From contig JABTTV010000001.1 of the NCBI GenBank assembly GCA_015075725.1, positions 3,461,223 to 3,525,222 on the forward strand: 64,000 nt of DNA, read 5' to 3'. The notes under the pieces were generated by a model. It was given only the letters and a program-made list of their open reading frames with translations, ran no database searches and was not told the DNA's origin. Positions 1 through 64,000 of this stretch are shown one piece after another. Within the stretch, counting starts at the first letter, position 1, and every line of letters begins with the position of its first letter. This DNA is from Anaerolineales bacterium (GTDB lineage: Bacteria; Chloroflexota; Anaerolineae; Anaerolineales; Villigracilaceae). A program made the position numbers and the translations under genes.

Positions 1-866
1 GGAAGCCAAGGTATATCTGTTCGCACCATGACAGTTGTAGACTGATTGGCCGGAAGAATGGATGCAGTTTTGGTCAACAATGGCTTATGAACCCACCTGC
101 GAATATGAAGTTTGGGATAGATAAGTGGGTGATTGGTACTTCCAGGTATGGTTTGGACATCGATGGTTAGCACCAAAGACAGATAGCCATTCCCAAATGG
201 TTGCGGAGGCCAAGACACCAGTTCCAAACCTTTTCCATCAGGACGTTGGGCTCGTATCATCTTAAATGGTATATCTCTGATATAAAACACTTTTTCTTGT
301 AATTGCTTAACAATCCAGGCAGGTAAAGCCTTATAGAAATAACCTTCGTTTTCCGGAGATACACCAGGCCCACTTGGATCAAGGGGCAAGTCTATTTTTA
401 AATCTTGAAATTTCAGGTGAGACGGTGACATTCCGTTTAATAGATTGTTCAGACGGCTGTGAATTTCCGCATAAGTAGAACCTCCCAGGTTGGCGAGTTG
501 TTCCATCTCAAAATTTGCCCAGCCTCGTACAATCGTAGTGACAGGTGCAGCGTCTGGTGCATTATCGCCAGCAGTAATGAACGCGCGAAGCGATGTTTTG
601 TTAATCCATAAGGAATCAAAACCAGGGGTAATGCCGGATGGGATGGTGAGGAGAAGTACATTCCCAAGAGAACGGTACGGTAAATACCATTTTTGGGATT
701 TGGAAGAAATGTACTGAGCGATTGAATTCAACTCACTCTCCCATTCCGAAGGAAACCTTGCCTGCCACAAAATCTGGCTAGGCATACTGCCATCAACCAG
801 GTGATATGCAAAGCGACGATAGGTGGAATAATTTCCTCTTGGGCGAGCAGTGCGTTTGCTTTCCAT
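1..866 (-). CDS. pPIWI-RE (PIWI/Argonaute-superfamily) protein, N-terminal pPIWI_RE_X/DUF3962-like region; runs off left edge and is absent from the ORF track
   Basis: Translated by hand: ATG at 866 after an AGGAGG RBS, open to the window edge (MESKRTARPRG...GLELVSWPPQPF...SLVLTIDVQTIPG...IYPKLHIRRW...DIPWL). The ELVSWPP, QTIPG, IRRW and PWL motifs are typical of pPIWI_RE_X. It is the third gene after a REase and a DinG-like helicase. Confidence 0.85.
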   Translation of the reverse strand, partial: MESKRTARPRGNYSTYRRFAYHLVDGSMPSQILWQARFPSEWESELNSIAQYISSKSQKWYLPYRSLGNVLLLTIPSGITPGFDSLWINKTSLRAFITAGDNAPDAAPVTTIVRGWANFEMEQLANLGGSTYAEIHSRLNNLLNGMSPSHLKFQDLKIDLPLDPSGPGVSPENEGYFYKALPAWIVKQLQEKVFYIRDIPFKMIRAQRPDGKGLELVSWPPQPFGNGYLSLVLTIDVQTIPGSTNHPLIYPKLHIRRWVHKPLLTKTASILPANQSTTVMVRTDIPWL

Positions 867-874
867 GAAACCTC

Positions 875-3800
875 CTAATTAGTGTCGTGTCCTAGACCAT
901 GTATTTGCTGCAGCCCATGAATGGGCTCACCATACAGGGCAGTTGCAATTTGGTTGGCAGTAGTTGGTGTCTGTCCAATATGTATAAACTGTTCGTAGCA
1001 CTCACGCATGGCTATTAATAAACTTGTGCGGGCTGAGTCGGACTTTTCTTTTGTGCTCTCAGGTGCCCATTTTGAATCGACAAAGACAACGATTACAGGC
1101 ACATTTCCGCGAATACCACGTCCTACTGCTTGCCATACTCTGGTGAATAGTGTTGAAGCAAGCTTATTTCGGTCATCGTCTTCCATGTTCCGCCAGGTTT
1201 GTTTTGTGGACATGAGCCGATACCATTCCAGTCGAGCCTGTCTGCGAAAGTCTTCCGCGGCCACACCAAATAACTCTCGCGATACCATGACAGCTCTCTT
1301 GCTGAGAACCCAATGCATAAGATGACGTGCATCGGCAGAAGGATCGTTAGGTGGAAGAAGAGAACGAATCAGAAAGAATATGCTTCCAAAGGCTGCTTTT
1401 CCCGCTTGGTTTAAGATATTTCGCCCGCGCCCAATTGCATCAATAGGGGCGACGAGAACCTTACTTTCCGGATAAAGCAAAGCAAAGCGGTTTACTTCAC
1501 CTGTGCCTATTTTTAGAAATCCAGAATGGGCCGACTCCAGTAATTCATCACCTCGACTCATGCAGGCAGCATGTAAACTTGGTTGAGTCTGCTGAATAAT
1601 TGAAGTAACCGTAAAAGCTTCATCATAGCTACCAGTTAGGATAAGTATACGCTGCCTATCTCGCCATACTTCTACTACTCCATTTTGTTGACGATGGGAA
1701 ATTTCGGCTAGAACTTGTGAGATAGTTTGATTCGGTCTGGAAATCAGCCGGGCAGCAGTTTGTAATTGCTCCTGGCGTTGATCGCCGAACGCACCTGATA
1801 TGGAAACATATGTACCCTTTGATGTTGTAACAGGCTTGAAGAGCCAATCCGTAACATGTTTTTCATCGTGCCTTGTCTCCAAAATTCCTGTTGGGGTAAC
1901 ATGTACATGGAAAAATGGCGATGATGGAGACCAGGATGTCCCTGAGAGCAAGAGGGTTTGGGGTCCTTTTATTCCATCCACACTAAGAAACAGATCGTGG
2001 AAATGCATGATTGCCCAGCGTCCCATCCCGGCAAAACGGATACGCCGCAATATTCCATCAATGACGGGACGGTACTTTTCATGCTTGTATTGAAATCCAA
2101 AAATCCTGCCAGTGGGTGGCCCTGGGATAAACGGACGTAGCTCTCGATCGCGGTCTTGAAGTGAAGTGTAATCATCCAAGTTGAGATCTTGAGGCGCAGC
2201 AGACCAATTAAGCTCAACCAGAGTCAATTGATCATCAAGGAGGCAGACCAAAATTGCAAACTCAATCTTCCCGGCGGTAGATGACCAATAATTATCATTA
2301 TTCAATGACACAAGCCGAGGGTCCTCTTTGGTGTTTGCCCGCATATTTTTTCTGGCGAGTTGCACCCATTCAGCACACCGGACTTGAATTTGCTTAGTAT
2401 GTCCTGTAGCGATCAACGTTGACGCAATCTGGTTCAACTCGCGTAGAAGTTCTTCTTTTTCTAAATTCTCAAAATCTAAAGGTGCCGATGCAAATTGTCC
2501 CAGAATATTGAGCCATTCTTCGTGTTGATGTTTTTGCTGGTGTGTGCAATCTTCTGGCCTGATGCCCATCAATTCCCAGGTAATCATAGAAAACAAATTC
2601 ATGTTCCAAAAAACACCTTCACCTATCCATTTGCGAATTTGCCCAGAAGATGGGCCGGTTAAAACATCATAGATTTGATCGGTGACAGAATTTGCAATTT
2701 CAACAGCACGTACCCATTTTCGACTAGCTAGGTCTGGTAGACTGCGTTGATCATTTCTCATATGAGCAACCCGTTGTGCTAGGTCATTGAGAAGATGTCC
2801 TTGACCTGGTCCTGCAAGGATGCTATCAGGCAGGAAGATATCATCAAACGTTGATTGTGCCTGGTCACATTCATCGATAACTACAATATCACTTGCCCGA
2901 TAAACGAGCTCGTAGTAAGACATCTTGTACGGCAACAGGTTGCTGGGAATTTTTGATGAAACCAATGATGCCGGACTGCATACCCATATTGGCGCAGTTG
3001 GAATATCTCGCGAACTTTGGTGGACAGGACATATATTGACCAATGGACATAATTTATCCTGGGCGATTTGCCTCCCATCACTGGACGCCTCCCCTAATTT
3101 TTCACAAGGAAATTCGCCAGCTGGAATAGGGCCAGCATAATCATCAGAGACAAGGCTATGAGATTCGATGGCGCAAGCTGTATTCAGATAATGCCACCCG
3201 TAATGATTTATATGTGAGACATTCTTTCGTTTCGCTTCCTCATAAGAATCCTGGTAAAGCTGCTCGATATGTTTCGCTTTACTGCTCCTGCCCAAAATAG
3301 GAACGGCAAAAGAGGACCCTCGGATTGTGTTTTGGTAACGAGCGTAATTTGCCTTTTCAATCATGGGAAACAAGTGCGTTTTTTGGCGTAAAACTGGGTG
3401 TAATAAACGCTGATTGATTTCGTTGACAAACCGGAGGATTGAAGAAACATCATTCAATATCAAGGTTATTCTGTAACCTTTGTATACACTCCACACAGCT
3501 AGTAAAAAGGCAAGCGTAGATTTCCCGACCGATAATGTTCCTGGAAGATGTACAGTATTTTCCAGCAGTAACTCAGATGAGTCTTTAAGATGTCCTCTGT
3601 GTGAAAATATCTTTAACCCAATATTGTCGAGCCTCTCACGCCAATGACCAAGTGGGATCAGAGGGGGGTGAAGCTTGGATACTGCCTCGAGTTCATCAAG
3701 GAATCTGGCGATTTCCCTTAGTTCTGCAAACTTAACCATTATCTTTTCTGGATTAGGTAAATTTATATTCAGAAAATTTTCCGGTTTTTGTGTCAACTGC

Positions 3801-4327
3801 CCCCATTCATTAGGCAAGACTACTTCTCGAATAACTCTACGGTTATCAGCAGTCCTAATTTTATAAAAATATTTTTTGCCGGGTTCAGCAAATTCCTTGC
3901 CCGATCTGGTTAGTGGGGGAGGTGTCGTGGCAAGTTTTTGAAAAAATTCCAATCGCCTCTTTGTCAAAACATTGGGCGGAATTTGCTTGATACACTTTTC
4001 TTCGTTGTCCAAGTCAAAAAGCCTGATCTTTGCATCGAAAGTTTGGTAGCGTTGAATGTCTTCATTCCAACTTCTTCGATCATTGCTAATATAAAAACTG
4101 GAAATGGCGATAATCTTTTTTTCGTCATCTGTCCAATCGCCATCTATGAAATTTGCCATGCCAAACACAGCCCAAATGTCTTTAGGCAGTAAATTTAGTG
4201 TGAACGCAAGCCAAATGCCAAATTCCGTTTGGAAGAGTGTAGGTAAATTCTCCGGCAAATTCCCTTTTTCATAGAAGTCCTTCAAGTCATTGTATAGAGG
4301 ACGCCACCACTGGTTTGTATCACGCAT
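875..4327 (-). CDS. pPIWI-RE-associated DinG-like SF2 helicase (pPIWI_RE_Z-type N-terminus)
   Basis: 1150 aa. Walker A LSVGKST, Walker B VIDECD, and a Cys cluster (TAC...FPC...LCPLVNICP) like the DinG/XPD Fe-S site. Start overlaps the REase stop by 8 nt. Confidence 0.85.
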   Translation of the reverse strand: MRDTNQWWRPLYNDLKDFYEKGNLPENLPTLFQTEFGIWLAFTLNLLPKDIWAVFGMANFIDGDWTDDEKKIIAISSFYISNDRRSWNEDIQRYQTFDAKIRLFDLDNEEKCIKQIPPNVLTKRRLEFFQKLATTPPPLTRSGKEFAEPGKKYFYKIRTADNRRVIREVVLPNEWGQLTQKPENFLNINLPNPEKIMVKFAELREIARFLDELEAVSKLHPPLIPLGHWRERLDNIGLKIFSHRGHLKDSSELLLENTVHLPGTLSVGKSTLAFLLAVWSVYKGYRITLILNDVSSILRFVNEINQRLLHPVLRQKTHLFPMIEKANYARYQNTIRGSSFAVPILGRSSKAKHIEQLYQDSYEEAKRKNVSHINHYGWHYLNTACAIESHSLVSDDYAGPIPAGEFPCEKLGEASSDGRQIAQDKLCPLVNICPVHQSSRDIPTAPIWVCSPASLVSSKIPSNLLPYKMSYYELVYRASDIVVIDECDQAQSTFDDIFLPDSILAGPGQGHLLNDLAQRVAHMRNDQRSLPDLASRKWVRAVEIANSVTDQIYDVLTGPSSGQIRKWIGEGVFWNMNLFSMITWELMGIRPEDCTHQQKHQHEEWLNILGQFASAPLDFENLEKEELLRELNQIASTLIATGHTKQIQVRCAEWVQLARKNMRANTKEDPRLVSLNNDNYWSSTAGKIEFAILVCLLDDQLTLVELNWSAAPQDLNLDDYTSLQDRDRELRPFIPGPPTGRIFGFQYKHEKYRPVIDGILRRIRFAGMGRWAIMHFHDLFLSVDGIKGPQTLLLSGTSWSPSSPFFHVHVTPTGILETRHDEKHVTDWLFKPVTTSKGTYVSISGAFGDQRQEQLQTAARLISRPNQTISQVLAEISHRQQNGVVEVWRDRQRILILTGSYDEAFTVTSIIQQTQPSLHAACMSRGDELLESAHSGFLKIGTGEVNRFALLYPESKVLVAPIDAIGRGRNILNQAGKAAFGSIFFLIRSLLPPNDPSADARHLMHWVLSKRAVMVSRELFGVAAEDFRRQARLEWYRLMSTKQTWRNMEDDDRNKLASTLFTRVWQAVGRGIRGNVPVIVVFVDSKWAPESTKEKSDSARTSLLIAMRECYEQFIHIGQTPTTANQIATALYGEPIHGLQQIHGLGHDTN

Positions 4328-5402
4328 AATTCACTTCCCTTTTTATTAGGCGTAGAAACTGCTTCATAGATAAAAGGTTCACTCTGCTTTTTCTTGCGCC
4401 CGTCAACAATGCACCTTCCCAGAATAATTTTTCATAGTTTGGTAAGAAAAAATCATCTTCAATCACATAGAATGACCGATCCCAATGCAGATCCTGCAAG
4501 GCATAGTTCTGGATAAAACCTTTTTCGGCTTCCCTTCGACCCAATATCCACGGTGACTTGCTGGCTTTGACGTCCACCGCCCACACCTTGCCGTCAGGCA
4601 GGATAATTTGCAAATCATATTCATCAATTCCTGGCCATAACTTAGTTGTGAGTTTCATCTTAGATAGCTTATTATTCAGTTCAATTTCTGGTAGACCGGG
4701 GAGACAGACATACGCTTTTATGCCTCGCTTGAGACGTTTCAAGTCAGTAGTGAACTCGATGGATTTAGCCTTTGAAAAATCCCCGTGCTTTTCACAGATG
4801 ACCCAATTTCTGCAATACAAGTGCCCATCTTTCAAAAGCAGTGCGTCGTGGCAATGATGGCATAAGAAGACTCTACTGTTTTCAACGCATTCCGTAGGAA
4901 TAGATTCATAGGCATCCTGTACTTCGTTCAAAATGTTACCTCGGGAAATCTGATCAATAATTTCCTTGAGCCTAACAATTGGATTCTCGATTATAAAACG
5001 CCGGCTTTTCAAATAAAGTGGATAATAACTTGACCGGTCTGACCGGCAGATGTCCAGTATTTTTTTCATAACGCTTTCGTCAATTTCATCAATTTGAGCG
5101 TTTAGTCCTCGTAGTGAATAAGCCCATTCCATGCAGAATGTTGAGGGCTCCCCAAACCGTAACAGTACATCGTTTTCTACACAATTTGGTAACGAGCCCG
5201 GCCACCATTGCTTTATAGGGAATTCAAACTCAGAAAGTAAATCAAAACGACTGACAGGCAACGGCTTTTCCCCATATAAAAGATTTCGTGCTTGCAAATC
5301 CCGAATCCCTAGTTCCAAGATTTCCGGGAACTCAATTGCAGGTCGTCCTAAAAATGATAACCCTGTCGCAATCTTAGCAAGAACATCGTCTGCTTCAATC
5401 AT
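4320..5402 (-). CDS. pPIWI-RE-associated restriction endonuclease-fold protein (pPIWI_RE_Y + Zn-ribbon + PD-(D/E)XK)
   Basis: YDLQIILPDGKVWAVDVK nuclease motif and CHHC/CRNWVIC cysteines. Likely start is MIEADD at 5402, overlapping the upstream stop; the ORF track extends to 5492. Confidence 0.8.
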   Translation of the reverse strand: MIEADDVLAKIATGLSFLGRPAIEFPEILELGIRDLQARNLLYGEKPLPVSRFDLLSEFEFPIKQWWPGSLPNCVENDVLLRFGEPSTFCMEWAYSLRGLNAQIDEIDESVMKKILDICRSDRSSYYPLYLKSRRFIIENPIVRLKEIIDQISRGNILNEVQDAYESIPTECVENSRVFLCHHCHDALLLKDGHLYCRNWVICEKHGDFSKAKSIEFTTDLKRLKRGIKAYVCLPGLPEIELNNKLSKMKLTTKLWPGIDEYDLQIILPDGKVWAVDVKASKSPWILGRREAEKGFIQNYALQDLHWDRSFYVIEDDFFLPNYEKLFWEGALLTGARKSRVNLLSMKQFLRLIKREVNYA

Positions 5403-5991
5403 GTTTCGATTCCTCCAAGGGCCAAAACATATATATATATTGCAGCCCATTTTCGGTAATTTCAAAATCTCTACGGATGAGATGCATATCATAAAGGCGT
5501 TTGAGTCGCGTGCTTGCTGTATTCACCGCCAGCCCCAATTGTCTCGCTAAATCTGGCGCCGTAAGCTGTCCTTGTTTGAAAAGTAAATCCAGAGTTTCCC
5601 GCAGGTTTTGTTCTAATTGTCCAATGCAATCCCATTGGCCTGTCTGTTTTATCACCATGAAAGCGATTTTGAGCTTCTGTAATTTTACTGCTGCGGTCAG
5701 ATTCTCGATGGAGTCGTCCCCCAGCCCATACAAAATAATTCCTTGCCCTTCGCCGAACGCATCTTTATTTAATCCTTCCTGGAGACGAATGACCACTTCA
5801 TCTGCAAAGGACACATCCATAAGTTGATTTTCTGGAAAGATAATCCTGATTGGACAATTTGCAGGATCAGAAGCCTGTATGTGTTTTACCAATTCTATAT
5901 ACACTTTTTGCCCTTTTTCCCGAGTAATCAGGAGAGCAGAGTTTCCAATACCAACTTCACTACAAATCGTTCCAAGATTTATGTCCAACAT
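5395..5991 (-). CDS. capS: STAS-like + winged-HTH transcriptional repressor (CapS-like)
   Basis: N-terminal STAS-like domain with MDVSFADE (candidate phospho-Ser) and C-terminal wHTH (LTAPDLARQLGLAVNTASTRLKRLYDMHLI). It sits next to an anti-sigma-type kinase. Confidence 0.7.
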   Translation of the reverse strand: MLDINLGTICSEVGIGNSALLITREKGQKVYIELVKHIQASDPANCPIRIIFPENQLMDVSFADEVVIRLQEGLNKDAFGEGQGIILYGLGDDSIENLTAAVKLQKLKIAFMVIKQTGQWDCIGQLEQNLRETLDLLFKQGQLTAPDLARQLGLAVNTASTRLKRLYDMHLIRRDFEITENGLQYIYMFWPLEESKHD

Positions 5992-6029
5992 AGTTTTCTC
6001 CTACATGTATTCAAGTGTTTGTATTGACC

Positions 6030-6050
6030 GTTCAAGTAATTTACTTGAAC
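6030..6050. promoter_or_regulatory. Perfect 10-1-10 palindrome, candidate CapS operator
   Basis: GTTCAAGTAA-T-TTACTTGAAC, 40-60 bp upstream of the capS start. Related half-sites at 6010-6016 (TTCAAGT) and 6086-6095 (TCAAGCTTGA). Confidence 0.65.
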
Positions 6051-6106
6051 ACATAGGGCTATTTTACAACTTCTGTTGAGTTGAGTCAAGCTTGAAAAAT
6101 GTGTTA

Positions 6107-7000
6107 TTAGCTTTGCAGTAAAGAGAAATTGAGCCCCAGCGCGATTTGTGTTCCTGGAAAAAAAACTGTCTCAGATGTAAATACCCTACCCGCCTTAAAG
6201 TGGCTTAGTACCGTAGCGTCATGAGACCGCAAATAAAGCGAACCGTTATTATCTTGCAGGATTTGCTCAACCCGTCTTAAACCAAGTCCACCGCGTCCTG
6301 TGTCTCTGGCTGATTGTCCTTCCATAGCCAATTTGAGGTAATCAATTGCAGAGCCAGCTATGAGGCCATAGCGCGATTCTAAACTTCCCCTTATCCCGCA
6401 TCCAAGATCCCCAACTGCCACTTGCACATTGACCACGTTTAGTGCTTGTTTCTCGTATTTTTGTATTAGGACAATCCCATTTTTGTCAGCGCTATGTTGG
6501 TAGACATTTGAGCACAGTTCGCTTAAAGAACCCAACAAGCTATTTAATGCACTCTTGTTTAGCCAATGACTAAAAATATTCTCGGCTCTTTCAATAGTTT
6601 TTTCAACATCTGAATTTGTACTAATCCTGGTCATTTCCAATAATTGACTGGTGTGTGAATTTCGTGCCCACTCATCTGCACCTAAATTCTCTATTTCCAA
6701 CCAATCTTGTGCTCCAACAGGAATATCCATTCTTTGTAAATATTTTTGCACTTCTCGGGAAACATTTCTCAGCAACACCTTTTTTTTTGTAATCCCGTAT
6801 ATATGCCGGCAAACAAGAATTAATCCAAGAGCGCGAGATGGTGTGATAAATCCTGCTCTCTCCATGTTTATAGAAATAGTTGATGTTGAAGTAGTTTTAT
6901 TAGCAAGATCGAATAACAAATTTAAATCGGAAAAATTATCTTCCGACGTTGAAGTCGAGTAATTAATTTGTATTTCATGATTAATGTTCATGAAGTTCAA
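6107..7000 (-). CDS. capK: STAS-like + anti-sigma-type HATPase kinase (CapK-like)
   Basis: HATPase N-box ELCSNVYQH, G1 DLGCGI and G2 GRGGLGL; N-terminal STAS-like region. Confidence 0.7.
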   Translation of the reverse strand: MNFMNINHEIQINYSTSTSEDNFSDLNLLFDLANKTTSTSTISINMERAGFITPSRALGLILVCRHIYGITKKKVLLRNVSREVQKYLQRMDIPVGAQDWLEIENLGADEWARNSHTSQLLEMTRISTNSDVEKTIERAENIFSHWLNKSALNSLLGSLSELCSNVYQHSADKNGIVLIQKYEKQALNVVNVQVAVGDLGCGIRGSLESRYGLIAGSAIDYLKLAMEGQSARDTGRGGLGLRRVEQILQDNNGSLYLRSHDATVLSHFKAGRVFTSETVFFPGTQIALGLNFSLLQS

Positions 7001-7044
7001 ATCCTATTGAGCAAGAAAAATTGCTACAGAGCATTTTGCCTTGA

Positions 7045-9264
7045 CTATTTCTCATTTTGGTATATTTGATCCTTGTATAAATTAGAAACGATAATACCTT
7101 GTAAATCTTTTCTTGCCTGTTCCCAATCCAGCCATTCCTGTCCGGTGCGTCTCGCAATCAAATGATCAGGAATAAATTCATCGAATTTTTGGATGCGTTG
7201 GATCTCGACCGGGATCATGTTGACAATATCTTCCAAACCATATCCCGAATTGGCAACATCCTGCAATCTGGACGTAAACTGCTCTCTGGTTTCACCTTCT
7301 GCCTTGGCAATGGTCATAACCCAGGGAAACATCATCATGGGGAAGTCGGCTTTTAGTCCACAAGCTTGGAACCAATATTGAAGCGTCCGGGCAGAACGTG
7401 TGCCTGTCCAGGGGAAGATCACCCAACTTCCAGGAAGTTCAAATATCTGCTTTTGTCCAATACCCCAGTCTAAACTGAGCCGGCGCGTATCTGCCAAAGC
7501 ACGTTGCCCATTTGCATCCAAATATGAAAAGGTCTTGTCAGATAATAGAATTTCCAGAACACGCTGAGCAATACGCGGATGCATTTCAGGGATGCCTGCC
7601 CCAAGGAACATAACATCGCGGGAGTCTTTCGCCGGCTCCACCAGGACTTGCTGCTTGTCTTCAAATATCTGCTTTACCTCCCATATCCTGCCCACCAAGA
7701 GGAGGCAAGTACCGGGAGCCAAATCTGGACGAGGACTGATCCGTCCAAGAATGCGTTCCTTATGGAAAACATCCCATTCCGGCGGAGTGGTAAAAACAGC
7801 ATAGAAATCCCTGGAACGAACCACTTTTTCACCAGCCAGCCCCAGAATGATCTCGCCTGTTTCCAACTGTTCAATATGATCTGTAGCTCCCAAATGTTTG
7901 AGTAGATCGGCATATTCCTGCGATGTCACACCAGGGAAAACATTCGAGCCTAAGAAATGCCCCACCAAATCCTTGGGGGAACTGCCATGTGTCTCCACTA
8001 ATCTGGAAAGCATTTGGTGATAGAGAACATTGTAGGCAACGGTTCTCTCAAGGGGCGGCTCAAGCCAGCCTTCGAGGAAGAGATCCACGATTGCCAATGA
8101 CTTCAACAAGGAGAAGGGAATTCTTTCATAGAATTCATCACCTGCTTCGGACTCGATCTCTGATGTGTAAATCTGCATAATGCGGCTGGCATCCTGCCGC
8201 CGTCCGGTTCGTCCCAAGCGTTGTACAAAGGACATCACTGTGTGAGTGCTGTCCATTTGCACGGCAAGATCCAACTGACCAATGTCGATCCCCAATTCCA
8301 GCGTGTTCGTACAAACCACGGAGGAAGGTCGGTCATCATCCCGCATGCGGACTTCCGCGTCCTCGCGGATTTCCTTGCTGATCGATCCATGATGGGGAAG
8401 GAAATGTTCAGGCAGGCGTTCGCGTTGATTGCGGCGGTTCAATTCTGCCGTCAGAACCTCCACATGCCTACGGCTGTTGCAAAAGATCAGCGACCGTTTG
8501 TTCTTGGTAAGAGCATAGAGATCGTCAAGCAGTTCGGAAGGGATATCCTCTTTTGTAAGAGAAAAATGCAAATGGCTTAACTTCGTTGGGGGCAGGCTGA
8601 CATCTGGGTCGATGACCTGCACCTTCGAGGGGTCGGTTGGATTTAACCACCTCTTTGCCGCCTCCGTATCACCCACGGTGGCGGACAAACCAATCCGTCT
8701 CGGACGGTTGGATTTTGCATACTTCTCGATGCGTTGCAACTGGCTACGGAGTTGCACACCGCGATCCGATTCCATAAAGGAATGGACTTCATCTACTACG
8801 ATGAACTGCAAACCGCCAAATAAACGATGCAGGTGATTGGTTTTGTTGACAAATAGACTCTCAATGGATTCGGGGGTAATTTGCAGGACCCCGCCCGGCT
8901 GCTTGATGAGGTCGGCTTTTTGACTGCTGCCCACATCGCCATGCCAGCGGTGGATAGGAATATCGCCTGCTTCACACAATAGATCGAGCCTGCGGAATTG
9001 ATCGTTGATCAACGCCTTGAGCGGACCGATATACAACGCTTTGATCGATCCCATTGGCTCCTGGGCGATCAGGCTCAGAATGGGAAGGAATGCCGCTTCG
9101 GTCTTGCCGCTGGCGGTGCCGGTTGTGATCAGGACATCGTTCTCGCTGTCAAAGATCGCGTTAATCGCCTGGGCTTGAAGTTCCCGAAGCTCCTGCCAAC
9201 CAAGACGATAGACAAATTCCTGTACAAAGGGAGCGAGCCGATCAAATGCATTTGGGGAAGACAT
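7045..9264 (-). CDS. sngC: Lhr-like DEAD/DEAH helicase, Shango SngC
   Basis: TASGKTEAA, DEVH, LSAT, HHGS and QRLGRTGR motifs; third gene of a TerB-ATPase-helicase trio. Confidence 0.85.
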   Translation of the reverse strand: MSSPNAFDRLAPFVQEFVYRLGWQELRELQAQAINAIFDSENDVLITTGTASGKTEAAFLPILSLIAQEPMGSIKALYIGPLKALINDQFRRLDLLCEAGDIPIHRWHGDVGSSQKADLIKQPGGVLQITPESIESLFVNKTNHLHRLFGGLQFIVVDEVHSFMESDRGVQLRSQLQRIEKYAKSNRPRRIGLSATVGDTEAAKRWLNPTDPSKVQVIDPDVSLPPTKLSHLHFSLTKEDIPSELLDDLYALTKNKRSLIFCNSRRHVEVLTAELNRRNQRERLPEHFLPHHGSISKEIREDAEVRMRDDDRPSSVVCTNTLELGIDIGQLDLAVQMDSTHTVMSFVQRLGRTGRRQDASRIMQIYTSEIESEAGDEFYERIPFSLLKSLAIVDLFLEGWLEPPLERTVAYNVLYHQMLSRLVETHGSSPKDLVGHFLGSNVFPGVTSQEYADLLKHLGATDHIEQLETGEIILGLAGEKVVRSRDFYAVFTTPPEWDVFHKERILGRISPRPDLAPGTCLLLVGRIWEVKQIFEDKQQVLVEPAKDSRDVMFLGAGIPEMHPRIAQRVLEILLSDKTFSYLDANGQRALADTRRLSLDWGIGQKQIFELPGSWVIFPWTGTRSARTLQYWFQACGLKADFPMMMFPWVMTIAKAEGETREQFTSRLQDVANSGYGLEDIVNMIPVEIQRIQKFDEFIPDHLIARRTGQEWLDWEQARKDLQGIIVSNLYKDQIYQNEK

Positions 9265-9265
9265 A

Positions 9266-10600
9266 TCAGCTCACTTTGAAATCGCTGAAACGATCTAATG
9301 GATCTTCATCCTTTGGGATTGAAACATCTTGCGGCTGGTCTTCCTTCGGTGCCGGCAAGCCCATGACAATTTCCTGCCAGGTCTTCTCCGGATACTGGTC
9401 CAGCAAATTCGATAGATTGACAAACTCACGCACCAGTTCACGCGGCGTGGTAAATTCCCTGGCGCCCATCCTGCGCAGCGTTTCCTCCATGTAGGCATGG
9501 ATATCCTGGTCTGTCATTTTCACCGGAGCTGCAGCCTGGCTTAGGTGGATCTCGCGGATCTTTTGGAGCAGGACGAAAATCTCTTCCGCGGTTAGGGAAG
9601 ATAACTTGATAACTGGTCCGGTGAAATCCTGCAATCCCTCCCCGAGAAAACGATTACCTGCCAGACGGGAGCGTAATGCCTCATAGCTGAATAACCCGCG
9701 ACGTTGATCTTCCAGAAATTCGGGTGTTCCGCCAAAGATAAAGCCAATATGTGCCGCCTTGCCCTGCAAACAATCATTGATGATCGAGAGGATAGCCTCG
9801 TAATTATTTTTTCGGGAAACACTGTTGGTGATCGTGTAAAGATAAGCCGCTTCATCCAAACAGACCGTGAAGCCGCTGTAGCCGATCTTCCGGAAAAAGA
9901 TGGCAAACACCTTTAGATAATCATAGAAGTTATCGCTGTCAATGATCGTTCGGATCTTCAAGGCGGCGTAGGCTTCTGTCTTGGTGCCATATTCCCCGCG
10001 CATCCAGCGCAGGGCGCTGGATTTCAATTCTTCATTGTTTTCTGCATATCCCTGATAGTAGGCAGCCAGGACGGAACCAAAATCAAAACCGTGGATCAGT
10101 TCCTGCATGTCGTTGAGCGTGCTGAGGATCCGGCTTTTCACTTGACTGACGAACTCTGGGGAGCCGTGATCCAGACCACTCTCTGTGGCGACACTGGTTT
10201 GGATGCCGGAGATCCAGCGTTCGATGATCGTTGGCAACGCATTGCCATCCGGGCGTGTCTGGGTCGAGAGATTTTTCATCAATTCCCGATAGGTGGCAAT
10301 GGCTTCATCCCCGGAACCAAAGAGCCTGCGTTCGGGAGAGAAATCCGCATCCGCCACCACAAACTTGCTTTCCAGGGCATAGGTGCGCATCAGCTGTAGT
10401 AGAAAACTTTTACCACTGCCAAATCTGCCAATGACAAAACGAACGGTCGCGCCGCCCTCCCGGTTATGATCCAGGTCGCTTTTGAGGGCAGCCACTTCCG
10501 ACAGGCGTCCGACGGAGATGTGCCGAAGACCCGTTCGGGGAACCACACCGGCGCTTAATGAAGTCAGGATTGTTTTTGCTTCGCGTTTTGTGATCGACAT
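9266..10600 (-). CDS. sngB: DUF2791/BrxD-like P-loop ATPase, Shango SngB
   Basis: SLSAGVVPRTGL N-terminus, GRFGSGKS Walker A and CLDE Walker B; lies between the TerB protein and the Lhr helicase. Confidence 0.85.
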   Translation of the reverse strand: MSITKREAKTILTSLSAGVVPRTGLRHISVGRLSEVAALKSDLDHNREGGATVRFVIGRFGSGKSFLLQLMRTYALESKFVVADADFSPERRLFGSGDEAIATYRELMKNLSTQTRPDGNALPTIIERWISGIQTSVATESGLDHGSPEFVSQVKSRILSTLNDMQELIHGFDFGSVLAAYYQGYAENNEELKSSALRWMRGEYGTKTEAYAALKIRTIIDSDNFYDYLKVFAIFFRKIGYSGFTVCLDEAAYLYTITNSVSRKNNYEAILSIINDCLQGKAAHIGFIFGGTPEFLEDQRRGLFSYEALRSRLAGNRFLGEGLQDFTGPVIKLSSLTAEEIFVLLQKIREIHLSQAAAPVKMTDQDIHAYMEETLRRMGAREFTTPRELVREFVNLSNLLDQYPEKTWQEIVMGLPAPKEDQPQDVSIPKDEDPLDRFSDFKVS

Positions 10601-10601
10601 A

Positions 10602-12470
10602 TTATTTCACCTCAAGTCCAAGATGTCCGCGCAGGAGCGGGAGATATTCCTCCTCCACAAACCAGGTTGTCCCATCCAGGTAAAAGGGGAGTTGCCCAAT
10701 GTGTACCTGCGCCTTTTCATTCAATGAATCCATGACCGCGTTTCCCATTGCATTGTGAGTCCTGGCAATGACATCAAGTTCTGTTTCCTCCAATTGTCCG
10801 CCTGTTCCAAGAAGTTTCGTGATCTCCACTTCCACGGGGTCGAGTGCGTCAAAGAATTGCACCCACGGATTGAAGGGTTCATCCATGCCTTCCTGAGAGG
10901 CGTCATCCTGGCTGGGAGGCATCTCCTTTACGACAACTTCCAATTCGTCCATAAAATCCTCTGCCAGGTGGATGGCATCGGCGGTTTGATATACCATTTT
11001 ATCGCCAAGCACACTCAACGATTTCTTGTTGATCGATTCCAGAAGCACGAAAACTTGTTCCAGTTCCATGCCCAGGACGATTTTGATCTGTTCGAATGTG
11101 TTCCATTCCTTCGCAAGCAATCCGGCAAGCACCATCCGCTCAGAGGATTGCAGAGATTTCCATAAGGTACGGGTTTCTTCAAGATCGGTCAGCAATTCCT
11201 TTTCTGCACCGACCTGTTCTGTAGCCAGCATCTCGCTTACCACCCGACTCTCTTCATGCAGCGAGGCGACTCGCTCGTGATCGATGGTGATCTTGATGGG
11301 TTCAGGTTTTCTGGGACGGGTCTTTTCCTGTTGGAACGCCAGATCCAGCTGTTGGGCAAGGTCGGCGGGTAGTTCAATGCCGGATAATTTTGCCGAGAAC
11401 TTCAACTGTTTTCTCAGGATGTTTTCGGCATACTTCATGATGGATGTGATGTTATTTGCCAACCGTGTTGAACCGGCATATTCCCTCCCGGTCGCCAGAC
11501 GTGCGGAAGCCGGATGGGAAAAACCGATTAAGGCGGAGGCAAAGACAGGTTTCTCATAATTGAGAACACGTTCTGATACGAACTGGTCGATTAAAGATTT
11601 TCCGGTTGTTTTGAGGTAGTGAGCGTTGGCGACTTTGATGGCTTTCTCATAGGAAAGATCGACGAAGTGATCTGTGTTGTACTTTTGATAAAACTTGTTT
11701 CGTGGCTGGTAGTCGGACAATAGGGACCAGATCTTATAAGGAAGCGCATCGACGCCATTGGCGCGGATTGCTTTTTCCACAATGATATTGACAATGGAAT
11801 CGGGAATATCCACCCCATCCACGTTCAGGATGGACTCCCACCATGCCAATGCCTGGGCGCCACCAACTTTTACAGCCAGAAGATCGCCTCCCCAATCTGG
11901 CAGGTAGCGGTCCAGGTTTGGATATTTTTCGCGATATGCCAGCCAAAGGATACGAATTCTTTCAGCCGCCTGAATTGGATCGGGCGTTTCGACCAGGTTC
12001 AAGATCTCATATACATGGATGAAGATGTAACTTAGGTCACAGGGATGGAATGTATTCTGTCGGGTCTGGGATCTCCAATAAAAGTACCATTGTTGCTGCG
12101 AGCCATTCATGTCACTGTAGGTTGGCCAGTAACATTTGAAAGGCACATGATTGGCAAAATTTTCCTTCTTACCCTTCAATTTTTGCGCTTCTTTTACAAA
12201 GCTCGTCCCCCTGTTTTCATAGGTGATGGTGACGCCTATGGAAGGCGTATAGCCTTGCCTCCCGGCAGGCGTAACATCTACAAACCGATCCGCGCTTGTT
12301 ATCCTTTTGGTATTGGCAGGCGCGATCTTCTTCCTCTGTGTTGTCTGAGGTCGTGGGGTGGTATTCGGAGAACTGAGGGAATTAACAAGACTCTCCAACA
12401 ATTGGAACGGCCAAAGCACCAACGAAACCAGACAGCAACCTTGATTGGATTTTCTTTTTCGTTTTGGCAT
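10602..12470 (-). CDS. sngA: TerB_N/TerB_C domain protein, Shango SngA
   Basis: TerB_N-like VPFKCYWPTYSDM...YFYWR...YIFIHVYEILN; TerB_C-like AVMDSLNEKA; N-terminal hydrophobic segment. Confidence 0.8.
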   Translation of the reverse strand: MPKRKRKSNQGCCLVSLVLWPFQLLESLVNSLSSPNTTPRPQTTQRKKIAPANTKRITSADRFVDVTPAGRQGYTPSIGVTITYENRGTSFVKEAQKLKGKKENFANHVPFKCYWPTYSDMNGSQQQWYFYWRSQTRQNTFHPCDLSYIFIHVYEILNLVETPDPIQAAERIRILWLAYREKYPNLDRYLPDWGGDLLAVKVGGAQALAWWESILNVDGVDIPDSIVNIIVEKAIRANGVDALPYKIWSLLSDYQPRNKFYQKYNTDHFVDLSYEKAIKVANAHYLKTTGKSLIDQFVSERVLNYEKPVFASALIGFSHPASARLATGREYAGSTRLANNITSIMKYAENILRKQLKFSAKLSGIELPADLAQQLDLAFQQEKTRPRKPEPIKITIDHERVASLHEESRVVSEMLATEQVGAEKELLTDLEETRTLWKSLQSSERMVLAGLLAKEWNTFEQIKIVLGMELEQVFVLLESINKKSLSVLGDKMVYQTADAIHLAEDFMDELEVVVKEMPPSQDDASQEGMDEPFNPWVQFFDALDPVEVEITKLLGTGGQLEETELDVIARTHNAMGNAVMDSLNEKAQVHIGQLPFYLDGTTWFVEEEYLPLLRGHLGLEVK

Positions 12471-12641
12471 ACACTACTACTCAATTTGTTTCTGAACTCC
12501 CCGCAGGGCGGTTCCAATCTCAAAAAATAAAATGGTTGTTATCTCCACAATGAAGAAAGGCGTGCCTAAACAGGGTTTCTTGATTGTCTGTTATTGTAGG
12601 CTAGGGAGGCTGATTTGTCTAATGAATATTTCCGCTAATGA

Positions 12642-15600
12642 TTAGGATTGATTCGCGATATGCGTTCGCCCGTTGTTGTCCAGGAAACAAAGCGATAACT
12701 TCACATCCTGCCCAAATAGTTGCTTGATGGCACTGGCATATCGTTCCAGTTGCCTGGAATACGTCGCTACCAATTCCTTATACTGTTCTTCTGAGTGGAT
12801 CGCATCGGTCTTGAAGTCCAACACGAACCACTCGTCTCCCTTGCGGTAGAGCAGATCGATATATCCCGTCTCGGTATGGTCTCCATTCATGCGGGTATAC
12901 GGCACCTCATGGTGACGTTCATCAGCCTGTTCGATCTCTTCACGCAACGGGTGGGCACAGAAGCGCTCGATCAACTCACGCACACGCCGCACCGCCTCGA
13001 CGCGCTGCTCTTCGGTCGCAAGCCCGGCGTCCAGAGCCAGAGATTCCATCAGGGGAATTAGGAGAGAGTCGTCCACATGCAGCCAGAGTTCCAGGGCTTT
13101 ATGTGTCATCTGTCCGATCACACTGGGTGGTACATGTAATGTCGGCTCGGTCACACGCCAGACGCGTCGAACGGTTTCCTCATCCGCTTCAATGGAAATT
13201 TGTACAGGATCGATTATGGGCTTATACAGCGGCGGTGCCTGTGGTTCTGCTGGTAATGCAGATGGAGTAAGCGCCTCCGTTTGGGACTGCGCACCCTGCC
13301 CATGTGAACACCATACCAGGACGGGATGTTTTTGGGCAGTCTTGGGTTGAGAGTAGAGTCCTGTTTCGTCAAGAAGTTCATCAGGAGAGATTTCCAAAAT
13401 CCCACATAGCTCCTTCATCCAGCCGGCAATCTTGCTTCTGCCCTGGCTGACATGCCCACTGACGATCAACTTATCCCTGGCACGAGTCATGGCGACATAC
13501 AAAAGGCGTCCAGACTCAGCTTCGTTTTGCAGGTCATCCAATTGTTTGGAGAGACGATACAGCATCGGCTCCGGTTTTATCTGGATGGACAAGCCCATCT
13601 CCGGCAGAAGATAAACTGGGTCACTTCTATTCATGGTGGTGCGGGTGGCATCCGCCAGAATTACAACGGGGAACTCCAGCCCTTTGGATTTGTGGATGGT
13701 CATCAGACGCACGGCGCCTTGCGCATCAGCAGGGGCTTCTCCCTCGCGGGCGCCGGCATCGTTGAGGGTGATGAGATATTCCAGAAAATCACGCACACTG
13801 ACCAAGCTGCTACTCTGAGCATCAGCGAGCAGTTTGTCGAGATTGCGCCACAGTCGTCCACTTGAACCGCTTTCACCCTCAATGGCAAGAACGGCGCGGT
13901 AATCAACTGCATTAACCAGTTCCTTGAGCAGGTCTGCCACAGATTCGCGATCCACACGCGGGAGGAGATCATTCAAGATGGATACCGCTCGTCTGGTGCA
14001 GGCTTGATCTGATTCGTTTAGGTACGAATTATCTTCACGCAGGGCGTTCCAAAAAGATGACTTCTTCTCTCCGTGATGACGCAAGAGATACAGCGCGGAA
14101 TCGCTCAAACCGAACGCGGGGGATCGCAGCAAACCTGCCATTGCGAGGTCATCGGCAGGGTCCGCCAGGGCGCGCAGGATGTTCAGGATATCGCGGATCT
14201 CAGGACGTTCGTAAAATCCCCGTCCTGCCACCGTAACGAAAGGAATGCCGGCATCTTCGAAGGCATCTTCATACCAGGTATATCCGGTCGAGGCGCGAAA
14301 GAGCAGGGCAACATCATCCCAACTTTGGATCTGTCCCTCTTCACGGAGTTTGAGTAGGCGCTGGGCAAGGGCTTGCGCCGCTATGGGACGGGCATCTTCG
14401 GCATCCTCCCCGGCGCCCAGGATGAACTCGATATGCGGATCGGAGATATGATCTGGTTTTGCCTTGCGATGCGCGTTCAACGGACGGAATGGAACATAAA
14501 AGGGTTGCCCTGGACGATCTTCTGTTCCCATCACACCTGCGAGCAGGTTGCCGGTGGCATCCAACAGGGACTCATGGGCGCGGTAGGTGATATCCAGATC
14601 AAGGACCAGATCACCCTGGGCGCGAGCCCGCGACTGCACTTCACGAAAGACAGTGACATCGGCACGACGGAACCGATAGATACTTTGACGGTCATCGCCC
14701 ACCACAAAAAGCCGACCACCTGTGCCTGCCAGTGCATCCACAATGTTTCGCTGGCGCGGGTTGGTATCCTGAAATTCATCCACCAACAGGGCCTGCACTT
14801 CATTCTGCCAGACAGCACGAATCGCATCTTGTTGGAGCAGGGACATTGCACCATATTCAAGGTCATCGAAGTCGAGCGCGTGGCGCAGTTGTAATTCGGA
14901 TCGGTAAGCCTGATGCAAGGCTTCAAAACTTTTTTCGACCAGGGGCAGGATTGTCTTGAAGGTCGCTTCGGATTCAGCGCTAGGCGGTTCATCCTTGGAG
15001 TTGGCGCCGCCGATCAAGGGGTCAAGAAATTCATCATACAACGTCTGCAGGTCGGCATGGATTTCCTTTACCCTGCCTTTTTTGCCCGCGCCTTTTTTCA
15101 GATAGTCACGGCGGGCTTTATATAGGTGTTGGGTGCAGGCAATGATGTCTCCTTTTGCAAAGGCTTCTTCTGCACTTTCCCATTCCTTCAATAGATTGAT
15201 GATCTGTGGGGCGAGTTTATCGCCCGCGTCATCGAATACCTGTCGTTCTGTGAAACCACGTAATTTCTTGATGCAATCCATGACCGCTGGAGCATGAAAC
15301 CGGTCTTCAAGATGAGATCGCACGATGGTGTCGCCATCCAGGGCAGATGCGAATATCTCACTTGCTTCCAGTCGCTTGTCCAGCAGGGTGGCAAGCAGGT
15401 CTTGTACTCCCTGAGTTCCCAACGCTTGAAACAAGTATCTGTATTCTGTCTGGGAAACCATACCGATCACAGCCGTTTCCACCAATTGCTTCTTGAGGGT
15501 CTTTGCCAATCCCTCGTCGATCACATCAAAACGTGGATCGACCCCGGCTTCGGCGGGATGGGCGCGCAGGATCTCGGCGCACAGACTGTGGATGGTGCCG

Positions 15601-15929
15601 ATCCGGGCGGAATCCATTTGGTTGTTCAGGGATGTCCAATTGGCACGTTCATCCAAGGTATCCGCCTTGGATACCAGGTCCAGCAATGCCCCGCGCAAAC
15701 GCGATCGCATTTCCCGGGCAGCCTTTTCCGTGAACGTGATTGCCACCACCAGACGTGGGGAAAGCCCATCTGCCAACAAGGACGCGTACCTTGCGACTAG
15801 GGTGCGGGTCTTACCACTGCCAGCTCCGGCGGTTACGATAATATTTTTTCCGCGCTCTAATGCGGATGTACGCTGATCCTTCGTCAAACCAAAGGTGTTG
15901 ACTACCCGTTGTGCTAGAGTCTCAGCCAT
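12642..15929 (-). CDS. addA: AddA-like UvrD helicase-nuclease
   Basis: AGAGSGKT, VDEFQDTN, GDDRQSIYRFR, TIHKSKGLEF and YVAMTRAR motifs, with C-terminal GYIDLL...LDFKTD nuclease. Likely start is MAETLAQ at 15929 (TAATG overlap with the addB stop). Confidence 0.9.
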   Translation of the reverse strand: MAETLAQRVVNTFGLTKDQRTSALERGKNIIVTAGAGSGKTRTLVARYASLLADGLSPRLVVAITFTEKAAREMRSRLRGALLDLVSKADTLDERANWTSLNNQMDSARIGTIHSLCAEILRAHPAEAGVDPRFDVIDEGLAKTLKKQLVETAVIGMVSQTEYRYLFQALGTQGVQDLLATLLDKRLEASEIFASALDGDTIVRSHLEDRFHAPAVMDCIKKLRGFTERQVFDDAGDKLAPQIINLLKEWESAEEAFAKGDIIACTQHLYKARRDYLKKGAGKKGRVKEIHADLQTLYDEFLDPLIGGANSKDEPPSAESEATFKTILPLVEKSFEALHQAYRSELQLRHALDFDDLEYGAMSLLQQDAIRAVWQNEVQALLVDEFQDTNPRQRNIVDALAGTGGRLFVVGDDRQSIYRFRRADVTVFREVQSRARAQGDLVLDLDITYRAHESLLDATGNLLAGVMGTEDRPGQPFYVPFRPLNAHRKAKPDHISDPHIEFILGAGEDAEDARPIAAQALAQRLLKLREEGQIQSWDDVALLFRASTGYTWYEDAFEDAGIPFVTVAGRGFYERPEIRDILNILRALADPADDLAMAGLLRSPAFGLSDSALYLLRHHGEKKSSFWNALREDNSYLNESDQACTRRAVSILNDLLPRVDRESVADLLKELVNAVDYRAVLAIEGESGSSGRLWRNLDKLLADAQSSSLVSVRDFLEYLITLNDAGAREGEAPADAQGAVRLMTIHKSKGLEFPVVILADATRTTMNRSDPVYLLPEMGLSIQIKPEPMLYRLSKQLDDLQNEAESGRLLYVAMTRARDKLIVSGHVSQGRSKIAGWMKELCGILEISPDELLDETGLYSQPKTAQKHPVLVWCSHGQGAQSQTEALTPSALPAEPQAPPLYKPIIDPVQISIEADEETVRRVWRVTEPTLHVPPSVIGQMTHKALELWLHVDDSLLIPLMESLALDAGLATEEQRVEAVRRVRELIERFCAHPLREEIEQADERHHEVPYTRMNGDHTETGYIDLLYRKGDEWFVLDFKTDAIHSEEQYKELVATYSRQLERYASAIKQLFGQDVKLSLCFLDNNGRTHIANQS

Positions 15930-18900
15930 TACCAGCCTCCCTTTTGATAACGCCAACACCATTGCGCGGCGGGGCAATACTCGGGACAGCCGCCTTTGGG
16001 TGGGACGGGAGGAAAGTCGCCGGCGCGGATGCCTTTCAGGATGCGGGTGAGGTGCTCTTTTGAGGTTTGAATCGCAGTTTCAACGCCTTCGCCCGTTTCA
16101 GACTTGAAGGTGGAAAGCTTCAAAGAACCGGATTCTGCAGCTCGAATTTTCCAATACATTCCCTCAATAGGTTCACCCAACTTCAAAGCTTCTTTTGCAG
16201 CGAGGGCATACAACGGCAGTTGCAAACGCCTGCCGTGCATCAGATCTTCTTTGGATAAGTGAGAACTGCCAGTCTTGTAATCAACAACGCGCAGATTCCC
16301 GCCTGCATCCTGGTCAATGCGGTCGATCAAGCCTCGCAATAGCACCTTTTCTCCATCCAACTCGATCTCCAAGGGAGGAGTGTCCTGGATCCCAAAGGCT
16401 TGTTCGTATGCCATTGGTGTCCAGCCGTCCGAGGCTTTAGCAAGTGCAACAATTGTGGTTTCCAACATCGCAATGAATTGGTCCTGTTCGAGTTCCCACA
16501 ACTCGGAGGGACGAAAGCCAAAATCCTGTGGCGCTGTGGCAAAGACCGATTTGGCGACTTCGGGGAGACGCTTCAGCACTGAATCGACTTCCTCTGGATT
16601 ATTGGCAGTTCGGTATACCTCTTCCAGGACCTTGTGCAGGATCGAACCCACCTGGGCAATGTCCAATCCCAGGGATGGGAGTGCAGTTACCTCTAGGTCA
16701 AGTACGGTTTTAACGTAGAACATCTGCGGGCAAGTGCCATAGGTTTCCAGTCGCGAAGCGGACCAAACCTTCTCGGACGCAAACCGTTTGGTAAGTTCCG
16801 TTTGCAAATCATGAGTTGCGCCTTCGTAGGTTCCATCGGCAAGTTTGGCACGGCGGGATTGGATCACATCGCGTGCGTGTTGCAGTTGATGCCAGCGTGT
16901 TTCAAGGTCGGCATAATGTTGAGGCAAGCCTTTGCGCCGGACCGCCCAGAACAACAATTCCTGAGATGAGGCAGCATCCGTAAGAGGGCGCGAATCGTCC
17001 GGACGGATTTTTTGTACGGTGGTGTTTTTTTCAAACAATGATTCCACCGCGTTCCAATACGGTGAGGCTTCCCACAGTTCACCATCTTCTGAAAGATAGG
17101 GGCGTGTCAGCAGGAGATGGGCATCGGCGCGGGTGACTGATTGATAGAACAAACTACCCTGTTCACGTTCCAAACGCGAGTCCAGTCCCAATTCCTCCCG
17201 CAATGATTCAGGCAGGAAAGGATCAGGGCGTTCTACAGATGGAAAGAGCCCCTCTGATAGACCAAGGATCGCTACTGCCTTGAAGCGCAAGCCGCGTGCT
17301 TCACGAATATTTCCGATCAGGATGGAAGTGCCCGGAGCAGATGGTTCGGAGAGTGCACTGCCCGCCAGCGTGTTTTGCAGGTCGGAGAGATATTGTTGAT
17401 AGTCCACCACACGAGCACCCACAATGGATTCGCTCATTACCAGGGCACGAAGCGCTTCTCGGAATCCTTCCAAAGCAATTTCATCTTGTTCACCGTTGCT
17501 ATTTTCATGAAAATGAAGATTGGTCAGCAGGTCTTCCAGCCAACGTGTCCATTCCGTCTGCGAACGAACGTCTTCCGGTGGTGCGATCATTTGGAAGAAA
17601 TCATCGAGATGGGTTTGGAGCGCTTGGATAGCTATCCCATGCGGAAGCTTTTTTAGTGTGCGTTCATCGTCGAGATCAAAAGGGCTGCTTGTGCCGGATG
17701 GGGAGAGTCTCTCCCATATTTCATTCCATTGTTCCCGCCCTTCAACAACCATCCCGATGTGACTGATTTGTTCCAGCGAGTCGATTGTTTCCAAGGGCAG
17801 ACCAAAGGAAAAGTAGGGGGATCGCAGCACTTTGAATAATGCATTAGTTCGGAAGTTTTGTGTTGGCAGGCTCAATAGATGGAGAAGTGCTGTGATGGCC
17901 GGAGACGTAGTGAGAGAGTCGCTTTGAGTGAAATGAACTGGCATTCCGAACTCAAGTGCCGCGCTGTGCAGATAGGATCGATATTGATCAAGGTTTGGCG
18001 CAAAGATCGCACACTCCTGTAAAGGAATGGCAGTTCGTATGACAAGGGACTTGATCCAACGCAGAGCTTCCCTGGACTCTTCAGCAGGCGAGCGTAGTTC
18101 CCGCAGGAAGGGTTGAATGGGTTTTATGATGGAAGTGGGGATGGACGTAAAAAGATGGCTTTCCACATGGGCAATATCGGCGGGAAGAAAGTTTGTTGAA
18201 CTATCTATTAAGAGTTCCAGTGAAAATTCTTTTTGCAAAGAGGAAAAGGTGCGAGCAAATCGTCTATGTGCAGTTCGGGAAAATGTGACATCACCAGGTA
18301 GGGTGATCAGCAGGTTGGTGAATTTCTCCAGAAGCTGTAATATCCTTCTTTGTGTTCCGATGAAGGAGTCAAAGCCGTCCACTACCAGGAGTTGCATTGA
18401 ATTTTCCATCAGGTTTGGGGACTCTTCCAGGGCGGCGACAGCCAGCCAGCTCAGCCCTTCAAAATCCGCCCATCCCATATTTCGCAACTTTGTCTGATAG
18501 GCGACATACAGCTGTGCCAATTCCTGTTGGGCGAGTGATGTACCTTTTGAAGAATTGATGAAAGTTTCTGGGTAGATCAGGGCGCGTTTGAGTTCAGCAA
18601 AGACATCTTGCAAGGCAAGAATGAACCCCGGCTGGGTCCGCAGGGTTGCATAATGAACCAATGGGGTTGTATCCACAACATCCTGAACAATGCGGTGCAG
18701 GAGCGCATTCGAGGCAACAGGAACATATCCGCCAGATTTTTCCAGGATATTCTTATACAGGTCGTTGAATGTTCCAACGTATACACCGATTGATCCGCCG
18801 CTGGCCGACAAGCGACGGCGGAAATAGGCAGCCTGCAAACGATCCGGGACGATCACACGGATTTTGGCAAGCGGGTATTTTTCAAGTACGACGCGAATAT

Positions 18901-18961
18901 CGTCGATACAGGCATTTGTTTTGCCTGTGGCAGGGGCTGAAACAATCAAACGTGTCGGCAT
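15929..18961 (-). CDS. addB: AddB-like helicase-scaffold/PD-(D/E)XK nuclease with Fe-S staple
   Basis: SAPATGKT, GLIDRID...VVDYKTG, and Fe-S cysteines GTCPQ + GGCPEYCPAAQWC; directly upstream of addA. Confidence 0.9.
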   Translation of the reverse strand: MPTRLIVSAPATGKTNACIDDIRVVLEKYPLAKIRVIVPDRLQAAYFRRRLSASGGSIGVYVGTFNDLYKNILEKSGGYVPVASNALLHRIVQDVVDTTPLVHYATLRTQPGFILALQDVFAELKRALIYPETFINSSKGTSLAQQELAQLYVAYQTKLRNMGWADFEGLSWLAVAALEESPNLMENSMQLLVVDGFDSFIGTQRRILQLLEKFTNLLITLPGDVTFSRTAHRRFARTFSSLQKEFSLELLIDSSTNFLPADIAHVESHLFTSIPTSIIKPIQPFLRELRSPAEESREALRWIKSLVIRTAIPLQECAIFAPNLDQYRSYLHSAALEFGMPVHFTQSDSLTTSPAITALLHLLSLPTQNFRTNALFKVLRSPYFSFGLPLETIDSLEQISHIGMVVEGREQWNEIWERLSPSGTSSPFDLDDERTLKKLPHGIAIQALQTHLDDFFQMIAPPEDVRSQTEWTRWLEDLLTNLHFHENSNGEQDEIALEGFREALRALVMSESIVGARVVDYQQYLSDLQNTLAGSALSEPSAPGTSILIGNIREARGLRFKAVAILGLSEGLFPSVERPDPFLPESLREELGLDSRLEREQGSLFYQSVTRADAHLLLTRPYLSEDGELWEASPYWNAVESLFEKNTTVQKIRPDDSRPLTDAASSQELLFWAVRRKGLPQHYADLETRWHQLQHARDVIQSRRAKLADGTYEGATHDLQTELTKRFASEKVWSASRLETYGTCPQMFYVKTVLDLEVTALPSLGLDIAQVGSILHKVLEEVYRTANNPEEVDSVLKRLPEVAKSVFATAPQDFGFRPSELWELEQDQFIAMLETTIVALAKASDGWTPMAYEQAFGIQDTPPLEIELDGEKVLLRGLIDRIDQDAGGNLRVVDYKTGSSHLSKEDLMHGRRLQLPLYALAAKEALKLGEPIEGMYWKIRAAESGSLKLSTFKSETGEGVETAIQTSKEHLTRILKGIRAGDFPPVPPKGGCPEYCPAAQWCWRYQKGGW

Positions 18962-19095
18962 GGTATCTCCCTTATCTTTCCGGTCCGAGATTGTAAAGTA
19001 TAGCAGATGAAATTCTGTTTATGGTTTTAAATTTGTTTGCAATCAAAACAACATCTTCACCACTTGATAATCTGCTATATGGTCAATACTATATT

Positions 19096-20205
19096 TTAGA
19101 TAATCGTCACTTTTCCCCACTCAACATTTGGAAGTTTTCCATACTTTCGCCTATTCCCCATCAACACTGCAATGTCTTCAGGTAAATTTTTAAATGCCCA
19201 GAGAGCAGCCTTCTTGACCCAATCCGGGCTTACCTGTGCATAAACAAGCCGGACACCAGTTTCCCGACAGAATGCCAAGGCTTCTGTCCATCTCCTTCGT
19301 GTAATATCTTCTATTTCTTCCTTCTTTTTGTGCTCATCCCCAATTTCTAACCAGAACAAGGTCTCGAAACCCTGAATCCGACCCCAGGCAAGCCCGTCAG
19401 GGCGCACTGATGTTACAGGAAGTTGTACTTCGCTCCATCCCGTCCATATTTCAACTTGTGGATAGGCGGATCGTAACCATGCCGGCCACCTTCGGGAATT
19501 CGTCCTATGTGATGTTCCAATTAAGTGCGGGTTCAATTCCTTCACGCCGCTAAAATCCACTCCATTTGATGCCCCCCAACTGCGTAAGGCAACGGATACT
19601 CCTTTGCGGGTTGGATGCCACATCCAGTACGGATCCATTTTCTTTGACTTCGACTTATCTTTTTGGAACTGCTCGCCAAGTTTGAATACCACCATTTTTT
19701 TCTTTTGAAGCCTTTGCAAAACATCATAGGTCGTTGTTTCAGGAAGGCCTGTCAAAGAAGCGATCTCCTCCTCAATTCCTTTCCGGTTTCTTGCCAAAAC
19801 CTGGAGACATTTCAACTCTTCACGAGAGAAACGCGAGAACTCATCGTCCACCTTGGGAGGACGAAGAAGTGAAGAAGAAAATAATCTTGGACCAAAAGAG
19901 AAACTGCGATAATCCGGTGTCTTGTCTTTTGAAGTGACAACATATGGAATGGAAAACCCGGCTGTCATGGATCGTTTGACCTCCATCAGATACCATTCCC
20001 CAGGAGATGTCACACGGATCCAAAGAGACGCACCGGGTCTTTTTTTATCCAACTCGGCAACCAGGCGCTGCAAGAGGGGATGAAAGTCAAATGGTGGCAA
20101 TCCATTCAAGGCGTCAATATCGAATATGAAGGTATCGGTATAGCCGCCTTCAAATTTTAGGCTGATCCAATCGGAGAAGGTTACATCACCCAGTCGTACG
20201 GTCAT
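19096..20205 (-). CDS. wHTH + Replic_Relax-like (PD-(D/E)XK-type) protein
   Basis: Central HTH (EEEIASLTGLPETTTYDVLQRLQKK) and C-terminal VRPDG...LFWLEIG. It is the last gene of the transfer operon. Confidence 0.5.
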   Translation of the reverse strand: MTVRLGDVTFSDWISLKFEGGYTDTFIFDIDALNGLPPFDFHPLLQRLVAELDKKRPGASLWIRVTSPGEWYLMEVKRSMTAGFSIPYVVTSKDKTPDYRSFSFGPRLFSSSLLRPPKVDDEFSRFSREELKCLQVLARNRKGIEEEIASLTGLPETTTYDVLQRLQKKKMVVFKLGEQFQKDKSKSKKMDPYWMWHPTRKGVSVALRSWGASNGVDFSGVKELNPHLIGTSHRTNSRRWPAWLRSAYPQVEIWTGWSEVQLPVTSVRPDGLAWGRIQGFETLFWLEIGDEHKKKEEIEDITRRRWTEALAFCRETGVRLVYAQVSPDWVKKAALWAFKNLPEDIAVLMGNRRKYGKLPNVEWGKVTII

Positions 20206-20208
20206 GGG

Positions 20209-20910
20209 TTAATCCGAACATCCAATGTTGATGTACTCATCAACCGTAAAATAGTTTTGAGGGTTCAGCCAGACAGCGCTTTGTTCCCCTGTCTTCTGGC
20301 GAATGCCGTAATGTAAATGCGCACCGGTGCTGTTACCGGTGTTGCCGCTCAATCCAACGATATCGCCGTAGTTTACGATTTGCCCCTCCACTACCTGGAT
20401 GCTGCTCAGATGAGCCAACCAGACCTGATAACTATTGTTCTCAATCACCACCAGATTACCCCACGGACCGTTCGAGCCAGCCCACACGACTTTGCCTGCG
20501 ATGGTTGTATGAATAGGCGTGCCTTCATTCACGGGAAAGTCACTACCAGTATGCGTCTGGTAATGTGGGTCTTGGAACTTACATCCTAATAATGGCTTGT
20601 CATAGATATCACCCCAATGTGGAATGGGGCCGATCAAGGGCAAACCATAGATATCAGAACCGGGTCCAACATAGCCATCGAAGGGAACAGCGCTCATTCC
20701 AGATGGAAGCGAATTGCCATACGAACCGTTGTCGCTGGTCTCTGCATATTGGGGGATATCGAACAACCATTGCTCCACACCGGGCTGCGCCCATGCCGGG
20801 AGTTGCGGAATGGTCAGAACCACCAGCATGACATAACCCACCACCAAAGCCGCCCCGCATAACAACGGGGCGGTCATCAAGACAATGGAAAATCGGAAGA
20901 AACCTTTCAT
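20209..20910 (-). CDS. M23 family metallopeptidase (cell-wall hydrolase of transfer module)
   Basis: HTGSDF, HLS and TGNSTGAHLHY motifs; N-terminal membrane anchor. Confidence 0.9.
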   Translation of the reverse strand: MKGFFRFSIVLMTAPLLCGAALVVGYVMLVVLTIPQLPAWAQPGVEQWLFDIPQYAETSDNGSYGNSLPSGMSAVPFDGYVGPGSDIYGLPLIGPIPHWGDIYDKPLLGCKFQDPHYQTHTGSDFPVNEGTPIHTTIAGKVVWAGSNGPWGNLVVIENNSYQVWLAHLSSIQVVEGQIVNYGDIVGLSGNTGNSTGAHLHYGIRQKTGEQSAVWLNPQNYFTVDEYINIGCSD

Positions 20911-21842
20911 TACAGGACTCGTCCCAGCCGATCCAGGCGAATTTCGCCTTGTTGTCCAGCTTGTAAGCCCATCGAGGCTTCAATGGATAAGCCATTACGG
21001 ATCATGCGCATCGAGAGCCAGTAGGAAACTCCTGAGCCGAGAATAACGGGAGAAAGAAATAATGGATTACCAGAATACAACTTCCCGACTTCGGGAGTGG
21101 TGATGGCAATCAATACCAAAACGGCAGGAGGGAAAAGAGCAAGAAAACGCGCCTGCCATTCCACGCCTTTGGCGGCAGCACGCGCGCGGGATAAGACTTC
21201 AACCACTGTTCCAAGAGTCTTTCGCAAGGATGCAACCAACGGTCCGATCTCGATACGTCCTTCGATGGATGCTAATAATGAAGTGGCTACAATGTCCACG
21301 GCGGGGTTGTCCCAGGCGGTGGTCCATTCGCGTACAGCTAATGCCGCTTCATCGGCGGGTGCAGTCCGTAAACGCACAACTAAATCACCCAGCACCATCC
21401 TGCCATCCGGTCCCACGGCCTGTGCCGCATCATCCAGGGCATCGCCCAAAGGCTTACCTTGTGATAACAACGTCTCCACCACACCCAAGCCACGCAAAAT
21501 GTCCTTGGCTTGCTTCAAGCGGAATTCCTGACGTTTGTCGGAGAGCGTGCCTGCATATAACAGACCACCCGCAATCGCAAACAGGATCGCAGGAAAGACT
21601 CCGAAGAATATCCCTCCTGCCAGTCCACCACCGACCCACGCCAGAAACCCATACGCAATCTGGTTGAATGCCAGTCCCGTTCCGGTCTGTCGAGCGAACT
21701 TTTCAGGATCGAATTTTTTCTTTGGTTGGGCGATGCCCATCGCGCGTGCCATGCCCGCTTCATCCACGGTACGGCGCCAGCCAAAGGCGATGGGGATGGT
21801 TGCCAGCGCCAGGGCGCCAAGTATTGAAATCAACGTAATCAT
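20910..21842 (-). CDS. tadB: TadB-like type II secretion F-domain protein
   Basis: TM helices plus a T2SSF segment (LLSQGKPLGDALDDAA...); start MITLIS at 21842 after a GGAGA RBS. Confidence 0.7.
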   Translation of the reverse strand: MITLISILGALALATIPIAFGWRRTVDEAGMARAMGIAQPKKKFDPEKFARQTGTGLAFNQIAYGFLAWVGGGLAGGIFFGVFPAILFAIAGGLLYAGTLSDKRQEFRLKQAKDILRGLGVVETLLSQGKPLGDALDDAAQAVGPDGRMVLGDLVVRLRTAPADEAALAVREWTTAWDNPAVDIVATSLLASIEGRIEIGPLVASLRKTLGTVVEVLSRARAAAKGVEWQARFLALFPPAVLVLIAITTPEVGKLYSGNPLFLSPVILGSGVSYWLSMRMIRNGLSIEASMGLQAGQQGEIRLDRLGRVL

Positions 21843-21843
21843 C

Positions 21844-22335
21844 TTATCTCCACGTAAACCAGAATGCGAGTTCCTGCGCTCCACCATTTGCAAGCCAGAC
21901 GGCAAAGTAAATTCCCACGACTCCCAGCAGGACAGTCAACAGCGGATAGACTCCGACTTCGTTCCATGCGAGGTCAATGGGGCGCATGTTTGCTTGCGGC
22001 ATCTGTGGTTGGTATGAAGGAGCAGGACGTTCACGCTCCACTGTCGGACGCTGTGCCTTTTGTTTGGATGGAGGTGGATCGCCTTCGGTTCTGCGGGTGG
22101 CTGCTTGTTGGTTGACATACTGCCGGGTCTGCATCGAATAGCGAAAACGACGCATCAACCAGACTTCGGGCGGGACGCGGTCGGGTCCAAGTCGCAGGAG
22201 AGCCAGCGCCATGAACCCGACCAATACCAGAAAACCGATCACCACCTTTCCGGTGAAAGATAGCGGAAGGAATAAACATAAGACAGCCAGCAATGCGCCA
22301 GCGCCTAGGATGCCAAGATCACGGTCGTTGAACAT
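21844..22335 (-). CDS. PrgI-like membrane protein
   Basis: Two N-terminal TMs followed by GPDRVPPEVWLMRRFRY, as in the PrgI family; operon position. Confidence 0.55.
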   Translation of the reverse strand: MFNDRDLGILGAGALLAVLCLFLPLSFTGKVVIGFLVLVGFMALALLRLGPDRVPPEVWLMRRFRYSMQTRQYVNQQAATRRTEGDPPPSKQKAQRPTVERERPAPSYQPQMPQANMRPIDLAWNEVGVYPLLTVLLGVVGIYFAVWLANGGAQELAFWFTWR

Positions 22336-22342
22336 GACACTC

Positions 22343-22609
22343 CTAGAATGGGGGCTTGGGTTGGAAGTTCTTCAACATCTCACCCAGTTGGGGAAGGAAG
22401 AGGAAGGCAAACAACACGATAATGACCAGACCGACCACACCGATGATCGCCATCGAGGTCATGCGGCTGCCGCCGAAGGCCATGCCTGCTGTGCCCTGCA
22501 GAATGAAATAGAGACCGCCGAGTAAAGCCACGACAATTAAGAGTCCTGCCATGAATGCCCAGGCGTCGCGGGCAATCGCCAGAATTTGTTCCATGATGGG
22601 ATCGAACAT
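22343..22609 (-). CDS. VirB2/TrbC-like pilin
   Basis: 88 aa with two long hydrophobic helices, in T4SS context. Confidence 0.5.
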   Translation of the reverse strand: MFDPIMEQILAIARDAWAFMAGLLIVVALLGGLYFILQGTAGMAFGGSRMTSMAIIGVVGLVIIVLFAFLFLPQLGEMLKNFQPKPPF

Positions 22610-22631
22610 AAATATCTTCTCCTTTGAATTT

Positions 22632-23114
22632 TCAACAAGTACCGAGAAACCAGGCAGCTAGAGGAATGGCGGCGCTGGCAAGGATCATGCCAAAGAGCGC
22701 TTCACCAGATTCAATGAGTGCATTGGCAAATGAGGATGCACCGCCAATCGAAGCGGACAACATCGTCGTAAATGCCGCTTTCAACATACGCAAGGCTGCC
22801 AGTCCACCGATCAATCCAGAGGCAAGTGTGCCCAATTCACTGATCGGTCCACAACTGCCTCCACCTGGCAGGGTGGACTGCAAAGCGCTTACGATCTGCG
22901 GAATTCCAAGGAAGGCAAACAAGCCCAACACCAGAATGGAAATCAGCGCAGATATGGATTCCCACACCCAAAGATTCGCGCCTAATACAGAGGCGGAACT
23001 CACGCGCAACATCTGGGCAATACCCGCCAGCAACGCGAAGGCGACAAATGCGCCTGCCAGGGCAACCCAGGCTTCGCGCAGGAAGGTCAATAAAAGGGAT
23101 GTGACTTCACTCAT
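22632..23114 (-). CDS. Multi-pass membrane protein of transfer operon
   Basis: 160 aa, about 4 TMs, ATGA-coupled to the upstream gene. Confidence 0.6.
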   Translation of the reverse strand: MSEVTSLLLTFLREAWVALAGAFVAFALLAGIAQMLRVSSASVLGANLWVWESISALISILVLGLFAFLGIPQIVSALQSTLPGGGSCGPISELGTLASGLIGGLAALRMLKAAFTTMLSASIGGASSFANALIESGEALFGMILASAAIPLAAWFLGTC

Positions 23115-23920
23115 GACAATGCCATCGGATTATGTTTATGGAATTCCGCTTCGAGCGCGGGATAGAAACGTTCACCCCAGAACTGCATCGGGAAGCGGCG
23201 CGCAGGACCAGTGCGATCTTTGAGGGTCAGGACTTCCAGTGGAGCGCAGCCGCAATCGCGGACATCCCCGGTGCGGTTGACCACCAACACACGATCTGCT
23301 TCATAAGGGACACGTTCATCGCCCAGGAGAGCAGATAGATCATCACCGTCATTGAAGCGTTCGGATTTCAAGGCGGCTGCCGCGATGATCGCCCAACCAT
23401 GATGCCGCGCCATCTCACGCAACGTGGCGGCGGCTTCGCCACTGCGACCTTCTTCGTTCATCATGCCGGTCAAGCCAATGACAGGCACGCGGTTGAGGTA
23501 ATCCACGGCGATCAGCGCTGGTCCTTTGACAGGGAAGGCGTAATCATGGATTAGCATGTCTTCCAACGCGCGCACTGTATCCTCACGTGAGTTGAGCGAC
23601 AGCAATACCGCTTCACTGGCGCGTGCCAGGGCTGCTTCCACAACGGGTTGTGATGGTTGCGTATGAGGTCCACCAGTCATTGCCTCTGTTTGCAGAAACA
23701 GGCGAAAACGCAATTCTTCCGGGGTGTGTTCATAACAGCCAATGGCAGATGGAATATGCAGACAGGCAGACTCGAAGATCATCCGCAGCAGCCAGGAAGT
23801 CTTTCCGATTCCTGGCGCTGCGACGAGTAGAGTCAAGCCGCCGCCCCAGAAAGGCAGGCCAGCGAAGACACCAAAGGGAGTGTATGGTTGGGGATTGCCC
23901 AAAGTTCCAGAGCGTGGCAT
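23111..23920 (-). CDS. DnaB-like RecA-fold ATPase (C-terminal helicase domain only)
   Basis: AAPGIGKT, AVDYL, VPYEADRVLVV and LKDRTGP (DnaB H4/Arg-finger-like). No DnaB N-terminal domain. Confidence 0.7.
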   Translation of the reverse strand: MPRSGTLGNPQPYTPFGVFAGLPFWGGGLTLLVAAPGIGKTSWLLRMIFESACLHIPSAIGCYEHTPEELRFRLFLQTEAMTGGPHTQPSQPVVEAALARASEAVLLSLNSREDTVRALEDMLIHDYAFPVKGPALIAVDYLNRVPVIGLTGMMNEEGRSGEAAATLREMARHHGWAIIAAAALKSERFNDGDDLSALLGDERVPYEADRVLVVNRTGDVRDCGCAPLEVLTLKDRTGPARRFPMQFWGERFYPALEAEFHKHNPMALS

Positions 23921-23966
23921 GGGGTCATCTTATTCAATTGTGGAAGGGGGATGTGTGCCCGTGTCG

Positions 23967-24437
23967 CTATGGAGTCGGTAGGAATAAACGCAATAAGAGA
24001 TAGACGATCAATCCAAGCAACAGACCTGGCAGGGCTGGGATGTTCCCTTGTTGTCTACGTATCCAAAGCCTGCGCCAGAGTTCCAATCCCAGAAGAGACA
24101 GCAATACGGCAGGTAAAGGAAAAAGACAGGCAAGCCCGCTAATCGCAAGCAAATCTGCCCTGCCAATAATGCTCTTGCGATACCCATATCCGGTGAACAA
24201 CACCGGCCAGACAGGTGGGTAAAACAACATGGGTATGGCGAACCAACCGGATAGATTACGGAAGATGCTCCACAAACATGCCAGCAATACGATCCCGGTC
24301 TGAATGGGTGTGGCGGGAAATGTCAAAAGGATCGTTCCTAACAGAAAGACTTCGATTCCTGGAACCAGGCGATAACGCAGGTCGGCATAGCTGAATATGG
24401 AAAAGGAGACCAGTGCAAAGGTTTCTGCGAGGGTCAT
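23967..24437 (-). CDS. A24-like prepilin peptidase (TadV/CpaA-like)
   Basis: YADLRYRLVP and IGRADL, matching the two catalytic Asp motifs; hydrophobic. Confidence 0.6.
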   Translation of the reverse strand: MTLAETFALVSFSIFSYADLRYRLVPGIEVFLLGTILLTFPATPIQTGIVLLACLWSIFRNLSGWFAIPMLFYPPVWPVLFTGYGYRKSIIGRADLLAISGLACLFPLPAVLLSLLGLELWRRLWIRRQQGNIPALPGLLLGLIVYLLLRLFLPTP

Positions 24438-26140
24438 GAGCGATCCTCTTCATCCCTGGAGTTTGGCATGAATGTAAGTATCTCCTTCACCCGTGTTGCG
24501 TTGCCGATTTCAGAAGCGCGCATCAATGGATCGCGCGCTGTCATGATCTCTTCCGAATGATCCAGATAAGCACGTGTCATCTGCGCCGTTTCCTGCGGGT
24601 ATTGAGCGGCGAAAACATTCGGGTCCATCCCATGTTGAGAGATGTCTGCGGACATGGCTTGAAAGCCCTGCTGGAATTCTTGAGGGGAGCCGTTGAAGTT
24701 GGATTGAATGGAGGCATTCACCGATGTCGAGAAACCAAAGTCATCCGAAGGTGATGTGGGTGGCGCGCCATTGAAGCGTTGCATCCGTTCTCCCAATTCC
24801 GCCTGTCGCGCCGCCAGTTCGTGCCCATGTGCCAGAGAACGATTATAGGCAGCCGGGGCACGCAATCCCATTGCTTCCAAATTTCCGGCTTGTTGTGTCA
24901 ATTGTTGTGCTGCATTCAAATGACTCATTGCGGCTTCCGCGCCGGTAAGTCCACTCGTGGCAGTAGATGTTGCAGATGCGCCAGCACCTGTCGTGGCTCC
25001 TGCCGCGCCAACCGCACCAGCTCCCGCCGCTCCCACGCCGCTGGCAGCCAGCATCCCGATGGAAACGATCTGTTGCGCTGCCTTGATCATCCCGCCAAAG
25101 GCATCTGCTGTGGTGGAGATGGTCATTTTGCCCAGGATGCCTGCCAGTGACAGCAACAATCCGGTCGCCCCCCATAACCAGACCACACGTAGAATGGCAG
25201 ACAATAATCCCTGCTGACCCATCCAGGTGCTGGCTGCCATGCCTGCTTTGAAGACTCCACCCGCAACAATGGGAAGAAGCGCGATCAGGATCACTGCCTT
25301 CATCCATAACGAACGCAACCAGGTTGCTTGAGGCAGAACACTTGCAATAGCCAGTGGTGGAGCAAGAACAGCGAGGATGAAAAGAACGGCATTGGCGGAC
25401 GCAAACGCAAACAACATCCCGCCGATGGCGAGTAACGAACCGATGGATAGACCAATATTGAGCAAACTGCCAAGGAAGGTCTGGTTGGCAAGACCCAATA
25501 GAATGGAAGTTGCTGTCGTGTTCTCGACGAAGCTGATCGCCAGTCCTCCCGTTTCACCAATTACTTTCCCAACCATCCACCATCCAAGACGAACGATCAG
25601 ATCCAAAAATGGACCGGATGCAACCGCCAATACACCAGCAGTCACCCAATCCCCAACCACACGCAAGCCACTGTCATCATCACCGAGTAGCCTTCCCCAG
25701 TGATACAGCGCCAGTCGTAATAGGAACAAAGCGGGCGCTAACGCGGCGGCAACCGGCAAACTGGATTGTGCCACTGTGCTGTAGTCGCCCTGACTGGGAG
25801 CCTGTACGATCTCGCCGATCACGCTTGTCCAGCGTGCCACTTCCTCGCTCATGGCGCGCACTTCCTTGTCGGCGGCTTTATCGAAGATGCCCGCCAGGGC
25901 TTCGGAGATGGTTTCGGCAGGGAAGATCAGGTGATTGAAGATCTGCGAGATAGTGGTTGTGGTATTTCCTCCACCTCCCGTGGGTGGAGTCGGCGTGACT
26001 GTGACCGTCACAGTGGGTGTGGGAGTCAGGAGCAGGTTTGCGTTGGAGGCATACACTGGCGTGGCAGACATTGTCAATCCACTCAGGAACAGGACGGCAA
26101 GGAAGATTGTCAGGATGATAAGGATGCGAAGTTTTTTCAT
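24434..26140 (-). CDS. VirB6/TrbL-like polytopic membrane protein
   Basis: Signal peptide, PT-rich linker, multiple TMs and an Ala/Gly-rich C-terminal tail as in TrbL. Start MKKLRIL at 26140 overlaps the upstream stop (ATGA). Confidence 0.65.
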   Translation of the reverse strand: MKKLRILIILTIFLAVLFLSGLTMSATPVYASNANLLLTPTPTVTVTVTPTPPTGGGGNTTTTISQIFNHLIFPAETISEALAGIFDKAADKEVRAMSEEVARWTSVIGEIVQAPSQGDYSTVAQSSLPVAAALAPALFLLRLALYHWGRLLGDDDSGLRVVGDWVTAGVLAVASGPFLDLIVRLGWWMVGKVIGETGGLAISFVENTTATSILLGLANQTFLGSLLNIGLSIGSLLAIGGMLFAFASANAVLFILAVLAPPLAIASVLPQATWLRSLWMKAVILIALLPIVAGGVFKAGMAASTWMGQQGLLSAILRVVWLWGATGLLLSLAGILGKMTISTTADAFGGMIKAAQQIVSIGMLAASGVGAAGAGAVGAAGATTGAGASATSTATSGLTGAEAAMSHLNAAQQLTQQAGNLEAMGLRAPAAYNRSLAHGHELAARQAELGERMQRFNGAPPTSPSDDFGFSTSVNASIQSNFNGSPQEFQQGFQAMSADISQHGMDPNVFAAQYPQETAQMTRAYLDHSEEIMTARDPLMRASEIGNATRVKEILTFMPNSRDEEDRS

Positions 26141-27042
26141 AAGTCCTTCAAGGCGTGTTGGGAGATATAGTTCCTTGTAAAACACAATTGCTGGTATCCG
26201 CATTGTTTGCAGATCGATGGCTGCCGCAGGGCATTCATGGGTGGGTGCGGACCCTTCTTCGCAAGGTTGGACAGGGACTCCACCGTTTTTTCCAGATCCC
26301 TATTGGCAAGGAGTTGATCGAAATGCTTCGCTTCGCCGGTCTCCCGATCCAGGGCAACGATGGCAGGCGTGTTGGACCAGGGTTGTTTTCCCAACGTGGT
26401 GCAGCGGCTTAGCAAGGAAAAGCGCAGTTGATCCTGTTCGCCATTGGAGACGAGTGAACCAATCTTGGTTTCCGTGACATGTCCCACAGGGATCTGCCAG
26501 ACCCAGGTATCGAATTGGACAGGCAGACGTACCCCAGGCAGGGTCAGGCAGACTTTCTCCGCATTCAGGCTGTAGCCAGCGTCACGTCCGATCAGCATCG
26601 CGGCGCGCCAATCCTGGGAGAGGAACGCCCATGTGCGAACGTAAATAAACAGGTTGCGCCAATCGCCGCCGAGATGATTGATCGCATTCTGGGAACCATA
26701 CCGGCGACTCATGGAGATATTCCCGCCGCGAAAGAGGGGCATAAGTTCCGGGGCGCGAAGATTATTATGTTGCCTTCTATATTCCTCCACTTCGCGGATG
26801 TAGGTTCGAATTTCCTCAATCAAAGAGTCAAAGTCATACTTAATCAAGAATTCGAGCAGAGTCCCACCGGATGATAGATCTTCGAGGGATTTCCAGACGG
26901 GATCGAAGGGCGGGGTAGGGTCGGCGCCCACCAGCCACCAACGTGCGGCAGCGGGGCAGAAGGTATAAACCAGCGCGGAGAGAATGGGATTCCCGCGCGC
27001 GTTTTTGGGGTTGAGCATGGCAAGGAAGAGATCAGTGTACAT
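26137..27042 (-). CDS. Cas4/AddB-like PD-(D/E)XK-fold protein with putative Fe-S staple
   Basis: N-terminal TFCP plus C-terminal CKQCGYQQLC; possible catalytic FDT...ETK. Confidence 0.5.
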   Translation of the reverse strand: MYTDLFLAMLNPKNARGNPILSALVYTFCPAAARWWLVGADPTPPFDPVWKSLEDLSSGGTLLEFLIKYDFDSLIEEIRTYIREVEEYRRQHNNLRAPELMPLFRGGNISMSRRYGSQNAINHLGGDWRNLFIYVRTWAFLSQDWRAAMLIGRDAGYSLNAEKVCLTLPGVRLPVQFDTWVWQIPVGHVTETKIGSLVSNGEQDQLRFSLLSRCTTLGKQPWSNTPAIVALDRETGEAKHFDQLLANRDLEKTVESLSNLAKKGPHPPMNALRQPSICKQCGYQQLCFTRNYISQHALKDL

Positions 27043-27427
27043 GCCAGACCATCAGAAGAAAGAGAATCGTTCGCCAGGCGGCGGGGGATTTCATGCCAGT
27101 GAGGGATTGCTTCTGAAAGAATCTCCAGAAGAACTGAATGATGCTGGTGATCAGGAAGGAGAGGAATACAAGCAGGATCAGGGATGGGATATTGGAATTG
27201 GGTAAAGCCCAAAGAACTGCCATCCAGAGTTTGACATCCCCGGCACCCATCCATCCACTTGCCCAGACGGAAAGCAGCAGAAAACATGCCAGCCACAAAT
27301 CAATATGTCCGGGGAAATGCGCGATCATGCCCGCAAGAATCAATGGATACGTACACCAGTTCGGAATGCGATGGGTACGCAGGTCATACAGACTCACAGC
27401 CAGAAGATAAAAAAGCAACCAGGTCAT
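27032..27427 (-). CDS. A24 prepilin peptidase
   Basis: LYDLRTHRIPN and MGAGDVKL motifs. Probable start is MTWLL at 27427; the ORF track extends to 27487. Confidence 0.8.
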   Translation of the reverse strand: MTWLLFYLLAVSLYDLRTHRIPNWCTYPLILAGMIAHFPGHIDLWLACFLLLSVWASGWMGAGDVKLWMAVLWALPNSNIPSLILLVFLSFLITSIIQFFWRFFQKQSLTGMKSPAAWRTILFLLMVWHVH

Positions 27428-27543
27428 TGGTTGCTCATGATATTGAAGAATTTGAAAGGGTATGGTGGATGTGTCGCTTTTGCCCATGATCGGAATTGGC
27501 GACAGAAGTTTTATACTTGATGAAATATTTGGTAAAATATCTT

Positions 27544-27587
27544 TGCAACGTCTAGGGTGCCCCCCTCACCCTGGGCGTTGCATTTTT
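27544..27587 (+). terminator. 16-bp hairpin followed by T5 (plus-strand terminator or REP-like element)
   Basis: TGCAACGTCTAGGGTG-N7-CACCCTGGGCGTTGCA-TTTTT. The two mismatches are G:U pairs only on the + strand. Confidence 0.5.
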
Positions 27588-27612
27588 AATGCGTGATGCT
27601 TGACATGTAACT

Positions 27613-27832
27613 TAACCCATAGTTTCGCCGTTTTGGCAAAACTATGCTTCCAGAATCCTAGTTTTGCAAATGGCACATAGGTGAAAAAGCTATCTCCTCA
27701 GCGCGAATATTGAAAAAGCTCTTCATCGACGATCTGTCCATTAGGCAGATTCAAAGATTTGACTACATTTGCGGTAATTGACTGCAATTTGTGGCGAAAA
27801 CACTAAATAAATTCTGGCAAAACTATGGGTTA
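27613..27832. repeat. 220-bp segment bounded by 17-bp inverted repeats
   Basis: TAACCCATAGTTTCGCC (27613-27629) vs GGCAAAACTATGGGTTA (27816-27832), 16/17 match. A third partial copy GGCAAAACTATG is at 27635-27646. Confidence 0.6.
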
Positions 27833-27946
27833 CGCCACAGCTGTATTAGCAACTTATAAGCTTGGCATTTTGACAAACTTATATTTTCAAACAATTATTG
27901 TCGGGAAAATTGACAACAACCGTATGGTGCAATCCTGGATCAGATT

Positions 27947-28627
27947 TTATTTGACATTCTCTTGGAGGTAGTGTTCCAATTTTGATTGAAAATAGGTCAG
28001 GACTGTTGTCATAATGAGATAGAACATTGCCGCCATGATAAAAAGCTCCAGAGACTTATATGTGGAACTAATTAACAATGTTGTACGATGTAGAAGTTCC
28101 GAGAGGCTGATTGCTGATACTAGTGATGAGTTTTTCAGCATAGCAATAAATTCATTTCCCAAAGGCGGAACCGCAATGCGCAAAGATTGAGGCAATATGA
28201 TATGTTGCATAGCTTTAAGGTCGTTTGCCCCATCAATCCTTGCAGCTTCAATTTGACTTATGTCAATAGCATCGATACTAGCGCGAAATATTTCCGAAAT
28301 GTAGGCCGCACTGTTTAATCCCAATCCAATTATTGCTGATTGTATTTCAGTAAACCTAATTCCTAATTGCGGGAGTCCACTATAGATTATGATAAGTTGG
28401 ACAAGAAGTGGCGTACCGCGAAAAATCCAAATATAGGCTTTGGCAAAATTTTTCAGGATGGAAATTCGAGACGATTGTAACAGTGCAAGAATAAGACCCA
28501 AAAAAACACCAATAAATTGGGAAATGGTTGAAATAAAAAAGGTAATTAGCGCTCCCTGTCCAAGGAAGACATAGAAATCCCATCGCAGAAAAACACTAAA
28601 ATCAAACGGCATAATAATAATTTGCAA
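27947..28627 (-). CDS. Polar amino-acid ABC transporter permease (HisM/GlnP family)
   Basis: FRGTPLLVQL and EAARIDGA (EAA loop) motifs. Confidence 0.9.
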   Translation of the reverse strand: MQIIIMPFDFSVFLRWDFYVFLGQGALITFFISTISQFIGVFLGLILALLQSSRISILKNFAKAYIWIFRGTPLLVQLIIIYSGLPQLGIRFTEIQSAIIGLGLNSAAYISEIFRASIDAIDISQIEAARIDGANDLKAMQHIILPQSLRIAVPPLGNEFIAMLKNSSLVSAISLSELLHRTTLLISSTYKSLELFIMAAMFYLIMTTVLTYFQSKLEHYLQENVK

Positions 28628-28642
28628 GCTGCTTGAATATAA

Positions 28643-29446
28643 CTATTGTTCTACTTTTACAATCCAGTGTGAAAGTATCAGGTCGTAAGTCCCATCACTG
28701 CGCATTTCTGAAAGCGTTTTGTTTATTGCCTCCCGGAGTTTAATGCTGGCTGTATCTTTCCTGAAAGCAAATGCACTTTGGGTTTCTGTCCACGGCCCAG
28801 ATACAACTTTTAAGGCACCACCGCTTTTTTTTATATATTCAGATGCGACAGATAATTCAACGATAATCGCATCTCCGCGCCCTAACTGTAATTCGCGAAA
28901 ACATTCCGAGAGGAGCGAGTATGTTTTTACGTTCTCGGTATATTTCTTGGCCTCTTGCTCTTCAGTCGTTCCAATTGGAACAAGTACTATCCTCCCAGTC
29001 AGATCCTCAGGTTTATGTATATCTGTGTTGTCTGAACGAACTACCAACACATGACCGCTGGTAAAGACAACGTCCGAAAAATCAACGGTGCTTTTCCTTT
29101 CTTCCGTGATGTTCATTTCTGCTGTGATAATGTCGAACCTTTTTGCTTGTAAAGCTGGGATTATGCCTTTCCATTCAATTGTGACGAATTTGACCTCCAG
29201 CCCCAATCTTTCTCCAATCTCGTTCGCCAAATCAACATCTAACCCAACTAACTGTTTGGTATCGGCATCTAAGTATGTATGAGGCGGATAGGCAGCATCA
29301 GCACCAATAGTTAATACACCTGGCTCGACCAAATCGAACTCCGAAAGGGGAGCCTGTTTGGTCTCCGCCATTGACGAACAGGCAGTGATTAAAAATACAA
29401 ATACTAATAAAAAATAACCAATACAAGAGGACAGTTTTCTATTCAT
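28643..29446 (-). CDS. Polar amino-acid-type ABC substrate-binding lipoprotein (SBP_bac_3)
   Basis: Lipobox ITAC; GADAAYPP, GLDVDL and ITEERKSTVDFS motifs. Confidence 0.9.
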   Translation of the reverse strand: MNRKLSSCIGYFLLVFVFLITACSSMAETKQAPLSEFDLVEPGVLTIGADAAYPPHTYLDADTKQLVGLDVDLANEIGERLGLEVKFVTIEWKGIIPALQAKRFDIITAEMNITEERKSTVDFSDVVFTSGHVLVVRSDNTDIHKPEDLTGRIVLVPIGTTEEQEAKKYTENVKTYSLLSECFRELQLGRGDAIIVELSVASEYIKKSGGALKVVSGPWTETQSAFAFRKDTASIKLREAINKTLSEMRSDGTYDLILSHWIVKVEQ

Positions 29447-29460
29447 GAGGCACCTCCAAT

Positions 29461-30621
29461 TTACATTGTGGCTTCAATTATCCCAGGAATTTCATCTATC
29501 TTAGTGGCAATCCTGCTTGCTGAGTAGAGAAGCATCAAATTACGCATGGTAGGGGCACGATCACGCGCATTTGTTTGAATATTTCCAGAGTAATAAAGAA
29601 CCACTTCCTTGTTCAAGGCTTTTGCAGCTCCCTGGATAGCAGCAGTTCCACTGTCAGTTTCAACTGCATCTGCAGATAGTACAAGAACATCAGATGTTAG
29701 TGCCGCGTGAAGATCAATTTCGCCAAGACGATACGGATTTAGGGGAGTCCTCTCAACGCTATGTAGGTTCGATTGATGGTTAGGGTCATGTCGTTTACCA
29801 GTCTGCACAATGAACCCTTTTTTGGTTAACATTCCAGATAGTCGTTTAGTGTAATCTCTACTCCACTCGTACATCCCACCAGCGAAATCAACAAAGATTG
29901 TCCGCCCATTTTTTGGCTTTTTGGGGCTATTACTTTCAATTGACAATGGGTTTATAAAATCGTTCGGCTCTATTGCCATCCTTTTTACACGGTCTCGAAC
30001 CAAACTATATAATTGCTTGTTTGCAGCATTGAGTCTTTCCTCAAAATCAATCGTTACTCTTCTCATTGCATCATAATTGTTATCTTTTGGGAAGGTCATT
30101 TTGGTTCCAGGAAGATCTTTGTAGTGTAATACCTGATTGCACATACGAACTAATATGGGATCAAGAATAAACTCGATTTCTGAATTCGAGATTGATGAAT
30201 AATGAATGAAGTCTGTAACAATTGCTAAGACGGGGACTTTTTTGGCAAAAGCAAATCCAATTTCCATGCAAATTCCGTCATCTTTGCAAGGATCATTAAG
30301 ATAAGACACAAGGGCAAAAAGGCGTTCTAGCCGCTTTATGTCATCCAAATAAATCTCTCTTGCTCTATCTTCCCTTTTTATCGTATTTGCTATTTTTTCG
30401 TTATTTTCGACGGTGTCGCGAAAAGGCATAAATGCCGGAAAACAGGTTAGTGGTATTTGGAGATATTCGGAGGCGTCTGAAAGTCCTGCTAGAATCGCTT
30501 CTTCCAGTTTTATGGTTGCCAGTTTTTCTGTGTAATCATATAAGCGTGTGGCTATATATAAAATCTTTCTACCTGACGCCAAATCTGTAAACGGATGTTG
30601 TTCTGTGTAATTATTCTGCAT
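29461..30621 (-). CDS. Tandem nucleoside 2-deoxyribosyltransferase (NDT/DNPH1-like) domain protein
   Basis: Domain 1: YLDDIKRL...DDGICMEIGFA (catalytic Glu present). Domain 2: IDLHAALTSD...DSGTAAIQGAA (Glu absent). Confidence 0.75.
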   Translation of the reverse strand: MQNNYTEQHPFTDLASGRKILYIATRLYDYTEKLATIKLEEAILAGLSDASEYLQIPLTCFPAFMPFRDTVENNEKIANTIKREDRAREIYLDDIKRLERLFALVSYLNDPCKDDGICMEIGFAFAKKVPVLAIVTDFIHYSSISNSEIEFILDPILVRMCNQVLHYKDLPGTKMTFPKDNNYDAMRRVTIDFEERLNAANKQLYSLVRDRVKRMAIEPNDFINPLSIESNSPKKPKNGRTIFVDFAGGMYEWSRDYTKRLSGMLTKKGFIVQTGKRHDPNHQSNLHSVERTPLNPYRLGEIDLHAALTSDVLVLSADAVETDSGTAAIQGAAKALNKEVVLYYSGNIQTNARDRAPTMRNLMLLYSASRIATKIDEIPGIIEATM

Positions 30622-31471
30622 ATCTCTTCACTCTCGACTGGATCCATGTTGTTCTTTTGTAAATTTCTTCGCTGGATGCATTTGTAATCCGAGAAGCTCC
30701 CCAACCCTCCACGCAGATAGATGCCAAGGCAGATCCAACTGAAAGAGCGGCAACAAGATCTTTGTTTTGACAAAGCATTCCTACGCAACCACCTGCCAGT
30801 ACATCTCCTGCCCCTGTTGGGTCAACTAAGTGAGCCTTATATGCGGGAACATCAAGGATTACGTTGTTGTTTCTATAAACCTGTACCCCACTTTTGTCAT
30901 TCGTAACAATAACAGTTAAATTAGGATGGTCAGAGAATTTTAGCCAATTACTGCACTGGTGATATTCTTCCAAATTCAAGAAAATGTATTTGATGTATGG
31001 CAAAAGCAGTTGAATGGATGCGCGTTTTTTCTCAAGGCTCGACAATGAGACGTCTGTAGAAAAAACAGATGAATTAAAAGTCGTTATAAAATTTTCCGGG
31101 AGTATTGGATCTTTAGAGGTTAAATGCACAACATATGTGCCTTCAGCCAAAGAGGGGGTATCTCTTGGGTCAATTATTTTGGTGTTGAAATTGCTTATTA
31201 TATTTTTTAGTGCCTTTGTATCATCATATCGAAGAGTAAAACGTGTAGTGGACCCTGTTGTGGATTTTAGGTATTTAAGATTTAGTTGCTTCATCTTCGG
31301 CATCGATTCAAAAGGAAAATCAGTCCCTACAATTGCAGCAAGGAAAACTGTGCAGCCTGTAAGGCTTGCTGCATAGGCCATATAGTATCCCGTTCCGCCT
31401 ATGGTTTCCACTTTTTGGCTGCCTATCTCTATGGTGTCTAAAGAGACATTTCCTATGACTAGAAGATCCAT
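30611..31471 (-). CDS. PfkB/ribokinase-family kinase
   Basis: GNVSLD, GGTGYY, AIVGTDF and DPTGAGDVL signatures. Confidence 0.9.
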   Translation of the reverse strand: MDLLVIGNVSLDTIEIGSQKVETIGGTGYYMAYAASLTGCTVFLAAIVGTDFPFESMPKMKQLNLKYLKSTTGSTTRFTLRYDDTKALKNIISNFNTKIIDPRDTPSLAEGTYVVHLTSKDPILPENFITTFNSSVFSTDVSLSSLEKKRASIQLLLPYIKYIFLNLEEYHQCSNWLKFSDHPNLTVIVTNDKSGVQVYRNNNVILDVPAYKAHLVDPTGAGDVLAGGCVGMLCQNKDLVAALSVGSALASICVEGWGASRITNASSEEIYKRTTWIQSRVKRYAE

Positions 31472-31493
31472 GCTACCTCATGGTGTTGTGTTT

Positions 31494-32009
31494 TTAGGTG
31501 GCTATTTTCTTTTGTAACAACGAAACAAGTTCTTCTATTCTCAAGGATGATGCATTTTGAGAAAGGCCACTGTTATAAGTGAAAACTGGAAGATTTTCCC
31601 TGGCGACGGCAATTATCCTTTTATAATTCCTTAATGTTTCTGGAATTAGCGAAATGGGTAAATAATTCTCTTTTTCGCTTGTAAAGCGATCAGTAATTAT
31701 GCTGCGATTTGCAAAACAATAAATAAAACATCCGCCTTGAATCTGAATCATTTTGTTCAGATTGCGGAATTGCGAAATGCTCAGCCTTGAGTGCCCGCGA
31801 ATTAAAGGGCCATACACTAATTCGCTTGGGTAGAAGCGATCTGCTATCGTGGGACGATTTATTGAGCGGATTATATCTACATACTTTTCGAAAAGATTAG
31901 TCTCGACAGATATAGTTGCATGATAGTAGATAAGATCGACACGTGCCGCAAGTGTTTGCGCTAGTGTAGTTTTGCCGGCTTTATCGCATCCCTCCACGAT
32001 TACTATCAT
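31494..32009 (-). CDS. Thymidylate-kinase-like nucleotide monophosphate kinase
   Basis: IVEGCDKAGKTT P-loop and ADRFYPSELVY (DR motif). Confidence 0.8.
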   Translation of the reverse strand: MIVIVEGCDKAGKTTLAQTLAARVDLIYYHATISVETNLFEKYVDIIRSINRPTIADRFYPSELVYGPLIRGHSRLSISQFRNLNKMIQIQGGCFIYCFANRSIITDRFTSEKENYLPISLIPETLRNYKRIIAVARENLPVFTYNSGLSQNASSLRIEELVSLLQKKIAT

Positions 32010-32863
32010 GTTTTTGACTGCATACAGGTGTATTTCATTCGACGAGAAAGTGATGCATCTTTAGCTAGTGGACATTTCGAAGCATCGTGCAAGTTACAAT
32101 ATCTTCTTTTGAAATAGATTAATGTAAGATGTACCCACCATGTGTTTATTTGACCTTCCCTCATTTCTGAGAGTATATCTTGAAAGCCAGTTGCAGAAAG
32201 CAATGTTGAAAAGTCTAGTTTTGATGCAAGAGCTTCTATGTGTTTACGCATTCGCTCGTGCCCGCGTGCATTCTGTTCCGTTTCAAACCCCAGACAAGGC
32301 CCAAGTAAATCTTTCATGCCTGAGTCCACTGGGATAATTCCACATTGGTATCCTCGAATGTATAACGTGCTTCCTTCGGCAACTTTATAACCAACGCCCC
32401 TAATATGTTTTTGAAGAAATTCTATATGCTCATCATTGGATAGATTCTGAAGTTGTGGTGGAACTTCAGAAGTGTTCGGGAACGAATTTGCAAATATCCT
32501 TAATGACTCCCAGAACTTCCAACGACTTTCCGCCAACCCGAGTGGGGTCACAATGCTCATAAACTCCTTACTACTAAGTTTCATAAGACCATCAAAACCG
32601 CGATGTGCCAGATTATCTCGAACATTCTGGAATTTAGAAATGGCATTGTAATTGACTCGTGTGCTTAAACCCGCAAAAAGTATCTTTAATCTCCAATCTG
32701 TAATCTCTGTTGGCCACCATCGATTATTCCAGTAATTGTCCCTGACATCGGTATGTACGTTGGGCATGCTACCAGCAATGGTAAGTATCCGAGAAAGCTC
32801 TGATATCTGAAGAGGTGCTATGTCACTTAGATTGGTTCTATGTGTATTTCCTGTCTTAGGCAT
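32006..32863 (-). CDS. HhH-GPD (endonuclease III-like) DNA glycosylase family protein
   Basis: HhH IRGVGYKVA (Lys), catalytic PVD, and degenerate C-terminal Cys motif YCNLHDASKCPL. Confidence 0.7.
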   Translation of the reverse strand: MPKTGNTHRTNLSDIAPLQISELSRILTIAGSMPNVHTDVRDNYWNNRWWPTEITDWRLKILFAGLSTRVNYNAISKFQNVRDNLAHRGFDGLMKLSSKEFMSIVTPLGLAESRWKFWESLRIFANSFPNTSEVPPQLQNLSNDEHIEFLQKHIRGVGYKVAEGSTLYIRGYQCGIIPVDSGMKDLLGPCLGFETEQNARGHERMRKHIEALASKLDFSTLLSATGFQDILSEMREGQINTWWVHLTLIYFKRRYCNLHDASKCPLAKDASLSRRMKYTCMQSKT

Positions 32864-33204
32864 TTTACCTCGACACTTTTTTCAAATTTCGAACATGTGA
32901 TTTCTGTCTAGAAAATGGTCTTTTGGTATACACTTATTATTCTGCTTACACTAATCCCCACTAAAAGTACTTATTTGCCTGCGTTTTCTGGGTCACTTAT
33001 CAAGTGGCTCAATCCAAGTAGGTAGTATAGTCTCAATTTTCCCATATTGCAATTACATTTATCCAATATAGATACAACCTGAGGGTTTACTTAATTTCTT
33101 AGCTTTGATTTTCAATAAATCGCTATTTCGCTTCTATTTATTTATAGTTATATTGGATAGATTGGTTTTGTAAATTAGCCTTTACAAGGAGAATAGCCCA
33201 CTCC

Positions 33205-33234
33205 TTGACTAAAGAACATTTGTTCTACTATAAT
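33205..33234 (+). promoter_or_regulatory. Sigma70 promoter with LexA (Gram-positive-type SOS) box in the spacer
   Basis: TTGACT (33205-33210)-N18-TATAAT (33229-33234), with GAAC-ATTT-GTTC at 33214-33225. Confidence 0.75.
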
Positions 33235-33241
33235 CCTTTTT

Positions 33242-33661
33242 ATGTCTATCTGGGATCGTCTTCTGTACCTGATAGGCTTGCGCCCTACGCCCGGTCCTCG
33301 AACCTACCACTTTGATGCGAGTGAAAGCCTGCAAGTCACGCTTTCCACACTTTCTTCTGACGAAGGCCGTCCTGAATACGATTTGATCCCCGATATCCTG
33401 GTCGCCGGCCTGACACAATACACCGCCAATGAAAGACTCTGGAATACTTGGGAGTCTCTCTCTCAACGCGAAAAGGATGTCACCGCGCTGGTGTGTCTGG
33501 GTTATACCAACCGCGAGATCGGGGCAAGATTGCATATCTCGCGTGAAACGGTCAAGGATCGTCTGGAAACAGCGTTTCGAAAATTCAAAGTACACAAGCG
33601 GAATGATCTGCGCGTTCTTATGTCCCACTGGGATTTTAGTGAGTGGGATCGCCAGCAATAG
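33242..33661 (+). CDS. LuxR-type HTH regulator (no receiver domain)
   Basis: LSQREKDVTALVCLGYTNREIGARLHISRETVKDRL. The ATG is only 7 nt after the -10 box, so the transcript is probably leaderless. Confidence 0.85.
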   Translation: MSIWDRLLYLIGLRPTPGPRTYHFDASESLQVTLSTLSSDEGRPEYDLIPDILVAGLTQYTANERLWNTWESLSQREKDVTALVCLGYTNREIGARLHISRETVKDRLETAFRKFKVHKRNDLRVLMSHWDFSEWDRQQ

Positions 33662-33767
33662 GGGGTTACCCCGTGTTCATCCCCTAAATCTAGTACCCCC
33701 ATTTTCCCCCCATCTGATACCCAGGTGGGGGCTGTTGTTTAATAGTGAAAGATATTAATCTCACAGA

Positions 33768-34298
33768 ATGGAAATCCTCCCTGTTCTTAAAATAGGCAAG
33801 CTGATCGTCCTCTACACCCCGGACGCTGCACGCACCGAAAGCATGGTCTTGATCGCTGAACTTGGCTTGCGCGGCGCAGTCACCATCATGGATGGTGGTA
33901 ACCGGTATCGTCCGTATCAGGTTGCTAAATTACTGCGCACGAAAACGGTGGATATTTCAACGGCAGCAAACCGCTTGTTCAGCCGGCGCGCCTTTACCTG
34001 CTATGAGATGAATACCTTGTTGAGTTCCACACCATCCCTGAACCAGCCCTATTTGATCCTGGACTTGTTGAACACATTCTATGACGATCATGTACCAGCC
34101 TATGAAGCGGATCGACTGTTGAAATCCTGCCTGTCTCAGATTCAACGCCTCGGGCTATCCGGACCAGTCGTTGTGACTCTTGCTCCACCTCTGGCAGAGG
34201 AACGCGGTTTTCTGCTTGAGCAGGTCTGCCGACAAGCAGATGAGGTCATCATCAAAGAAGTGCCTATTTGCCAACCCACCCAACCAGCGCTTTTCTGA
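33768..34298 (+). CDS. Inactive RecA/RadA-fold protein (PolB2 accessory, ImuA-analogous)
   Basis: VTIMDGGNRYRPY and SRRAFTCYEM motifs; no Walker A; first gene of the PolB2 trio. Confidence 0.7.
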   Translation: MEILPVLKIGKLIVLYTPDAARTESMVLIAELGLRGAVTIMDGGNRYRPYQVAKLLRTKTVDISTAANRLFSRRAFTCYEMNTLLSSTPSLNQPYLILDLLNTFYDDHVPAYEADRLLKSCLSQIQRLGLSGPVVVTLAPPLAEERGFLLEQVCRQADEVIIKEVPICQPTQPALF

Positions 34299-34307
34299 TC
34301 GAACCAT

Positions 34308-34574
34308 ATGGGTCGCACTCTCGTCACCATCACCCAACTTCTGACAGAAACCGAAGCCAACCTTTCGGCATTTCGGCGTACCTTGCGTCGCAGTGATCAG
34401 TATATCTTCGATGGTCTCTTTGCTGCTGCGCGTCGGCACATCGCTGCCATCGGGCAGGCGGAGTCTCTATTGCCTTTTGAAACCGCCTTGCTTGCCATGT
34501 TATTGGAGCAATCCAAGGAAATCGCGGTGCTTCAGCAGGAACTTGATGAACTGAAAAAGAAAAATCTGGGTTGA
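34308..34574 (+). CDS. Small helical PolB2 accessory protein (arCOG07300-like)
   Basis: MGRT...FRRTLRRSDQYIFD...PFETALLAMLLEQ pattern, characteristic of the small gene preceding PolB2. Confidence 0.75.
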   Translation: MGRTLVTITQLLTETEANLSAFRRTLRRSDQYIFDGLFAAARRHIAAIGQAESLLPFETALLAMLLEQSKEIAVLQQELDELKKKNLG

Positions 34575-34595
34575 CTGGCGGAGCCGTGTCGAAAT

Positions 34596-36776
34596 ATGGC
34601 TGAGGCAATTGGCTGGCTCCTGGATGTATATGCGGAGGAGGATGGAATCACCCTATGGTTGCTGACGGATGATGACAAACGCCTGCACCTGCGTATGGAA
34701 TTTGACATCACGTTTTATGCAGCGGGGGACTTCAATTTATTACGGCAGGCGTGGAAATACCTGAAAGAAAAAGATGTTAAATTGGAACGAACCGTTCGTC
34801 GCGATCTCTTTCTCGGCGAACGGGATGTAATGGCAGTTACTACATCCAATCCAGCCGGTCTTCAAAAAATGTTCGGGGAACTACAAAGGCAATTCCCTTC
34901 CCTCGATTACTACGATGCGGATATTCCCGTCACCCTGCGTTTTATTGCCCGGACAAATACCTATTTGTTGGGGCGCTGCCATGTCAGGTTTGATGAGGAA
35001 TGGATTCAATCCATCGAGCCTTTGTCCTCGCCTTGGGAGATCGACCCTGCGCCCATTCCCCTGCGCATTCTGACTCTCGCACCGGACTGTAATCCTGCGA
35101 TCCGGAAACCCAAACAATTGCATGTGAAATACGGGCAGAGGGAATACAGTCTGTCCCTTGATTCACCCAGACCCTTCCTGATCGGCTTGAAAGCCGACCT
35201 GCAGCGACTTGATCCCGATCTGATCCTGACCGATTACGGTGATACCTGGTTGTTCCCGCAACTTGGTGCATGGTCTGAGGAAACCGGCATTGAGTTGAAT
35301 CCGAATCGTGTTGAGAACAGACAGATCATGACGCGCAAAGCCGATAGCTATTTTGCCTATGGTCAAGTCACTTATCGCGGCGCACAATCCCATCTGTTCG
35401 GACGCTGGCACATTGACCGCAAAAATGCCATGTCTTTTGGGGAATATGGGCTGGAAGGCGCGATGGAACAGGCACGTGTCACAGGCATTGGTGTGCAGGA
35501 GATGGCGCGTAAATCTCCTGGCGCAGGCATCACTGCCATGCAGATGCTGACTGCGTTATGCAACGCAGTCATGGTTCCTGTTCAAAAGCAGCAGGTTGAA
35601 GGGACGAAGACGCTGTCCGAATTGATCCGTGCTGATCATGGCGGCTTGATCTATCAACCCCTCATTGGATTACACGGGAATGTAGCACAGATCGATTTCT
35701 CTTCCATGTATCCTGCGATCATGGTGAAACACAATATCTCCCCGGAAACCGTTGGGCTGGAAAGTGCTCCAGAGGGATTGATACCAAAAACTTTGCGACC
35801 TCTGTTGGAAAAACGCCTAATGCTCAAGAACATCCTCTCCGATCTCGACCCGCGCGATTGTAGAGTCGAAATCCTCAAGGCCCGTGCTGTGGCGCTCAAG
35901 TGGTTGTTGGTCGTGTGCTTTGGGTATTTGGGATACAAGAATGCCCGTTTTGGGAAGATCGAATCCCATGAAGCCGTGACTGCCATGAGCCGCGAACTGA
36001 TGCTGCAAGCCAAGGAGGTGGCAGAGGATATGGGATTCACGATTTTACATATGTATGTGGATTGTTTGTTCGTCCAGCAGGATGGGTTTCACAAGCCATC
36101 AGAATTTACGCCACTTATGAATGCCATCGAAGAGAAAACAGGCATTCCCATTGCATTGGAGGGAGTATTCAAGTGGGTCGCATTCCTGGCTTCGAAGCGG
36201 GATTCACGTGTTCCCGTGCCCAACCAATACTTTGGTGTGTTTCAGGATGGAACGCTCAAGTATCGCGGCATTGAGTTGCGCCGAAAGGATACAACCCTGT
36301 GGGTGAGAAAGATTCAATTGAAGGCGCTGAAAATCTTGGCACATGCAGACACCCCGCGTGAATTTGCCGACCGTGTTCCAGATGTGATGAAGTTGGTGGA
36401 AGATGCAAAACGAGACCTTAGAATTGGACGTGTCCCATTGGATGAGTTGATTGTCCGTCAAAGATTAAGTCGGGCAATTGAAGCATACAAGACTCCATCT
36501 CCAGCTGCACGCGCCGCCCGGCAGTTGCAGTCACACGGCAGGCAGCTTTTCCCCGGTCAATCGATGGAATTCTTGTTTGCTCGTAATCTATCCGGGGTGC
36601 ATGCCGTGGAATTGGGGATACCGACTGATCATCAAAGCATAAACTTCAAACGGTATTTTAGGTTGTTGGATCGAGCCATACAGTCTGTTGTATCATCATG
36701 TGAATCGCCTGGTATCCACGAACAACTATTGTTATGGGATTTTCCAAAGGTGCTCCATTCAAGACTTCCAAAATAA
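34596..36776 (+). CDS. Family B DNA polymerase, archaeal PolB2/Dpo2 (G2)-type, exonuclease degenerate
   Basis: Motif A IDFSSMYPAIM, motif B KWLLVVCFGYLGY, and atypical motif C HMYVDCL instead of YGDTDS. Confidence 0.85.
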   Translation: MAEAIGWLLDVYAEEDGITLWLLTDDDKRLHLRMEFDITFYAAGDFNLLRQAWKYLKEKDVKLERTVRRDLFLGERDVMAVTTSNPAGLQKMFGELQRQFPSLDYYDADIPVTLRFIARTNTYLLGRCHVRFDEEWIQSIEPLSSPWEIDPAPIPLRILTLAPDCNPAIRKPKQLHVKYGQREYSLSLDSPRPFLIGLKADLQRLDPDLILTDYGDTWLFPQLGAWSEETGIELNPNRVENRQIMTRKADSYFAYGQVTYRGAQSHLFGRWHIDRKNAMSFGEYGLEGAMEQARVTGIGVQEMARKSPGAGITAMQMLTALCNAVMVPVQKQQVEGTKTLSELIRADHGGLIYQPLIGLHGNVAQIDFSSMYPAIMVKHNISPETVGLESAPEGLIPKTLRPLLEKRLMLKNILSDLDPRDCRVEILKARAVALKWLLVVCFGYLGYKNARFGKIESHEAVTAMSRELMLQAKEVAEDMGFTILHMYVDCLFVQQDGFHKPSEFTPLMNAIEEKTGIPIALEGVFKWVAFLASKRDSRVPVPNQYFGVFQDGTLKYRGIELRRKDTTLWVRKIQLKALKILAHADTPREFADRVPDVMKLVEDAKRDLRIGRVPLDELIVRQRLSRAIEAYKTPSPAARAARQLQSHGRQLFPGQSMEFLFARNLSGVHAVELGIPTDHQSINFKRYFRLLDRAIQSVVSSCESPGIHEQLLLWDFPKVLHSRLPK

Positions 36777-36849
36777 TATGCGCTATCTAAATTGTATAAA
36801 GTTATTAAATTGGCGCTGTACATGATATGTATTCACTTACACATTTTAT

Positions 36850-37437
36850 TTGAAGGATACGAATATGGTTAACAATGATTGGAAAAGGTGGCAGGAAAAT
36901 AAACTTCGGGAGCAAAGGATTGGAGAATGGACATCGCGATTTGAAAAAGCCGATGGGAATAGCCGGGAATGGCAAAATGTCTATCGCGCCTATTTGCAAT
37001 CTGATGTTTGGAAAGAAAAGCGCAGGCAGGTCTTGGATCGCGCAAATGGCAAATGTGAAAAGTGCGGGGTAATTTTGTTGGACCCCGACGTGCATCACCT
37101 GACCTATGACAGGGCGGGTGGGAATGAGCGGCTTGATGATTTAATGGTTCTCTGCTTTCCCTGTCATAGAAAGGCAGATAAACAAAGAGATAGAGAAACG
37201 GATGAACGGCGAACAGCCTCATATTATCAAGCAAGGCTGCATGGATTTGCGACCCGGATCTATGGTGATATGTGGTGGTATGAAAAGGACCACGAAGAAG
37301 TCGAAATAGAATTTATTAAATTCCTGTATAAAAAGTATTGTGAAGAATATGGGCTCGAATTTGATCCGCATCTCGACCCAGAAAGCAACATTGATTTCAT
37401 GGAGTTTTGGAATCAGGTTTTAAATGGGGGTGGGTAA
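36850..37437 (+). CDS. HNH endonuclease
   Basis: YLQSDVWKEKR...CEKC...VHHLTY...NERLDDLMVLCFPCH. Confidence 0.85.
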   Translation: MKDTNMVNNDWKRWQENKLREQRIGEWTSRFEKADGNSREWQNVYRAYLQSDVWKEKRRQVLDRANGKCEKCGVILLDPDVHHLTYDRAGGNERLDDLMVLCFPCHRKADKQRDRETDERRTASYYQARLHGFATRIYGDMWWYEKDHEEVEIEFIKFLYKKYCEEYGLEFDPHLDPESNIDFMEFWNQVLNGGG

Positions 37438-37611
37438 TATGGGTAAAATTGTTCTCGTTGGCCAGCATATGGTCACGAAGTCGGTGACAAAACATTATGA
37501 AAGGTATTGACATGTGGATCGGTTTTCCAGTTTCGGAATCATTCCCGTCAGATGAATAACATCATCAGTTCCGGTATTTGTGTGTCAGATAATCAGGTGT
37601 AGCGAATACAT

Positions 37612-38472
37612 ATGAACCATCCATTTCCTCCATCATTCATTACCGCTGAGTCACGCCTTGTAGATGTTTTCCATGATGAGGCTGCCGGTCTTGGCATTGG
37701 CAGATTTGATTCAGAACAATTGTTGAAAAAAATACCCGCATCAGTTAGGTCTACAAAAGCTATAAAGTTTGTGTTCGATCAAGAATGGCGTTACATTTTT
37801 GGTAAGCAATTCCATTTTGATGGAAATTCCCGTGGTTTTGGAGTTCCTCATCAGGCACCGCTAGTCGCAAATCTTGTACGCGCGTCCGCCCTGGCAGATC
37901 GTGTTCTTACTGCTTCGCAGTTCCGGCGTTGGTGGCAACAACTCGACATACCAGCAAAGCACCTCGATGCAATAGTGGAAATGCTGTCTATTTCCAACGT
38001 TGCCCTTGACCACGATCTTGCATATGAGCAAGCAGGGTTGGGAATTGGTTCCCAAAAAATCGACTGGTTACTGAAAACCAAGGAAAAAGGTGGATTTTTG
38101 CTCGAAGTCAAGAATAGACCGGGGCAGATGGCGCGGGAAATGACGAGAAAAAAAGCAACTTCTCCGTCAATGCCAAGCGATCCCATTACGGATTTCCCCG
38201 CTCTCTTCAGAAGCACGACAGGCAAATTCCTTCCCTTGCATGAAACTGAATACACCCAAGGAGTTATACTGTTTCTGGGAATTAAGGTGCCTGCGACTGC
38301 ATTAGATAATTATTTCCGTAATCATCTTCAATCTCATCTTCATTTTATCGCCCTCGGCAAGGAGGATAAAGCAATGGGTATCAGTGTTAATCTTTTTGTA
38401 AAATCCACTGAAATTGCGGACCATGTCCGCTTTGCATTTAGATGGAATGAAGGTGCAGATTTGCTCTATTGA
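37612..38472 (+). CDS. Hypothetical protein, possible PD-(D/E)XK nuclease fold
   Basis: KIDWLL...LLEVKNR D...ExK pattern. Confidence 0.45.
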   Translation: MNHPFPPSFITAESRLVDVFHDEAAGLGIGRFDSEQLLKKIPASVRSTKAIKFVFDQEWRYIFGKQFHFDGNSRGFGVPHQAPLVANLVRASALADRVLTASQFRRWWQQLDIPAKHLDAIVEMLSISNVALDHDLAYEQAGLGIGSQKIDWLLKTKEKGGFLLEVKNRPGQMAREMTRKKATSPSMPSDPITDFPALFRSTTGKFLPLHETEYTQGVILFLGIKVPATALDNYFRNHLQSHLHFIALGKEDKAMGISVNLFVKSTEIADHVRFAFRWNEGADLLY

Positions 38473-38579
38473 AAACAATACTAGCAAAATGCGCATGATA
38501 TTGAAGATTTCGTAACTGAAATTTTCTGCTTTGATGAAGAAGCGTTTTGCTTGTCCATAGATTCTGGTGTATCCGGTGA

Positions 38580-39407
38580 ATGAGACAAATGATGGCAGTG
38601 GAAATTATTGACTTTGATAGTATTGATGAATGGTTCGGGAGTCTTGAGAGCATCCTATATCCTTTAATGACGGATACAGCAAGAAGGGAGCTTGCAGAAT
38701 CAAAGTTGCAGTATATAGAAGATACTCGGGACTTAATGCTTGAACTAACAAATCGCGATGCGACCATAGACGCTGTTTTGGATTGGCTTCGTTCAAAAAG
38801 GTTGATGGCCTATCATGGTACTCGAACGATTGAGCCTGAAGATATTTCAATTTGGGAAAATGGATTGCTTCCACTAAGTGCATCTGCCCGGCATATAAGG
38901 ATCAGCAGGGCGCTAACATCCCATCCAGGATGGCACGAGGTATCACAGCGACTTGGTGAATTACTGCAATCCCACGGACCAGGTAATCGTGAAGGAAAAC
39001 GGGAAGGCCAGGTGCATCTTACACTTTCAATGACCGGGTTGGTTTATGGATTCAATCATTATTTGTCTTACGGCTCTGAATTCGATCAACATGTAGCCCG
39101 AAAGCTTTTGGGGCAAGATGGCATGAAACTTCTTTCGCTTGACGGTGAGCCCAAAGTGGTCAAGGTCGCCGTCCCTGGCGAGGCGGCATTAAAAGCCGCG
39201 CATCCATTTATCAGCATGGATGATATTCGAGCCAGGGGCGATATTCCCAATATTGTTAAAGAGTTTTTGGAGGCATGGAGTTTTAAGTTATCCCATCCCA
39301 AATTTCAATCAGGACAATTAAAGCTCGATTGCGGTATGATTTTTTGGAATGCAATTCCCTCAAATTGGATAGTAGAAATCGAAAGAGTGGATATTCCCAT
39401 CAATTGA
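38580..39407 (+). CDS. Hypothetical protein, possible ADP-ribosyltransferase fold
   Basis: LMAYHGTR, later VHLTLS, and a terminal WIVEIE strand; ART-like spacing judged by eye only. Confidence 0.4.
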   Translation: MRQMMAVEIIDFDSIDEWFGSLESILYPLMTDTARRELAESKLQYIEDTRDLMLELTNRDATIDAVLDWLRSKRLMAYHGTRTIEPEDISIWENGLLPLSASARHIRISRALTSHPGWHEVSQRLGELLQSHGPGNREGKREGQVHLTLSMTGLVYGFNHYLSYGSEFDQHVARKLLGQDGMKLLSLDGEPKVVKVAVPGEAALKAAHPFISMDDIRARGDIPNIVKEFLEAWSFKLSHPKFQSGQLKLDCGMIFWNAIPSNWIVEIERVDIPIN

Positions 39408-39464
39408 CAGGGCTTACCAACAACATATATTTGAAACTACTAAAATTTTATTTGAGAGGCAAAC

Positions 39465-39743
39465 ATGAACATAACATTCGAAATAACGCTGACTGATGAC
39501 GAAAGGGATCCATATACCGCCCGGGAAATCAAACCGGTAAACGACGGAGATGTATGGCGATCATCGCCTCTGGAAGGTCAATTTAAGAGTATGTATAGTG
39601 CGATTGCAAAACTATGTTTTATGAATCTGGAATTGGCGGAAAATACGGAAGAAATATTTTTACTGTTCAAATACTATGCTCGCCTGTATCCAGAGGCGGC
39701 TCAACGGGCAATCGATGCGAGCAATTCTTTTAACAAAGAATAA
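39465..39743 (+). CDS. Hypothetical protein
   Basis: 92-aa ORF with a GAGG RBS; no recognisable motif. Confidence 0.6.
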   Translation: MNITFEITLTDDERDPYTAREIKPVNDGDVWRSSPLEGQFKSMYSAIAKLCFMNLELAENTEEIFLLFKYYARLYPEAAQRAIDASNSFNKE

Positions 39744-39890
39744 TCAAATGTGGAAGTATCTCGTTTTGTTGGATAAAATTTCATATACAAGATGCTCCCA
39801 ACAAAACGAGATACTCTTATTGCCTCAGATCTATTTTGTTCTCCAGTAACCCGATATCAATTATCCCAATGATCATCACAATTGATGTAA

Positions 39891-41093
39891 TTATTGTCCC
39901 GGCCAGCCGATCTGTCCCTGCCCTTCACGCACTGCCCAATAGATGATCCCGCCCCAATTCCAGGAACGCTGATATTGAGGATTGCTGATACTGCCGGCAT
40001 CATCCATGCGTCGCAGGGTTAGGCTGGTATCCCAATAGGCGTCTGGCGTACCATCATTGTTGATATCCGCCATTCTTGCCGCAGGTAGATTTGCCACGGC
40101 GGACGGGGGAATCTCGCCACCGCTTGAATGACTCTTCCATTCATAGCCTGTGATGCCCCGATGTCCGGTTCCGCCGCCGCAGTTGTAATTTCCGTTGCCA
40201 TTCGGACCGGCAAGACAGCCCTCGATGGCTTCATACTCCTGATAACGCAACTCCCAGAACAACTTGTACGGAGCGCGTCCGTTGCCAACGAACAGGGGCA
40301 TGTCCCCAGGCAGTTCATCCAGCCCACTGACACTCCCTGCGAGAGTGGTCGCTCCCACAGCCGGATGGGATGGTACTTCCCATTGAATGGTTTGGCTTGC
40401 GCCATTGGATAACATCAGGTCTCCAACTAGAGGCAGAGTCACAAACATGGGACCAGCAGGTCGCAAGGTCAGGATCAGGCGAAGATTTTGCCAGTCGCCC
40501 ACCTGTGGATGACTGGGCGATCCGCCGCCATTGGGAATATAGTTCACGCCACCTGATCCGGAGGATTCAGGCATACCGCCATTGCGGACAACGGTCGGCC
40601 AACGAACAAGAGTCGCAGGATATGGGCGCACATCCAGATAGATCTCGGGAAATGTGACACGCGCACTTACGTTCCAGCCGTTGTTGGCACAGGTGATACC
40701 GCCAGCCGTCACAGAGAACGATGTACAGGGATGTTGAGGCGGCGTGGTATTGGGCAGTTCACAAGGCATGACTGCCGGCTGCTCGATGATATGCAGAACC
40801 TGCCCGGTACAGTTATCCACCCGGATGGGAAACACCTTGCAGGAACTGCTTTCCGAATAATATTCAACGACTTGGAATGCTAGATGATTGCCGGGTGTGC
40901 AAGCGCCACCGCCATTGTTGTTATTGTTATTTCCACCGCCTTCCTCTCCGCCTCCTTCATTTCCTCCACCTGTGGTGCAAATGATGCTTCCATCCGGTTG
41001 AAAGGAACAGGATGGGGCAGACTGTGCTAGGACGGATAAAGGTTGAACGGAGATCAGGACGATCAGAAGAAGAAATAGACTCGCCCGTTTCAT
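39891..41093 (-). CDS. Secreted Cys/Gly-rich protein (pilus-associated adhesin candidate)
   Basis: Sec signal peptide, paired Cys and poly-G/N linker; end of the flp-tad operon (ATGA overlap). Confidence 0.65.
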   Translation of the reverse strand: MKRASLFLLLIVLISVQPLSVLAQSAPSCSFQPDGSIICTTGGGNEGGGEEGGGNNNNNNGGGACTPGNHLAFQVVEYYSESSSCKVFPIRVDNCTGQVLHIIEQPAVMPCELPNTTPPQHPCTSFSVTAGGITCANNGWNVSARVTFPEIYLDVRPYPATLVRWPTVVRNGGMPESSGSGGVNYIPNGGGSPSHPQVGDWQNLRLILTLRPAGPMFVTLPLVGDLMLSNGASQTIQWEVPSHPAVGATTLAGSVSGLDELPGDMPLFVGNGRAPYKLFWELRYQEYEAIEGCLAGPNGNGNYNCGGGTGHRGITGYEWKSHSSGGEIPPSAVANLPAARMADINNDGTPDAYWDTSLTLRRMDDAGSISNPQYQRSWNWGGIIYWAVREGQGQIGWPGQ

Positions 41094-42106
41094 GGTGCGG
41101 CTCCCGATAAGACGGAAAGGATGTACTGCTTTTCGTTTTCATCCGTGAAAGACTGCCAGTTTTCCGGCAGCGGTTGCATGTCAAGATGATAAGTGTTGCT
41201 CAGCCACTTCGCATCCCAGGGCTGGGAGTCGTATAGGGTTGCCACGGTTAGACGGTCGCTGGCATTTTCCTTTGCATCGGTGATTTCCAACTTGGGTTCC
41301 GTCTGTGTTCCCAGCCAGACCCACTGCCCATCACCCAGATACCCAAAGAGCAGAAACGAACGGATCGGCGTTGCGGTCGATGTGTATATGTGATCATTCA
41401 ACGCGTAGAGGATGTGCGTATTCTCGGCATCCTCCACCACCAGACAGATTACCGGATATTCACCGCCCCAAATCTCCACACGATTGCCTTTCACTGAGGA
41501 TGTCTCGAAACAGCCGCGCAGTCCATATGCTACTGCCGCTTTGCCATTGGCATTCAGACGCCATTCCTTGAAATCGGGATTGGGTGGGATGAAACTAACC
41601 GGCACATCCACAAGATCATTTGTATCCTTTGGAAGGGTGACGGTTTCCATCTGTCGCATGGGCATTTCGCTAAACCCAAGTAGTTCTGTGGCTTCAGCGC
41701 GACTATATCCTTCACGGATTGCTAGTGCCCATGCAATGGTTTTCTCCAAGCCTTGATATACACAAGCCGGCTGGATGATTTGGTAATTCTCGCTGATCAT
41801 GGTCGGCGTGAATGACCACTCCGATGAATCGGTTGGACAACCAAACGAATCAACACCTCCCGATGGGCTGGTCACAATGGTTTCCGTTGCCACCGGCTCC
41901 ACCGTCTGTGTCGGGAGGGTGACTGCTTCCGGAGTTGCTTGTACACGGCTCATCAACAGATACCGATTCAATCCTGCCATCCCTCCAGCCATAAAAAGCA
42001 GGAGCAGGATCAGCCCGGTGACAACGGTGTAAATGCGGGGTTGCCGTTTCCCGGCAAGGTCTTTATAGGTCAATCCATCCAGGATTGTTTTCCAAAGGGA
42101 TTTCAT
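41090..42106 (-). CDS. Membrane-anchored extracytoplasmic protein of the tad operon
   Basis: Single N-terminal TM and PT-rich linker. Confidence 0.65.
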   Translation of the reverse strand: MKSLWKTILDGLTYKDLAGKRQPRIYTVVTGLILLLLFMAGGMAGLNRYLLMSRVQATPEAVTLPTQTVEPVATETIVTSPSGGVDSFGCPTDSSEWSFTPTMISENYQIIQPACVYQGLEKTIAWALAIREGYSRAEATELLGFSEMPMRQMETVTLPKDTNDLVDVPVSFIPPNPDFKEWRLNANGKAAVAYGLRGCFETSSVKGNRVEIWGGEYPVICLVVEDAENTHILYALNDHIYTSTATPIRSFLLFGYLGDGQWVWLGTQTEPKLEITDAKENASDRLTVATLYDSQPWDAKWLSNTYHLDMQPLPENWQSFTDENEKQYILSVLSGAAP

Positions 42107-42121
42107 TCTTCTCCAAAAAAA

Positions 42122-42538
42122 TTATTGATCTTCGCGGGTCACGCCATGCGCCAGATATCCAATGGCGCGCACGGTCACCCAGCGTGCGGGGAACAAGTAC
42201 CCCGCCGATTGAACTTGCGCCGTGACATAACAGGCAGGGCGCCCTTGATGTCGTCCACAAGAGACCGAGGTAAGGTGCGCGGACCCCGGTCTCTGTGAAT
42301 TGAAGTAGGCAGCGGCAATCCCGTTGCCAGCAGTGGTGGCGGTGATGGTCCCATCCGGCAAGACTGCGATCTCCTGTGCGCCGGCATGAGCGGCAAGGTC
42401 GGCGGCAGCCACGGTCTCCATCACGCGCGCGTTGGTCACCATGTAATCGAGGATGCCTAACAGAAAGAGCGACATGATCGGCATCAGGATGGCGAACAAG
42501 GCAACAGATTGTCCGCGCTCTTTGAGTTTGATCTTCAT
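42122..42538 (-). CDS. TadG-like pseudopilin
   Basis: KERGQSVALFAILM prepilin motif and AAADLAAHAGA; start at 42538 by ATGA overlap. Confidence 0.7.
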   Translation of the reverse strand: MKIKLKERGQSVALFAILMPIMSLFLLGILDYMVTNARVMETVAAADLAAHAGAQEIAVLPDGTITATTAGNGIAAAYFNSQRPGSAHLTSVSCGRHQGRPACYVTAQVQSAGYLFPARWVTVRAIGYLAHGVTREDQ

Positions 42539-42963
42539 CGCCACTTTGCCTTCCAGGTCTCCGAGCGCGAGATGAACCACTCGCTGTTCCATCCGCTTTG
42601 ACTCAAACCAAGTAGCCCATCGAACAAGGTTGGTGCTTGAAACGAGACCAGACACTGACCCGGCTCTCCCGGCCCACTGGGGGGTGAGACCCGCACGCGA
42701 TATTGCACGCCTGCGGTGGCGGACCAATCCGCATTCAGGGTTTGCCAGGCGACATTCACCGCATTATTTCGGGCGCGTGCCGGATCCGGCGATTGTGACA
42801 GGAACTGTGAGCAGGCATACGCAGCGGCAGTCGCGGCAGTACGGGCGCGATGGGTCGGAATCCATGCCAACAAACCGAATGCCATAATGACTGCAAGCAT
42901 TGCGAATAAGGCAGTCTCTGCCAGTGCCTGTCCGCGTTCGCCCATTCGATGATGGGCCTTCAT
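42535..42963 (-). CDS. TadE-like pseudopilin
   Basis: GERGQALAETAL prepilin motif; start at 42963 by ATGA overlap. Confidence 0.7.
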   Translation of the reverse strand: MKAHHRMGERGQALAETALFAMLAVIMAFGLLAWIPTHRARTAATAAAYACSQFLSQSPDPARARNNAVNVAWQTLNADWSATAGVQYRVRVSPPSGPGEPGQCLVSFQAPTLFDGLLGLSQSGWNSEWFISRSETWKAKWR

Positions 42964-43352
42964 TCGAACCCTCCAGCAGGAGGCGGACCGGGGTAGAACC
43001 GCCAAAGACGGAAATTTGTTTCGGCACGTTGCGCCTCAATCAGGCGAATACCAAAGATCCAATTGCGCGAGTCCTCCACACTGATCAACGAGCGCACCTG
43101 ACGCGGACCGGTCTGCCCGGCATTGATTCGATCCGCCAGGTCGGGCCATAAGACATTGTCACGAGCGTGCTCGGTGGCAGGTGTGTTGTATGAACCTGAA
43201 GCAACGCCCGTGATGAACACGCCCCAGTCCGTGGCAGCGGATCGGAAGGCATAGAACGCGGCGAAGGTCATGCCGAACATAAGCAGAATCAGAATCGGCA
43301 TGACCAGGGCGAACTCTGCCATCGTCTGCCCCTTTTCCCTGCGGCGAATCAT
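42960..43352 (-). CDS. tadE: TadE-like pseudopilin
   Basis: EKGQTMAEFALVMPILILL. Confidence 0.8.
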   Translation of the reverse strand: MIRRREKGQTMAEFALVMPILILLMFGMTFAAFYAFRSAATDWGVFITGVASGSYNTPATEHARDNVLWPDLADRINAGQTGPRQVRSLISVEDSRNWIFGIRLIEAQRAETNFRLWRFYPGPPPAGGFE

Positions 43353-43532
43353 TTATCCGCCTCGCGCCATGCGCAGGGCTTCGATGCCGGCTTCGAAGGC
43401 GGCGATCAGTTCATTACGATAGCGGGCGATCACGGCAATCGCGACCACGCCGATGGCGCCCAGGATCAGGGCGTATTCGGCAAAGTCCTGACCATCCTCT
43501 TCGCGGATGAAACGTTTGAACAAAGTGAACAT
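43353..43532 (-). CDS. flp: Flp (type IVb) major pilin, 59 aa, below the ORF-track cut-off
   Basis: MFTLFKRFIREEDGQDFAEYALILGAIGVVAIAVIARYRNELIAAFEAGIEALRMARGG; G/Q-x-x-x-EY Flp motif and AAGGAG RBS. Confidence 0.9.
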   Translation of the reverse strand: MFTLFKRFIREEDGQDFAEYALILGAIGVVAIAVIARYRNELIAAFEAGIEALRMARGG

Positions 43533-43547
43533 GGAATCTCCTTTTTG

Positions 43548-43584
43548 AAATAAAAAATCGGCTGACAGTTTTTCTGCCAGCCGA
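43548..43584 (-). terminator. Intrinsic terminator between the metal ATPase and flp
   Basis: Minus strand TCGGCTGGCAG-AAAAA-CTGTCAGCCGA-TTTTTTATTT. Confidence 0.7.
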
Positions 43585-43669
43585 CATCATATAGAGTTGA
43601 GTATTGGGGAGGTTGATCCGTGTCGCTTATAGTTGCAAGGTATTTATCCGATGATGGGAATGGGGATGG

Positions 43670-45757
43670 TTATTTTTGTTTCAGCAATCTCGCTGAATTT
43701 CCCATGATGCCGATATCGGGCAGGGACTGCGCGGCGGCGGCAAGGACAGGGGGAAGAAAACCCAGGGCGGCAAGTGTCAGCCCAATGACATTATAGGCAG
43801 TCGTAAACAAGAGATTTGTTTTTACGACCCGCATGGTGCGTTGCGCGATCTTCAAGATATCGGGCACCAAATTCCAATCCTCGCGCATGAGGGCGATATG
43901 CGCCGCTTCGATGGCGACATCCGTGCCTGCCGCACCCATTGCCATGCCAATATCCGCCTGGGCAAGCGCGGGCGCGTCGTTCACGCCGTCACCGACCATC
44001 ACAACCACATGTCCCTTTGCCTGATATTCCTTCACGATGTCAATCTTGTTTTCGGGCAACAAATTGGCGCGATAGGACACACCCAGTTTATCGGCAAGGG
44101 CCGAGGCAGTGCGTTCATTATCCCCAGTGAGCAACTCGATATGACGGATGCCCAAGGAACGCGCTTCTTTCAGTGCGGCGGGAACTTCAGAGCGCAAGGT
44201 GTCCGCGGCGGCAAACACGCCAACAAGTTCGTTATCTCTTTCCATGAAAAGGAGAGTTTTACCCTGCGCTTCGAGTTCACCAGCAATGGACAATGCGACA
44301 GCGGCGGGGATCAAACGACGATTGCCTACAGCAACACGACGAGAGTCGATGACGGCGCGCACTCCATACCCAGGCACGGATTCAAAATTCTGGGGTTCGA
44401 CCAACGAGACATTCTCTTCACGGGCAAGCGTCCGAACCGCTTCCGCCAATGGATGTTCGGAATAGCGTTCGACAGAGGCGGCAAGGGAGAGGATTTCAGA
44501 GCGTGAGAGTCCATTCAAAGGAACAACATCCGTCACCTGCGGCTGACCGAGGGTGAGTGTGCCTGTCTTATCTACGAGTAATACATCAGCACGCGCGAGC
44601 AATTCAAGATATTTGCCGCCCTTGATGAGCAATCCGCGTTTGGCGCTTGCGCCCACTGACGCAAGCATGGCAACGGGCGTCGCCAGTGCAAAGGAGCACG
44701 AACAGGCGACCAGCAATACCGCCGCAGTTGATAACGGATTGCGTGTGAACAGGAATGTTAACCCAGCAATGACAGCGACTACAGGAAGATACCAGGCGCT
44801 GAACTTATCTGCGAGTTGTTGTACATCAGCGCGATGGGCTTCGGCTTCCTCCACCATTTTGACCACGCGCCCAAAGGTGGTGTCCGATCCAATTCTTTCA
44901 GCGCGGATGCGCAGACTGCCCAGTTTGGCAATGGTCGCGGCGTAGACATGCGTTCCATTCGCCGCTTCGACGGGCATGGACTCGCCTGTGATGGCGGATT
45001 GGTCAATGGTTGCCTGCCCGCTGACCACTTCACCGTCCACGGCGATCTTTTCTCCAGGACGCACGATGATGGTCTCGCCGACTTTTACTTCGCTGACTGG
45101 GATTTCCACTTCCGTACCGTCGCGTTCCACGCGGGCGGTTTGCGGGGAGAGGGCGGTCAATTCCTTGACTGCGCGTCGTGCGCTCTCGGTGGTGAAGTTT
45201 TCCACGTAATCACCAATGCGCATGAATACCACGACCAATGCCGCAGTGACCCATTGACCAACAACCAGCGCGGCGATGACACCGAGCGTCATCAAGGTGT
45301 GAGAGATGATCTGGCGTTTGAGAGTGGCTCGGATGACATTCTTGAAGACAGGATAACCGCCCGCGATCACTAACGCAAAACCAAACAGGAAGGGGACGCG
45401 TTCATTCAGGAAGTCGAACAATCCGAGGACTTCACCAAAGATGACCACGCTGATAATGATCGTGAACACGCCGACCAGCATGACAGTTAATCGGCGGTTG
45501 AAATCGCCCATTGAAACGGGATCAGCTTTCGGGGCATCTGAAGCAGGAACGTCATATCCGGCACCTTGAACTGCCGCGCGTATGATCGGAATATCCACCT
45601 GAGCCGGGTCGAGTTTTACGACTGCCTTTTCCGTGCCGAGAAATACATTCACCGATTGCACGCCGGGCAGTTTCTCAATGGCATGTTGAACGTGCTGGGT
45701 GCATTCAGCGCAATCCATGCCGGAGATGGGGATTTCAAGGGTTTGTGTGTTAGCCAT
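43670..45757 (-). CDS. Heavy-metal-translocating P1B-type ATPase
   Basis: HMA GMDCAEC, TGES, CSC in TM6, DKTGT, SEHPLA and GDGVNDAP motifs. Confidence 0.95.
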   Translation of the reverse strand: MANTQTLEIPISGMDCAECTQHVQHAIEKLPGVQSVNVFLGTEKAVVKLDPAQVDIPIIRAAVQGAGYDVPASDAPKADPVSMGDFNRRLTVMLVGVFTIIISVVIFGEVLGLFDFLNERVPFLFGFALVIAGGYPVFKNVIRATLKRQIISHTLMTLGVIAALVVGQWVTAALVVVFMRIGDYVENFTTESARRAVKELTALSPQTARVERDGTEVEIPVSEVKVGETIIVRPGEKIAVDGEVVSGQATIDQSAITGESMPVEAANGTHVYAATIAKLGSLRIRAERIGSDTTFGRVVKMVEEAEAHRADVQQLADKFSAWYLPVVAVIAGLTFLFTRNPLSTAAVLLVACSCSFALATPVAMLASVGASAKRGLLIKGGKYLELLARADVLLVDKTGTLTLGQPQVTDVVPLNGLSRSEILSLAASVERYSEHPLAEAVRTLAREENVSLVEPQNFESVPGYGVRAVIDSRRVAVGNRRLIPAAVALSIAGELEAQGKTLLFMERDNELVGVFAAADTLRSEVPAALKEARSLGIRHIELLTGDNERTASALADKLGVSYRANLLPENKIDIVKEYQAKGHVVVMVGDGVNDAPALAQADIGMAMGAAGTDVAIEAAHIALMREDWNLVPDILKIAQRTMRVVKTNLLFTTAYNVIGLTLAALGFLPPVLAAAAQSLPDIGIMGNSARLLKQK

Positions 45758-46100
45758 TTTTAGAAACCTTTATGTTGTAACGTGTGCATTCATAGACACC
45801 GCGCGCGACATCAGCGAGCAACGACTCGGCAAGCGCAATCAGTTCACCTACCCGGTCATCGCTCAAATAGTAGGTGACATATCGTCCCTGCTGTTCAGCC
45901 GTGACCAATCCACAATCACGCAAACAACCCAGGTGATTTGAAACATTAGGCTGAGAGAGACTGGTAGCCTCGACGATTTCGCTTACGGTTAACGGTCCAT
46001 TGCGCAACGCATCCAGGATTCCCAAGCGCGAGGGGTCGGCGAAGCCACGAAACAGTTTGGCTTGCAGGTCAATGCTGGAGGTGGTGGAAGTGATTAGCAT
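45750..46100 (-). CDS. ArsR/SmtB metalloregulator, CmtR-like
   Basis: ADPSRLGIL, SNHLGCLRDCGLV and a C-terminal Cys (VYECTRY), the three-Cys pattern of CmtR. Confidence 0.85.
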   Translation of the reverse strand: MLITSTTSSIDLQAKLFRGFADPSRLGILDALRNGPLTVSEIVEATSLSQPNVSNHLGCLRDCGLVTAEQQGRYVTYYLSDDRVGELIALAESLLADVARGVYECTRYNIKVSKNG

Positions 46101-46249
46101 ATTTCCTCATATCATCGTATCAGTATGTAATGATATTTTACTCAATCAAGATGAATTGTCAAGGCATATATCAGACTTTTACTTTTTCTACACAACTTCT
46201 ATATATCTGACGGGTATCCTGTGTATAACTTCACAAACAGGAGATACCC

Positions 46250-46972
46250 ATGAAATTCGTAAAAATTATTCTCGGACTGGTCGCGGCAGGAGTATTGCTA
46301 GTGGGCGGCTTTGTGGCTGGGACATTCATCACGCAGACACGAAATGCCAACATCCCTGCTCAACAATTTTTTCAGCCGACATTTATTCCGCAACAGCAAT
46401 TTCAACCCACGATAGTTCCACAACAGCCCCAGGTAACGCCCGTCCCGCAGACTACGTCGCCTGTCATTCCGTCACAGGGACAGTGGGGACGCGGCGGGTG
46501 GATGATGAATCCCCAGGGAGAATGGGAACATGGCTGGATGATGAATCCTCAGGGACAGTCAGGTTGGGGAATGCACGACGGGGATTATGAAAATTGGAAT
46601 GGTATGCACGGCGGCATGATGAACGGCTGGCAGTCCAATCCCAATTGGAATGCCACTCCCAATGTTTCCAACGACTCAACCACATATTCCACTCCTTCCA
46701 CTCCCGTTTCTTTCAAGGATGACGTTCAGCCCATCTTTGCCGCGCGTTGTATTGCCTGTCACGGCGGGACGAATGGATTGTTTCTCGACACATATGAGAA
46801 TGTTATGAAGGGTGGTGTAAACGGTGCAGTCGTATTCCCCAGTGATGTCAATAACAGCCGCCTTGCTTATTACGTGTACAGCGGTTACATGCCCTTCCGC
46901 AGCACACCGCTTACTTCAACAGAAATTCAAACCATCCTGGATTGGATCGCCTTGGGCGCTCCAAATAACTAA
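46250..46972 (+). CDS. Membrane-anchored c-type cytochrome with Met/His/Trp-rich linker
   Basis: RCIACHGG heme motif in a planctomycete-type cytochrome c domain; WMMNPQG repeated twice (46499-46519, 46535-46555). Confidence 0.8.
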   Translation: MKFVKIILGLVAAGVLLVGGFVAGTFITQTRNANIPAQQFFQPTFIPQQQFQPTIVPQQPQVTPVPQTTSPVIPSQGQWGRGGWMMNPQGEWEHGWMMNPQGQSGWGMHDGDYENWNGMHGGMMNGWQSNPNWNATPNVSNDSTTYSTPSTPVSFKDDVQPIFAARCIACHGGTNGLFLDTYENVMKGGVNGAVVFPSDVNNSRLAYYVYSGYMPFRSTPLTSTEIQTILDWIALGAPNN

Positions 46973-46997
46973 CTGCTCAAATTAAGGAGATGATAAA

Positions 46998-47309
46998 ATG
47001 AAAAACATTGCACTCTGGATCGTAATTGGCGCAATCACCCTCTTCGTTCTTGGACTGTTCGGCGGCATGTTCCTGCCCTTCGGAGGAAACAGCTCCGCCT
47101 ATGGGTATGGTTGCGCAAACGGCTGGAACGGTTATGGAAATATGATGGGCGGTTATCGCGGCTTCACACCCATGATGGGCAGCTGGGGTATGATGCCCTT
47201 TGGATTTTTCGGCATGCTGTTCATGTGGTTCATTCCGCTCGGCGTTCTCGCACTGGTCGTTGGTGGCATTTTCTGGATCGTTCGTACTCTGACGCAAAAA
47301 CAGGCATGA
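46998..47309 (+). CDS. Small Gly/Met-rich membrane protein
   Basis: Two TMs flanking a GYGNMMGG...MMGSWGMM segment. Confidence 0.7.
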   Translation: MKNIALWIVIGAITLFVLGLFGGMFLPFGGNSSAYGYGCANGWNGYGNMMGGYRGFTPMMGSWGMMPFGFFGMLFMWFIPLGVLALVVGGIFWIVRTLTQKQA

Positions 47310-47345
47310 GCTTCACAGTCGGGTGCGAATAGCAGGAGATAGATC

Positions 47346-48044
47346 GTGGCAGATAAAATCTTGGTTGTAGAAGATGAGGCGCATATCACGCGGACCCTGC
47401 GTCTGTATCTCGAACAGGCTGGCTATCAGGTCGTCATCATCGCCGATGGCGCATTGGCTCTGCCAGCCTTTCGGCATGAGAAGCCCGACCTTGTGATTCT
47501 TGACTTACACCTACCGCACGTGGATGGCTGGGAGATTTGTCGCCAGATCCGCCGCGAGAGGGATACACCTATCATCATGCTCACCGCCCGCAGCGAAGAG
47601 AGTGACAAATTGATCGGATTGGAACTGGGCGCAGATGACTACGTCACCAAGCCGTTCAGCCCGCGTGAGGTGACAGCCCGTGTCAGGGTGGTGCTACGCC
47701 GAAGTCGTGGACAGGTACAGCCACCTCCGATCCTGCACGCGGATACGCTCATTCTGGACCTCGACGGTCATACTGTAACGCAAGCGAATCAAACTCTCGA
47801 ACTGACTCCCACTGAGTTCGAAATCCTGACTGCCTTGATGCGCCATCCAGGTCAGGCATTTACCCGATTGCAATTGGTGGAAGCCTCTCAAGGTGTGGCT
47901 TATGAAGGGTACGAGCGCGTGATCGATCAACACATCAAAAATCTGCGCGCCAAACTGGATGACGATGCCCGTGCTCCACGCTTTATTCAAACTGTCTTTG
48001 GCGTGGGATATCGATTCTCCGCGGAGTTCCGACATGATGCGTAG
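47346..48044 (+). CDS. OmpR-family response regulator
   Basis: LVVEDE, LILD, GADDYVTKPF and wHTH TVFGVGYRF. Confidence 0.95.
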   Translation: MADKILVVEDEAHITRTLRLYLEQAGYQVVIIADGALALPAFRHEKPDLVILDLHLPHVDGWEICRQIRRERDTPIIMLTARSEESDKLIGLELGADDYVTKPFSPREVTARVRVVLRRSRGQVQPPPILHADTLILDLDGHTVTQANQTLELTPTEFEILTALMRHPGQAFTRLQLVEASQGVAYEGYERVIDQHIKNLRAKLDDDARAPRFIQTVFGVGYRFSAEFRHDA

Positions 48045-49479
48045 TCTGTGGCTTAAGTTGATGGGCGCTTTTCTGCTGATCGTATTAATCGGCGGCGGGA
48101 TTGACACGTACCTGGTTAGCCATTCAACGCGGACTCAATTCAGCCAATACATTGATCAAAATGGAAGAGCGTTTGCGCAACAACTTGCGCCGACGCTTGC
48201 TCAGTATTACAGCCGACAGGGAAACTGGCAGGGTGTGGAAGGTCTTCTCAATAACCCCTGGGGCAATTCCATGATGGGGGATGGCATGGGGATGATGGAT
48301 GAGGGAAGTTGGGGCATATGGGACGGCATGGCGATGAACGGCGAAATGGGCATGGGGGACTCCAATCCGTGGAACATGATGGGAATACGCCTTCTGCTTG
48401 CCGACGCGCAGGGAACCATCGTTGCAGACGGTGCCGCGCTGGATAGAGGGAAGACCATTTCCTCGGCGGACCTCGCGGCGGGTGTGCCCATTCTGGTAGG
48501 AAATCAGCAGGTGGGAACGCTCCTGCCAGTTTATGCAGGGACGAATGTATCCAATCCAGCAGGGGATTTTATTTCATCGGTCAATCATTCCACCTGGCTG
48601 GCGGGAGTGATAGCGGCTGTTGTAGCATTAGTCCTTGGCTCGATCTTATTCTTTCAAATTGTTTCCCCTGTGCAGAAGTTGACCAATGCCGCCCAGAAAA
48701 TCGCGGCTGGAGATTTGGGACAGCGCATTCCCACCCAGTCACAAGATGAGATAGGGACACTGGCAACCGCGTTCAATCAAATGGCGGACTCGCTCGCACA
48801 ACACGAGGAACTACGCCGCAACTTGATCGCTGATGTCGCCCACGAACTGCGGACTCCCCTTACGATCATCCAGGGAAATCTCGAAGCCATGCTGGACGGC
48901 ATCCTGCCGACCAGCCCGGAGGAAATTGCAACCCTTCGGGACGAGGCGGCAATGCTGACACGCCTGGTCACGGACTTGCGATTGCTCTCACTGGCTGAAT
49001 CGGGACAACTGAAACTCGAACGCGCCAAAATCAATGTGGTTGAACTAATAACCCGCGCGGTTGAACCATTCCGCCTTCAGGCGCAATCCAGCGAAGTGCA
49101 GCTCAATCTCGACCTCGCTTCCAACCTTCCACCAATTGAAGTGGATGTTGATCGCATGACACAGGTCATGCGGAACTTGCTTGGCAACGCCCTGCGTCAC
49201 ACTCCCGCAGGTGGGTGTGTGACTGTTGCCTGCCAAAGCCATAAACCTCAGGAGTTGTCCGTCACCGTATCCGATACGGGCGAGGGGATTCCGCCTGATG
49301 ATCTGCCTTATATCTTTGACCGCTTCTACCGCGCCGACAAATCCCGTTCGCGCGCCAGCGGTGGGTCAGGGATCGGGTTGGCTATCGTCAAGCAACTGGT
49401 GGAAGCGCATGGCGGCAGAGTGTGGGTGGACAGTAAACCTGGGCAGGGAGCAACATTCGGATTTACACTGCTGAATTGA
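48034..49479 (+). CDS. HAMP sensor histidine kinase with Met-rich sensor domain
   Basis: ADVAHELRTPL H-box, NLLGNALRH, DTGEGI and GSGIGL. Start at 48034 or 48037, overlapping the regulator stop. Confidence 0.95.
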   Translation: MMRSLWLKLMGAFLLIVLIGGGIDTYLVSHSTRTQFSQYIDQNGRAFAQQLAPTLAQYYSRQGNWQGVEGLLNNPWGNSMMGDGMGMMDEGSWGIWDGMAMNGEMGMGDSNPWNMMGIRLLLADAQGTIVADGAALDRGKTISSADLAAGVPILVGNQQVGTLLPVYAGTNVSNPAGDFISSVNHSTWLAGVIAAVVALVLGSILFFQIVSPVQKLTNAAQKIAAGDLGQRIPTQSQDEIGTLATAFNQMADSLAQHEELRRNLIADVAHELRTPLTIIQGNLEAMLDGILPTSPEEIATLRDEAAMLTRLVTDLRLLSLAESGQLKLERAKINVVELITRAVEPFRLQAQSSEVQLNLDLASNLPPIEVDVDRMTQVMRNLLGNALRHTPAGGCVTVACQSHKPQELSVTVSDTGEGIPPDDLPYIFDRFYRADKSRSRASGGSGIGLAIVKQLVEAHGGRVWVDSKPGQGATFGFTLLN

Positions 49480-49534
49480 TTTAATGGAGTTACGGCACAT
49501 ACAACTAAGTAGTACGAAATCATCAGTGTGCGTT

Positions 49535-50983
49535 CTAATACCCTGCTGGCAATCTGCCGACCCAATCCTCTCCAATGCGAATCTCAATATCCACCGTTGA
49601 TGCAGGATCAGGCTGGATGATTACCTGTTGACTCCCCACCCCAAAGAGTTCCGTCAAATACCGCAGGGCATATAACTTTGAGGTGTACAGAATTATTTTG
49701 GTGGTGTTGGACGCATCAGTCGGTGGACCAAATTCCACCACCTGCATACCCTGGGTGGATAGAAAAGAGGCTGTGCTTTGCTCCAATCCGGCAGTATAAG
49801 TGTTATTGATAATCCTGATCCGCGCCTGATCAGATTGCATCAGCGCCATTGGATCACCTTGCGCCAATGGACTGAGAGGTCCGCCGGGAACGAAGATCTC
49901 ATCGCGCAGGATGCGAATGAGATCGGGGACCGGGCGCAGGACATTGGCAGGCACACCGTTGATGGTTGTATCCGCCGGGATCGCCATTGTGGTATCGATC
50001 ACGCCTCGCTTGATGTCCTCCACCCGAATGTCTTTCCCCAACACTGCCAGTTGGATCGCATCTTCCAACGACATGTTGGTGTGGATCCCAGAGGAAAATT
50101 CTGCATACAACTGCGGCGCCTGGGTAATCAAGGTGGCAAAGGTTTCCCCTTCCAGCACCTTGTCGCGGATCGCAAGGATGACCTGTTGTTGGCGTTTGGC
50201 GCGTCCCACGTCTCCGCCCGAACAGCCTTGTGATTCATGCCGGCAGCGTGCATACGCCAGGGCGCGCGGTCCGGTCAGGTGGCGGTAATCTCCCGGCTTC
50301 AACACAAAATGATCTGGTCCCTCGCCGAGCGGATCAAGCACCATGCGTTCCTCGACATACACATCGATGCCGCCAATCAGATTGATGAACGAAACAAAGG
50401 TCCCAAAATCCACCTGCACATAATAATGAATCGGAACCCCGATGAATTGCGAAACGGTCTGCATTGCCAAGGCAGGTCCGCCGCCCGGCAATTTGGCATT
50501 CTCGCCAATTGCCCAGGCGGTATTGATGCGACTGTATCCTGCACCGGGGATGTTGACCCACATATCACGCGGGATGGACAACATGCCCGCAGTTTTTGTG
50601 ACCGGATCCACAGTCAGAACCATGATCGTATCGGTGCAGGTCGGGCAACCTTCTCCGTGTCCATCGTCGCCGCGCAAGCCAAAGAAGGCGATGTTGATCC
50701 GACTGGCGCCGTCCCATTGAGGCAGCTCCATTTTCGGCGCGGATATTTCAATTGGAAGATCGTTTGCAGTTGCCGGATCGGGAGATGTCGGCAGATCGGA
50801 AGATGGTTGGTTTTGTAAAGTGCACTCTGCGGATGGCACACCTGGCAGGGCAGTCAGGGTCCAGCAGAGAGTCAGTTTGCGGACGATGAAAAACGCAGCA
50901 AGCATAGCCGCCGTAACAAAGATCCAATAGGCAAGCGAACGCCAAAAGGGATGATAAATATTCGGAGTTCGTGAACCTGGCAT
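49535..50983 (-). CDS. LCP (LytR-CpsA-Psr) family protein with LytR_C domain
   Basis: TDTIMV, SIPRDMWV, RINTA, ALAYARCR and DVGRAKRQQQV motifs. Confidence 0.9.
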   Translation of the reverse strand: MPGSRTPNIYHPFWRSLAYWIFVTAAMLAAFFIVRKLTLCWTLTALPGVPSAECTLQNQPSSDLPTSPDPATANDLPIEISAPKMELPQWDGASRINIAFFGLRGDDGHGEGCPTCTDTIMVLTVDPVTKTAGMLSIPRDMWVNIPGAGYSRINTAWAIGENAKLPGGGPALAMQTVSQFIGVPIHYYVQVDFGTFVSFINLIGGIDVYVEERMVLDPLGEGPDHFVLKPGDYRHLTGPRALAYARCRHESQGCSGGDVGRAKRQQQVILAIRDKVLEGETFATLITQAPQLYAEFSSGIHTNMSLEDAIQLAVLGKDIRVEDIKRGVIDTTMAIPADTTINGVPANVLRPVPDLIRILRDEIFVPGGPLSPLAQGDPMALMQSDQARIRIINNTYTAGLEQSTASFLSTQGMQVVEFGPPTDASNTTKIILYTSKLYALRYLTELFGVGSQQVIIQPDPASTVDIEIRIGEDWVGRLPAGY

Positions 50984-51864
50984 TACATCAACCCCGACCC
51001 CATGAACGGCGCGATGATCGCCAGCACCAGACCCAGCACCGCCATCACCCCGAATAAGCCGGCGCGCTGACGCACGAGAGCTGCACGTTCCTCAGTTGAT
51101 TCCACCACGGAACGGTGAACAGACTCCTGCAGCCCCTGCACGCTCGACAGGACTGGACGATTGTTGGCGAAGAAGTCATAGATGTCACGCAGGAATAGAT
51201 TCGCCTCCACATCCTTTGGATCTGGCAAATGAGCGCGGGTCACATCAATGGCTTTGGTGAAGTCCTCCACTTCCATGCGCGCAACAAGCAAACCAAGTAA
51301 ATTACAGAATGGTCCACCCACGGTCGAAGCGCGGCGCAGGGCTTCCTGCACCCCAACGCCGGAAGAAAGTAATGAACTCAATACAGAGAGACCGATCAAC
51401 ATGTTATTGCGCAGCGACTCGGCGCGTTTCTTTGCGAGTGTCTTCAGGCGCACATAGGGTCGGCGTAATCCCAGTAAGACGAAGATGCCGGCAATCACTG
51501 GCGCAACAGCGATGATGTTCATGGCGGCTAACGCTCCTGCCAACATCCCGCCCACCAGCAGAAAGGTCGAGAAATCGCGGATCGCCACGGCATAGAATTC
51601 ACCGGGGGTATCGTAGGGATAGCCAGCACGTCTCAAGAGGCTGATCACATCCCCCATGTTCTTCGCCTGATCCGGATCGAAGCGTCCCGGCAGGATAGCG
51701 ATCAATAACGCTTCCCATGTGGAACGGCGTTTGGTTTGGGGTTGTGAAGTGAAGTTGCTCAGGCGGTTCCCACCAAAGGTGCTGAAGGCATTCTGAAAAA
51801 CGTTCAGCAGTTCAAATGCGAGCACGCTCAAACTAAGCGCGCCGAGAAAGGCAAAAAAAGTCAT
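50983..51864 (-). CDS. tadC: TadC-like type II secretion F-domain protein
   Basis: LLRRAGYP, TMs and LLSSGVGVQEALRR T2SSF segment. Confidence 0.7.
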   Translation of the reverse strand: MTFFAFLGALSLSVLAFELLNVFQNAFSTFGGNRLSNFTSQPQTKRRSTWEALLIAILPGRFDPDQAKNMGDVISLLRRAGYPYDTPGEFYAVAIRDFSTFLLVGGMLAGALAAMNIIAVAPVIAGIFVLLGLRRPYVRLKTLAKKRAESLRNNMLIGLSVLSSLLSSGVGVQEALRRASTVGGPFCNLLGLLVARMEVEDFTKAIDVTRAHLPDPKDVEANLFLRDIYDFFANNRPVLSSVQGLQESVHRSVVESTEERAALVRQRAGLFGVMAVLGLVLAIIAPFMGSGLM

Positions 51865-52991
51865 CGAGGTTCTCCTTGTGAAATATCGAGACGGAAGTCT
51901 AATAACTTCTGCAAGGGGGTCTCCCCCGGCTGTCGCCCGCGAAACTTTTTGCTGTACAACCCACGGCGCAAGGCTTGCATGTGTTTTTCATCCCGGATAA
52001 CCTGATGAGGCGGACGCGGTTCGGCGAACTTCAAAGCGCCGCTGCCCGTCTCCCACTGTTCTCCGCCAAAATCTGCCGGCCAAAGCGGGTGGGTATACAT
52101 ATCCCACTCCTTGGACAAACGGTTATTCTTCTTTGCGCGATGCCATCCCCAAAAGGCTTCGAAGCGCGGACCCCATAGGCCCCAGACCAGGTCAAGTTGC
52201 AATGACTCATCCCGCAGCAAGTTCAAGGTTTCCGTGCAGTGATGGCAGATCGGGATGGCATTCTCCGGTCGCTGATACCGCCACAGAATTTCCACCGGGG
52301 CATTCGGGGCAGGGTTGAGGATCGGTCGCCAGGAAGCGGACTTGCCGCAGCGAATGCAGTGATTGGGAAATTCGTGTCGCCAGGGGATGCCAGCCACGGA
52401 CGCCGCCACGATCTCATCCAGATAGGGTTCCTCGGCTTTCAAGACGGAATACGATAACTTCACCGCGCCATCCGGCAGATGCCAGGCATGCGAAAGATCC
52501 AGGATGAACCCGGCAGAACTCACGATTTGCCCGCGTTCCCAGGCTTCGAATCTGCGCCGTTGGACCTCGGGACGAACCTCGCCGCGATGGGCATCGCGGA
52601 TGCGTCGGATGTCGGCAACCGCTTCTGCCAACAGTGCGAACAACAAACTGTCCATGCGCAGGCTCGGGTCGATTGAACCTTGTTGAGGCAGGTCCGGCGC
52701 AACGGATAAAACTGTTTGGAGATATGGGCGATAGTCCACCTTGGGGCCGGTCTCGATCACGTACTTACAAACGGGCAATTTCACCCAGCGCCATTTGGTG
52801 ATGACTTCATCGAATATCACCTGTCCATCTGCGGTGAGTGCAAGGATCCGCATGGGCGGGCAGAAGAAGGTGTGGAAGGTGCGCGTTCCATCTGTCGGAT
52901 AGATAAACGCCAGCACGGTATCGTTCAAAGACTCCATGAACATGGCGCCGGAGGCGCGTTGTTCGGAGGTGATCAGAAACTGTAATTGCAT
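51861..52991 (-). CDS. DUF192-like N-terminal domain fused to a CxxC...CxxC (HNH-like) domain
   Basis: RASGAMF...FHTFFCPPMRIL...YVIETG (DUF192-like); HCIRCGK...ENAIPICHHC. Likely start is MQLQF at 52991. Confidence 0.55.
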   Translation of the reverse strand: MQLQFLITSEQRASGAMFMESLNDTVLAFIYPTDGTRTFHTFFCPPMRILALTADGQVIFDEVITKWRWVKLPVCKYVIETGPKVDYRPYLQTVLSVAPDLPQQGSIDPSLRMDSLLFALLAEAVADIRRIRDAHRGEVRPEVQRRRFEAWERGQIVSSAGFILDLSHAWHLPDGAVKLSYSVLKAEEPYLDEIVAASVAGIPWRHEFPNHCIRCGKSASWRPILNPAPNAPVEILWRYQRPENAIPICHHCTETLNLLRDESLQLDLVWGLWGPRFEAFWGWHRAKKNNRLSKEWDMYTHPLWPADFGGEQWETGSGALKFAEPRPPHQVIRDEKHMQALRRGLYSKKFRGRQPGETPLQKLLDFRLDISQGEPR

Positions 52992-52992
52992 G

Positions 52993-54957
52993 TTATTCAC
53001 TGGCTCCTTCGCCAAAGAGGATTTCGCGCACAACGGGCAGCCTGGGGTTATTGGAACCCATTGCCTTCTTCCAGGCGTGCGCGAGTGGGTGTTCAATTTT
53101 CGCGGGCAGTTCATATGCCCGGGTGGGGGTGGAGTCGATCAAGGCCAGCAACTCTTCCGGTGGCAGGTCGGCAAATTGCCGGAAGACTCCGCGTGCTTCA
53201 CGCAGGGGATGTTCGCGCAAGCGGCTGATGGCATAGCCCAAGGGATCGGAAAGATTTCCACTTTGCGGGCTGGCAACGTACAGCACCCACGAGACAAAGG
53301 CATGCACAGAGGCCTGGATTTCGAGTAGTTCTTTTTGGACTTTGGGATGCACATCGTTTTGTGCAAGCAGGGTTTCGAGTTCCCAAAAATCAGGAGCGAC
53401 CGCCTCCGCCGCTTTCGCGCAGCGGCTTTGCGTGTGCTGGGTGGTGGAAGTGTTTTTCTTGTAGGTGTTTAAGGGGTGTTTAAAAGAGTTTAAATCACTC
53501 CCATTTGCGTCCACCATATGACTCCCATTTGCGTCTGCTAATACTCCCATTTGCGTCCAGCTAATACTCCCATCTGCGTCTGCCATATGACTCCCATTTG
53601 CGTCCACCTTATTACTCCCATCTGCGTCCAGCGGTTCGTCCAGCAACACCCGAAAGGCGCGCGGCATCGACTCCACGCGCAGGTCGGCGTAGGTCTTTGA
53701 ATCGGGCAGATCGATTTCTTGCAGAAAGCGGGAGAGGTTGCCCCCGCGTTGTTGCGAAGTCCAATGCAGATGGAGCCAGGCTTGTACGGTTTTGTAGCGG
53801 TTGGAACCGATCAGTTCTGCCATCTCCTGATATCCATGCTTGAAGGTCACCACATCCCGCCGCTCGCCAGTGCGGGCATTGATGAACGCCATATCGCGCG
53901 CGACCGTGATCAACCAGGCCTGCGCGGGCGTCAGGTTATAGCGGTGGATGGTCTCTGTGATGAAGTAATGTGGGATGTGAATGTCACCCAGGCAGTTGAT
54001 GATCCTGCGATGCAGTTCCTGCGCGAGACGCTCGATTTCAGGTGAAAAGTTTTCACCTGTTTCCAAACGCGCCATATCCATCACCGTGTTCACACTTGCA
54101 CCTGGCGCAAGTGCAGGTGTGGGTGCATGAGGCAGTTTCATATCCAGCGGAGTAAGCAGATCCATGACATCCTCCACGGCGAGCAGCTCCTGCAGGGCAT
54201 TGGAGACGGAGTTATGTTTTTCGATCCATGCTTTCAACCGCAGATGAACCGCAATGGCGTCGGCGCGTGTCAGGCGCGGAGTCATGAAGACCTGATAGCG
54301 GATCGGTGCGCGATGAGGGCGTCCGTCCCGTCCACGCCGGAAACGGCGTGCATCCTGTGGATCCACGCGCTGAACCAACCCATTCAACTGATCCTGGATG
54401 CCGGCATGTTTCAACAACCGCCAGAAGGCGCCATTGCTCAGTGCGCTGAAACGCATCACCTCGCGGCTGTGCAATGGTTTTCCAGATGTCTGGTGCTGAT
54501 CCTGCACCCGCCATGCTGTTTGATGAAATCCAACATACAACCAGACCGCCTTGGGTCCGATCTCCATTCCCAGTCTTCGCAAGTAGCCCTTCACCACGAC
54601 CTGCTTGTGCGGCTGGACGATGCGGTCATAATCCAGCCATTGCACCGGCTCAATGTTCAATTCAGGTTCGTCCGTTTCCTCCGCTTCTGTTTCCATTTCT
54701 TCCTGCGACTCATCACCGACAACGAACTTCACAGAGACGGAACGATTCAGAATGCCAACCAGCAATCGCTGCACCGTGCTGGTCAGGCGGGACTCCAGCC
54801 AGTCACGGGCATAGGCATTGCGCGTGGAAACAAGCAGTACATCGTTTTCCAATCCCAACGCAACCGTGCCCAGCACCCAGGTTTCGAAGGAGGCGCGCGG
54901 CATGTCCATCTGTAGTTGAGTCAACACGGAACTCCAGGCTTGTTGAAGATCGCTCAT
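52993..54957 (-). CDS. Replication initiator with DnaA N-terminal-like domain and internal iterons
   Basis: N-terminus QAWSSVLTQLQ...SFETWV...NAYARDWLESR resembles DnaA domain I. It carries an internal direct-repeat array and lies next to ParA. Confidence 0.7.
   Translation of the reverse strand: MSDLQQAWSSVLTQLQMDMPRASFETWVLGTVALGLENDVLLVSTRNAYARDWLESRLTSTVQRLLVGILNRSVSVKFVVGDESQEEMETEAEETDEPELNIEPVQWLDYDRIVQPHKQVVVKGYLRRLGMEIGPKAVWLYVGFHQTAWRVQDQHQTSGKPLHSREVMRFSALSNGAFWRLLKHAGIQDQLNGLVQRVDPQDARRFRRGRDGRPHRAPIRYQVFMTPRLTRADAIAVHLRLKAWIEKHNSVSNALQELLAVEDVMDLLTPLDMKLPHAPTPALAPGASVNTVMDMARLETGENFSPEIERLAQELHRRIINCLGDIHIPHYFITETIHRYNLTPAQAWLITVARDMAFINARTGERRDVVTFKHGYQEMAELIGSNRYKTVQAWLHLHWTSQQRGGNLSRFLQEIDLPDSKTYADLRVESMPRAFRVLLDEPLDADGSNKVDANGSHMADADGSISWTQMGVLADANGSHMVDANGSDLNSFKHPLNTYKKNTSTTQHTQSRCAKAAEAVAPDFWELETLLAQNDVHPKVQKELLEIQASVHAFVSWVLYVASPQSGNLSDPLGYAISRLREHPLREARGVFRQFADLPPEELLALIDSTPTRAYELPAKIEHPLAHAWKKAMGSNNPRLPVVREILFGEGASE
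53497..53632. repeat. Six direct repeats ACTCCCATYTGCGTC (iteron array / oriV)
   Basis: Copies start at 53497, 53521, 53543, 53566, 53590 and 53614 (spacing 24, 22, 23, 24, 24); an AT-rich stretch TTTAAAAGAGTTTAAAT is adjacent. Confidence 0.85.
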
Positions 54958-55181
54958 GCATAACCTCCTCGCAAAACAAGCCTGTTTTTTTTCACAGGTC
55001 TCACAGACCGTTCGCGCAGGATTTCTTTCGCCTCAGCCCTTCCTGTGCGTTCAACGTAGGCGGCAACGCAGGCGGATGCGTGGGCGGAACGTGGACAGGG
55101 CGCAGGCGGCACGTTGTCTCTGCCGCCCACGTTCTTCATCTCATTCCATTGATAAAGTAATTTTTGGCGGAACGTCATCAT
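54954..55181 (-). CDS. Small hypothetical protein
   Basis: 75 aa; stop overlaps the Rep start and start overlaps the upstream stop. Confidence 0.5.
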   Translation of the reverse strand: MMTFRQKLLYQWNEMKNVGGRDNVPPAPCPRSAHASACVAAYVERTGRAEAKEILRERSVRPVKKNRLVLRGGYA

Positions 55182-55786
55182 TTGCCTTTGTGCGCTAAAG
55201 TAAATGTGGTGGATTTCGGTTTGGGTTCAAGCACCAGCAATCCGGTTTCATACGCTTTCAGACCAAAGCGTAGCAGAGCCGTGATCAATTCCCCAATGGG
55301 TACATGCAAGCCATCATCGGAGGCAAGCGCTGCCAGTTCCTGTTTGAGTTCAGGAGAGAAGCCGCGCCAGGTGGTGATGACCCGCCACAAGGCTTCCGGT
55401 CGTTTATGTTTGGCAGTACGTTGAGGTCTGTTGATCGAATGTGCGGAGTCGCTTCGTGGGAAGAGGGTCATGCGCATGCGTTCCGGATTGGGACGCGGGT
55501 GGAGATCATAATCACCGCGTTCATAGGACCGCAGCGCGTATTCGAGCACCGCACATGCCACCTCTCCTGCGGGGACTTGTAGATCATCCGCAATTGCCTT
55601 CACCTTCAATGCCAGTTTGGGATCGATGCCGCGATAGACCACCTTGCGGCTCTGTTGCTGTTTTTCCCACTGGCGGCTGCGTTTGCGCGGCGCTGCCACA
55701 CGCAGGGAGTCATAGAGGCTGGGTGGTTGAACAGGGATGGGCGTTTCGGTCTTGTCAAAAGGGTCGCGTCGTCCGGTCATATCCAT
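55178..55786 (-). CDS. Tandem ribbon-helix-helix-like protein (ParA partner candidate)
   Basis: Two similar units: VVYRGIDPKL...VPAGEVACAVLEYALRSYERG and TTWRGFSPEL...VPIGELITALLRFGLKAYETG. Confidence 0.6.
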   Translation of the reverse strand: MDMTGRRDPFDKTETPIPVQPPSLYDSLRVAAPRKRSRQWEKQQQSRKVVYRGIDPKLALKVKAIADDLQVPAGEVACAVLEYALRSYERGDYDLHPRPNPERMRMTLFPRSDSAHSINRPQRTAKHKRPEALWRVITTWRGFSPELKQELAALASDDGLHVPIGELITALLRFGLKAYETGLLVLEPKPKSTTFTLAHKGK

Positions 55787-55789
55787 CTC

Positions 55790-56560
55790 CTAAAATTTCA
55801 GCACGTGCTGGGTCAATGTTTGATATTCCTTGGCAGCCCGGCACACAGGATCAAACTCAAAAATGGTTTTTCCCTCGGCGGCGCATTCCCGTAACAACGT
55901 GGAGCGATGGATGGGTGGCAGAACACTTGCATCAAACCGTTCCTTCAGGTTTTCCATCGTGGCTTTGCTCTCGCGGGTTTGTTCATCAAAGAAGGTCGGC
56001 AGGATGCCCAATAGATTTCCGCGCCAGTTTTTCTTTTCCTGAAGCACGCTCATCATGAGCAGCACCTTCGAGACGCCGTCGGCGGAAAGGAACTCGGTGG
56101 CAGTCGGCACGATCACGAGGTCGGAGGCCCAGACCGCGCGTTCCTGGATGCCGCCGACACTGGGCGCGGTGTCGAAGAGTATGTAGTGGAGTCCGTCCTT
56201 GAAGAAGCGCTGGATCGATTGGCGAATGGCGGAGATGGGTTTGTCCTGCGCGTTGAGCACGGTCTGGGCAGCCATCGTCTGTTGGTTGCCGGGCAGGAGG
56301 TATAGTCCTTCCCGACCGGAGAAACGCACCCATGACTGCACAAAGGTGGTCTCCTGCGGTGTGCTTCCCATTGTGAGCAGATAAAACGCGCCGGGTTCGG
56401 GGTTGAGTCCCTGTGCCGTGGCGGATTGACCTTGTGGGTCAAGATCGATCAGTAATACGCGCCGGCCTTTTTGAGACAGGCAGTGGGCGAGGGATACGGC
56501 AGTCGTGGTCTTGCCGACCCCGCCTTTTTGATTGGCAATACAGATGACTTTGGTGGACAT
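55790..56560 (-). CDS. parA: ParA/Soj family ATPase
   Basis: NQKGGVGKTT, IDLDPQG and FDTAPS motifs. Confidence 0.95.
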   Translation of the reverse strand: MSTKVICIANQKGGVGKTTTAVSLAHCLSQKGRRVLLIDLDPQGQSATAQGLNPEPGAFYLLTMGSTPQETTFVQSWVRFSGREGLYLLPGNQQTMAAQTVLNAQDKPISAIRQSIQRFFKDGLHYILFDTAPSVGGIQERAVWASDLVIVPTATEFLSADGVSKVLLMMSVLQEKKNWRGNLLGILPTFFDEQTRESKATMENLKERFDASVLPPIHRSTLLRECAAEGKTIFEFDPVCRAAKEYQTLTQHVLKF

Positions 56561-56611
56561 GATATGTTCCTATTTTTGAAAACGATGAAGATGGATCAGG
56601 CTCTGAGGGGA

Positions 56612-56695
56612 TCAGAACAAAAGAAAGAAAACGATCACCCCGATAAGGATGCTTCCGCCAAATATGGCGAGTCCGACGAAAATTCCTGTGAACAT
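56612..56695 (-). CDS. Possible 27-aa single-TM peptide
   Basis: MFTGIFVGLAIFGGSILIGVIVFFLLF; ATG 1 nt after the upstream TGA. Confidence 0.35.
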   Translation of the reverse strand: MFTGIFVGLAIFGGSILIGVIVFFLLF

Positions 56696-56696
56696 C

Positions 56697-56900
56697 TCAG
56701 GACTCGCTTTCTGTCTGTTCGGCGGAACCCGATTCAGTCTGTGGTGATTGGTGTTCTCCGGACATCGATTCGGATACAGGTGGGGATGCTGTTTTATTTT
56801 TACGATCCCTTCGCCAGCCAAGGATCATGCGATATACATGCCCCAGATTGCGGCGTTGTTCGGCGGTCAGTTCGATTTCCTGGGTGGGCTGTTCTAACAT
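56697..56900 (-). CDS. Small hypothetical protein
   Basis: 67 aa; start overlaps the upstream stop. Confidence 0.55.
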   Translation of the reverse strand: MLEQPTQEIELTAEQRRNLGHVYRMILGWRRDRKNKTASPPVSESMSGEHQSPQTESGSAEQTESES

Positions 56901-57103
56901 GCTGCACCCCTGTCATCGGTTTCGGCAGATAACTCGGTTTGTTTGTCTCCGCCTGCCAGTTGTCCCTCGATCAGTCCAAGACGCTTGAGTTCATTTCTGA
57001 TGATCAATGCTGCCTGTGACTTCACGGGTCGATATTCCTGTTGGGCTAATTGATTGAGTGCGTTCATTTCTGGTTCGAGAAGGTATATGACAACTCTGGC
57101 CAT
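56894..57103 (-). CDS. Small RHH-like DNA-binding protein, first gene of the backbone operon
   Basis: MARVVIYLLEPEMNALNQLAQQEYRPVKSQAALIIRNEL; CGAGG RBS. Confidence 0.6.
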   Translation of the reverse strand: MARVVIYLLEPEMNALNQLAQQEYRPVKSQAALIIRNELKRLGLIEGQLAGGDKQTELSAETDDRGAAC

Positions 57104-57126
57104 GTTCAACCTCGCTTGGGTTAAGA

Positions 57127-57155
57127 TAAAAGAGCCACGTACAGCGGCTCTTTTA
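57127..57155. terminator. Terminator-like hairpin upstream of the backbone operon
   Basis: TAAAAGAGCC-N9-GGCTCTTTTA. Confidence 0.5.
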
Positions 57156-57712
57156 CACGGCGGGAGTCAATTAATTCCCCATTATGAGTCACAGGAATTC
57201 TACGGAAATTCCGGCGGCATTATTTGATGGGTATTCTCGATACTCATGTAGCCCCTGAGAGTATTTTTGGAAAATGTAGTGGAGTGAATTAAAGATGAGT
57301 CTTATATGGGCGGGTTGGATATGATTGAATATCATCGTCTCTTTTCCTGAATATCCATCTGATGCGTACAATCAGGATAAAGAACAACACTATTCCAATC
57401 ACAATGGGGAAAAGGAAGAATACAATGCCCACGAGGAGACCGATAAATAATGAATTCATTTTTTACCCGTTAGGTATGATACTGGGTCAAAAAAACACTA
57501 CGTTAAGTACCATTTCATGCAGTATGAATTGAAATCGGGATGGTAAACGCCTCTATCGTTAGTGTAATGGACCCCATTTGCGTGAAAAATAATTGTATTT
57601 CAAAAAGATTAATGCCAAGTAGAAACCGCCATAGACGCAAATCACATAAATCCTATGCTAAATGTAATGTTTTTTAGGCGTTGTTATCAACTTGGATTTA
57701 CAGATCTCGTTG

Positions 57713-57749
57713 AAAAAAAATAAAAGCCGCATGAGCAGCGGCTTTTATT
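57713..57749 (-). terminator. Intrinsic terminator of 57771-58403
   Basis: AATAAAAGCCGC-N7-GCGGCTTTTATT followed by a T-run on the minus strand. Confidence 0.75.
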
Positions 57750-57770
57750 GGGGATTACTCTCTCTTGATT

Positions 57771-58403
57771 TTATGTTCCAGTTTCCTGTTGTAGGGCAGC
57801 GTTTTTGCGAAGTTCCTCAAATACCTTTTTTCGATTCTCGTAGAAACTGTTCTCAGACATGCAGGGAGTACCGTCAGCATACGTACCAAATTCCTGGGAA
57901 AGGAATTCGGTCAAGGTCATGGGGTTTCGGAATGGATCGCGATTTTCCCAGGCTAATACGACCCGCATCCAGCGATCAAGCGAGTGGGTGGGAGGTCTGC
58001 CGCGCCGTTTCCGTCTATCCATGCTTGCCAGCATTTGGGTTGTGTTTGAAATCCCTGATTCGAGCAGGCTCGTCTGAGGTTGAACTTCCTCATATCCCAG
58101 CAACGAAAGGAAATATCCGGTCTTTCTGATGGATCGGTGAATTTGCCAAAGGTCGATTCTGCGATGTCGAATGAAACGGTCCAGGCTCCAGCCGGCGCGC
58201 ATTCCAACCATTATTAACGCCAGGATAAGAATGGACATGAGTGCTGCCGCAACTTCGGCGAGTTCCTCCCCAAATCTTGTTTGAATTCGATGGAAGACCC
58301 AGAGGATCGAACCAAACAATAATCCACCGAATATGGACAAAATCAAATACAGCACCATCCGTAATTTAGGATGAATATGACTACGTTTGGTGTATTTAGA
58401 CAT
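57771..58403 (-). CDS. Membrane protein with basic C-terminal putative DNA-binding domain
   Basis: Two N-terminal TMs, RRKRRGRPP and a helical C-terminus; divergent from the Xis-like gene. Confidence 0.6.
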   Translation of the reverse strand: MSKYTKRSHIHPKLRMVLYLILSIFGGLLFGSILWVFHRIQTRFGEELAEVAAALMSILILALIMVGMRAGWSLDRFIRHRRIDLWQIHRSIRKTGYFLSLLGYEEVQPQTSLLESGISNTTQMLASMDRRKRRGRPPTHSLDRWMRVVLAWENRDPFRNPMTLTEFLSQEFGTYADGTPCMSENSFYENRKKVFEELRKNAALQQETGT

Positions 58404-58579
58404 AAGGCTAAAATTTTAATTGAGAAGCCCGAAAAAATGAATGTGAAAAAACTTACAATCACCTAACTACGAATTCATGAAATTCCCCAAGCCAATGGCC
58501 GTCGTATCGAATACATACTCCTTGCGACAAGCAAACTTACTGCCATCCAAGTTATAATTAATTTTGGGAGAATTGTTTT

Positions 58580-58795
58580 ATGGACGATTGGTTGACTACC
58601 TATGATGCTGCGCGTGTAAGCGGCTATAACCCGGATTACATCCGTCAATTGATTCGATCTAACAAAGTGGTGGGGCGAAAGTGGGGACCGTCATGGCAGG
58701 TCAGCCGGCGTTCCCTGGAAACTTATATAAAGCATGCAGAGAAACTGGGGGAACGTCGCGGAGCAAAGCCAAAGCCTGGTTCAAAAAGACGATAA
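58580..58795 (+). CDS. HTH_17/excisionase-like protein (RDF candidate)
   Basis: WLTTYDAARVSGYNPDYIRQLIRSNKV...KWGPSWQVSR. Confidence 0.85.
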   Translation: MDDWLTTYDAARVSGYNPDYIRQLIRSNKVVGRKWGPSWQVSRRSLETYIKHAEKLGERRGAKPKPGSKRR

Positions 58796-58815
58796 ATCGA
58801 TGGGGCGGGGGATTA

Positions 58816-58867
58816 TTGACTTTTGATTTCTGTGTAGTATAATTATCGTATCAGTACGATAATTATA
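58816..58867 (+). promoter_or_regulatory. Sigma70 promoter for the integrase region, overlapped by a 13-4-13 perfect palindrome
   Basis: TTGACT-N16-TATAAT (58816-58843); TATAATTATCGTA-TCAG-TACGATAATTATA (58838-58867). Confidence 0.7.
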
Positions 58868-58982
58868 TCTGTTGAAACGGGCCGTGAATGTGGTGGAACA
58901 CACGCACGACCCTGACCCAACCCACCGATAGAAGCGGAGGGACGGGCTGACTTCATTATATCAGCCCAGTTTTCACGCCCTG

Positions 58983-59297
58983 GTGGGATTCACCGGGGCG
59001 ATTTCTTTTCTGACCGGGCAGAATGAGGTCGCTCCAATAATCAAAAGGAGCCATCTGATGCTAAACATGAATCCAAGTCCACGAACAAAAGCTATTTCGA
59101 TCCTTTCCAAATTCCGCCAGGAGTGGCAGGAGGCAGCAAGCGGAAAGAGCCTGTTGGAGGTTGAAGGAAATATCGGCATGGTATTAGCCGATCTTGTGAA
59201 TTCCTTTGAACTTGCCTCCCATGAACAATCCCTTGTGTTGGGACCACAGCTCTTTGAGGAAATGCGGGAAATCCTTTACCAGCCGTCCCGCAACTAA
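58983..59297 (+). CDS. Hypothetical protein upstream of the integrase
   Basis: Helical ORF; true start may be MLNMNP at about 59057. Confidence 0.55.
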   Translation: MGFTGAISFLTGQNEVAPIIKRSHLMLNMNPSPRTKAISILSKFRQEWQEAASGKSLLEVEGNIGMVLADLVNSFELASHEQSLVLGPQLFEEMREILYQPSRN

Positions 59298-59373
59298 GCG
59301 ACAGCCAGCCCGGTCTGGCACTGCTAATCCTATACCATTCCCCCAAAAATAATATTACCCCTGAAGGAAGATT

Positions 59374-61074
59374 ATGAATACAATTAAACGTGCTGTACTA
59401 TATGCAAGAGTTTCCAGCGATGACCGCGGCAAGGAAGGACGTAATCTGGCAGGACAATTGGAAATGTGCCGGGATTTTGCACTCGACAATGGATGGCAAG
59501 TCATTGCAGAATTAGCCGAGGATGATCGTGGTGCATCCGGCGCTTCATTTGAATTACCTGAACTTAATCACGCACGTGATATGGCGCAAAAAGGGGAGTT
59601 TGATGTATTGGTGGTTCGCGAGATTGACCGCCTCAGTCGTAAGCTTGCGAAGCAACTTATCGTTGAAGAACAATTGAACCGGGCCGGTGTCGAAGTTGTT
59701 TATGTACTTGCCAGTTACGAGAACTCGCCGGAAGGGCGTTTGAACAAACATATTCGTGCGACTATCGCTGAATACGAACGTGAGAAAATTGCCGAGCGCA
59801 TGGTGCGCGGAAGGCGGCAGGTGGTCAAAAACGGGAAGATTATGCTTCACGGAAATAAGCCCCCATTTGGTTATCGCTTATCAGAGGATGGAAAAAATTT
59901 GGTAATTCATGAAGAGGAGGCAGCAGTCGTACGAATGGTTTACAGGTTTTATGTTGAGGGCGACGAACGTGGAAAACGTCTGTCTGCACGTGATATTGCC
60001 AAAAGATTGACCGCAATGAAAGTTCCCACCTGGGCGGATATTCGCGGGATGTTCAAAAAGCGCGGAAAAGGAGAATGGTCCGGGAGGTTGGTCATGCGGA
60101 TTTTGGGTTCAGAAACATATGCAGGCCATTGGCATTACGGAAAGCGAAACACTTTCGGAGGTTACCACCCGAACAACGCCCGTGAATGGTGGCTGTCCTT
60201 TGATGTACCGGCGATTGTCTCTGAGGAAACATGGAAACGCGCACAAATTCAACGAAAGTTGAACACCAGTGAATCACTTCGCCATATAAAGAGAGAGTAT
60301 TTACTTCGGAGTCGGGTTAGGTGTGGTTTGTGCAAAAGCAGTGTCAATTGCTATGCTACTCGACCAACTGGTAAGGAGCTTCGATATTATCTTTACTATC
60401 GTTGTAATGGTTATATGGGGAACATTGCCAATGTCGAGTGCAACCTTCCGAGTTTTCGAGTCGATATTGTTGACCCATTGGTTTGGAACTGGGTAAAAGA
60501 TCTCCTCACGAAACCCGGGGTGTTGGAGCATGGACTTGCTGAGTATCAGGAAGGAAGAGAGCAGTTCTGCGCTCCGATTCGCGATCGCTTGATTGTTTTG
60601 GAGGATCTATGGCAGGGTTCAAAATCTCAACTGGATCGTGTTCTCGATCTATATATATCTGGACAGGTTCAAAGGGAGTTGCTGATTGATAAAAAACAAC
60701 AATTGGAATCGACCCTTGCAGCTTTTGAGAAGGAACGTGATGAATTGAATTTGAACCTGGAATCGGAAGCTTTAACAGATAATGAGATTCGTCAAATTGT
60801 GGAATTCGCTGCTCAGATTGCAGAGGGGTTGGAGCCGGGCGACGAATCGTTTGAAGATCGCAGGAGAATTATTGAACTGTTGGATGTGAGAGCATCTTTT
60901 ATAGTGGAAGACAATCAAAAATATGTAGATGTATGGTGTTTCTTGGGTAGAAACAAGTTATCGATTGGGGACCCTACTTCTCGAAATGCGGAACGCGCCA
61001 ATGATCGTCGGTGCTGTAGCGAGAGAAGCCGCCGCCGACCACATCGTACATCCCGCCGCGCGCCATGGTTTTGA
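59374..61074 (+). CDS. Large serine recombinase (integrase)
   Basis: YARVSS catalytic Ser, IDRLSR, recombinase domain PFGY, Zn ribbon CGLC...C...C and coiled coil. Confidence 0.95.
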
Positions 61075-61771
61075 GACAGTGTTCGATGAGTTTGAGATAT
61101 TCATCCTGTTTGCGCGCAATCGCATGATGAAGTAAAAATTCGAGCGCCATGGGCTGGGGGAATTTCGGCGCGTCACCCCAACCGCCCGTGCCCCAGTAAT
61201 ACGCCGCCTGAATGGCTTTTGCGATGGCGTCGAGATGTTCTGACGTCAGTCGTTCATCCCCGTCGAGTTTTACTTGAGAATGTAGATGCTGATAGACCTT
61301 GACGCCGGTATCTTCTATTTCATTGCGTTGATTTTCCCAGGCATTTGCAAGCCCTTCCAGCACCTCCCGAAATGATGGCATGTTGTATCTGCGGGTCGGC
61401 GGGAAGTACGTGCCTGCGTAAAACGGCTTGAGGTCCGGCGTCAGGAACACGGACATGGGCCAGCCGCCCGAGCCAGTCATTGCAATGGTCGCCTGCATGT
61501 AGATGTTGTCGAGGTCGGGGCGCTCCTCGCGGTCCACTTTGATGTTGACGAAATGCTCGTTCATGAACGCCGCGGTTTCGGGGTTTTCGAATGACTCATG
61601 TGCCATGACGTGACACCAGTGACATGCGGCGTACCCTATGGATAGAAAGATCGGTTTGTTTTCGATTTTGGCTTTATTCAATGCTTCATCCCCCCAGGGA
61701 AGCCAATTCACCGGGTTTTCTGCATGCTGGAGAAGGTAGGGGGAGGTTGCAGTTGCAAGACGGTTGGACAT
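60974..61771 (-). pseudogene. yyaL: 5' part (265 aa) of a yyaL/DUF255 thioredoxin-domain (SPATA20-like) gene, truncated by the ICE
   Basis: [19 protein letters not shown] and KVDREERPD motifs. It ends at HWRVPHFEK*, whereas the family continues (HFEKMLYDN...) to roughly 680 aa. Confidence 0.85.
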
Positions 61772-61881
61772 ATTGCCTTTGAAAGGAGTGGTCTACGAAT
61801 TATATCGGATAGCACGTATTTTCAATTCCTGGATTTACGGGTATCATGCCCGCACAATGAAACAAGGACTGGTCAACTGAA

Positions 61882-62463
61882 ATGATGGAAAAAAACAAAC
61901 CGATCTATATCGTCTCCGGCTTGCCGCGCTCGGGGACATCGATGATGATGAAGATGCTCGAAGCGGGCGGGTTGGAAATCCTCACCGATAACATCCGCAC
62001 GGCGGACGACGATAATTTGCAGGGCTATTATGAATTCGAGCGGGTGAAGCAATTGAAGGAAGGGGATATCGCCTGGGTGGGCGATGCACGGGGGAAGGTC
62101 GTCAAGGTCATCTCCGCATTACTGGAACACCTGCCTTCGGAATATTCCTATAAGGTCATCTTTATGGAGCGTGAGATGATGGAGATCCTCGCCTCCCAGC
62201 GCAAGATGCTCGAGCGGCGTGGAAAGACAGGGAATCCCGCGGAGGATGGAAAGTTTGCCGAATTGTATGGGAAACACCTGGACAAGGTCAAAGCCTGGCT
62301 GGGGGCGCAGCTCAATATGGATGTATTATTCGTCCGGTATAACGATCTTTTGAAGGCGCCTGCTGAATTTGCAGCAAAGTCTGCGGACTTCTTGGGAATC
62401 CCGTTGGATACCCCGGCCATGATCGCTGTCCCTCAGGAGCAGTTTTACCGCCAACGGAAGTAA
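61882..62463 (+). CDS. Sulfotransferase-family protein
   Basis: IVSGLPRSGTSMMM PAPS-binding loop and VIFMER...ILAS. Confidence 0.8.
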   Translation: MMEKNKPIYIVSGLPRSGTSMMMKMLEAGGLEILTDNIRTADDDNLQGYYEFERVKQLKEGDIAWVGDARGKVVKVISALLEHLPSEYSYKVIFMEREMMEILASQRKMLERRGKTGNPAEDGKFAELYGKHLDKVKAWLGAQLNMDVLFVRYNDLLKAPAEFAAKSADFLGIPLDTPAMIAVPQEQFYRQRK

Positions 62464-62482
62464 AACGGAGTTGCAATCCGGC

Positions 62483-64000
62483 TCACAAATACGGTTCGTT
62501 CGACTCGTCCAACCGGGTCTTGACCATGTCAACCATTTCGGCAGCGGTTTCCCTTTTCGTTTGGGACAATTCGCTGAGTTCTTCCGGGTCTGACTTTACA
62601 TCGTATAGTATGAATCGTTCCTTATCCGCGTCGATTTCCTTATAACCGGTGTAGTAGACGAGTTTGTAATTGTCCTGCACGAGCATCACGCTGGCTTCGG
62701 TAAGAGGCAAGGCCGGGTCGTTATATCTTGCCTGCACAGCCATCACACCGCTTGTCCCTGAACCAGAGGCGGAGGCGTATGGCGGCAGGATCGATCCCTC
62801 TGCCCAGGCGGGAATCTCGTGCCCGGTGAGATGAAGAAGCGTGGGCATCAGGTCGATGGCTGAGGTGGGAGCGTAGACATCCCGCCCGGTCTGATTTCCC
62901 GGCTCGAAGATCAAAAGCGGCACGCGCACGACGGGCTGGTACAACGCCGCAGTGGAATGGGTCCAAATGCCGCGCTCGAAGAGTTCGCCGTGATCGGAGG
63001 TGAAGACAAGCCAGGTATCATCCAGCAAGCCCGAGGATTCGAGTTTGTCGAAAAATCTGGCGAATTCGTTATCGAGATCGAGAATGAATTCGTCGTAGGG
63101 AACCCGCCATTTGTTCAGGAAATCGTCCGACCTGCCTTCGGTGAACAGGTCTTGGGGTTTGCTTAATGGTTTGAACGAATCGTATGAAAAGACCCCGGCG
63201 AAATCTCTGTTCGGCTTGTAGGGGTAATGCGGCGGCAGGAAGTGGAAGTACCCCATGAAGGGTTGGGGGATTTCAGACATTCGAGCCCCAAGAGCGTCAA
63301 TGCTCTGGTCGAGCATGAAGTAATTGTCCTTGTTGACGTTGGGTAATCCGTACGGATACCGGTCAGCGACGTCCTTAACTTTGCTGTTGCGGTATTGTTC
63401 GTAGAACGACGAAAGGAACAATGAATAGGAATATCCCTCGGTGCGTTTAATGGTCCGCGCCCAGGCGACAGTGGCGGCGTCTTGATCGTTCCTGAAGGCG
63501 GATTGGATGAAACCATCGTTGAAGATAAAGAACTTATCCTGCGGGATGCGCTCGTCCATGTCGCTTAAAAACTGACTAAAGAGCGTGTTGACGAGTGTGT
63601 TGTGGGAGTAGCCGATGCAGTAATAATCGTCGAAGGCGCGGAAGATGCTCTTCCCGGCGAAATCATCTTTCATGCCGTCATTGAATCGGATGGCGCGATG
63701 GGTCCAAGGAAGGGTCCCGGTCAGGAGAGACGCCGTTCCAGGCGTGGTGTAATTTCCGCCGGCGTAATGATTGTGAAAGACCGTTGCGCGTTTCGCCAGC
63801 CGCGAAAGATTGGGCATGGTGTCGCGCTCGTATCCATACAATGAAATGTTATATGCGCTCAATGCGTCGAAGACGACGATCACAACGTTCTTCTTATCAC
63901 CCTGCAAGCGACTCCCGGCAAGTTGAATGGAGGGCGGGATGACCAACCCGAGTGAAGCAAGCCCTGCGAGTTTCAGAAAATCGCGCCTGTTTATTCCGCC
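62483..64000 (-). CDS. Tat-exported sulfatase/alkaline-phosphatase-fold protein (start beyond the right edge)
   Basis: The frame stays open to 64000, giving GGINRRDFLKLAGL (Tat motif). Also VVFDAL, TTPGTASLLTG, HFLPPHYPY and TSDHGE. Confidence 0.85.
   Translation of the reverse strand, partial: GGINRRDFLKLAGLASLGLVIPPSIQLAGSRLQGDKKNVVIVVFDALSAYNISLYGYERDTMPNLSRLAKRATVFHNHYAGGNYTTPGTASLLTGTLPWTHRAIRFNDGMKDDFAGKSIFRAFDDYYCIGYSHNTLVNTLFSQFLSDMDERIPQDKFFIFNDGFIQSAFRNDQDAATVAWARTIKRTEGYSYSLFLSSFYEQYRNSKVKDVADRYPYGLPNVNKDNYFMLDQSIDALGARMSEIPQPFMGYFHFLPPHYPYKPNRDFAGVFSYDSFKPLSKPQDLFTEGRSDDFLNKWRVPYDEFILDLDNEFARFFDKLESSGLLDDTWLVFTSDHGELFERGIWTHSTAALYQPVVRVPLLIFEPGNQTGRDVYAPTSAIDLMPTLLHLTGHEIPAWAEGSILPPYASASGSGTSGVMAVQARYNDPALPLTEASVMLVQDNYKLVYYTGYKEIDADKERFILYDVKSDPEELSELSQTKRETAAEMVDMVKTRLDESNEPYL

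What the first reader, a model, noticed from the sequence alone, without database searches (positions are those of the whole stretch)
5395..7000. CapK/CapS-like kinase-repressor pair wired into a pPIWI-RE operon
Seen: an anti-sigma-type HATPase followed by a STAS-wHTH protein whose stop overlaps the REase start (AAACATGATTGA), so the regulator is translationally coupled to the PIWI system. Known: CapK/CapS pairs upstream of immune operons are reported to de-repress transcription when ssDNA activates CapK to phosphorylate the STAS domain of CapS. Inference: a DNA-damage/ssDNA-inducible PIWI immune system. I know of no description of this pairing.
Basis: partly seen in the sequence, partly recalled or inferred. 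Interest (0 to 1): 0.85.

Follow-up and report, generated by a model that had tools for sequence, protein, structure and literature searches.

The report
Kinase-repressor switch controlling a PIWI-RE operon
Two small genes related to the recently described DNA-damage-sensing CapK/CapS kinase-repressor pair sit in front of, and are probably transcribed with, a little-studied bacterial PIWI-RE nuclease system, so this system is probably switched on by a stress signal; the regulator type is known, but this cargo and wiring have not been described.

Summary
On the minus strand, a 294-aa STAS-GHKL kinase (6107-6991) is followed by a 198-aa STAS-wHTH protein (5395-5991). The stop of the second overlaps the start of the PprRE nuclease gene by 8 nt (ATGATTGA). 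PprDinG and pPIWI-RE follow.

The STAS-wHTH protein is a distant homologue of CapS, about 22% identical. Its family profile hits the CapS crystal structures full-length (E 4e-13). Ser61 aligns with the CapS phospho-serine and is invariant.

The kinase is homologous to CapK and VapK but lacks CapK's N-terminal HTH, so it has the VapK architecture. Its catalytic motifs are intact, as is the Phe that corresponds to VapK's putative ssDNA-contact residue.

The 115-bp kinase-capS gap holds a sigma-70-like promoter followed by two tandem 21-bp palindromes. These are conserved across phyla. In this clade all four half-sites changed together, from TTCAC to TTCAA.

There is no second operator, so capS and the PIWI-RE genes probably form one autoregulated transcript. 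Sludge metatranscriptome contigs are consistent with this.

The five-gene module recurs in three CapS-like clades but is absent from 41 distant pPIWI-RE loci. Induction by ssDNA is inferred from homology, not shown.

This is a new variant of a known regulator with a new cargo.

The parts
6107..6991 (-). [quoted passage not shown] An alternative TTG start lies at 7000.
   Evidence: HATPase_c match. Of 47 homologues, 46 match HATPase_c, 25 match HATPase_c_2, 19 match STAS_2 and 11 match STAS. hhalign against CapK gives E 1e-9 and against VapK E 7e-8. The structure model has pLDDT 90.9; the best target-normalised TM-scores are to SpoIIAB (0.71) and RsbW (0.61-0.64). The N-box (E158, N162, H166), G1 (D195xGxG199) and G2 (GRGGLGL) motifs and F48 are invariant or nearly so.
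6084..6089 (-). Promoter -35 hexamer TTGACT.
   Evidence: Consensus scan: 10 of 12 matches with a 17-nt spacer. Conserved in relatives with 64-88% CapS identity.
6061..6066 (-). Promoter -10 hexamer TAAAAT.
   Evidence: Found by the scan. It lies at a fixed 10 nt from operator P1 in 9 related loci, reading TAAAAT, TAGAAT or TATAAT.
6030..6050 (.). Operator P1, a perfect 21-bp palindrome GTTCAA-N9-TTGAAC.
   Evidence: unique in the window, 0 expected. Conserved family-wide as GTTCAC-N9-GTGAAC, and changed in both arms to TTCAA/TTGAA in this clade.
6009..6029 (.). Operator P2, GGTCAA-N9-TTGAAT on the minus strand, abutting P1 in 21-bp register.
   Evidence: Direct repeat with 21-nt spacing. Conserved as GGTCAC-N9-GTGAAG in other clades, with the same C-to-A switch in this clade.
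5395..5991 (-). capS-like gene, 198 aa. The STAS domain holds the phospho-acceptor candidate S61; the C-terminal domain is a wHTH.
   Evidence: PDB sequence hits to CapS 9Z72 and 9Z71 (E 9e-6 and 1.5e-4 for the single sequence; 3.9e-13 and 9e-10 for the family profile; both full-length). S61, D59, F62 and E65 are invariant. In the model (pLDDT 91.6), S61 sits at the N-terminus of helix 60-75, after strand 48-51. The wHTH matches ArsR/MarR folds.
5395..5402 (-). 8-nt overlap ATGATTGA between the capS-like stop and the PprRE start. A GGAGGA Shine-Dalgarno lies at 5411-5416.
   Evidence: An overlap of 8 or 4 nt is also seen in L030, L032, L033, L034 and L018.
4320..5402 (-). PprRE, 360 aa: the pPIWI-RE-associated restriction-endonuclease-fold protein, with domain Y and the REase domain.
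   Evidence: Pfam pPIWI_RE_REase 1e-19 and pPIWI_RE_Y 8e-9. PADLOC PprRE 2e-27.
875..4327 (-). PprDinG, 1150 aa: DinG-type helicase with domain Z.
   Evidence: PADLOC PprDinG 7e-133. Pfam pPIWI_RE_Z.
1..866 (-). First 288 codons of the pPIWI-RE gene, cut by the window end.
   Evidence: Open frame. It is identical to the N-terminus of the 923-aa protein on contig L024, which carries pPIWI_RE_X, MID_pPIWI_RE and RNaseH_pPIWI_RE.

Best explanation
This is a five-gene mobile module: kinase, CapS-like repressor, PprRE, PprDinG, pPIWI-RE. The first two genes are a distant, HTH-less version of the CapK/CapS 'controller of adjacent pathways'.

Proposed mechanism:
1. The CapS-like protein, as a dimer, binds two tandem 21-bp palindromes (GTTCAA-N9-TTGAAC and GGTCAA-N9-TTGAAT). 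These start 10 nt downstream of the -10 box of a sigma-70-type promoter in the kinase-capS gap.
2. Binding represses one transcript that carries capS itself and, through overlapping or near-abutting reading frames, PprRE, PprDinG and pPIWI-RE.
3. The kinase comes from its own weak promoter or from read-through, at low level.
4. When the kinase is activated, most likely by single-stranded DNA as in CapK and VapK, it phosphorylates Ser61 at the start of helix 2 of the CapS-like STAS domain.
5. Phosphorylation breaks the dimer, releases the operator and lets the nuclease, helicase and PIWI proteins be made together.

Shown here: gene order and overlaps; homology of both proteins; conservation of the catalytic motifs, of Ser61 and of Phe48; the promoter and operators with concerted half-site change; the module moving as a unit; transcription of capS and the downstream genes in environmental RNA data.

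Inferred: DNA binding, phosphorylation, dimer loss, ssDNA as the signal, and the defence role of pPIWI-RE.
For: Homology of the repressor:
- CapS structures are the top PDB sequence hits, full-length.
- S61 aligns with the experimentally phosphorylated S54/S58 and is invariant.
- The model places S61 at the STAS phospho-site position.

Homology of the kinase:
- hhalign against CapK gives 96% probability and against VapK 95%.
- The GHKL motifs are intact.
- F48 aligns with VapK F54, whose F54A mutation abolishes defence in the paper. F48 is invariant in 47 homologues.
- The fold is closest to the anti-sigma kinases SpoIIAB, RsbW and UsfX.

Operator:
- The palindrome is unique in the window.
- The promoter and both palindromes are conserved in 9 loci of this clade, within otherwise diverged DNA.
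- The same two-palindrome layout occurs in Chloroflexota and Nostocales loci with half-site TTCAC. All four half-sites are TTCAA in this clade.
- No operator-like motif lies downstream of capS in any of 23 genome loci.

The module is a unit:
- The same five genes occur next to different neighbours.
- GC is 41-46% in the module against 50-52% in the adjacent Shango genes.
- The pair is also linked to pPIWI-RE in two further CapS-like clades.

The family behaves as a modular regulator: other members precede CBASS, MBL plus E2/E1/JAB, and MoxR-VWA operons, overlapping the cargo list of published CapKS.

RNA: contigs from 8 sludge metatranscriptomes cover capS at word depth 2-21. Their ends on the promoter side lie at 5960-6036, 18 nt or more short of the predicted start near 6054. 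The kinase gene is covered in only 1 of the 8 runs.
Against:
- Identity to characterised CapS is only about 22%, and the kinase lacks the CapK HTH.
- The CapK residues K237 and K239 are not clearly conserved.
- The operator half-sites are unrelated to the TTAA sites of E. roggenkampii CapS.
- The published system has a second operator in front of the cargo; this one does not.
- The RNA evidence comes from assembled contigs, which have no strand information, give poor depth estimates and may include DNA carry-over.
- 41 distant pPIWI-RE loci lack the pair (37 metagenomic with at least 1.5 kb upstream, and 4 on plasmids), so it is not a general part of the system.
- 9 of 23 genome loci have a CapS-like gene with no kinase within 10 kb. 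The repressor can therefore exist without this kinase.
Confidence: 0.7

Rival explanations
1. The architecture and logic are the same (kinase inactivates repressor), but the kinase senses something other than ssDNA. Candidates are a phage protein, a nucleotide signal, or a product of the pPIWI-RE system. The N-terminal STAS domain would be the sensor.
For: The STAS domain of the kinase is too diverged from CapK's to align: hhalign covers CapK only from residue 115. The CapK lysines K237 and K239 are not conserved. For VapK, the closer architecture, ssDNA activation was only predicted with AlphaFold 3 and never shown biochemically.
Against: F48 aligns with VapK F54 and is invariant. CapK, the only member tested in vitro, is activated by ssDNA. 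Three families of defence regulators are reported to use DNA damage as their signal.
Confidence: 0.2
2. The CapS-like protein also, or mainly, acts at the protein level like an antitoxin. It would be made in fixed ratio with PprRE through translational coupling, bind and hold the nuclease (as VapS holds VapC), and be released by phosphorylation.
For: The layout resembles a type II toxin-antitoxin pair: an autoregulated small DNA-binding protein whose stop overlaps the start of a nuclease gene. The related VapS works by protein-level inhibition.
Against: The same CapS-like family, with the same operator, precedes unrelated cargo (CBASS, MBL, MoxR-VWA), separated by gaps of roughly 20-150 nt. 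In the second pPIWI-RE-linked clade capS and PprRE do not overlap. No cargo-specific extra domain is present.
Confidence: 0.07
3. The palindromes act as RNA hairpins in the 5' UTR, controlling stability or translation, rather than as DNA operators.
For: The 72-nt leader folds at -16.1 kcal/mol, z = -2.3 against shuffles.
Against: Across phyla the half-site sequence itself is conserved, not merely the ability to pair. P1 and P2 carry the same half-site, and all four half-sites changed to the same new sequence in one clade. The 21-bp register fits two dimers on one face of the DNA. No Rfam family matches.
Confidence: 0.03
4. The pair belongs to the upstream Shango system, or is an ordinary sigma-factor partner-switching module that is adjacent by chance.
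For: The kinase start lies only 44-53 nt after the sngC stop. The kinase fold is closest to the anti-sigma kinases SpoIIAB and RsbW.
Against: The pair travels with pPIWI-RE next to unrelated neighbours and without Shango. GC content shifts at the sngC/kinase boundary. No sigma factor or PP2C phosphatase gene was seen among the neighbouring genes examined. The substrate carries a wHTH domain.
Confidence: 0.02

Closest known systems
CapK + CapS (Chambers et al., EMBO J 2026, PMC13373217)
   Same: - A GHKL Ser kinase gene lies immediately upstream of a STAS-wHTH repressor gene, in front of a defence-type operon.
- The phospho-serine is conserved in a D-x-S-F motif at the start of STAS helix 2.
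- There are palindromic sites in the kinase-repressor gap.
- Other members of this family have the same kinds of cargo (CBASS, MBL plus E1/E2/JAB).
- Both proteins show detectable sequence homology.
   Different: - The kinase lacks the N-terminal HTH.
- The CapS-like protein is about 22% identical.
- The operator is two tandem 21-bp palindromes with GTTCA(A/C) half-sites, not TTAA sites.
- There is a single operator region and no promoter between capS and the cargo. In this clade capS overlaps the first cargo gene.
- The hosts seen are Chloroflexota, Nostocales and uncultured sludge bacteria, whereas the listed CapKS hosts are mostly Proteobacteria.
- The cargo is pPIWI-RE, which is not among the 443 published loci.
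VapK-VapS-VapC (same paper)
   Same: The kinase has the same STAS-GHKL architecture without an HTH and a similar length (294 against about 300 aa). It aligns full-length by hhalign (E 7e-8), and F48 corresponds to F54.
   Different: The substrate here has a wHTH DNA-binding domain, whereas VapS has a short C-terminal tail. There is no PIN/VapC toxin. The predicted output is transcription, not release of a toxin.
pPIWI-RE three-gene island (Burroughs, Iyer and Aravind 2013, PMC3702460)
   Same: The gene order REase, DinG helicase, pPIWI-RE is the same, and the termini overlap or are closely spaced. All the Pfam signature domains are present (Y, REase, Z, X, MID, RNaseH_pPIWI_RE).
   Different: The island was described as three genes. 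The only regulatory hint was occasional HTH domains (LexA, TetR, MerR) fused to the REase. Here two separate regulatory genes precede the island and are physically coupled to it.
SpoIIAB/SpoIIAA and RsbW/RsbV partner switching
   Same: The GHKL anti-sigma-type kinase fold is shared. A STAS protein is phosphorylated on a Ser at the start of helix 2.
   Different: No sigma factor and no PP2C phosphatase are present. The kinase carries its own STAS domain. The substrate is a DNA-binding repressor.

Membership tests
CapS (STAS-wHTH repressor) | N-terminal STAS domain followed by a C-terminal winged HTH, about 185 aa | tested here: met
   The family profile aligns full-length to CapS 9Z72 and 9Z71 (E 3.9e-13 and 9e-10). 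HTH_24 match. In the model, beta-alpha repeats are followed by a wHTH.
CapS (STAS-wHTH repressor) | Conserved phospho-acceptor Ser at the start of STAS helix 2 (S54 in E. roggenkampii, S58 in V. cholerae) | tested here: met
   S61 aligns with S54/S58 and is invariant in 38-sequence and 45-sequence alignments. It lies at the N-terminus of helix 60-75.
CapS (STAS-wHTH repressor) | Conserved DNA-contact residues (N145, K151, G169-G170 in E. roggenkampii) | tested here: inconclusive
   K164 corresponds to K151 and G182 to G170; both are invariant. The Asn is shifted by one position (N157/T158), and only one Gly is in the wing.
CapS (STAS-wHTH repressor) | Binds palindromic sites in its own promoter | tested here: inconclusive
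   Tandem palindromes lie downstream of the -10 box. They are conserved, with concerted half-site change. Binding itself cannot be tested here.
CapS (STAS-wHTH repressor) | A second binding site in a separate promoter in front of the cargo operon | tested here: not met
   capS overlaps PprRE by 8 nt. No operator-like motif lies downstream of capS in any of 23 family loci.
CapK (HTH-STAS-GHKL kinase) | N-terminal HTH domain | tested here: not met
   The protein is 294 aa. The alignment to VapK starts at residue 8 of both proteins. No HTH family is found in 47 homologues. The model starts with a strand of the STAS domain.
CapK (HTH-STAS-GHKL kinase) | STAS domain followed by a GHKL kinase domain with the catalytic Asn (N218 in CapK) | tested here: met
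   STAS_2 or STAS matches in homologues, and HATPase_c in 46 of 47. N162 aligns with the CapK Asn in ELxxNVxxHS. hhalign probability 96%.
CapK (HTH-STAS-GHKL kinase) | Activated by ssDNA; aromatic stacking residue (W68 in CapK, F54 in VapK) | not testable with these tools
   F48 aligns with VapK F54 and is invariant. Activation needs biochemistry.
CapK (HTH-STAS-GHKL kinase) | Encoded immediately upstream of capS | tested here: met
   A 115-nt gap separates the genes on the same strand. The kinase lies upstream of and next to capS in 13 of 23 genome loci of the family, and nearby with one gene between in a fourteenth, L005.
VapKSC toxin-antitoxin | VapC (PIN) toxin gene, and a VapS STAS protein without a wHTH | tested here: not met
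   No PIN-domain protein is present. The downstream genes are PprRE, PprDinG and pPIWI-RE, and the STAS protein has a wHTH.
pPIWI-RE three-gene island | REase (Y plus REase domains), DinG-type helicase (Z) and pPIWI-RE (X, MID, PIWI), in that order, with overlapping or closely spaced termini | tested here: met
   Pfam and PADLOC matches. The full PIWI protein is on an identical contig. RE and DinG overlap by 8 nt; DinG and PIWI are 8 nt apart.
Sigma-factor partner switching (SpoIIAB/AA, RsbW/V) | A cognate sigma factor and a PP2C phosphatase in the module | tested here: not met
   Neither is among the neighbouring genes in the window or in related contigs.

The most novel reading that the evidence does not exclude
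The trigger wired to this operon may reveal what pPIWI-RE is for. If the kinase senses ssDNA from damaged or stalled replication, the REase-DinG-PIWI machine may be mainly a damage-induced DNA-processing system, for example acting on R-loops or aiding replication rescue, rather than (or as well as) a phage restriction system. Two observations fit this. [quoted passage not shown] The module is also repeatedly found next to addAB, whose product generates ssDNA. A bolder add-on: the translationally coupled CapS-like protein may also hold the nuclease in check directly, which would make a kinase-gated, toxin-antitoxin-like PIWI system.
Probability: 0.15. Interest if true: 0.8.

Novelty: new variant of a known kind. 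Interest (0 to 1): 0.55.

Why it matters
pPIWI-RE systems are widespread, but they rest almost entirely on a 2013 computational prediction plus one biochemical study. Their trigger and physiological role are unknown.

A dedicated, signal-gated repressor in front of the operon gives a direct experimental handle. One can de-repress it (by deleting capS, by S61E, or with DNA-damaging agents) and observe what the system does. The nature of the signal can itself be read as a clue to function.

The finding also extends the newly described CapK/CapS regulator class in several ways:
- to an HTH-less kinase paired with a DNA-binding CapS;
- to new phyla (Chloroflexota, cyanobacteria);
- to a one-promoter, translationally coupled wiring;
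- to a well-defined operator in which a natural half-site switch (TTCAC to TTCAA) offers a ready-made specificity experiment.

The conceptual advance is moderate, because the published work already stressed that these regulators swap cargo.

Tried and rejected
- Foldseek of the full CapS-like model against the PDB returned only wHTH hits. The library stops at April 2026 and seems not to hold the CapS entries, and the STAS half did not score on its own.
- A single-sequence PDB search with the kinase gave nothing meaningful. The family profile gave only weak hits to histidine kinases, STAS domains, RsbW and SpoIIAB (E 0.002-0.4).
- NCBIfam has no model for the kinase, PprRE, PprDinG or pPIWI-RE. 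Rfam finds nothing in 5300-7300.
- A 13-sequence PprRE alignment was too diverse for a metagenome scan, so a 9-sequence one was used.
- The homologue search with PprRE returned only 14 proteins, because of the word index.
- I looked for wHTH residues that track the operator switch. T161 and N181 are fixed in this clade and absent from the 13 TTCAC-type genome loci compared. However, N181 also occurs in the second pPIWI-RE-linked clade, which keeps TTCAC operators, and T161 occurs in family members whose operators I did not read. No specificity residue can be named.
- I considered placing the -10 box inside P1 (TAAATT), as in the published wide palindrome. I rejected this because no -35 fits and the upstream TAAAAT is conserved at a fixed distance.
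- The organism was not identified. The source names are masked, and the window matches wastewater and activated-sludge metagenomes.
Full report
**1. What is in the sequence**

All relevant genes are on the minus strand. In the direction of transcription they are:
- a 294-aa protein at 6107-6991 (ATG start; an in-frame TTG lies at 7000);
- a 115-bp gap;
- a 198-aa protein at 5395-5991;
- PprRE at 4320-5402;
- PprDinG at 875-4327;
- the first 288 codons of pPIWI-RE at 1-866, cut by the window edge.

The regulator's TGA (5395-5397) and the nuclease's ATG (5400-5402) overlap in ATGATTGA, and a GGAGGA lies 8 nt upstream of the ATG. RE and DinG overlap by 8 nt. DinG and PIWI are 8 nt apart.

Pfam and PADLOC identify the three-gene pPIWI-RE island without ambiguity. 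A public contig identical to the window over 7000 nt supplies the rest of the PIWI gene. That protein is 923 aa and carries pPIWI_RE_X, MID_pPIWI_RE and RNaseH_pPIWI_RE.

Upstream of the kinase lies a complete Shango system: SngA 10602-12470, SngB 9266-10600, SngC 7045-9264. Beyond it lies an AddA/AddB-like pair.

**2. The 198-aa protein is a CapS homologue**

In that work:
- CapS is a STAS-wHTH repressor.
- CapK phosphorylates it on S54 (E. roggenkampii) or S58 (V. cholerae).
- Phosphorylation breaks the dimer and de-represses transcription.
- ssDNA activates CapK.

A sequence search of the PDB with the window protein returns the CapS crystal structures as the two best hits, aligned nearly end to end (9Z72 E 8.7e-6, 9Z71 1.5e-4). 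A profile of 45 family members raises this to 3.9e-13 and 9.1e-10. Identity is only 22-23%.

When the published sequences are aligned with 36 relatives, D59, S61, F62 and E65 of the MDVSFADE motif are invariant, and S61 falls exactly on S54/S58. An AlphaFold model (pLDDT 91.6) puts S61 at the N-terminus of helix 60-75, right after strand 48-51. That is the canonical STAS phospho-site position. The C-terminal 70 residues form an ArsR/MarR-like winged helix.

Of the published DNA-contact residues, K151 and G170 have invariant counterparts (K164, G182). The Asn is displaced by one position.

**3. The kinase is CapK/VapK-like, with VapK architecture**

Pfam gives only a sub-threshold HATPase_c hit for the window protein. 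Among 47 homologues, however:
- 46 match HATPase_c;
- 25 match the anti-sigma-type HATPase_c_2;
- 19 match STAS_2 and 11 match STAS, in the N-terminal half;
- none has an HTH.

hhalign of the family against published CapK gives 96% probability (E 1e-9), but covers only the end of the STAS domain plus the GHKL domain. Against VapK it gives 95% (E 7e-8) over essentially the whole length, starting at residue 8 of both proteins. Pairwise BLASTP agrees: VapK 3e-9 over 226 aa, CapK 5e-4 over 50 aa.

The N-box (E158, N162, H166), G1 (D195xGxG) and G2 (GRGGLGL) motifs are invariant or nearly so. N162 corresponds to CapK N218, which the paper showed to be needed for CapS phosphorylation and induction.

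F48 aligns with VapK F54. I corrected for a 5-residue numbering offset in the machine-read supplementary table. The authors treat F54 as equivalent to the ssDNA-stacking W68 of CapK, and F54A abolished phage defence. F48 is invariant in the family.

The structure model (pLDDT 90.9) is closest, normalised to target length, to the anti-sigma kinases SpoIIAB (TM 0.71), RsbW (0.61-0.64) and UsfX (0.59).

The pair is therefore a hybrid of the two published arrangements: a VapK-type kinase with a CapS-type DNA-binding substrate.

**4. Promoter and operator**

The 115-bp gap contains TTGACT-17 nt-TAAAAT (6089-6061, 10 of 12 consensus positions). Ten nucleotides downstream of the -10 box lies a perfect 21-bp palindrome, GTTCAAGTAA-A-TTACTTGAAC (6030-6050 as read on the minus strand). 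It is unique in the 64-kb window, with none expected in shuffles.

I then compared the equivalent gaps in related loci. The unit is really GTTCAN-N9-NTGAAC, and a second copy abuts the first in 21-bp register:
- P1: GTTCAA-N9-TTGAAC (6030-6050);
- P2: GGTCAA-N9-TTGAAT (6009-6029).

In family members from Chloroflexota and Nostocales, a MAG labelled Rhizobium, and the second pPIWI-RE-linked clade, the same layout reads GTTCAC-N9-GTGAAC | GGTCAC-N9-GTGAAG. In the nine loci of the window's clade all four half-sites read TTCAA/TTGAA instead.

Three features are the signature of a protein-bound operator rather than an RNA hairpin:
- half-site identity is conserved across phyla within otherwise unalignable DNA;
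- P1 and P2 carry the same half-site;
- all four half-sites switched together in one clade.

The leader can also fold as RNA, but only modestly (z = -2.3). No Rfam family matches.

The position, from about +4 to +46 relative to the predicted start near 6054, fits a repressor. In none of 23 genome loci of the family is there an operator-like motif downstream of capS. In the window's clade there is no intergenic DNA there at all. This family therefore appears to drive capS and its cargo from one regulated promoter, unlike E. roggenkampii CapKS, which has separate sites for capS and for the cargo.

**5. Transcription**

The locus is found in wastewater and activated-sludge metagenomes. Several metatranscriptome runs from such samples hold capS.

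I laid the assembled contigs of eight such runs on the window:
- capS is covered in all eight, at word depth 2-21.
- PprRE, PprDinG and pPIWI-RE are covered patchily and at lower depth.
- The ends of the capS contigs on the promoter side lie at 5960-6036, inside the gap and short of the predicted start.
- The kinase gene is covered in one run only.

This fits a start site in the gap, leaky autoregulated capS expression and low kinase expression. These are contigs, however. They carry no strand information, depth is unreliable, and DNA carry-over cannot be excluded.

**6. Which system does the pair belong to?**

CapS-like proteins 62-88% identical to the window's lie in the same five-gene module next to quite different neighbours: Shango, DnaB_C and Peptidase_M23 genes, DprA and HAD genes, or MBL and DUF3006 genes. 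GC content drops from 50-52% in Shango to 41-46% across the module, with the break at the sngC/kinase boundary. The pair therefore belongs to pPIWI-RE, not to Shango.

Two more CapS-like clades carry the same linkage:
- a clade 48-54% identical (L099, L100 and a 195-kb contig), in which capS and PprRE are 22-30 nt apart;
- an Anaerolineae genome at 44% identity (L018), with a 4-nt overlap.

From the PIWI side I scanned metagenomes with a PprRE alignment:
- all 6 loci with at least 45% PprRE identity have the CapS-like gene immediately upstream;
- none of 37 loci at 24-36% identity with at least 1.5 kb of upstream sequence has either gene;
- nor do four plasmid loci from Nostoc, Calothrix, Azospirillum and Streptomyces.

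The pairing is real and recurrent but restricted to a few lineages.

**7. The family is a modular regulator**

In 23 genome loci found with the CapS-like alignment, the downstream genes include:
- type II CBASS (SMODS, E2-E1, SAVED);
- another CBASS;
- a SAVED-domain protein;
- an MBL-fold protein plus an E2/E1/JAB fusion (five Nostocales loci and others);
- SWIM-DUF5691-MoxR-DUF5682-VWA operons (Chloroflexota);
- pPIWI-RE.

CBASS and MBL are also on the cargo list of published CapKS. This supports functional equivalence. The kinase lies upstream of and next to capS in 13 of the 23 loci, and nearby with one gene between in a fourteenth, L005.

A profile search of 1.84 billion representative proteins finds 731 clusters of STAS-wHTH relatives at E up to 1e-3, 313 at 1e-10 and 27 at 1e-30.

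**8. Comparison with what is known, and novelty**

The published CapKS survey covers 443 loci, mostly Proteobacteria. It lists CBASS, Bub, Bil, MBL, type IV Thoeris, DUF4747, R-M and YegP as cargo. 'PIWI' occurs nowhere in the text or the datasets, and the CapKS table (Dataset EV2) holds no cyanobacterial or Chloroflexota entry.

HTH-less CapK homologues were reported only as part of VapKSC.

The original pPIWI-RE description mentions only occasional HTH fusions to the REase. Consistent with that, several plasmid REase homologues are annotated as MerR- or Fis-family regulators. The one experimental PIWI-RE paper I found reports guide-dependent nuclease activity and ciprofloxacin sensitivity of a knockout.

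I therefore rate this a new variant of a known kind. The regulator class and its logic are known. Four things are new: the kinase/substrate combination, the single-promoter coupled wiring, the operator, and the cargo.

**9. Verdict**

The identification as a CapK/CapS-like pair wired into pPIWI-RE is well supported.

The ssDNA/DNA-damage trigger is the most likely signal by homology, and the corresponding aromatic residue is conserved, but it is untested. I put about 0.7 on the overall mechanism and about 0.5 on ssDNA specifically.

Interest is moderate to high for defence-system and Argonaute specialists, mainly because it offers a way to switch on and study an almost uncharacterised PIWI system.

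Noticed in passing
window 7045-12470 (minus strand): A complete Shango defence system (SngA, a TerB-N/TerB-C protein; SngB, a BrxD-like ATPase; SngC, a helicase) lies directly upstream of the kinase gene. Its GC content is 50-52%, against 41-46% in the PIWI-RE module. The two are separate acquisitions in one defence island.
   Followed up: partly
window 12642-18961; a 195-kb ENA contig; L033 15895-16597: AddA/AddB-like helicase-nuclease genes neighbour the module repeatedly. In the window they are separated from it by Shango. In the contig carrying P0029 they are directly adjacent, with the kinase start overlapping the addA end. In L033 an AddA-like gene follows pPIWI-RE. This may be an insertion hot spot or a functional link, since AddAB produces ssDNA.
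   Followed up: partly
window 6966-7002: A 15-nt inverted repeat (87% complementary, 7-nt spacer) spans the kinase start codon. It is conserved only in the closest relative (L034). It could limit kinase translation. No sigma-70-like promoter was found between sngC and the kinase gene.
   Followed up: partly
L007, L008, L009, L011, L014, L015, L019 (upstream of the CapS-like gene): In Chloroflexota, CapS-like genes in front of SWIM-DUF5691-MoxR-DUF5682-VWA operons have no kinase gene within 10 kb. In most of them two TTCAC-N9-GTGAA-type sites, about 66 nt apart, bracket a TTGAC...TAGACT promoter. This is a kinase-less variant of the regulator.
   Followed up: partly
L034 7007-7885; L099 7608-8718: In one close relative the kinase gene is split into 110-aa and 175-aa ORFs. 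In another contig PprRE is split into 143 and 214 aa. These may be frameshifts, decaying copies or assembly errors.
   Followed up: no
plasmid hits H1, H6-H9: Distant pPIWI-RE REase genes on Nostoc, Calothrix and Aulosira plasmids are annotated as MerR- or Fis-family regulators. They are REase proteins with fused HTH domains. This may be an alternative, built-in form of regulation in loci that lack the kinase/CapS pair.
   Followed up: no
L024 18150-20597 (just beyond the window's left end): Downstream of pPIWI-RE on the identical public contig lie a 57-aa ORF and an 832-aa SMC_N/AAA_23 ATPase. This may be a further defence gene in the same island.
   Followed up: no
window 27000-30000: There is a second low-GC stretch (about 42%) within a region of about 54% GC. 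It may be another horizontally acquired segment.
   Followed up: no

Follow-up and report, generated by a model that had tools for sequence, protein, structure and literature searches.

What could bring a DNA-glycosylase-like protein, two kinases, a nucleoside 2'-deoxyribosyltransferase (NDT) and components of an importer together in one small operon? The question is raised by a 5.6-kb mobile operon from a wastewater Anaerolineae genome, contained in the 64,000-nucleotide stretch of DNA that was analysed as a whole and is here called the window. A sequence-only reading had described six co-directional genes with overlaps or short gaps, and the layout confirms this: six tightly packed ORFs occupy positions 27947-32863 of the minus strand, and successive genes, from g1 to g6, overlap by 4 nt, lie 22 nt apart, overlap by 11 nt and are then separated by 14 nt and by 15 nt. 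In the order of transcription, followed by the flanking elements, the features are as follows.

32006..32863, minus strand: g1, HhH-GPD superfamily DNA glycosylase/lyase-like protein with a predicted endonuclease III-like fold, 285 aa, a sequence family of its own
31494..32009, minus strand: g2, P-loop kinase resembling thymidylate kinases, 171 aa, whose first 4 nt overlap the end of g1
30611..31471, minus strand: g3, PfkB/ribokinase-family kinase (PF00294), 286 aa
29461..30621, minus strand: g4, two-domain ("tandem") NDT (PF05014), 386 aa, with a catalytic N-half and a degenerate C-half
28643..29446, minus strand: g5, lipoprotein substrate-binding protein of family 3 (polar amino-acid type; SBP_bac_3), 267 aa
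27947..28627, minus strand: g6, ABC importer permease of the HEQRo/PAAT type (BPD_transp_1), 226 aa
32864..33203, minus strand: AT-rich 5' non-coding leader with a promoter-like site at 33052-33024
27605..27946, no strand assigned: non-coding 3' part of the insert, containing an imperfect inverted repeat of 24 nt (27606-27629 / 27816-27839)
27599..27604, no strand assigned: CTTGAC direct repeat, left copy, read from the sequence
33204..33209, no strand assigned: right copy of CTTGAC, overlapping the -35 element of a promoter-like site of the GerE gene (33205-33234)

The cassette is AT-richer than its backbone, as had been proposed, with a GC content of 0.40 against 0.54 in the left flank and 0.49 in the right, and a GC3 of 0.34-0.40 in its six genes against 0.54-0.64 in the adjacent ones. 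Its description as an insertion is upheld by contigs from DNA runs (X1, X6 and X12) and RNA runs (X25 and X27) that join 27588/27606 directly to 33204/33241; close relatives of the element in these samples are thus missing exactly this ~5.6 kb. The CTTGAC repeat brackets the segment and is present as a single copy in the cassette-less contigs; the inverted repeat begins at the junction, and the joints at 27606 set the left boundary. The leader has no Rfam match and is not conserved with the related loci L001 or L090, and a scan found promoter-like sites in it in numbers not above chance. The surroundings give no confirmation of the transfer region that had been suggested. They comprise a gene resembling A24 prepilin peptidases, membrane proteins of unknown function, a GerE regulator and a PolB DNA polymerase that starts 1.7 kb from the cassette, and nothing recognisable as a VirB4, a coupling protein or a relaxase turned up among these neighbours. 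Elsewhere in the window are a pPIWI-RE island and a BrxC/D-DEAD-TerB island.

The family assignments made at the outset stood for the PfkB protein, the NDT (over two stretches), the binding protein and the permease, all above Pfam cut-offs, and for the HhH-GPD protein by fold and relatives, whereas the proposed monophosphate kinase is only TMK-like. The g1 protein itself has no Pfam match, although PF00730 is matched by 20 of 31 relatives. Its AF2 model (pLDDT 91.1) places it in the HhH-GPD superfamily, with Deinococcus radiodurans EndoIII-1 as the best Foldseek match in the PDB (E 4e-5), alongside MagIII, MIG, MutY and Ogg. In a profile alignment to NTHL1, the nearly invariant K160 and the invariant D180 fall on the catalytic Lys/Asp pair, and W49, W50 and W242 are also invariant. 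The family is small (63 protein clusters among 5.8 billion), with relatives in 169 GTDB species. For g2, the Pfam TMK score of 19.4 lies below the cut-off of 27, as do the dTMP-kinase matches below theirs. It matches the PHROG 761 "thymidylate kinase" at 2.3e-12 and, in the PDB, best of all SPbeta YorR (2axp, 6e-5), its closest relatives being phage TMK/YorR-type genes; the family conserves the P-loop residues G7, G12 and K13 together with a TMK-type D57-R58-F motif. The g3 product matches PF00294 with 77.7 bits (1.3e-21) and carries DPTGAGD, NLEE and GG motifs. Its best NCBIfam matches (ribokinase, ribose-1-P kinases and a nucleoside kinase) are all far below equivalog cut-offs, and in the PDB g3 comes closest to 3kd6 and the nucleoside kinase MJ0406.

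NDTs work through a covalent deoxyribosyl-enzyme intermediate. In g4, the Nuc_deoxyrib_tr domain PF05014 is matched with 57.2 bits (2.3e-15), and the AF2 model (pLDDT 88.7) has two alpha/beta halves. Y22, D94, D114 and E120 are invariant, and the catalytic Glu is found only in the N-half; its C-half equivalent is the variable Q330, and E321, N361 and M363 are the invariant residues there. The family counts 25 protein clusters among the same 5.8 billion. The sequence-only reading had grouped NDTs with nucleotide N-glycosidases of the DNPH1/MilB type. The latter, together with BcmB, share the NDT-fold superfamily and are matched by the model, but they rank behind (E 8e-4 to 1e-3) the true transferases CtNDT and DpNDT (E 1e-5, TMt 0.67-0.76), to which the model is closer. 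The transport genes are of the amino-acid type: g5 has a LITAC lipobox, an SBP_bac_3 score of 133.7 bits (4e-39) and binders of Lys/Arg/Orn, cystine, Gln and Arg as its best NCBIfam and PDB relatives, and g6 scores 82 bits (6e-23) against BPD_transp_1, its closest models being cystine, ectoine and Gln permeases, all below equivalog cut-offs. No LSGGQ-type ATPase occurs anywhere in the window, nor does a cognate ATPase lie 3' of the permease in L001-L003 or L090. All six genes are under purifying selection, with dN/dS of 0.05-0.13 (0.09 for g5, compared with L001, and 0.06 for g6).

The six genes recur as a unit, as a neighbourhood search had been expected to show, in two other backbones: three loci that share one (L001-L003) and a fourth beside a tyrosine recombinase (L090). 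More broadly, g1 relatives keep company with the kinase plus PfkB, radical SAM, Amdase-like and MazG genes in 68 of 80 genome loci, spread over Bacillota, Patescibacteria, Alphaproteobacteria, Chloroflexota, Bacteroidota and Actinomycetota, and NT5C, Ham1 and HAD genes are added in some sister clusters. Approached from g4, 21 of 30 tandem-NDT loci have a TMK-like kinase, 21 of 30 a glycosylase-fold partner (HhH_A, AGOG-like or UDG, three families unrelated to one another), and 8 of 30 a SAM methyltransferase. In one such locus (L094), an HD nucleotidase and an NCS1 nucleobase permease complete a route of base import, NDT, dNK and TMK. Fusions join the HhH protein to the kinase (~440 aa), PfkB to AAA_33, and NDT to UDG (520 aa). 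The cassette is a transporter-fed variant of a widespread, undescribed gene-cluster family, whose constant core is a DNA-glycosylase-fold protein and a TMK-like kinase, usually with PfkB, a two-domain NDT or both added. The earlier impression that it matches no named system holds, as the cassette has no PADLOC match and no PADLOC model, NCBIfam equivalog or published paper describes this enzyme combination.

Comparative genomics lends most support to a pathway centred on one non-canonical nucleoside, as had been proposed from the sequence, since the cassette's parts are linked across phyla by neighbourhood, by fusions and by replacement of one glycosylase fold with another; the functions then listed for it are mutually exclusive candidates. 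Our preferred explanation, which we hold tentatively, is that the cassette imports a base-like precursor and makes a non-canonical deoxynucleotide, probably of pyrimidine type, while a dedicated glycosylase polices the DNA. The binding protein and permease would import a base-like or amino-acid-like precursor by way of a borrowed ABC ATPase, and the NDT would load it onto deoxyribose by base exchange through the Glu120 covalent intermediate. The PfkB kinase may then form the 5'-monophosphate, the TMK-like kinase the diphosphate and a host NDP kinase the triphosphate, for use by a DNA polymerase, possibly the element's own PolB. The endonuclease III-like glycosylase/lyase would remove the wrong base, be it a pathway intermediate or an unmodified or misplaced base. 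In sister clusters, base-tailoring enzymes (radical SAM with an Amdase-like protein, or a SAM methyltransferase) take the place of the transporter, and the pool-cleaning enzymes MazG, Ham1, YjjX, NT5C and HD are added. Several lines of evidence speak for this explanation, in which we infer the substrates, the way the flux runs and the entry of the product into DNA: the operon structure, the folds and active-site residues of g1 to g4, the six-gene recurrence and purifying selection, the 68 multi-gene loci and the fusions, the partners of the tandem NDTs, the complete route in L094, and the adjacency of PolB. Against this explanation, relatives of g1 and g4 are missing from 50,697 phage records and from IMG/VR, which is odd for a DNA-modification toolkit, and many clusters are chromosomal, with housekeeping genes alongside and no PolB. 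A strand-cleaving Lys/Asp glycosylase would be risky for the element's own DNA and does not need the pathway, as close relatives of g1 occur alone. In addition, g5 resembles an ordinary amino-acid binder, the importer has no ATPase of its own, and the fusion of a DNA enzyme to enzymes of free nucleotides is left unexplained.

Much of the same evidence can be turned towards anti-phage defence, with the NDT serving as an N-glycosidase while a phage's modified nucleotide pool would be drained or diverted by the remaining enzymes. Experiments have established that glycosylases with an HhH or UDG fold, a Lys-Asp pair and a stacking Trp can serve in defence (bioRxiv 10.1101/2025.10.29.685425; PMC11078745). 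The g1 residues and its EndoIII match agree with such an enzyme, and the folds exchanged within the family (HhH, AGOG-like and UDG) are those used in defence. Like Dag1-17 (HhH) and Brig1/Brig2 (UDG), g1 combines such a fold with the Lys-Asp pair, aromatic stacking residues and predicted bifunctional chemistry, lies in AT-rich mobile DNA that is here polymorphic, and has single-gene relatives beside defence systems, one of them directly following Druantia genes. The L008/L009 cluster adjoins UvrD, an nSTAND NTPase, SymE and a recombinase, a recombinase lies within 10 kb of 19 of the 68 multi-gene loci, the window has its own pPIWI-RE and BrxC/D-DEAD-TerB islands, and the family is absent from phages. 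The expected enrichment in defence islands nevertheless proved moderate and mixed, as the Druantia and nSTAND neighbours and the recombinases are offset by many loci in housekeeping surroundings in small-genome bacteria. Unlike the single-gene Dag and Brig systems, the glycosylase here is linked to a kinase, by translational coupling or by fusion, within a nucleoside-activating operon; two or three kinases and an importer favour nucleotide synthesis over depletion, g4 is closer to transferases than to hydrolases, and defence offers no role for the radical-SAM, Amdase and methyltransferase partners. The lack of a PADLOC match and the absence of the family's Streptomyces accessions from the portion of the Dag homologue table covered also speak against it, and we regard defence as somewhat unlikely, though a live rival. 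Ordinary nucleotide metabolism of a self-replicating element is a second live rival, but unlikely as well. On that account, Lactobacillus-type salvage would boost canonical dNTPs for PolB, the NDT balancing bases and the kinases making dNMP and dNDP, with a BER glycosylase and an unrelated amino-acid importer hitch-hiking. In the window, L001 and L092, the module does have PolB and its partner DUF8156 as neighbours, the closest relatives of the kinase are phage genes, and g4, an NDT with the conserved Glu nucleophile whose step would precede those of the kinases, has canonical NDTs as its nearest structures. Large viruses that encode PolB, moreover, commonly carry genes for NDT, TMK and glycosylase as auxiliary genes (bioRxiv 10.1101/2025.02.15.638363). 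However, PolB is missing from most clusters, and the four enzymes come from rare, divergent families found almost only in these clusters (the 63 and 25 protein clusters of g1 and g4; g1 and g2 both below Pfam cut-offs). In contrast to Lactobacillus-type salvage, the cassette has in g4 a fused pseudo-dimer whose second half is degenerate, it uses PfkB-type and TMK-like kinases in place of dNK-type ones, and a glycosylase and transporter are linked in a mobile unit; where the other four genes have reached a different backbone, the transporter has come with them. The glycosylase-kinase and NDT-UDG fusions, the radical SAM, Amdase and methyltransferase partners and the non-canonical-NTP pyrophosphatases all point to a special substrate.

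Two further explanations give the glycosylase a different task. The fusions of glycosylase folds to the kinase and to the NDT suggest a hand-over between the DNA and nucleoside levels, and the glycosylase-fold protein might flip out and remove a base so that a modified one is installed or recycled after replication, either with the NDT capturing the excised base and the kinases re-activating it or with repair synthesis refilling the site from cassette-made dNTPs. The covalent intermediate of NDTs, with E120 conserved, would suit base exchange, and a lyase-type site formed by K160/D180 would open a gap that resynthesis could fill. This idea is purely inferential and quite improbable: such a mechanism is not known, direct exchange has no need of TMK-like kinases, and solo glycosylase relatives exist. 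A toxic nucleoside analogue, made as a natural product or tolerated by detoxification, has a slim chance, slimmer than base replacement. Self-resistance glycosylases are known from genotoxin clusters, and here the glycosylase would clear the analogue from the producer's DNA. An actinomycete version, consisting of an NsdA-like regulator, radical SAM, Amdase, HhH, PfkB, NDT, kinase and MazG, recurs in conserved form in more than 25 Streptomyces and related bacteria, also on linear plasmids, and alphaproteobacterial loci adjoin a C39-ABC exporter with HlyD. Most clusters, on the other hand, have neither an exporter nor the usual tailoring set, the family often occurs in Patescibacteria, Mycoplasmatota-like and gut Bacilli of tiny genome size, and the window version imports rather than exports.

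Supply and policing of a non-canonical deoxynucleotide, the explanation we prefer, has parallels in phages. The pairing of a kinase with an NTP pyrophosphatase matches the pre-replicative modification pathways of phages (T4 gp42/gp1/gp56; PurZ/MazZ/DatZ). With these pathways, which yield hmC in T4, hmU in other phages and 2-aminoadenine through PurZ/MazZ/DatZ, the cassette family shares a dedicated dNMP kinase, base-modifying enzymes, in sister clusters also NTP pyrophosphatases or nucleotidases, and an adjoining private DNA polymerase on a mobile element. It differs in that the cassette's entry would be base import and NDT exchange rather than ThyA- or PurA-like modification of a dNMP, and in its constant DNA glycosylase, and phages yielded no homologue. 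The Dpd 7-deazaguanine islands are likewise genomic islands in which provision of a modified base goes together with an enzyme acting on the N-glycosidic bond in DNA (the transglycosylase DpdA), but the cassette has no TGT/DpdA, QueC, QueD or QueE homologue or identified restriction component, and its folds differ. Phage thymidine hypermodification clusters encode a 5-HMUDK kinase, an aGPT-Pplase/amino-acid:DNA transferase, a radical-SAM isomerase and a PLP decarboxylase (PMC8989533, PMC5889632). A link to these transferases, raised earlier, failed the homology test: the aGPT-Pplase models were matched by 0 of 31 g1 relatives, hhalign against the M6 phage gave gp51 a probability of 0.4%, a P-loop match only for gp54 and no match for gp53, and the BFVD amino-acid:DNA transferase matches have E ~1. 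The cassette contains no hydroxymethylase or TET/JBP gene, and g1, unlike the hypermodification proteins, keeps the glycosylase Lys/Asp pair. The resemblance is one of architecture, as P-loop kinase, HhH-fold, radical SAM and decarboxylase-like proteins also come together in the wider family, fusions of kinase and HhH domains are common to both, and the cassette has an importer of the amino-acid type.

The six genes of the cassette encode, in order, an HhH-GPD glycosylase (g1), a TMK-like kinase (g2), a PfkB kinase (g3), a tandem NDT (g4), an SBP (g5) and a permease (g6). The cassette and the repeat around it are placed in the window as follows:

32863 to 27947, minus strand: translated ORFs g1 to g6, six genes head to tail
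27599-27604 and 33204-33209: direct repeat CTTGAC, bracketing the segment missing from cassette-less contigs

Going from g1 to g6, the junctions are overlaps of 4 nt (g1-g2) and 11 nt (g3-g4) and gaps of 22 nt (g2-g3), 14 nt (g4-g5) and 15 nt (g5-g6). The GC content is 40%, against 54% in the left flank and 49% in the right, and GC3 is 0.34-0.40 in the cassette genes versus 0.54-0.64 in the adjoining ones, which bears out the compact, co-directional, AT-rich operon of the sequence-only reading. That reading had also called the cassette inserted, and contigs that join both flanks agree: in three public DNA runs (X1, X6 and X12) and two public RNA runs (X25 and X27), positions 27588/27606 are joined to 33204/33241 through short fillers, leaving out a segment of ~5.6 kb. 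The depth in run X1 is 781 for the joined, cassette-less form and 721 for the cassette-bearing contig. An imperfect inverted repeat of 24 nt starts at the left junction of the missing segment. The cassette is thus an insertion in the sense of a presence/absence polymorphism. Its history is not that of a simple recent insertion, because the cassette is also at this site in L001, a diverged relative of the element whose backbone shows 54-82% amino-acid identity; there it is 59-83% identical to the one in the window and likewise 40% GC. The six genes recur in a third lineage (L090), there at 51% GC and with a tyrosine recombinase after them, so a search for recurrence of the gene set, which had been proposed as a check, finds the six together again in both relatives. 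Purifying selection acts on each of the six (dN/dS 0.05-0.13, dS saturated). Public runs that contain the cassette number at least 20. Metatranscriptome contigs matching it at 99-100% identity occur at low depth, and DNA carry-over may account for them.

The AF2 model of g1, built on 31 homologues (pLDDT 91.1, pTM 0.89), is a two-domain all-helical fold with a helix-hairpin-helix. Nearly all of its top 50 Foldseek matches in the PDB are HhH-GPD glycosylases (probability 1.0, TMt up to 0.72), with Deinococcus endonuclease III-1 first, then MagIII, MIG, MutY and Ogg, and with ROS1 also among the 50. The family carries the motif G-V/A-G-Y-K-V-A...G-Y-x-C-G-I-I-P-V-D-S-G, comprising the HhH, a Gly/Pro-rich loop and the catalytic Asp. 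D180 is invariant in the 31 sequences and aligns with the Asp of 'VDT' in NTHL1, while K160, conserved in at least 90%, aligns with the NTHL1 catalytic Lys in 'GVGPKMA'. Because of this pair, g1 is predicted to be a probable bifunctional glycosylase/lyase, in a family of its own; the family profile reaches human NTHL1 at an E of only 0.075. By sequence, g1 itself matches no Pfam family at E<=0.1, nothing in NCBIfam, PADLOC or PHROG, and nothing in the PDB by phmmer. PF00730 is matched by 20 of the 31 relatives at E<=0.1, and one relative, in L011, scores 27.0 bits over a cut-off of 26.2; these matches, together with the fold, its neighbors and the motif, uphold the HhH glycosylase call. The cysteines of g1 are arranged as C256-X7-C264-X15-C280, plus C174; in the 31-sequence alignment only C264 is invariant, C174 is nearly so, and the Cys-X6-Cys-X2-Cys-X5-Cys spacing of the endonuclease III [4Fe-4S] cluster does not occur. 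It is possible that this different pattern binds a metal. At the sequence level g1 does not fall within endonuclease III (Nth) proper, with no NCBIfam equivalog and no PDB sequence match, and it lacks the Fe-S motif. Names given to its relatives in NCBI and JGI are only 'HhH-GDP family DNA glycosylase', 'endonuclease III-like' or 'hypothetical'.

The two kinases differ in how closely they follow their families. g2 has the P-loop and D-R-(Y/F/H) motif of a TMK-like enzyme (G7, G12 and K13 invariant; D57-R58 invariant or nearly so and followed by F), matches PHROG 761 'thymidylate kinase' at 2e-12, and has SPbeta YorR as its best solved relative. It falls short of the cut-offs of both PF02223 (19.4 bits, cut-off 27) and TIGR00041 (22.3 bits, cut-off 83.25), so that the NMP kinase proposed earlier is, by sequence, TMK-like only. 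g3 scores 77.7 bits against PF00294 (cut-off 25.8), and has the anion-hole/catalytic Asp motif, with 'DPTGAGD' and 'NLEE' in its translation; it reaches no NCBIfam equivalog cut-off. The proposed identities of g3 to g6 (PfkB, tandem NDT, SBP and permease) all hold at Pfam level, above the cut-offs.

In g4, PF05014 is matched over two stretches (57.2 bits, cut-off 28.8), and the AF2 model has two alpha/beta halves (pLDDT 88.7). E120 (in 'CMEIG'), D114, D94 and Y22 are invariant in the N-terminal half, E120 aligning with the Glu of 'SEIG' in 7m5h. The position equivalent to E120 in the C-terminal half is Gln or other residues, and this half, fused in cis, has invariant E321, N361 and M363. Retention of the nucleophile in the N-terminal half only, along with these invariant residues in the C-terminal half, suggests a fused pseudo-dimer with one active site, in which the C-terminal half would replace the partner subunit of homo-oligomeric NDTs. 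The invariant R26, R97 and R277 could be phosphate binders. Its nearest structures are true NDTs of C. thermalis and D. psychrophila (E 1e-5), with DNPH1, MilB and BcmB lower in the ranking (E 8e-4 to 1e-3). Of the suggested NDT/DNPH1/MilB-type enzyme, the NDT family and the catalytic residues are retained, and in structure the protein ranks nearer to true transferases than to DNPH1 or MilB. There is no NCBIfam equivalog for g4.

The last two genes encode parts of an ABC importer of polar amino-acid type (TIGR01726: 97.6, cut-off 42.2). g5 is a lipoprotein SBP of family 3 (SBP_bac_3, 133.7 bits), nearest to binders of Arg, Gln, Lys and cystine, and g6 is a permease of the matching HEQRo type (BPD_transp_1, 82 bits). 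No LSGGQ motif of an ABC ATPase occurs in any frame of the 64-kb window, and no ATPase gene follows the permease in the window cassette, in L001-L003 or in L090. An ectoine connection was considered, as the permease is like EhuC/D and an Amdase-like partner of related loci is like EutA; since the transporter best matches cystine, Arg and Gln systems, this idea was left as speculation.

Relatives of g1 are found in 169 GTDB species. Among the 80 loci fetched, 68 have the glycosylase in a conserved string with a TMK-like kinase and a PfkB kinase, the latter often fused to an AAA_33 kinase. These strings also hold a radical SAM protein of ~500 aa (no NCBIfam equivalog), an Amdase/EutA-like protein and a MazG-like pyrophosphatase. 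An NT5C-like deoxynucleotidase is added in Bacilli-type loci, Ham1 and a HAD fusion in Alphaproteobacteria, and an NsdA-like regulator together with the same two-domain NDT in Actinomycetota. Glycosylase-kinase fusions of ~440 aa occur in Chloroflexota, Bacteroidota, Patescibacteria and others, while at 12 genome loci the g1-type gene stands alone, as do the genes of several proteins closely related to the one in the window. Of the 68 multi-gene loci, 19 have a recombinase (tyrosine or serine) within 10 kb. Some clusters are on plasmids or beside nSTAND, UvrD or toxin genes, while others adjoin housekeeping genes such as pyruvate phosphate dikinase. One solo relative (L091 6803-8789, 47% identity) is immediately downstream of a Druantia-type DruA and a 1799-aa DEAD/MZB helicase. 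On the defence-island check proposed in the sequence-only reading, some loci have such neighbors (Druantia, nSTAND, UvrD and toxin genes) and others lie in housekeeping surroundings.

The tandem NDT is rare (25 protein clusters), and 30 loci were collected. A TMK-like kinase is in the same gene string at 21 of these, and a DNA-glycosylase-fold protein is likewise present at 21/30; most loci with no partner are on contigs too short to reveal it. By sequence, the glycosylase-fold partners fall into three unrelated groups: relatives of g1, AGOG-like HhH proteins and members of the UDG superfamily. The AGOG-like partners carry FRGxGxK and PVDxHD motifs; the first member scanned matches PF09171 at E 5e-4, with EndoIII and AGOG as top PDB profile matches. 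Because hhalign detects no homology between these proteins (292 and 273 aa) and the g1 family, they are treated as independent recruits of the HhH superfamily. Partners from the UDG superfamily match PF03167 (best 8e-25). Two loci (L114 5538-7100 and L115 7210-8772) contain a natural 520-aa fusion of the tandem NDT (residues 1-315) to a C-terminal UDG domain (331-518). This domain shares 67% identity with the UDG-like protein that L113 encodes separately, in the gene after its NDT. A link from the UDG-like partner to gp48 of phage M6 (L095) appeared in iterated search only, with a weak pairwise match (E 0.044), and was not used; the gp48 gene (L095 8833-9339) is a few genes upstream of the thymidine hypermodification genes.

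Other enzymes join these strings. A class-I SAM methyltransferase is inserted in 8 tandem-NDT loci, and a YjjX-type ITPase is added in L110 and L111. L094 combines a YfbR-like HD nucleotidase, the NDT, a dNK, an AGOG-like protein, an NCS1 nucleobase permease and a second TMK-like kinase, and in L092 the nucleoside module comes directly after a DUF8156-PolB pair resembling that of the window. In another locus (L093 38-5597), the tandem NDT comes after a PP-loop ATPase (ATP_bind_3/DUF7411), a small NDT-like protein of one domain and proteins of 596 and 187 aa; this could be one more variant, in which another enzyme modifies the base.

Comparison with known systems gives the cassette no name. With PADLOC-DB 2.0, only g2 is matched, at P-loop level (PDC-M51B E 6e-4, VakA E 5e-3); the remaining five cassette genes give no match, nor do the radical SAM, Amdase and MazG partners, and a known defence system was rejected since these hits are P-loop noise. 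A phage origin was likewise rejected: tblastn against 50,697 INPHARED phages found no g1 relative, IMG/VR scanned with g1 and g4 profiles returned nothing, and PHROGs match the kinase, NDT and PfkB only, generically. A link from g1 to the phage DNA-hypermodification transferases fails by homology, as none of 31 relatives matches the aGPT-Pplase Pfam models and alignment of the family to M6 gp51 by hhalign has a probability of 0.4%. BFVD amino-acid:DNA transferases match g1 at E about 1, and the match between g2 and M6 gp54, a 5-hmdU DNA kinase, is limited to 17 P-loop residues. Membership in thymidine hypermodification is ruled out by the Pfam result on the 31 relatives and by comparison with M6 gp51, gp53 and gp54. 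Phage pre-replicative modification pathways would be the closest functional likeness, and Lactobacillus NDT/dNK salvage a partial one; the cassette is a member of neither. A description of the gene cluster was not found in the full-text literature searched. The earlier statement that the cassette matches no named system thus agrees with the PADLOC, NCBIfam and literature searches. We rate it, by predicted function, among gene clusters for modified nucleotides on mobile DNA, and allow a modest chance that it belongs to an altogether new category.

What recurs is that the NDT and a dNMP kinase accompany some DNA glycosylase, whatever its fold, and that the partners become fused. The set is accompanied by base-tailoring enzymes, non-canonical-NTP pyrophosphatases and importers. 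Taken together, these partners and fusions fit a metabolism devoted to a single unusual deoxynucleotide with a role in DNA as well, and fit general dNTP supply poorly. In the simplest pathway for the window cassette, a precursor would be imported, its base exchanged onto deoxyribose by g4, and the product phosphorylated, by g3 and then g2, and used by a polymerase, after which g1 would take the wrong base out of DNA. We favor this whole pathway tentatively, as a possible account and not yet a probable one. The family is absent from all phage collections searched, the importer has an amino-acid appearance and no ATPase of its own, and fusions between DNA enzymes and nucleotide enzymes are poorly accounted for. 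If it is correct, non-canonical deoxynucleotides would have a dedicated route of their own in bacteria and in their mobile elements other than phages, one built on base exchange instead of the dNMP-modifying enzymes of phages, and with a DNA glycosylase as obligatory partner. DNA-modification biology would then reach beyond phages and the Dpd and Dnd islands, and the single-chain NDT and kinases for unusual dNMPs would be new modified-nucleotide enzymes.

The main rival is defence, with the g1-type glycosylase acting against modified phage DNA. It is established that HhH (Dag) and UDG (Brig) glycosylases destroy such DNA (bioRxiv 10.1101/2025.10.29.685425), and the folds, catalytic pair, mobility, AT-richness and some neighborhoods of the present genes agree with this. 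By residue type, K160, D180 and the invariant W49, W50 and W242 of g1 are candidate counterparts of the Lys-Asp pair and base-stacking Trp of Dag1 (K118, D184 and W188; bioRxiv 10.1101/2025.10.29.685425); none of four g1-family NCBI accessions is among the entries listed from the Dag homologue Table S4. Dag glycosylases stand alone, whereas g1 of the window sits within a six-gene operon, although solo relatives exist elsewhere. As the kinases, importer and tailoring enzymes do not fit, we consider defence somewhat unlikely; if true, this would be the first multi-gene system coupling a defence glycosylase to nucleotide-pool enzymes. Three unrelated glycosylase folds beside the same NDT-kinase pair are a clear, testable comparative-genomic signal under either reading, and no description of this recurrence appears in the literature searched. 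The cultured carrier Streptomyces cattleya, along with natural variants with and without the cassette in one sludge sample, makes the question directly testable.

Since PolB viruses commonly carry NDT and TMK as auxiliary genes (bioRxiv 10.1101/2025.02.15.638363), the cassette could also provide a PolB element with ordinary salvage plus repair, but all four enzyme families are rare and divergent and their partners also speak against it, making it distinctly unlikely. It is improbable, though conceivable, that the glycosylase-fold proteins, pseudo-dimeric NDT and TMK-like kinase form an unrecognized cellular machinery that installs or recovers a non-canonical DNA base. Excision would lead to repair synthesis that draws on a private dNTP pool, or the excised base would be handed directly to the NDT, and mobile elements would mark or protect their own DNA this way. 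The precursor would come from radical-SAM/Amdase or methyltransferase modules in some lineages and be imported in the wastewater Anaerolineae cassette. Base replacement or recycling at the DNA level, taken by itself, would account for the fusions but is without precedent, and we regard it as quite improbable. Production or detoxification of a nucleoside analogue fits Streptomyces but not the small-genome carriers, and is very improbable.

The window is chromosomal DNA of an Anaerolineae bacterium of activated sludge or wastewater; its CopA-like ATPase shares 85-97% identity with the corresponding proteins of Anaerolineales MAGs, and an exact copy is encoded on a contig of 4.74 Mb. The surroundings of the cassette resemble a mobile element, in which a GerE regulator and PolB module flank it on one side and membrane proteins and a prepilin-peptidase-like one on the other; a search of the window did not turn up the genes expected of the 'transfer region' named earlier. 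The same stretch holds a pPIWI-RE island, a DEAD helicase, BrxC/D and TerB trio, AddAB and a serine recombinase. Empty-site junctions between 27588 and 33241 are of two kinds in the public data (X1, X6, X12, X25 and X27), with fillers GCTCCTAATG and AAGAACATTTGTTCTGTTATTATCCCAGCAG. As their flanks are 90-98% identical to the window, several cassette-less element lineages are present alongside the cassette-bearing one in the same plants. A strong hairpin with a 16-bp stem and then a T run (27544-27582) lies just beyond the left junction, and the GerE gene has a promoter-like site at 33205-33234 (TTGACT-18-TATAAT), directly upstream of which the hairpin would come in cassette-less variants. A riboswitch or other RNA naming the ligand was sought with Rfam, with no match in the window region and none at gathering score in 8 related loci, and the leaders of three cassettes have no conserved block.

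The pPIWI-RE island (875-7000) is another low-GC island (GC3 0.39-0.43) of three genes, whose proteins include one of 1150 aa (pPIWI_RE_Z and an nSTAND-like region) and one of 390 aa (pPIWI_RE_Y and associated REase); two further ORFs of the region are at 5395-5991 and 6107-7000. The genes at 7045-12470, all in one direction, look like a defence-type set: a 739-aa DEAD/ResIII helicase, an ATPase of the BrxC/BrxD family (444 aa; PF10923 at E 3e-153) and a 622-aa TerB_N/TerB_C protein. AddA/AddB-like helicase-nucleases follow at 12642-18961. A replication module, made up of a small DUF8156 protein and then a family-B DNA polymerase, is common to three otherwise different elements (window 33768-36776, L001 5994-8879 and L092 4394-7794), preceded by a 176-aa protein or a Rad51/RecA-like protein, and adjoins the nucleoside module every time. 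In a second low-GC stretch (36850-39900, GC3 0.39-0.45), one ORF resembles an HNH endonuclease and two more, 286 and 275 aa long, have no Pfam match. Finally, a 654-aa protein with a DnaA_N domain only and a large serine recombinase (52993-54957 and 59374-61074) are possible replication and integration functions of an element that borders the host-like segment at 40-57 kb.

Follow-up and report, generated by a model that had tools for sequence, protein, structure and literature searches.

The genes described here lie at positions 33768–36776 of the window, by which we mean the whole 64 kb stretch of DNA analysed, from an Anaerolineales bacterium (Chloroflexota). A preliminary description of this DNA had reported a Walker-less RecA-fold gene, a small MGRT gene and a PolB gene, and all three open reading frames are present on the forward strand exactly where it placed them, with their motifs. 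They are tightly packed, with intergenic gaps of 9 nt between iRadA and PPB2 and 21 nt between PPB2 and PolB2. The features discussed below are as follows (window coordinates).

33205–33234, forward strand: sigma-70-type promoter (TTGACT-18 nt-TATAAT) heading the module
33214–33225, no strand assigned: LexA-type (Cheo-box-like) palindrome GAACATTTGTTC, extended AGAACATTTGTTCT, within the promoter spacer
33242–33661, forward strand: LuxR/GerE-family HTH regulator, 139 aa (PF00196 GerE, E=2.7e-12, residues 71–124)
33707–33741, forward strand: GC-rich hairpin (10 pairs) followed by a T-rich tract, between the LuxR-type gene and iRadA
33768–34298, forward strand: iRadA, 176 aa, predicted inactivated RadA/Rad51-core protein without N-terminal domain and without Walker A
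34281–34295, forward strand: QPALF at the extreme C-terminus of iRadA, a beta-clamp-binding-type motif (consensus QL[SD]LF)
34308–34574, forward strand: PPB2, 88 aa, three-helix protein (MGRTLVTITQ...AFRRTLRR) with an N-terminal MGRT arm
34596–36776, forward strand: PolB2 (G2 group) B-family DNA polymerase, 726 aa
35211–35264, forward strand: degenerate exonuclease motif II of PolB2, DPDLILTDYGDTWLFPQL, with Leu219 replacing the catalytic Asp of GDNFD
35694–35714, forward strand: PolB2 motif A, DFSSMYP, catalytic Asp367 retained
36048–36071, forward strand: PolB2 motif C, HMYVDCLF (residues 485–492), YVD in place of DTD
59374–61074, forward strand: large serine recombinase (Resolvase, Recombinase and Zn_ribbon_recom domains) at the right end of the inserted region
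60977–61771, reverse strand: 5′ fragment of a DUF255/Thioredox_DsbH gene (265 of ~680–720 codons), an insertion junction

Full-length homologues of the three reading frames number in the hundreds, at 73–96% identity, and pairwise dN/dS values among 16 related loci are 0.05–0.25 for all genes, with decay absent. Because of the number of homologues and the low dN/dS, we read these as real genes and discount chance ORFs. The order iRadA-PPB2-PolB2, with all genes co-oriented, is common to 40+ related loci and is the sole order reported for bacteria, orders varying in archaea. The trio is the iRadA-PPB2-PolB2 mutasome operon that has already been described, and the identification as a PolB2 (G2)/iRadA/PPB2 operon agrees with every defining sequence feature that can be tested. 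The label ‘archaeal’ given to it earlier has to be dropped: the polymerase gene is 80–92% identical to many Anaerolineales proteins and appears by sequence to belong to a long-established bacterial PolB2 branch, with a recent archaeal import rejected. The novelty that was implied is also lost, since the literature already covers the basic biology: the trio itself, its archaeal origin, its link with lexA and the clamp motif. The bacterial branch, fixed gene order, lexA association and iRadA clamp motif have been published (PMC4104785; Kazlauskas 2020; PMC11791011), with the trio, the MGRT arm, the clamp motif on iRadA and the lexA link in PMC11791011 and PMC4104785; presence in bacteria and comparison with Pol V/RumAB are likewise in print (PMC4104785, PMC11791011, PMC12926913). 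RNA-library contigs from sludge and soil cover related copies of the module, which is weak evidence of expression in that the contigs are strandless and DNA admixture is possible.

The PolB2 reading frame matches PF00136 (E=4.5e-27), and among NCBIfam models NF004416 scores highest, at 397 bits, with NF004418 at 277 bits; among competing models, archaeal Pol I reaches at most 122 bits and Pol II at most 66 bits. A halobacterial PolB2 (locus L050) matches the same NCBIfam models with the same ranking. The nearest PDB entries are archaeal PolBs (2e-32, versus 7e-7 for E. coli Pol II), and a Pfam search of the reading frame found no PF03175/piPolB signature. Judged only by profile scores and motifs, the polymerase groups with PolB2, apart from Pol II, PolB1/B3 and piPolB; the alternative grouping with Pol II or pipolins raised in the preliminary description was not seen.

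The two motifs quoted there, KWLLVVCFGYLGY (PolB2 residues 435–447) and the VD-type motif C, are both confirmed. Asp367 of motif A is invariant in 36 diverse family members and aligns with the DFSSMYP of an active archaeal PolB. Motif C has Tyr487 where the first Asp would be and keeps the second, Asp489, with ...hmYvDclfv opposite ...ygDtDslfv in the alignment to 5mdn; Asp489 is invariant in 36 diverse family members and the first position varies, and loss of the first Asp of DxD is true of most PolB2 members (PMC11791011). The Leu219 substitution in exonuclease motif II is seen in the alignment to P. abyssi PolB, and the N-terminal half of the family alignment shows no invariant acidic residues of DxE or FD type (the ExoI alignment is of low confidence). 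The 3′-5′ exonuclease active site appears from these residues to be lost, and we predict that the enzyme is proofreading-dead.

One could read the loss of the first DxD Asp and of the exonuclease residues as a sign that PolB2 is catalytically dead and the complex purely structural or regulatory, and catalytic death was the original prediction for the family. We consider this very improbable, as strong purifying selection has kept D367, K435, D489 and K555, and S. islandicus Dpo2, which has IID for DTD, is active and required for targeted mutagenesis. We know of no bacterial PolB2 mutasome that has been studied by experiment. Error-prone translesion synthesis (TLS) or mismatch extension is known for Sulfolobus Dpo2 only, and by analogy with that enzyme the module may have a mutagenic or lesion-bypass function.

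Pfam and NCBIfam searches gave no match for iRadA or PPB2, and a profile search of PDB sequences with iRadA returned sub-threshold RadA matches (E 0.06–1.4); a Tim15 match in the same search was spurious. Because these searches failed to identify iRadA, its fold was settled by an AF2 model (moderate confidence, pLDDT 63.7) and Foldseek, in which the top 50 PDB matches are all RadA/Rad51/Dmc1 (E ~2e-6, TM ~0.6), and the modelled protein has a RadA/Rad51 ATPase-core fold without the N-terminal domain. Neither GxxxxGK[ST] nor any GK[ST] is present in the iRadA sequence, and TPDAARTE occupies the would-be P-loop position. At its C-terminus, Q172, P173 and L175 of QPALF are invariant in 21 homologues and F176 is nearly so; homologues as distant as 46% identity still have Q[PL]xLF, and four loci (L018, L021, L027 and L031) have the canonical QLSLF. 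QPALF fits the iRadA clamp motif of PMC11791011, a C-terminal feature that is frequent and not universal, and is a putative beta-clamp-binding motif.

The AF2 model of PPB2 (pLDDT 79) consists of helices at residues 2–23, 28–49 and 55–86, and the N-terminal MGRT is invariant across homologues and loci. Homologues of PPB2 carry the precomputed family PF26485, and we take PPB2 to be arCOG07300. The halobacterial trio at L050 holds a frameshifted PPB2 homologue. A PPB2 trimer joining PolB2 and iRadA in a 1:1:3 complex has been predicted (PMC11791011).

New in the setting of the trio is a LuxR/GerE gene upstream with a GAAC-N4-GTTC box in its promoter spacer. The promoter matches 11 of 12 consensus positions and is the best in the interval 32860–37500; the layout of -35, box, -10 and ATG is conserved in 24 aligned loci, and sequences 5′ of the -35 are unrelated among loci. 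The ATG of the LuxR-type gene is just 8 nt past the -10, so the mRNA is probably leaderless. The box is the sole perfect GAAC-N4-GTTC of the window, and in 30 of the 31 loci holding upstream sequence a perfect copy, an operator matching the LexA motif, overlaps the module promoter at the same position, with invariant half-sites and a variable N4. The 821 kb of loci contain 35 perfect boxes, 30 at the promoter spot and ~5 elsewhere; the background in unrelated loci is 8 in 768 kb. The downstream gene is found 5′ of iRadA in most related loci (41–98% identity; dN/dS 0.06–0.26), and the first ~70 residues of its product match no family. Both the LuxR gene and the box are absent from more distant Anaerolineae trios (55–58% identity in PolB2), and no LexA box was found directly 5′ of iRadA in loci without the LuxR gene.

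The box is most likely bound by host LexA, making the module damage-induced, an assignment made by motif identity and from the literature. Fernandez de Henestrosa and colleagues are said to have found in 2002 that Chloroflexi LexA uses the GAAC-N4-GTTC motif. The same sequence is the LexA motif of Gram-positive-type bacteria (PMC3323433), and bacterial PolB2 neighbourhoods are enriched for lexA (PMC11791011, PMC4104785). A different possibility is that the palindrome belongs to the LuxR/GerE-type protein, as the operator for its autoregulation, or to another repressor encoded by the element, such that the element rather than the host SOS response controls the module. Dimers of GerE/LuxR HTH proteins bind palindromes, the box always accompanies the LuxR-type gene, and a second promoter of the same build lies within an element copy (L042:2310). 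There is also no lexA gene nearby: a search for lexA or S24 peptidase genes by the G[DN]SM motif found none in the window and 50 related loci. We nevertheless regard this as unlikely, given that the half-sites are exactly the GAAC and GTTC of the Gram-positive-type LexA box, that the position between -35 and -10 is typical of repression, and that the company kept by PolB2 genes (lexA in bacteria, damage-inducible operons in archaea) also favours LexA.

Between the LuxR-type gene and iRadA, also new in this setting, is a conserved hairpin and T-tract (z = -2.4). Related loci retain both at this position, with stems that differ by compensating changes, and the structure looks like an intrinsic terminator or attenuator. 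The LexA control proposed in the preliminary description holds in part: the box is conserved in the promoter heading the module, but it precedes a LuxR-type gene which that description did not mention, rather than iRadA. Since the terminator-like hairpin intervenes, we can only infer direct SOS control of the polymerase genes.

The third new aspect of the setting is that the module resides in a multi-copy integrated element. It lies in a collinear backbone, at 85–99% amino-acid identity and with cargo indels, that encodes a DnaB_C-like ATPase, a DnaA_N-domain protein, ParA and the serine recombinase; many backbone proteins match no family. Diverged copies of the backbone are present at 2–3 per MAG on separate long contigs. 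The 3′ end of the recombinase gene overlaps a truncated host gene, and full-length DUF255 homologues at nine metagenome loci align through the first ~265 residues only; homology ends at 60977 and the remaining part is nowhere in the window. The DNA to the left of the window contains further defence genes, and the left end of the element is outside the window, so that one junction is visible. Contig searches with the recombinase and the leftmost ORF returned contigs of the same organism only and did not reach the left end. A prophage was considered and dropped because a PHROGs search of ten backbone proteins found no phage structural match.

The multi-copy conserved backbone and the recombinase abutting a truncated host gene together support an integrative element, and the mobility claimed earlier is borne out, in that this is horizontally spreading integrated DNA. 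The more specific claim of an ICE stands only for integration, with the recombinase at a disrupted host gene; a conjugative element is not supported, as no relaxase, coupling protein or VirB4-type ATPase was found among ~50 ORFs in 61 kb (Pfam, NCBIfam and PHROGs). The only matches bearing on conjugation were an M23 peptidase, a weak match to PrgI (E=0.002), prepilin peptidases and TadE-like proteins. The failure to find conjugation genes, together with the very wide distribution of the trio in Anaerolineales (73–92% identity), might suggest an ordinary vertically inherited locus with the element a mere conserved neighbourhood. This is hard to credit, in view of the diverged copies within single genomes, a backbone identity of 95–99% across distinct species-level genomes, in which cargo indels fall at fixed points, the unrelated sequences upstream of the promoter, the interrupted host gene, and the mosaic of dS values within the operon.

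The conservation of the module within a mobile backbone encoding replication- and partition-type proteins of the kinds listed above also raises the question of whether the PolB2 complex works for the element, for example by filling gaps, making second strands or replicating it once it has been excised or transferred, in the manner of self-synthesising elements such as casposons and pipolins, and not for host damage tolerance or mutagenesis. We think it quite improbable. The polymerase lacks proofreading and has lost the first Asp of motif C, the archaeal orthologue works as an extender in TLS and not as a replicase, the piPolB signature is absent, and the clamp motif points to use with the host replisome; moreover, the LuxR-trio module occurs without the backbone at four loci (L020, L022, L026 and L049).

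The explanation that best accounts for the locus as a whole, and which we consider probable, is a bacterial PolB2 mutasome forming a host-LexA-switched, LuxR-headed four-gene module on a multi-copy integrated Anaerolineales element. Drawing on the identities, motifs and folds, the conservation of operator and hairpin, the multi-copy synteny and the one insertion junction, we propose the following. PolB2, proofreading-dead and with a YVD motif C, would act as an error-prone translesion or mismatch-extension polymerase, by homology to Sulfolobus Dpo2. The enzyme would be bound to a single inactivated RadA-like protein and to three PPB2 subunits forming a trimer, with the MGRT arm of PPB2 inserted between PolB2 and iRadA. 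The clamp motif at the iRadA C-terminus could bring the complex to stalled forks. The fourth gene, the LuxR/GerE regulator, is under the box-bearing near-consensus promoter; host LexA would occupy the box and its release after DNA damage would turn the module on, and because the box is probably LexA-bound the module would respond to DNA damage. Expression of the trio may come from read-through of the hairpin and T-tract at 33707–33741 or start at a weak promoter that the LuxR-type protein activates. The four genes are a conserved part of a large multi-copy element with variable cargo.

A bolder reading, to which we assign a low probability, is that LuxR-iRadA-PPB2-PolB2 is a backbone function of undescribed large Anaerolineales integrative elements, in which release of LexA would act through the LuxR-type activator to set off PolB2-dependent mutagenesis and also to activate or transfer the element, a logic like that of SetR/SetCD in SXT built from unrelated parts. 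The elements concerned are multi-copy and have a serine recombinase, ParA, a DnaA_N-domain protein and Tad-like pilus genes.

Members of this clade are common in Anaerolineales of wastewater and groundwater, evolve under strong purifying selection and occur several times per genome. The four genes make a compact unit whose promoter and operator are clear and which could be transferred to a laboratory host, where one could ask whether a B-family, RadA-paralogue-assisted polymerase acts like Pol V or ImuABC in bacteria. Carriage on a spreading element would add to rumAB/mucAB and imuABC a mobile mutagenesis module of a third type, unrelated to both.

The closest known system is the bacterial PolB2 operon (Makarova 2014 PMC4104785; Kazlauskas 2020; Timinskas, Timinskas & Venclovas 2025 PMC11791011), with the same three proteins in the same order. 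Shared features are the MGRT arm, an iRadA without N-terminal domain or Walker A, the clamp motif, the dead exonuclease, the lost first Asp of DxD and an association with SOS-type control. The locus here differs in having no adjacent lexA and in the LuxR/GerE gene, LexA-type box and hairpin that precede the trio, and a multi-copy integrated setting is unmentioned in those three papers. Sulfolobus islandicus Dpo2, a TLS extender from a damage-inducible archaeal operon, belongs to the orthologous family and also has no proofreading and a single motif C Asp (IID there, YVD here), but its archaeal host uses PCNA and Orc1-2-type regulation, and gene order is variable in archaea; identity of this PolB2 to an archaeal PolB2 is ~36% (L050). 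E. coli Pol II (G1) and pipolin piPolB are likewise bacterial polymerases of the B family. Pol II is induced in the SOS response and is clamp-binding, but it proofreads, acts alone and is distant by score (66 bits against 397 for the PolB2 model; 7e-7 against 2e-32), and piPolB is set apart by its PF03175 signature, absent here.

The mutagenic polymerases RumA′2B of SXT/R391 ICEs and MucA′2B of pKM101 are also mobile-borne, SOS-controlled, multi-subunit and error-prone with a RecA-family partner, and the architectural parallel of the PolB2 mutasome to Pol V has been drawn before (PMC11791011). However, they combine a Y-family UmuC with an S24 UmuD where the module here has a B-family polymerase and the helical PPB2, and Pfam and NCBIfam searches found neither Y-family UmuC nor S24 UmuD domains, so that the resemblance to Pol V/RumAB is one of analogy only. 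The RecA-like partner also differs, being a dedicated inactive paralogue here and the end of a host RecA filament in Pol V. ImuA-ImuB-DnaE2 is similarly a three-gene LexA-regulated cassette with an inactive RecA-like subunit (ImuA), an error-prone polymerase without proofreading and a clamp motif, carried there by the adaptor; its polymerase is of the C family and its adaptor an inactive Y-family protein, and homology between the two systems is limited to the RecA-fold subunit.

The trio of iRadA, PPB2 and PolB2 lies exactly where the preliminary description had placed it, as three forward-strand open reading frames with gaps of 9 nt (iRadA/PPB2) and 21 nt (PPB2/PolB2). Directly upstream is a LuxR-type gene, which that description did not mention and which we treat with the trio as one module.

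33205-33234: promoter of the LuxR-type gene (TTGACT, 18 nt, TATAAT), which gives the region's closest match to sigma-70
33242-33661: gene for a LuxR/GerE-type HTH protein of 139 aa
33707-33741: GC-rich hairpin of 10 pairs, then a T-tract, between the LuxR-type gene and iRadA
33768-34298, + strand: iRadA, 176 aa
34308-34574, + strand: PPB2, 88 aa
34596-36776, + strand: PolB2, 726 aa

The peptide strings quoted earlier are all present (MGRT...AFRRTLRR in the 88-aa protein, and KWLLVVCFGYLGY at residues 435-447 and HMYVDCLF at residues 485-492 of the polymerase), and a P-loop is, as claimed, absent altogether from the 176-aa protein. Full-length homologues number in the hundreds for each gene (73-96% identity), and where an organism is named it is nearly always from Anaerolineales/Chloroflexota assemblies (e.g. 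Candidatus Villigracilis). In pairwise comparisons with 16 related loci, dN/dS is 0.05-0.25 for every gene; all three are thus real genes.

The polymerase contains a PF00136 domain and scores 397 bits with NF004416 and 277 bits with NF004418, compared to ≤122 for archaeal Pol I models and ≤66 for Pol II models; by profile searches it groups with neither Pol II nor pipolins. A halobacterial polymerase that adjoins a RadA-like gene and a PPB2 homologue (locus L050) gives an identical ranking of NCBIfam models. The closest solved structures are archaeal PolBs (2e-32), with E. coli Pol II remote (7e-7). In a residue-level alignment with an active archaeal enzyme, motif A (DFSSMYP) is identical and HMYVDCLF lies opposite motif C (YGDTDSLF), so that DTD is replaced by YVD, with Tyr487 in place of the first Asp and Asp489 kept. 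The exonuclease motif II position (GDNFD) is occupied by GDTWL, and the catalytic Asp is thus Leu219 here. Among 36 family members aligned (down to 26% identity) there is no conserved DxE in the N-terminal half; every member keeps D367 and D489, K435 and K555 are almost invariant, and the first motif C position is variable. A dead enzyme, which the departure in motif C might bring to mind, is hardly credible with both aspartates invariant, and we note that Sulfolobus Dpo2, which has IID for DTD, is active, damage-inducible and needed for targeted mutagenesis.

The iRadA protein has no family match in Pfam or NCBIfam, and its sequence matches to RadA stay below threshold. With its AlphaFold model (pLDDT 63.7) as query, the 50 best PDB hits are all RadA/Rad51/Dmc1 (E ~2e-6, TM ~0.6). 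It ends in QPALF, and Q[PL]xLF is retained at or near the C-terminus down to 46% identity, with the canonical QLSLF form in several loci. PPB2 has a three-helix fold and an invariant MGRT start. The trio is the iRadA-PPB2-PolB2 mutasome, in point-for-point agreement with the literature, and its identification from sequence was right, with gene order, MGRT arm and iRadA clamp motif as published. PolB2, arCOG07300 and an inactivated RadA were connected by Makarova et al. 2014 (PMC4104785), who also reported the trio in bacteria, sometimes with lexA within the operon. The names iRadA and PPB2 are from Timinskas et al. 2025 (PMC11791011), who inferred a single archaea-to-bacteria transfer, found only the order iRadA-PPB2-PolB2 in bacteria and lexA enriched near the bacterial operons, described the MGRT arm, and placed beta-clamp motifs mostly on iRadA.

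The 18-nt promoter spacer holds AGAACATTTGTTCT (33214-33225), the sole perfect GAAC-N4-GTTC in the window and a match to the LexA motif of Gram-positive-type bacteria (PMC3323433). Because one match per window is expected by chance, it is conservation that counts. Of 31 related loci with the upstream sequence, 30 have a perfect box in the same position. The box persists where PolB2 identity drops to 57-59%, and has invariant half-sites around a variable N4 (ATTT, ATAT, AAAT, ACAT, GCAT, AACT, ACTT, TAAT). Related loci (821 kb) contain 35 perfect boxes, 30 of them at the promoter position, and unrelated loci (768 kb) contain eight. The -35, the box, the -10 and an ATG 6-11 nt past the -10 are conserved across loci, and the sequences upstream of the -35 are unrelated throughout. 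A Chloroflexi LexA is also reported to recognise GAAC-N4-GTTC.

The operator sequence thus gives good support to SOS-type control of the module. As to the earlier claim of LexA control, the conserved LexA-type box speaks for it, but what the box heads is the LuxR-type gene. The polymerase genes come a step later, expressed either by read-through or from a promoter that may be activated by the LuxR-type protein. LexA in particular is less secure on three grounds: there is no lexA gene near the module, more distant Anaerolineae trios have neither the LuxR-type gene nor the box, and the LuxR-type protein might in principle bind the palindrome itself. We consider such autoregulation in place of LexA rather unlikely for a box of LexA type. 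A different element copy (L042:2290-2340) has a further promoter with this architecture (TTGACC, GAACTAATGTTC, TATAAT, and an ATG a few nt on) just downstream of PolB2, where it precedes a small ORF and a 400-aa gene, so these elements use the same operator more than once.

The hairpin and T-tract are retained at the same place in related loci, with stems that differ in a compensating manner. Neither the LuxR-type gene nor iRadA has a Shine-Dalgarno sequence (33234-33244, 33753-33770), and both start codons are 8-10 nt past a -10-like hexamer, which suggests that their mRNAs are leaderless, with a predicted transcript start for the LuxR-type gene at or beside 33242. One RNA-library contig starts at 33240-33241, which is not decisive for a leaderless start.

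The module is set in a larger integrated element, and the window has the following features around it.

12642-18961: AddA/AddB, after a defence island
19096-27487, 39891-43352 and 49535-58403: backbone segments, common to ~30 loci
27607-33203: cargo block 1 (5.6 kb, GC 0.39-0.43), absent from related loci L001 and L006
36616-39890: cargo block 2 (3.3 kb), common to related loci L029 and L044
43670-49479 (~43.6-49.5 kb): cargo block 3
59374-61074: large serine recombinase on the right side, overlapping the end of a DUF255 gene

Scanning species-representative genomes recovered 50 loci, 49 of them from Chloroflexota-type assemblies. Several MAGs (UBA2395, MAG-07r, CFX2, CHLO-4 and others) contain the locus two or three times, as diverged copies each on its own long contig. 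The only archaeal locus (L050:8404-11644, in a halobacterial MAG) has the trio in the same order, with PPB2 frameshifted and PolB2 split into two ORFs, owing either to misassembly or to decay of this copy. The backbone is collinear around the module in ~30 loci, with 85-99% amino-acid identity across species and cargo at fixed points. On one side are a TrmB-like gene, an M23 peptidase, several membrane proteins, a 269-aa DnaB_C/KaiC-like ATPase and two prepilin-peptidase-like proteins, and on the other are TadE-like proteins followed by an LCP protein and a 654-aa DnaA_N-domain protein. Backbone products also include two TadB/C-like membrane proteins (331 and 293 aa), a weak PrgI-like protein, a 589-aa polytopic membrane protein, a Cys-rich 417-aa protein and ParA. 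Neighbouring module genes differ several-fold in dS (L001-L049; e.g. the UBA2395 copies L001, L009 and L024), which indicates frequent recombination between element copies within the module; relative to L001, dS is 0.79 for LuxR, 0.58 for iRadA, 0.05 for PPB2 and 0.31 for PolB2, with flanking backbone 95-99% identical.

The insertion point of cargo block 1 is immediately behind the -35 of the LuxR-gene promoter, and TTGAC stands at each end of the block (27600-27606, 33205-33210). Two of its genes are for an ABC permease and a solute-binding protein. The others code for a 386-aa protein with nucleoside 2-deoxyribosyltransferase-like domains, a PfkB kinase, a P-loop protein resembling thymidylate kinase and a 285-aa protein resembling by eye an HhH-type glycosylase. 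The block may be a nucleoside or DNA-modification set. Block 2 encodes an HNH nuclease (IscB-like HNH region) and three unknown proteins (286, 275 and 92 aa). DNA homology to cargo-less copies ends inside the PolB2 3' end at ~residue 673, so the tail here is different and longer (726 aa, ...FPKVLHSRLPK, versus 712 aa, ...PERLL, in most relatives). Block 3 contains a heavy-metal P-type ATPase with an HMA domain, a cytochrome c-like protein, an OmpR-type response regulator and a HAMP histidine kinase. A large defence island (875-12470) runs on to the left of the window (L132); it includes a pPIWI_RE module (domain Z protein, REase/domain Y protein), a BrxC/D ATPase, a TerB_N/TerB_C protein and a DEAD-box helicase, and just past the left end are an Argonaute-like pPIWI_RE gene, an SMC-like ATPase and a type I R-M system.

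The overlap of the serine recombinase and DUF255 genes is an insertion junction; the opposite end of the element lies outside the window. A plain chromosomal locus is very improbable. The DUF255/Thioredox_DsbH gene retains its first 265 of ~680-720 codons, homology to nine full-length relatives ends at 60977, and the window lacks the rest of the gene. The two genes converge (59374-61771) and the recombinase ORF enters the retained 5' fragment by ~100 nt, so the attachment site seems to fall within the 3' end of the recombinase gene, whose encoded C-terminus would be altered by integration. We thus accept an integrated mobile element but not the ICE proposed previously, since Pfam, NCBIfam and PHROGs searches of ~50 ORFs recognised no relaxase, coupling protein or VirB4-type ATPase. 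These searches also recognised no phage structural genes, and no secretion ATPase in the three backbone segments.

The most likely mechanism, drawn from homology and published models, is that DNA damage would lift repression at the box and the LuxR-type gene and trio would be expressed. The iRadA protein, a PPB2 trimer and PolB2 would then assemble, with the QPALF tail docking onto the beta clamp, and PolB2, without proofreading, would extend from damaged or mismatched termini, giving damage tolerance at the cost of mutations. The trio might instead serve replication of the element, whose backbone includes DnaB_C-like and DnaA_N-domain products, although this is distinctly unlikely. On the sequence evidence, the proposal of a mobile, SOS-controlled mutagenesis module is largely borne out. 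The system itself is already described: the complex has been likened to Pol V, RumAB and MucAB (Timinskas et al. 2025, PMC11791011), and G2/PolB2 is included among bacterial polymerases in a 2026 survey (PMC12926913). Relative to these accounts the new aspects are modest, namely the LuxR-type gene with its LexA-type operator, the conserved attenuator-like hairpin, and the module's place in a family of multi-copy integrative elements from Anaerolineales.
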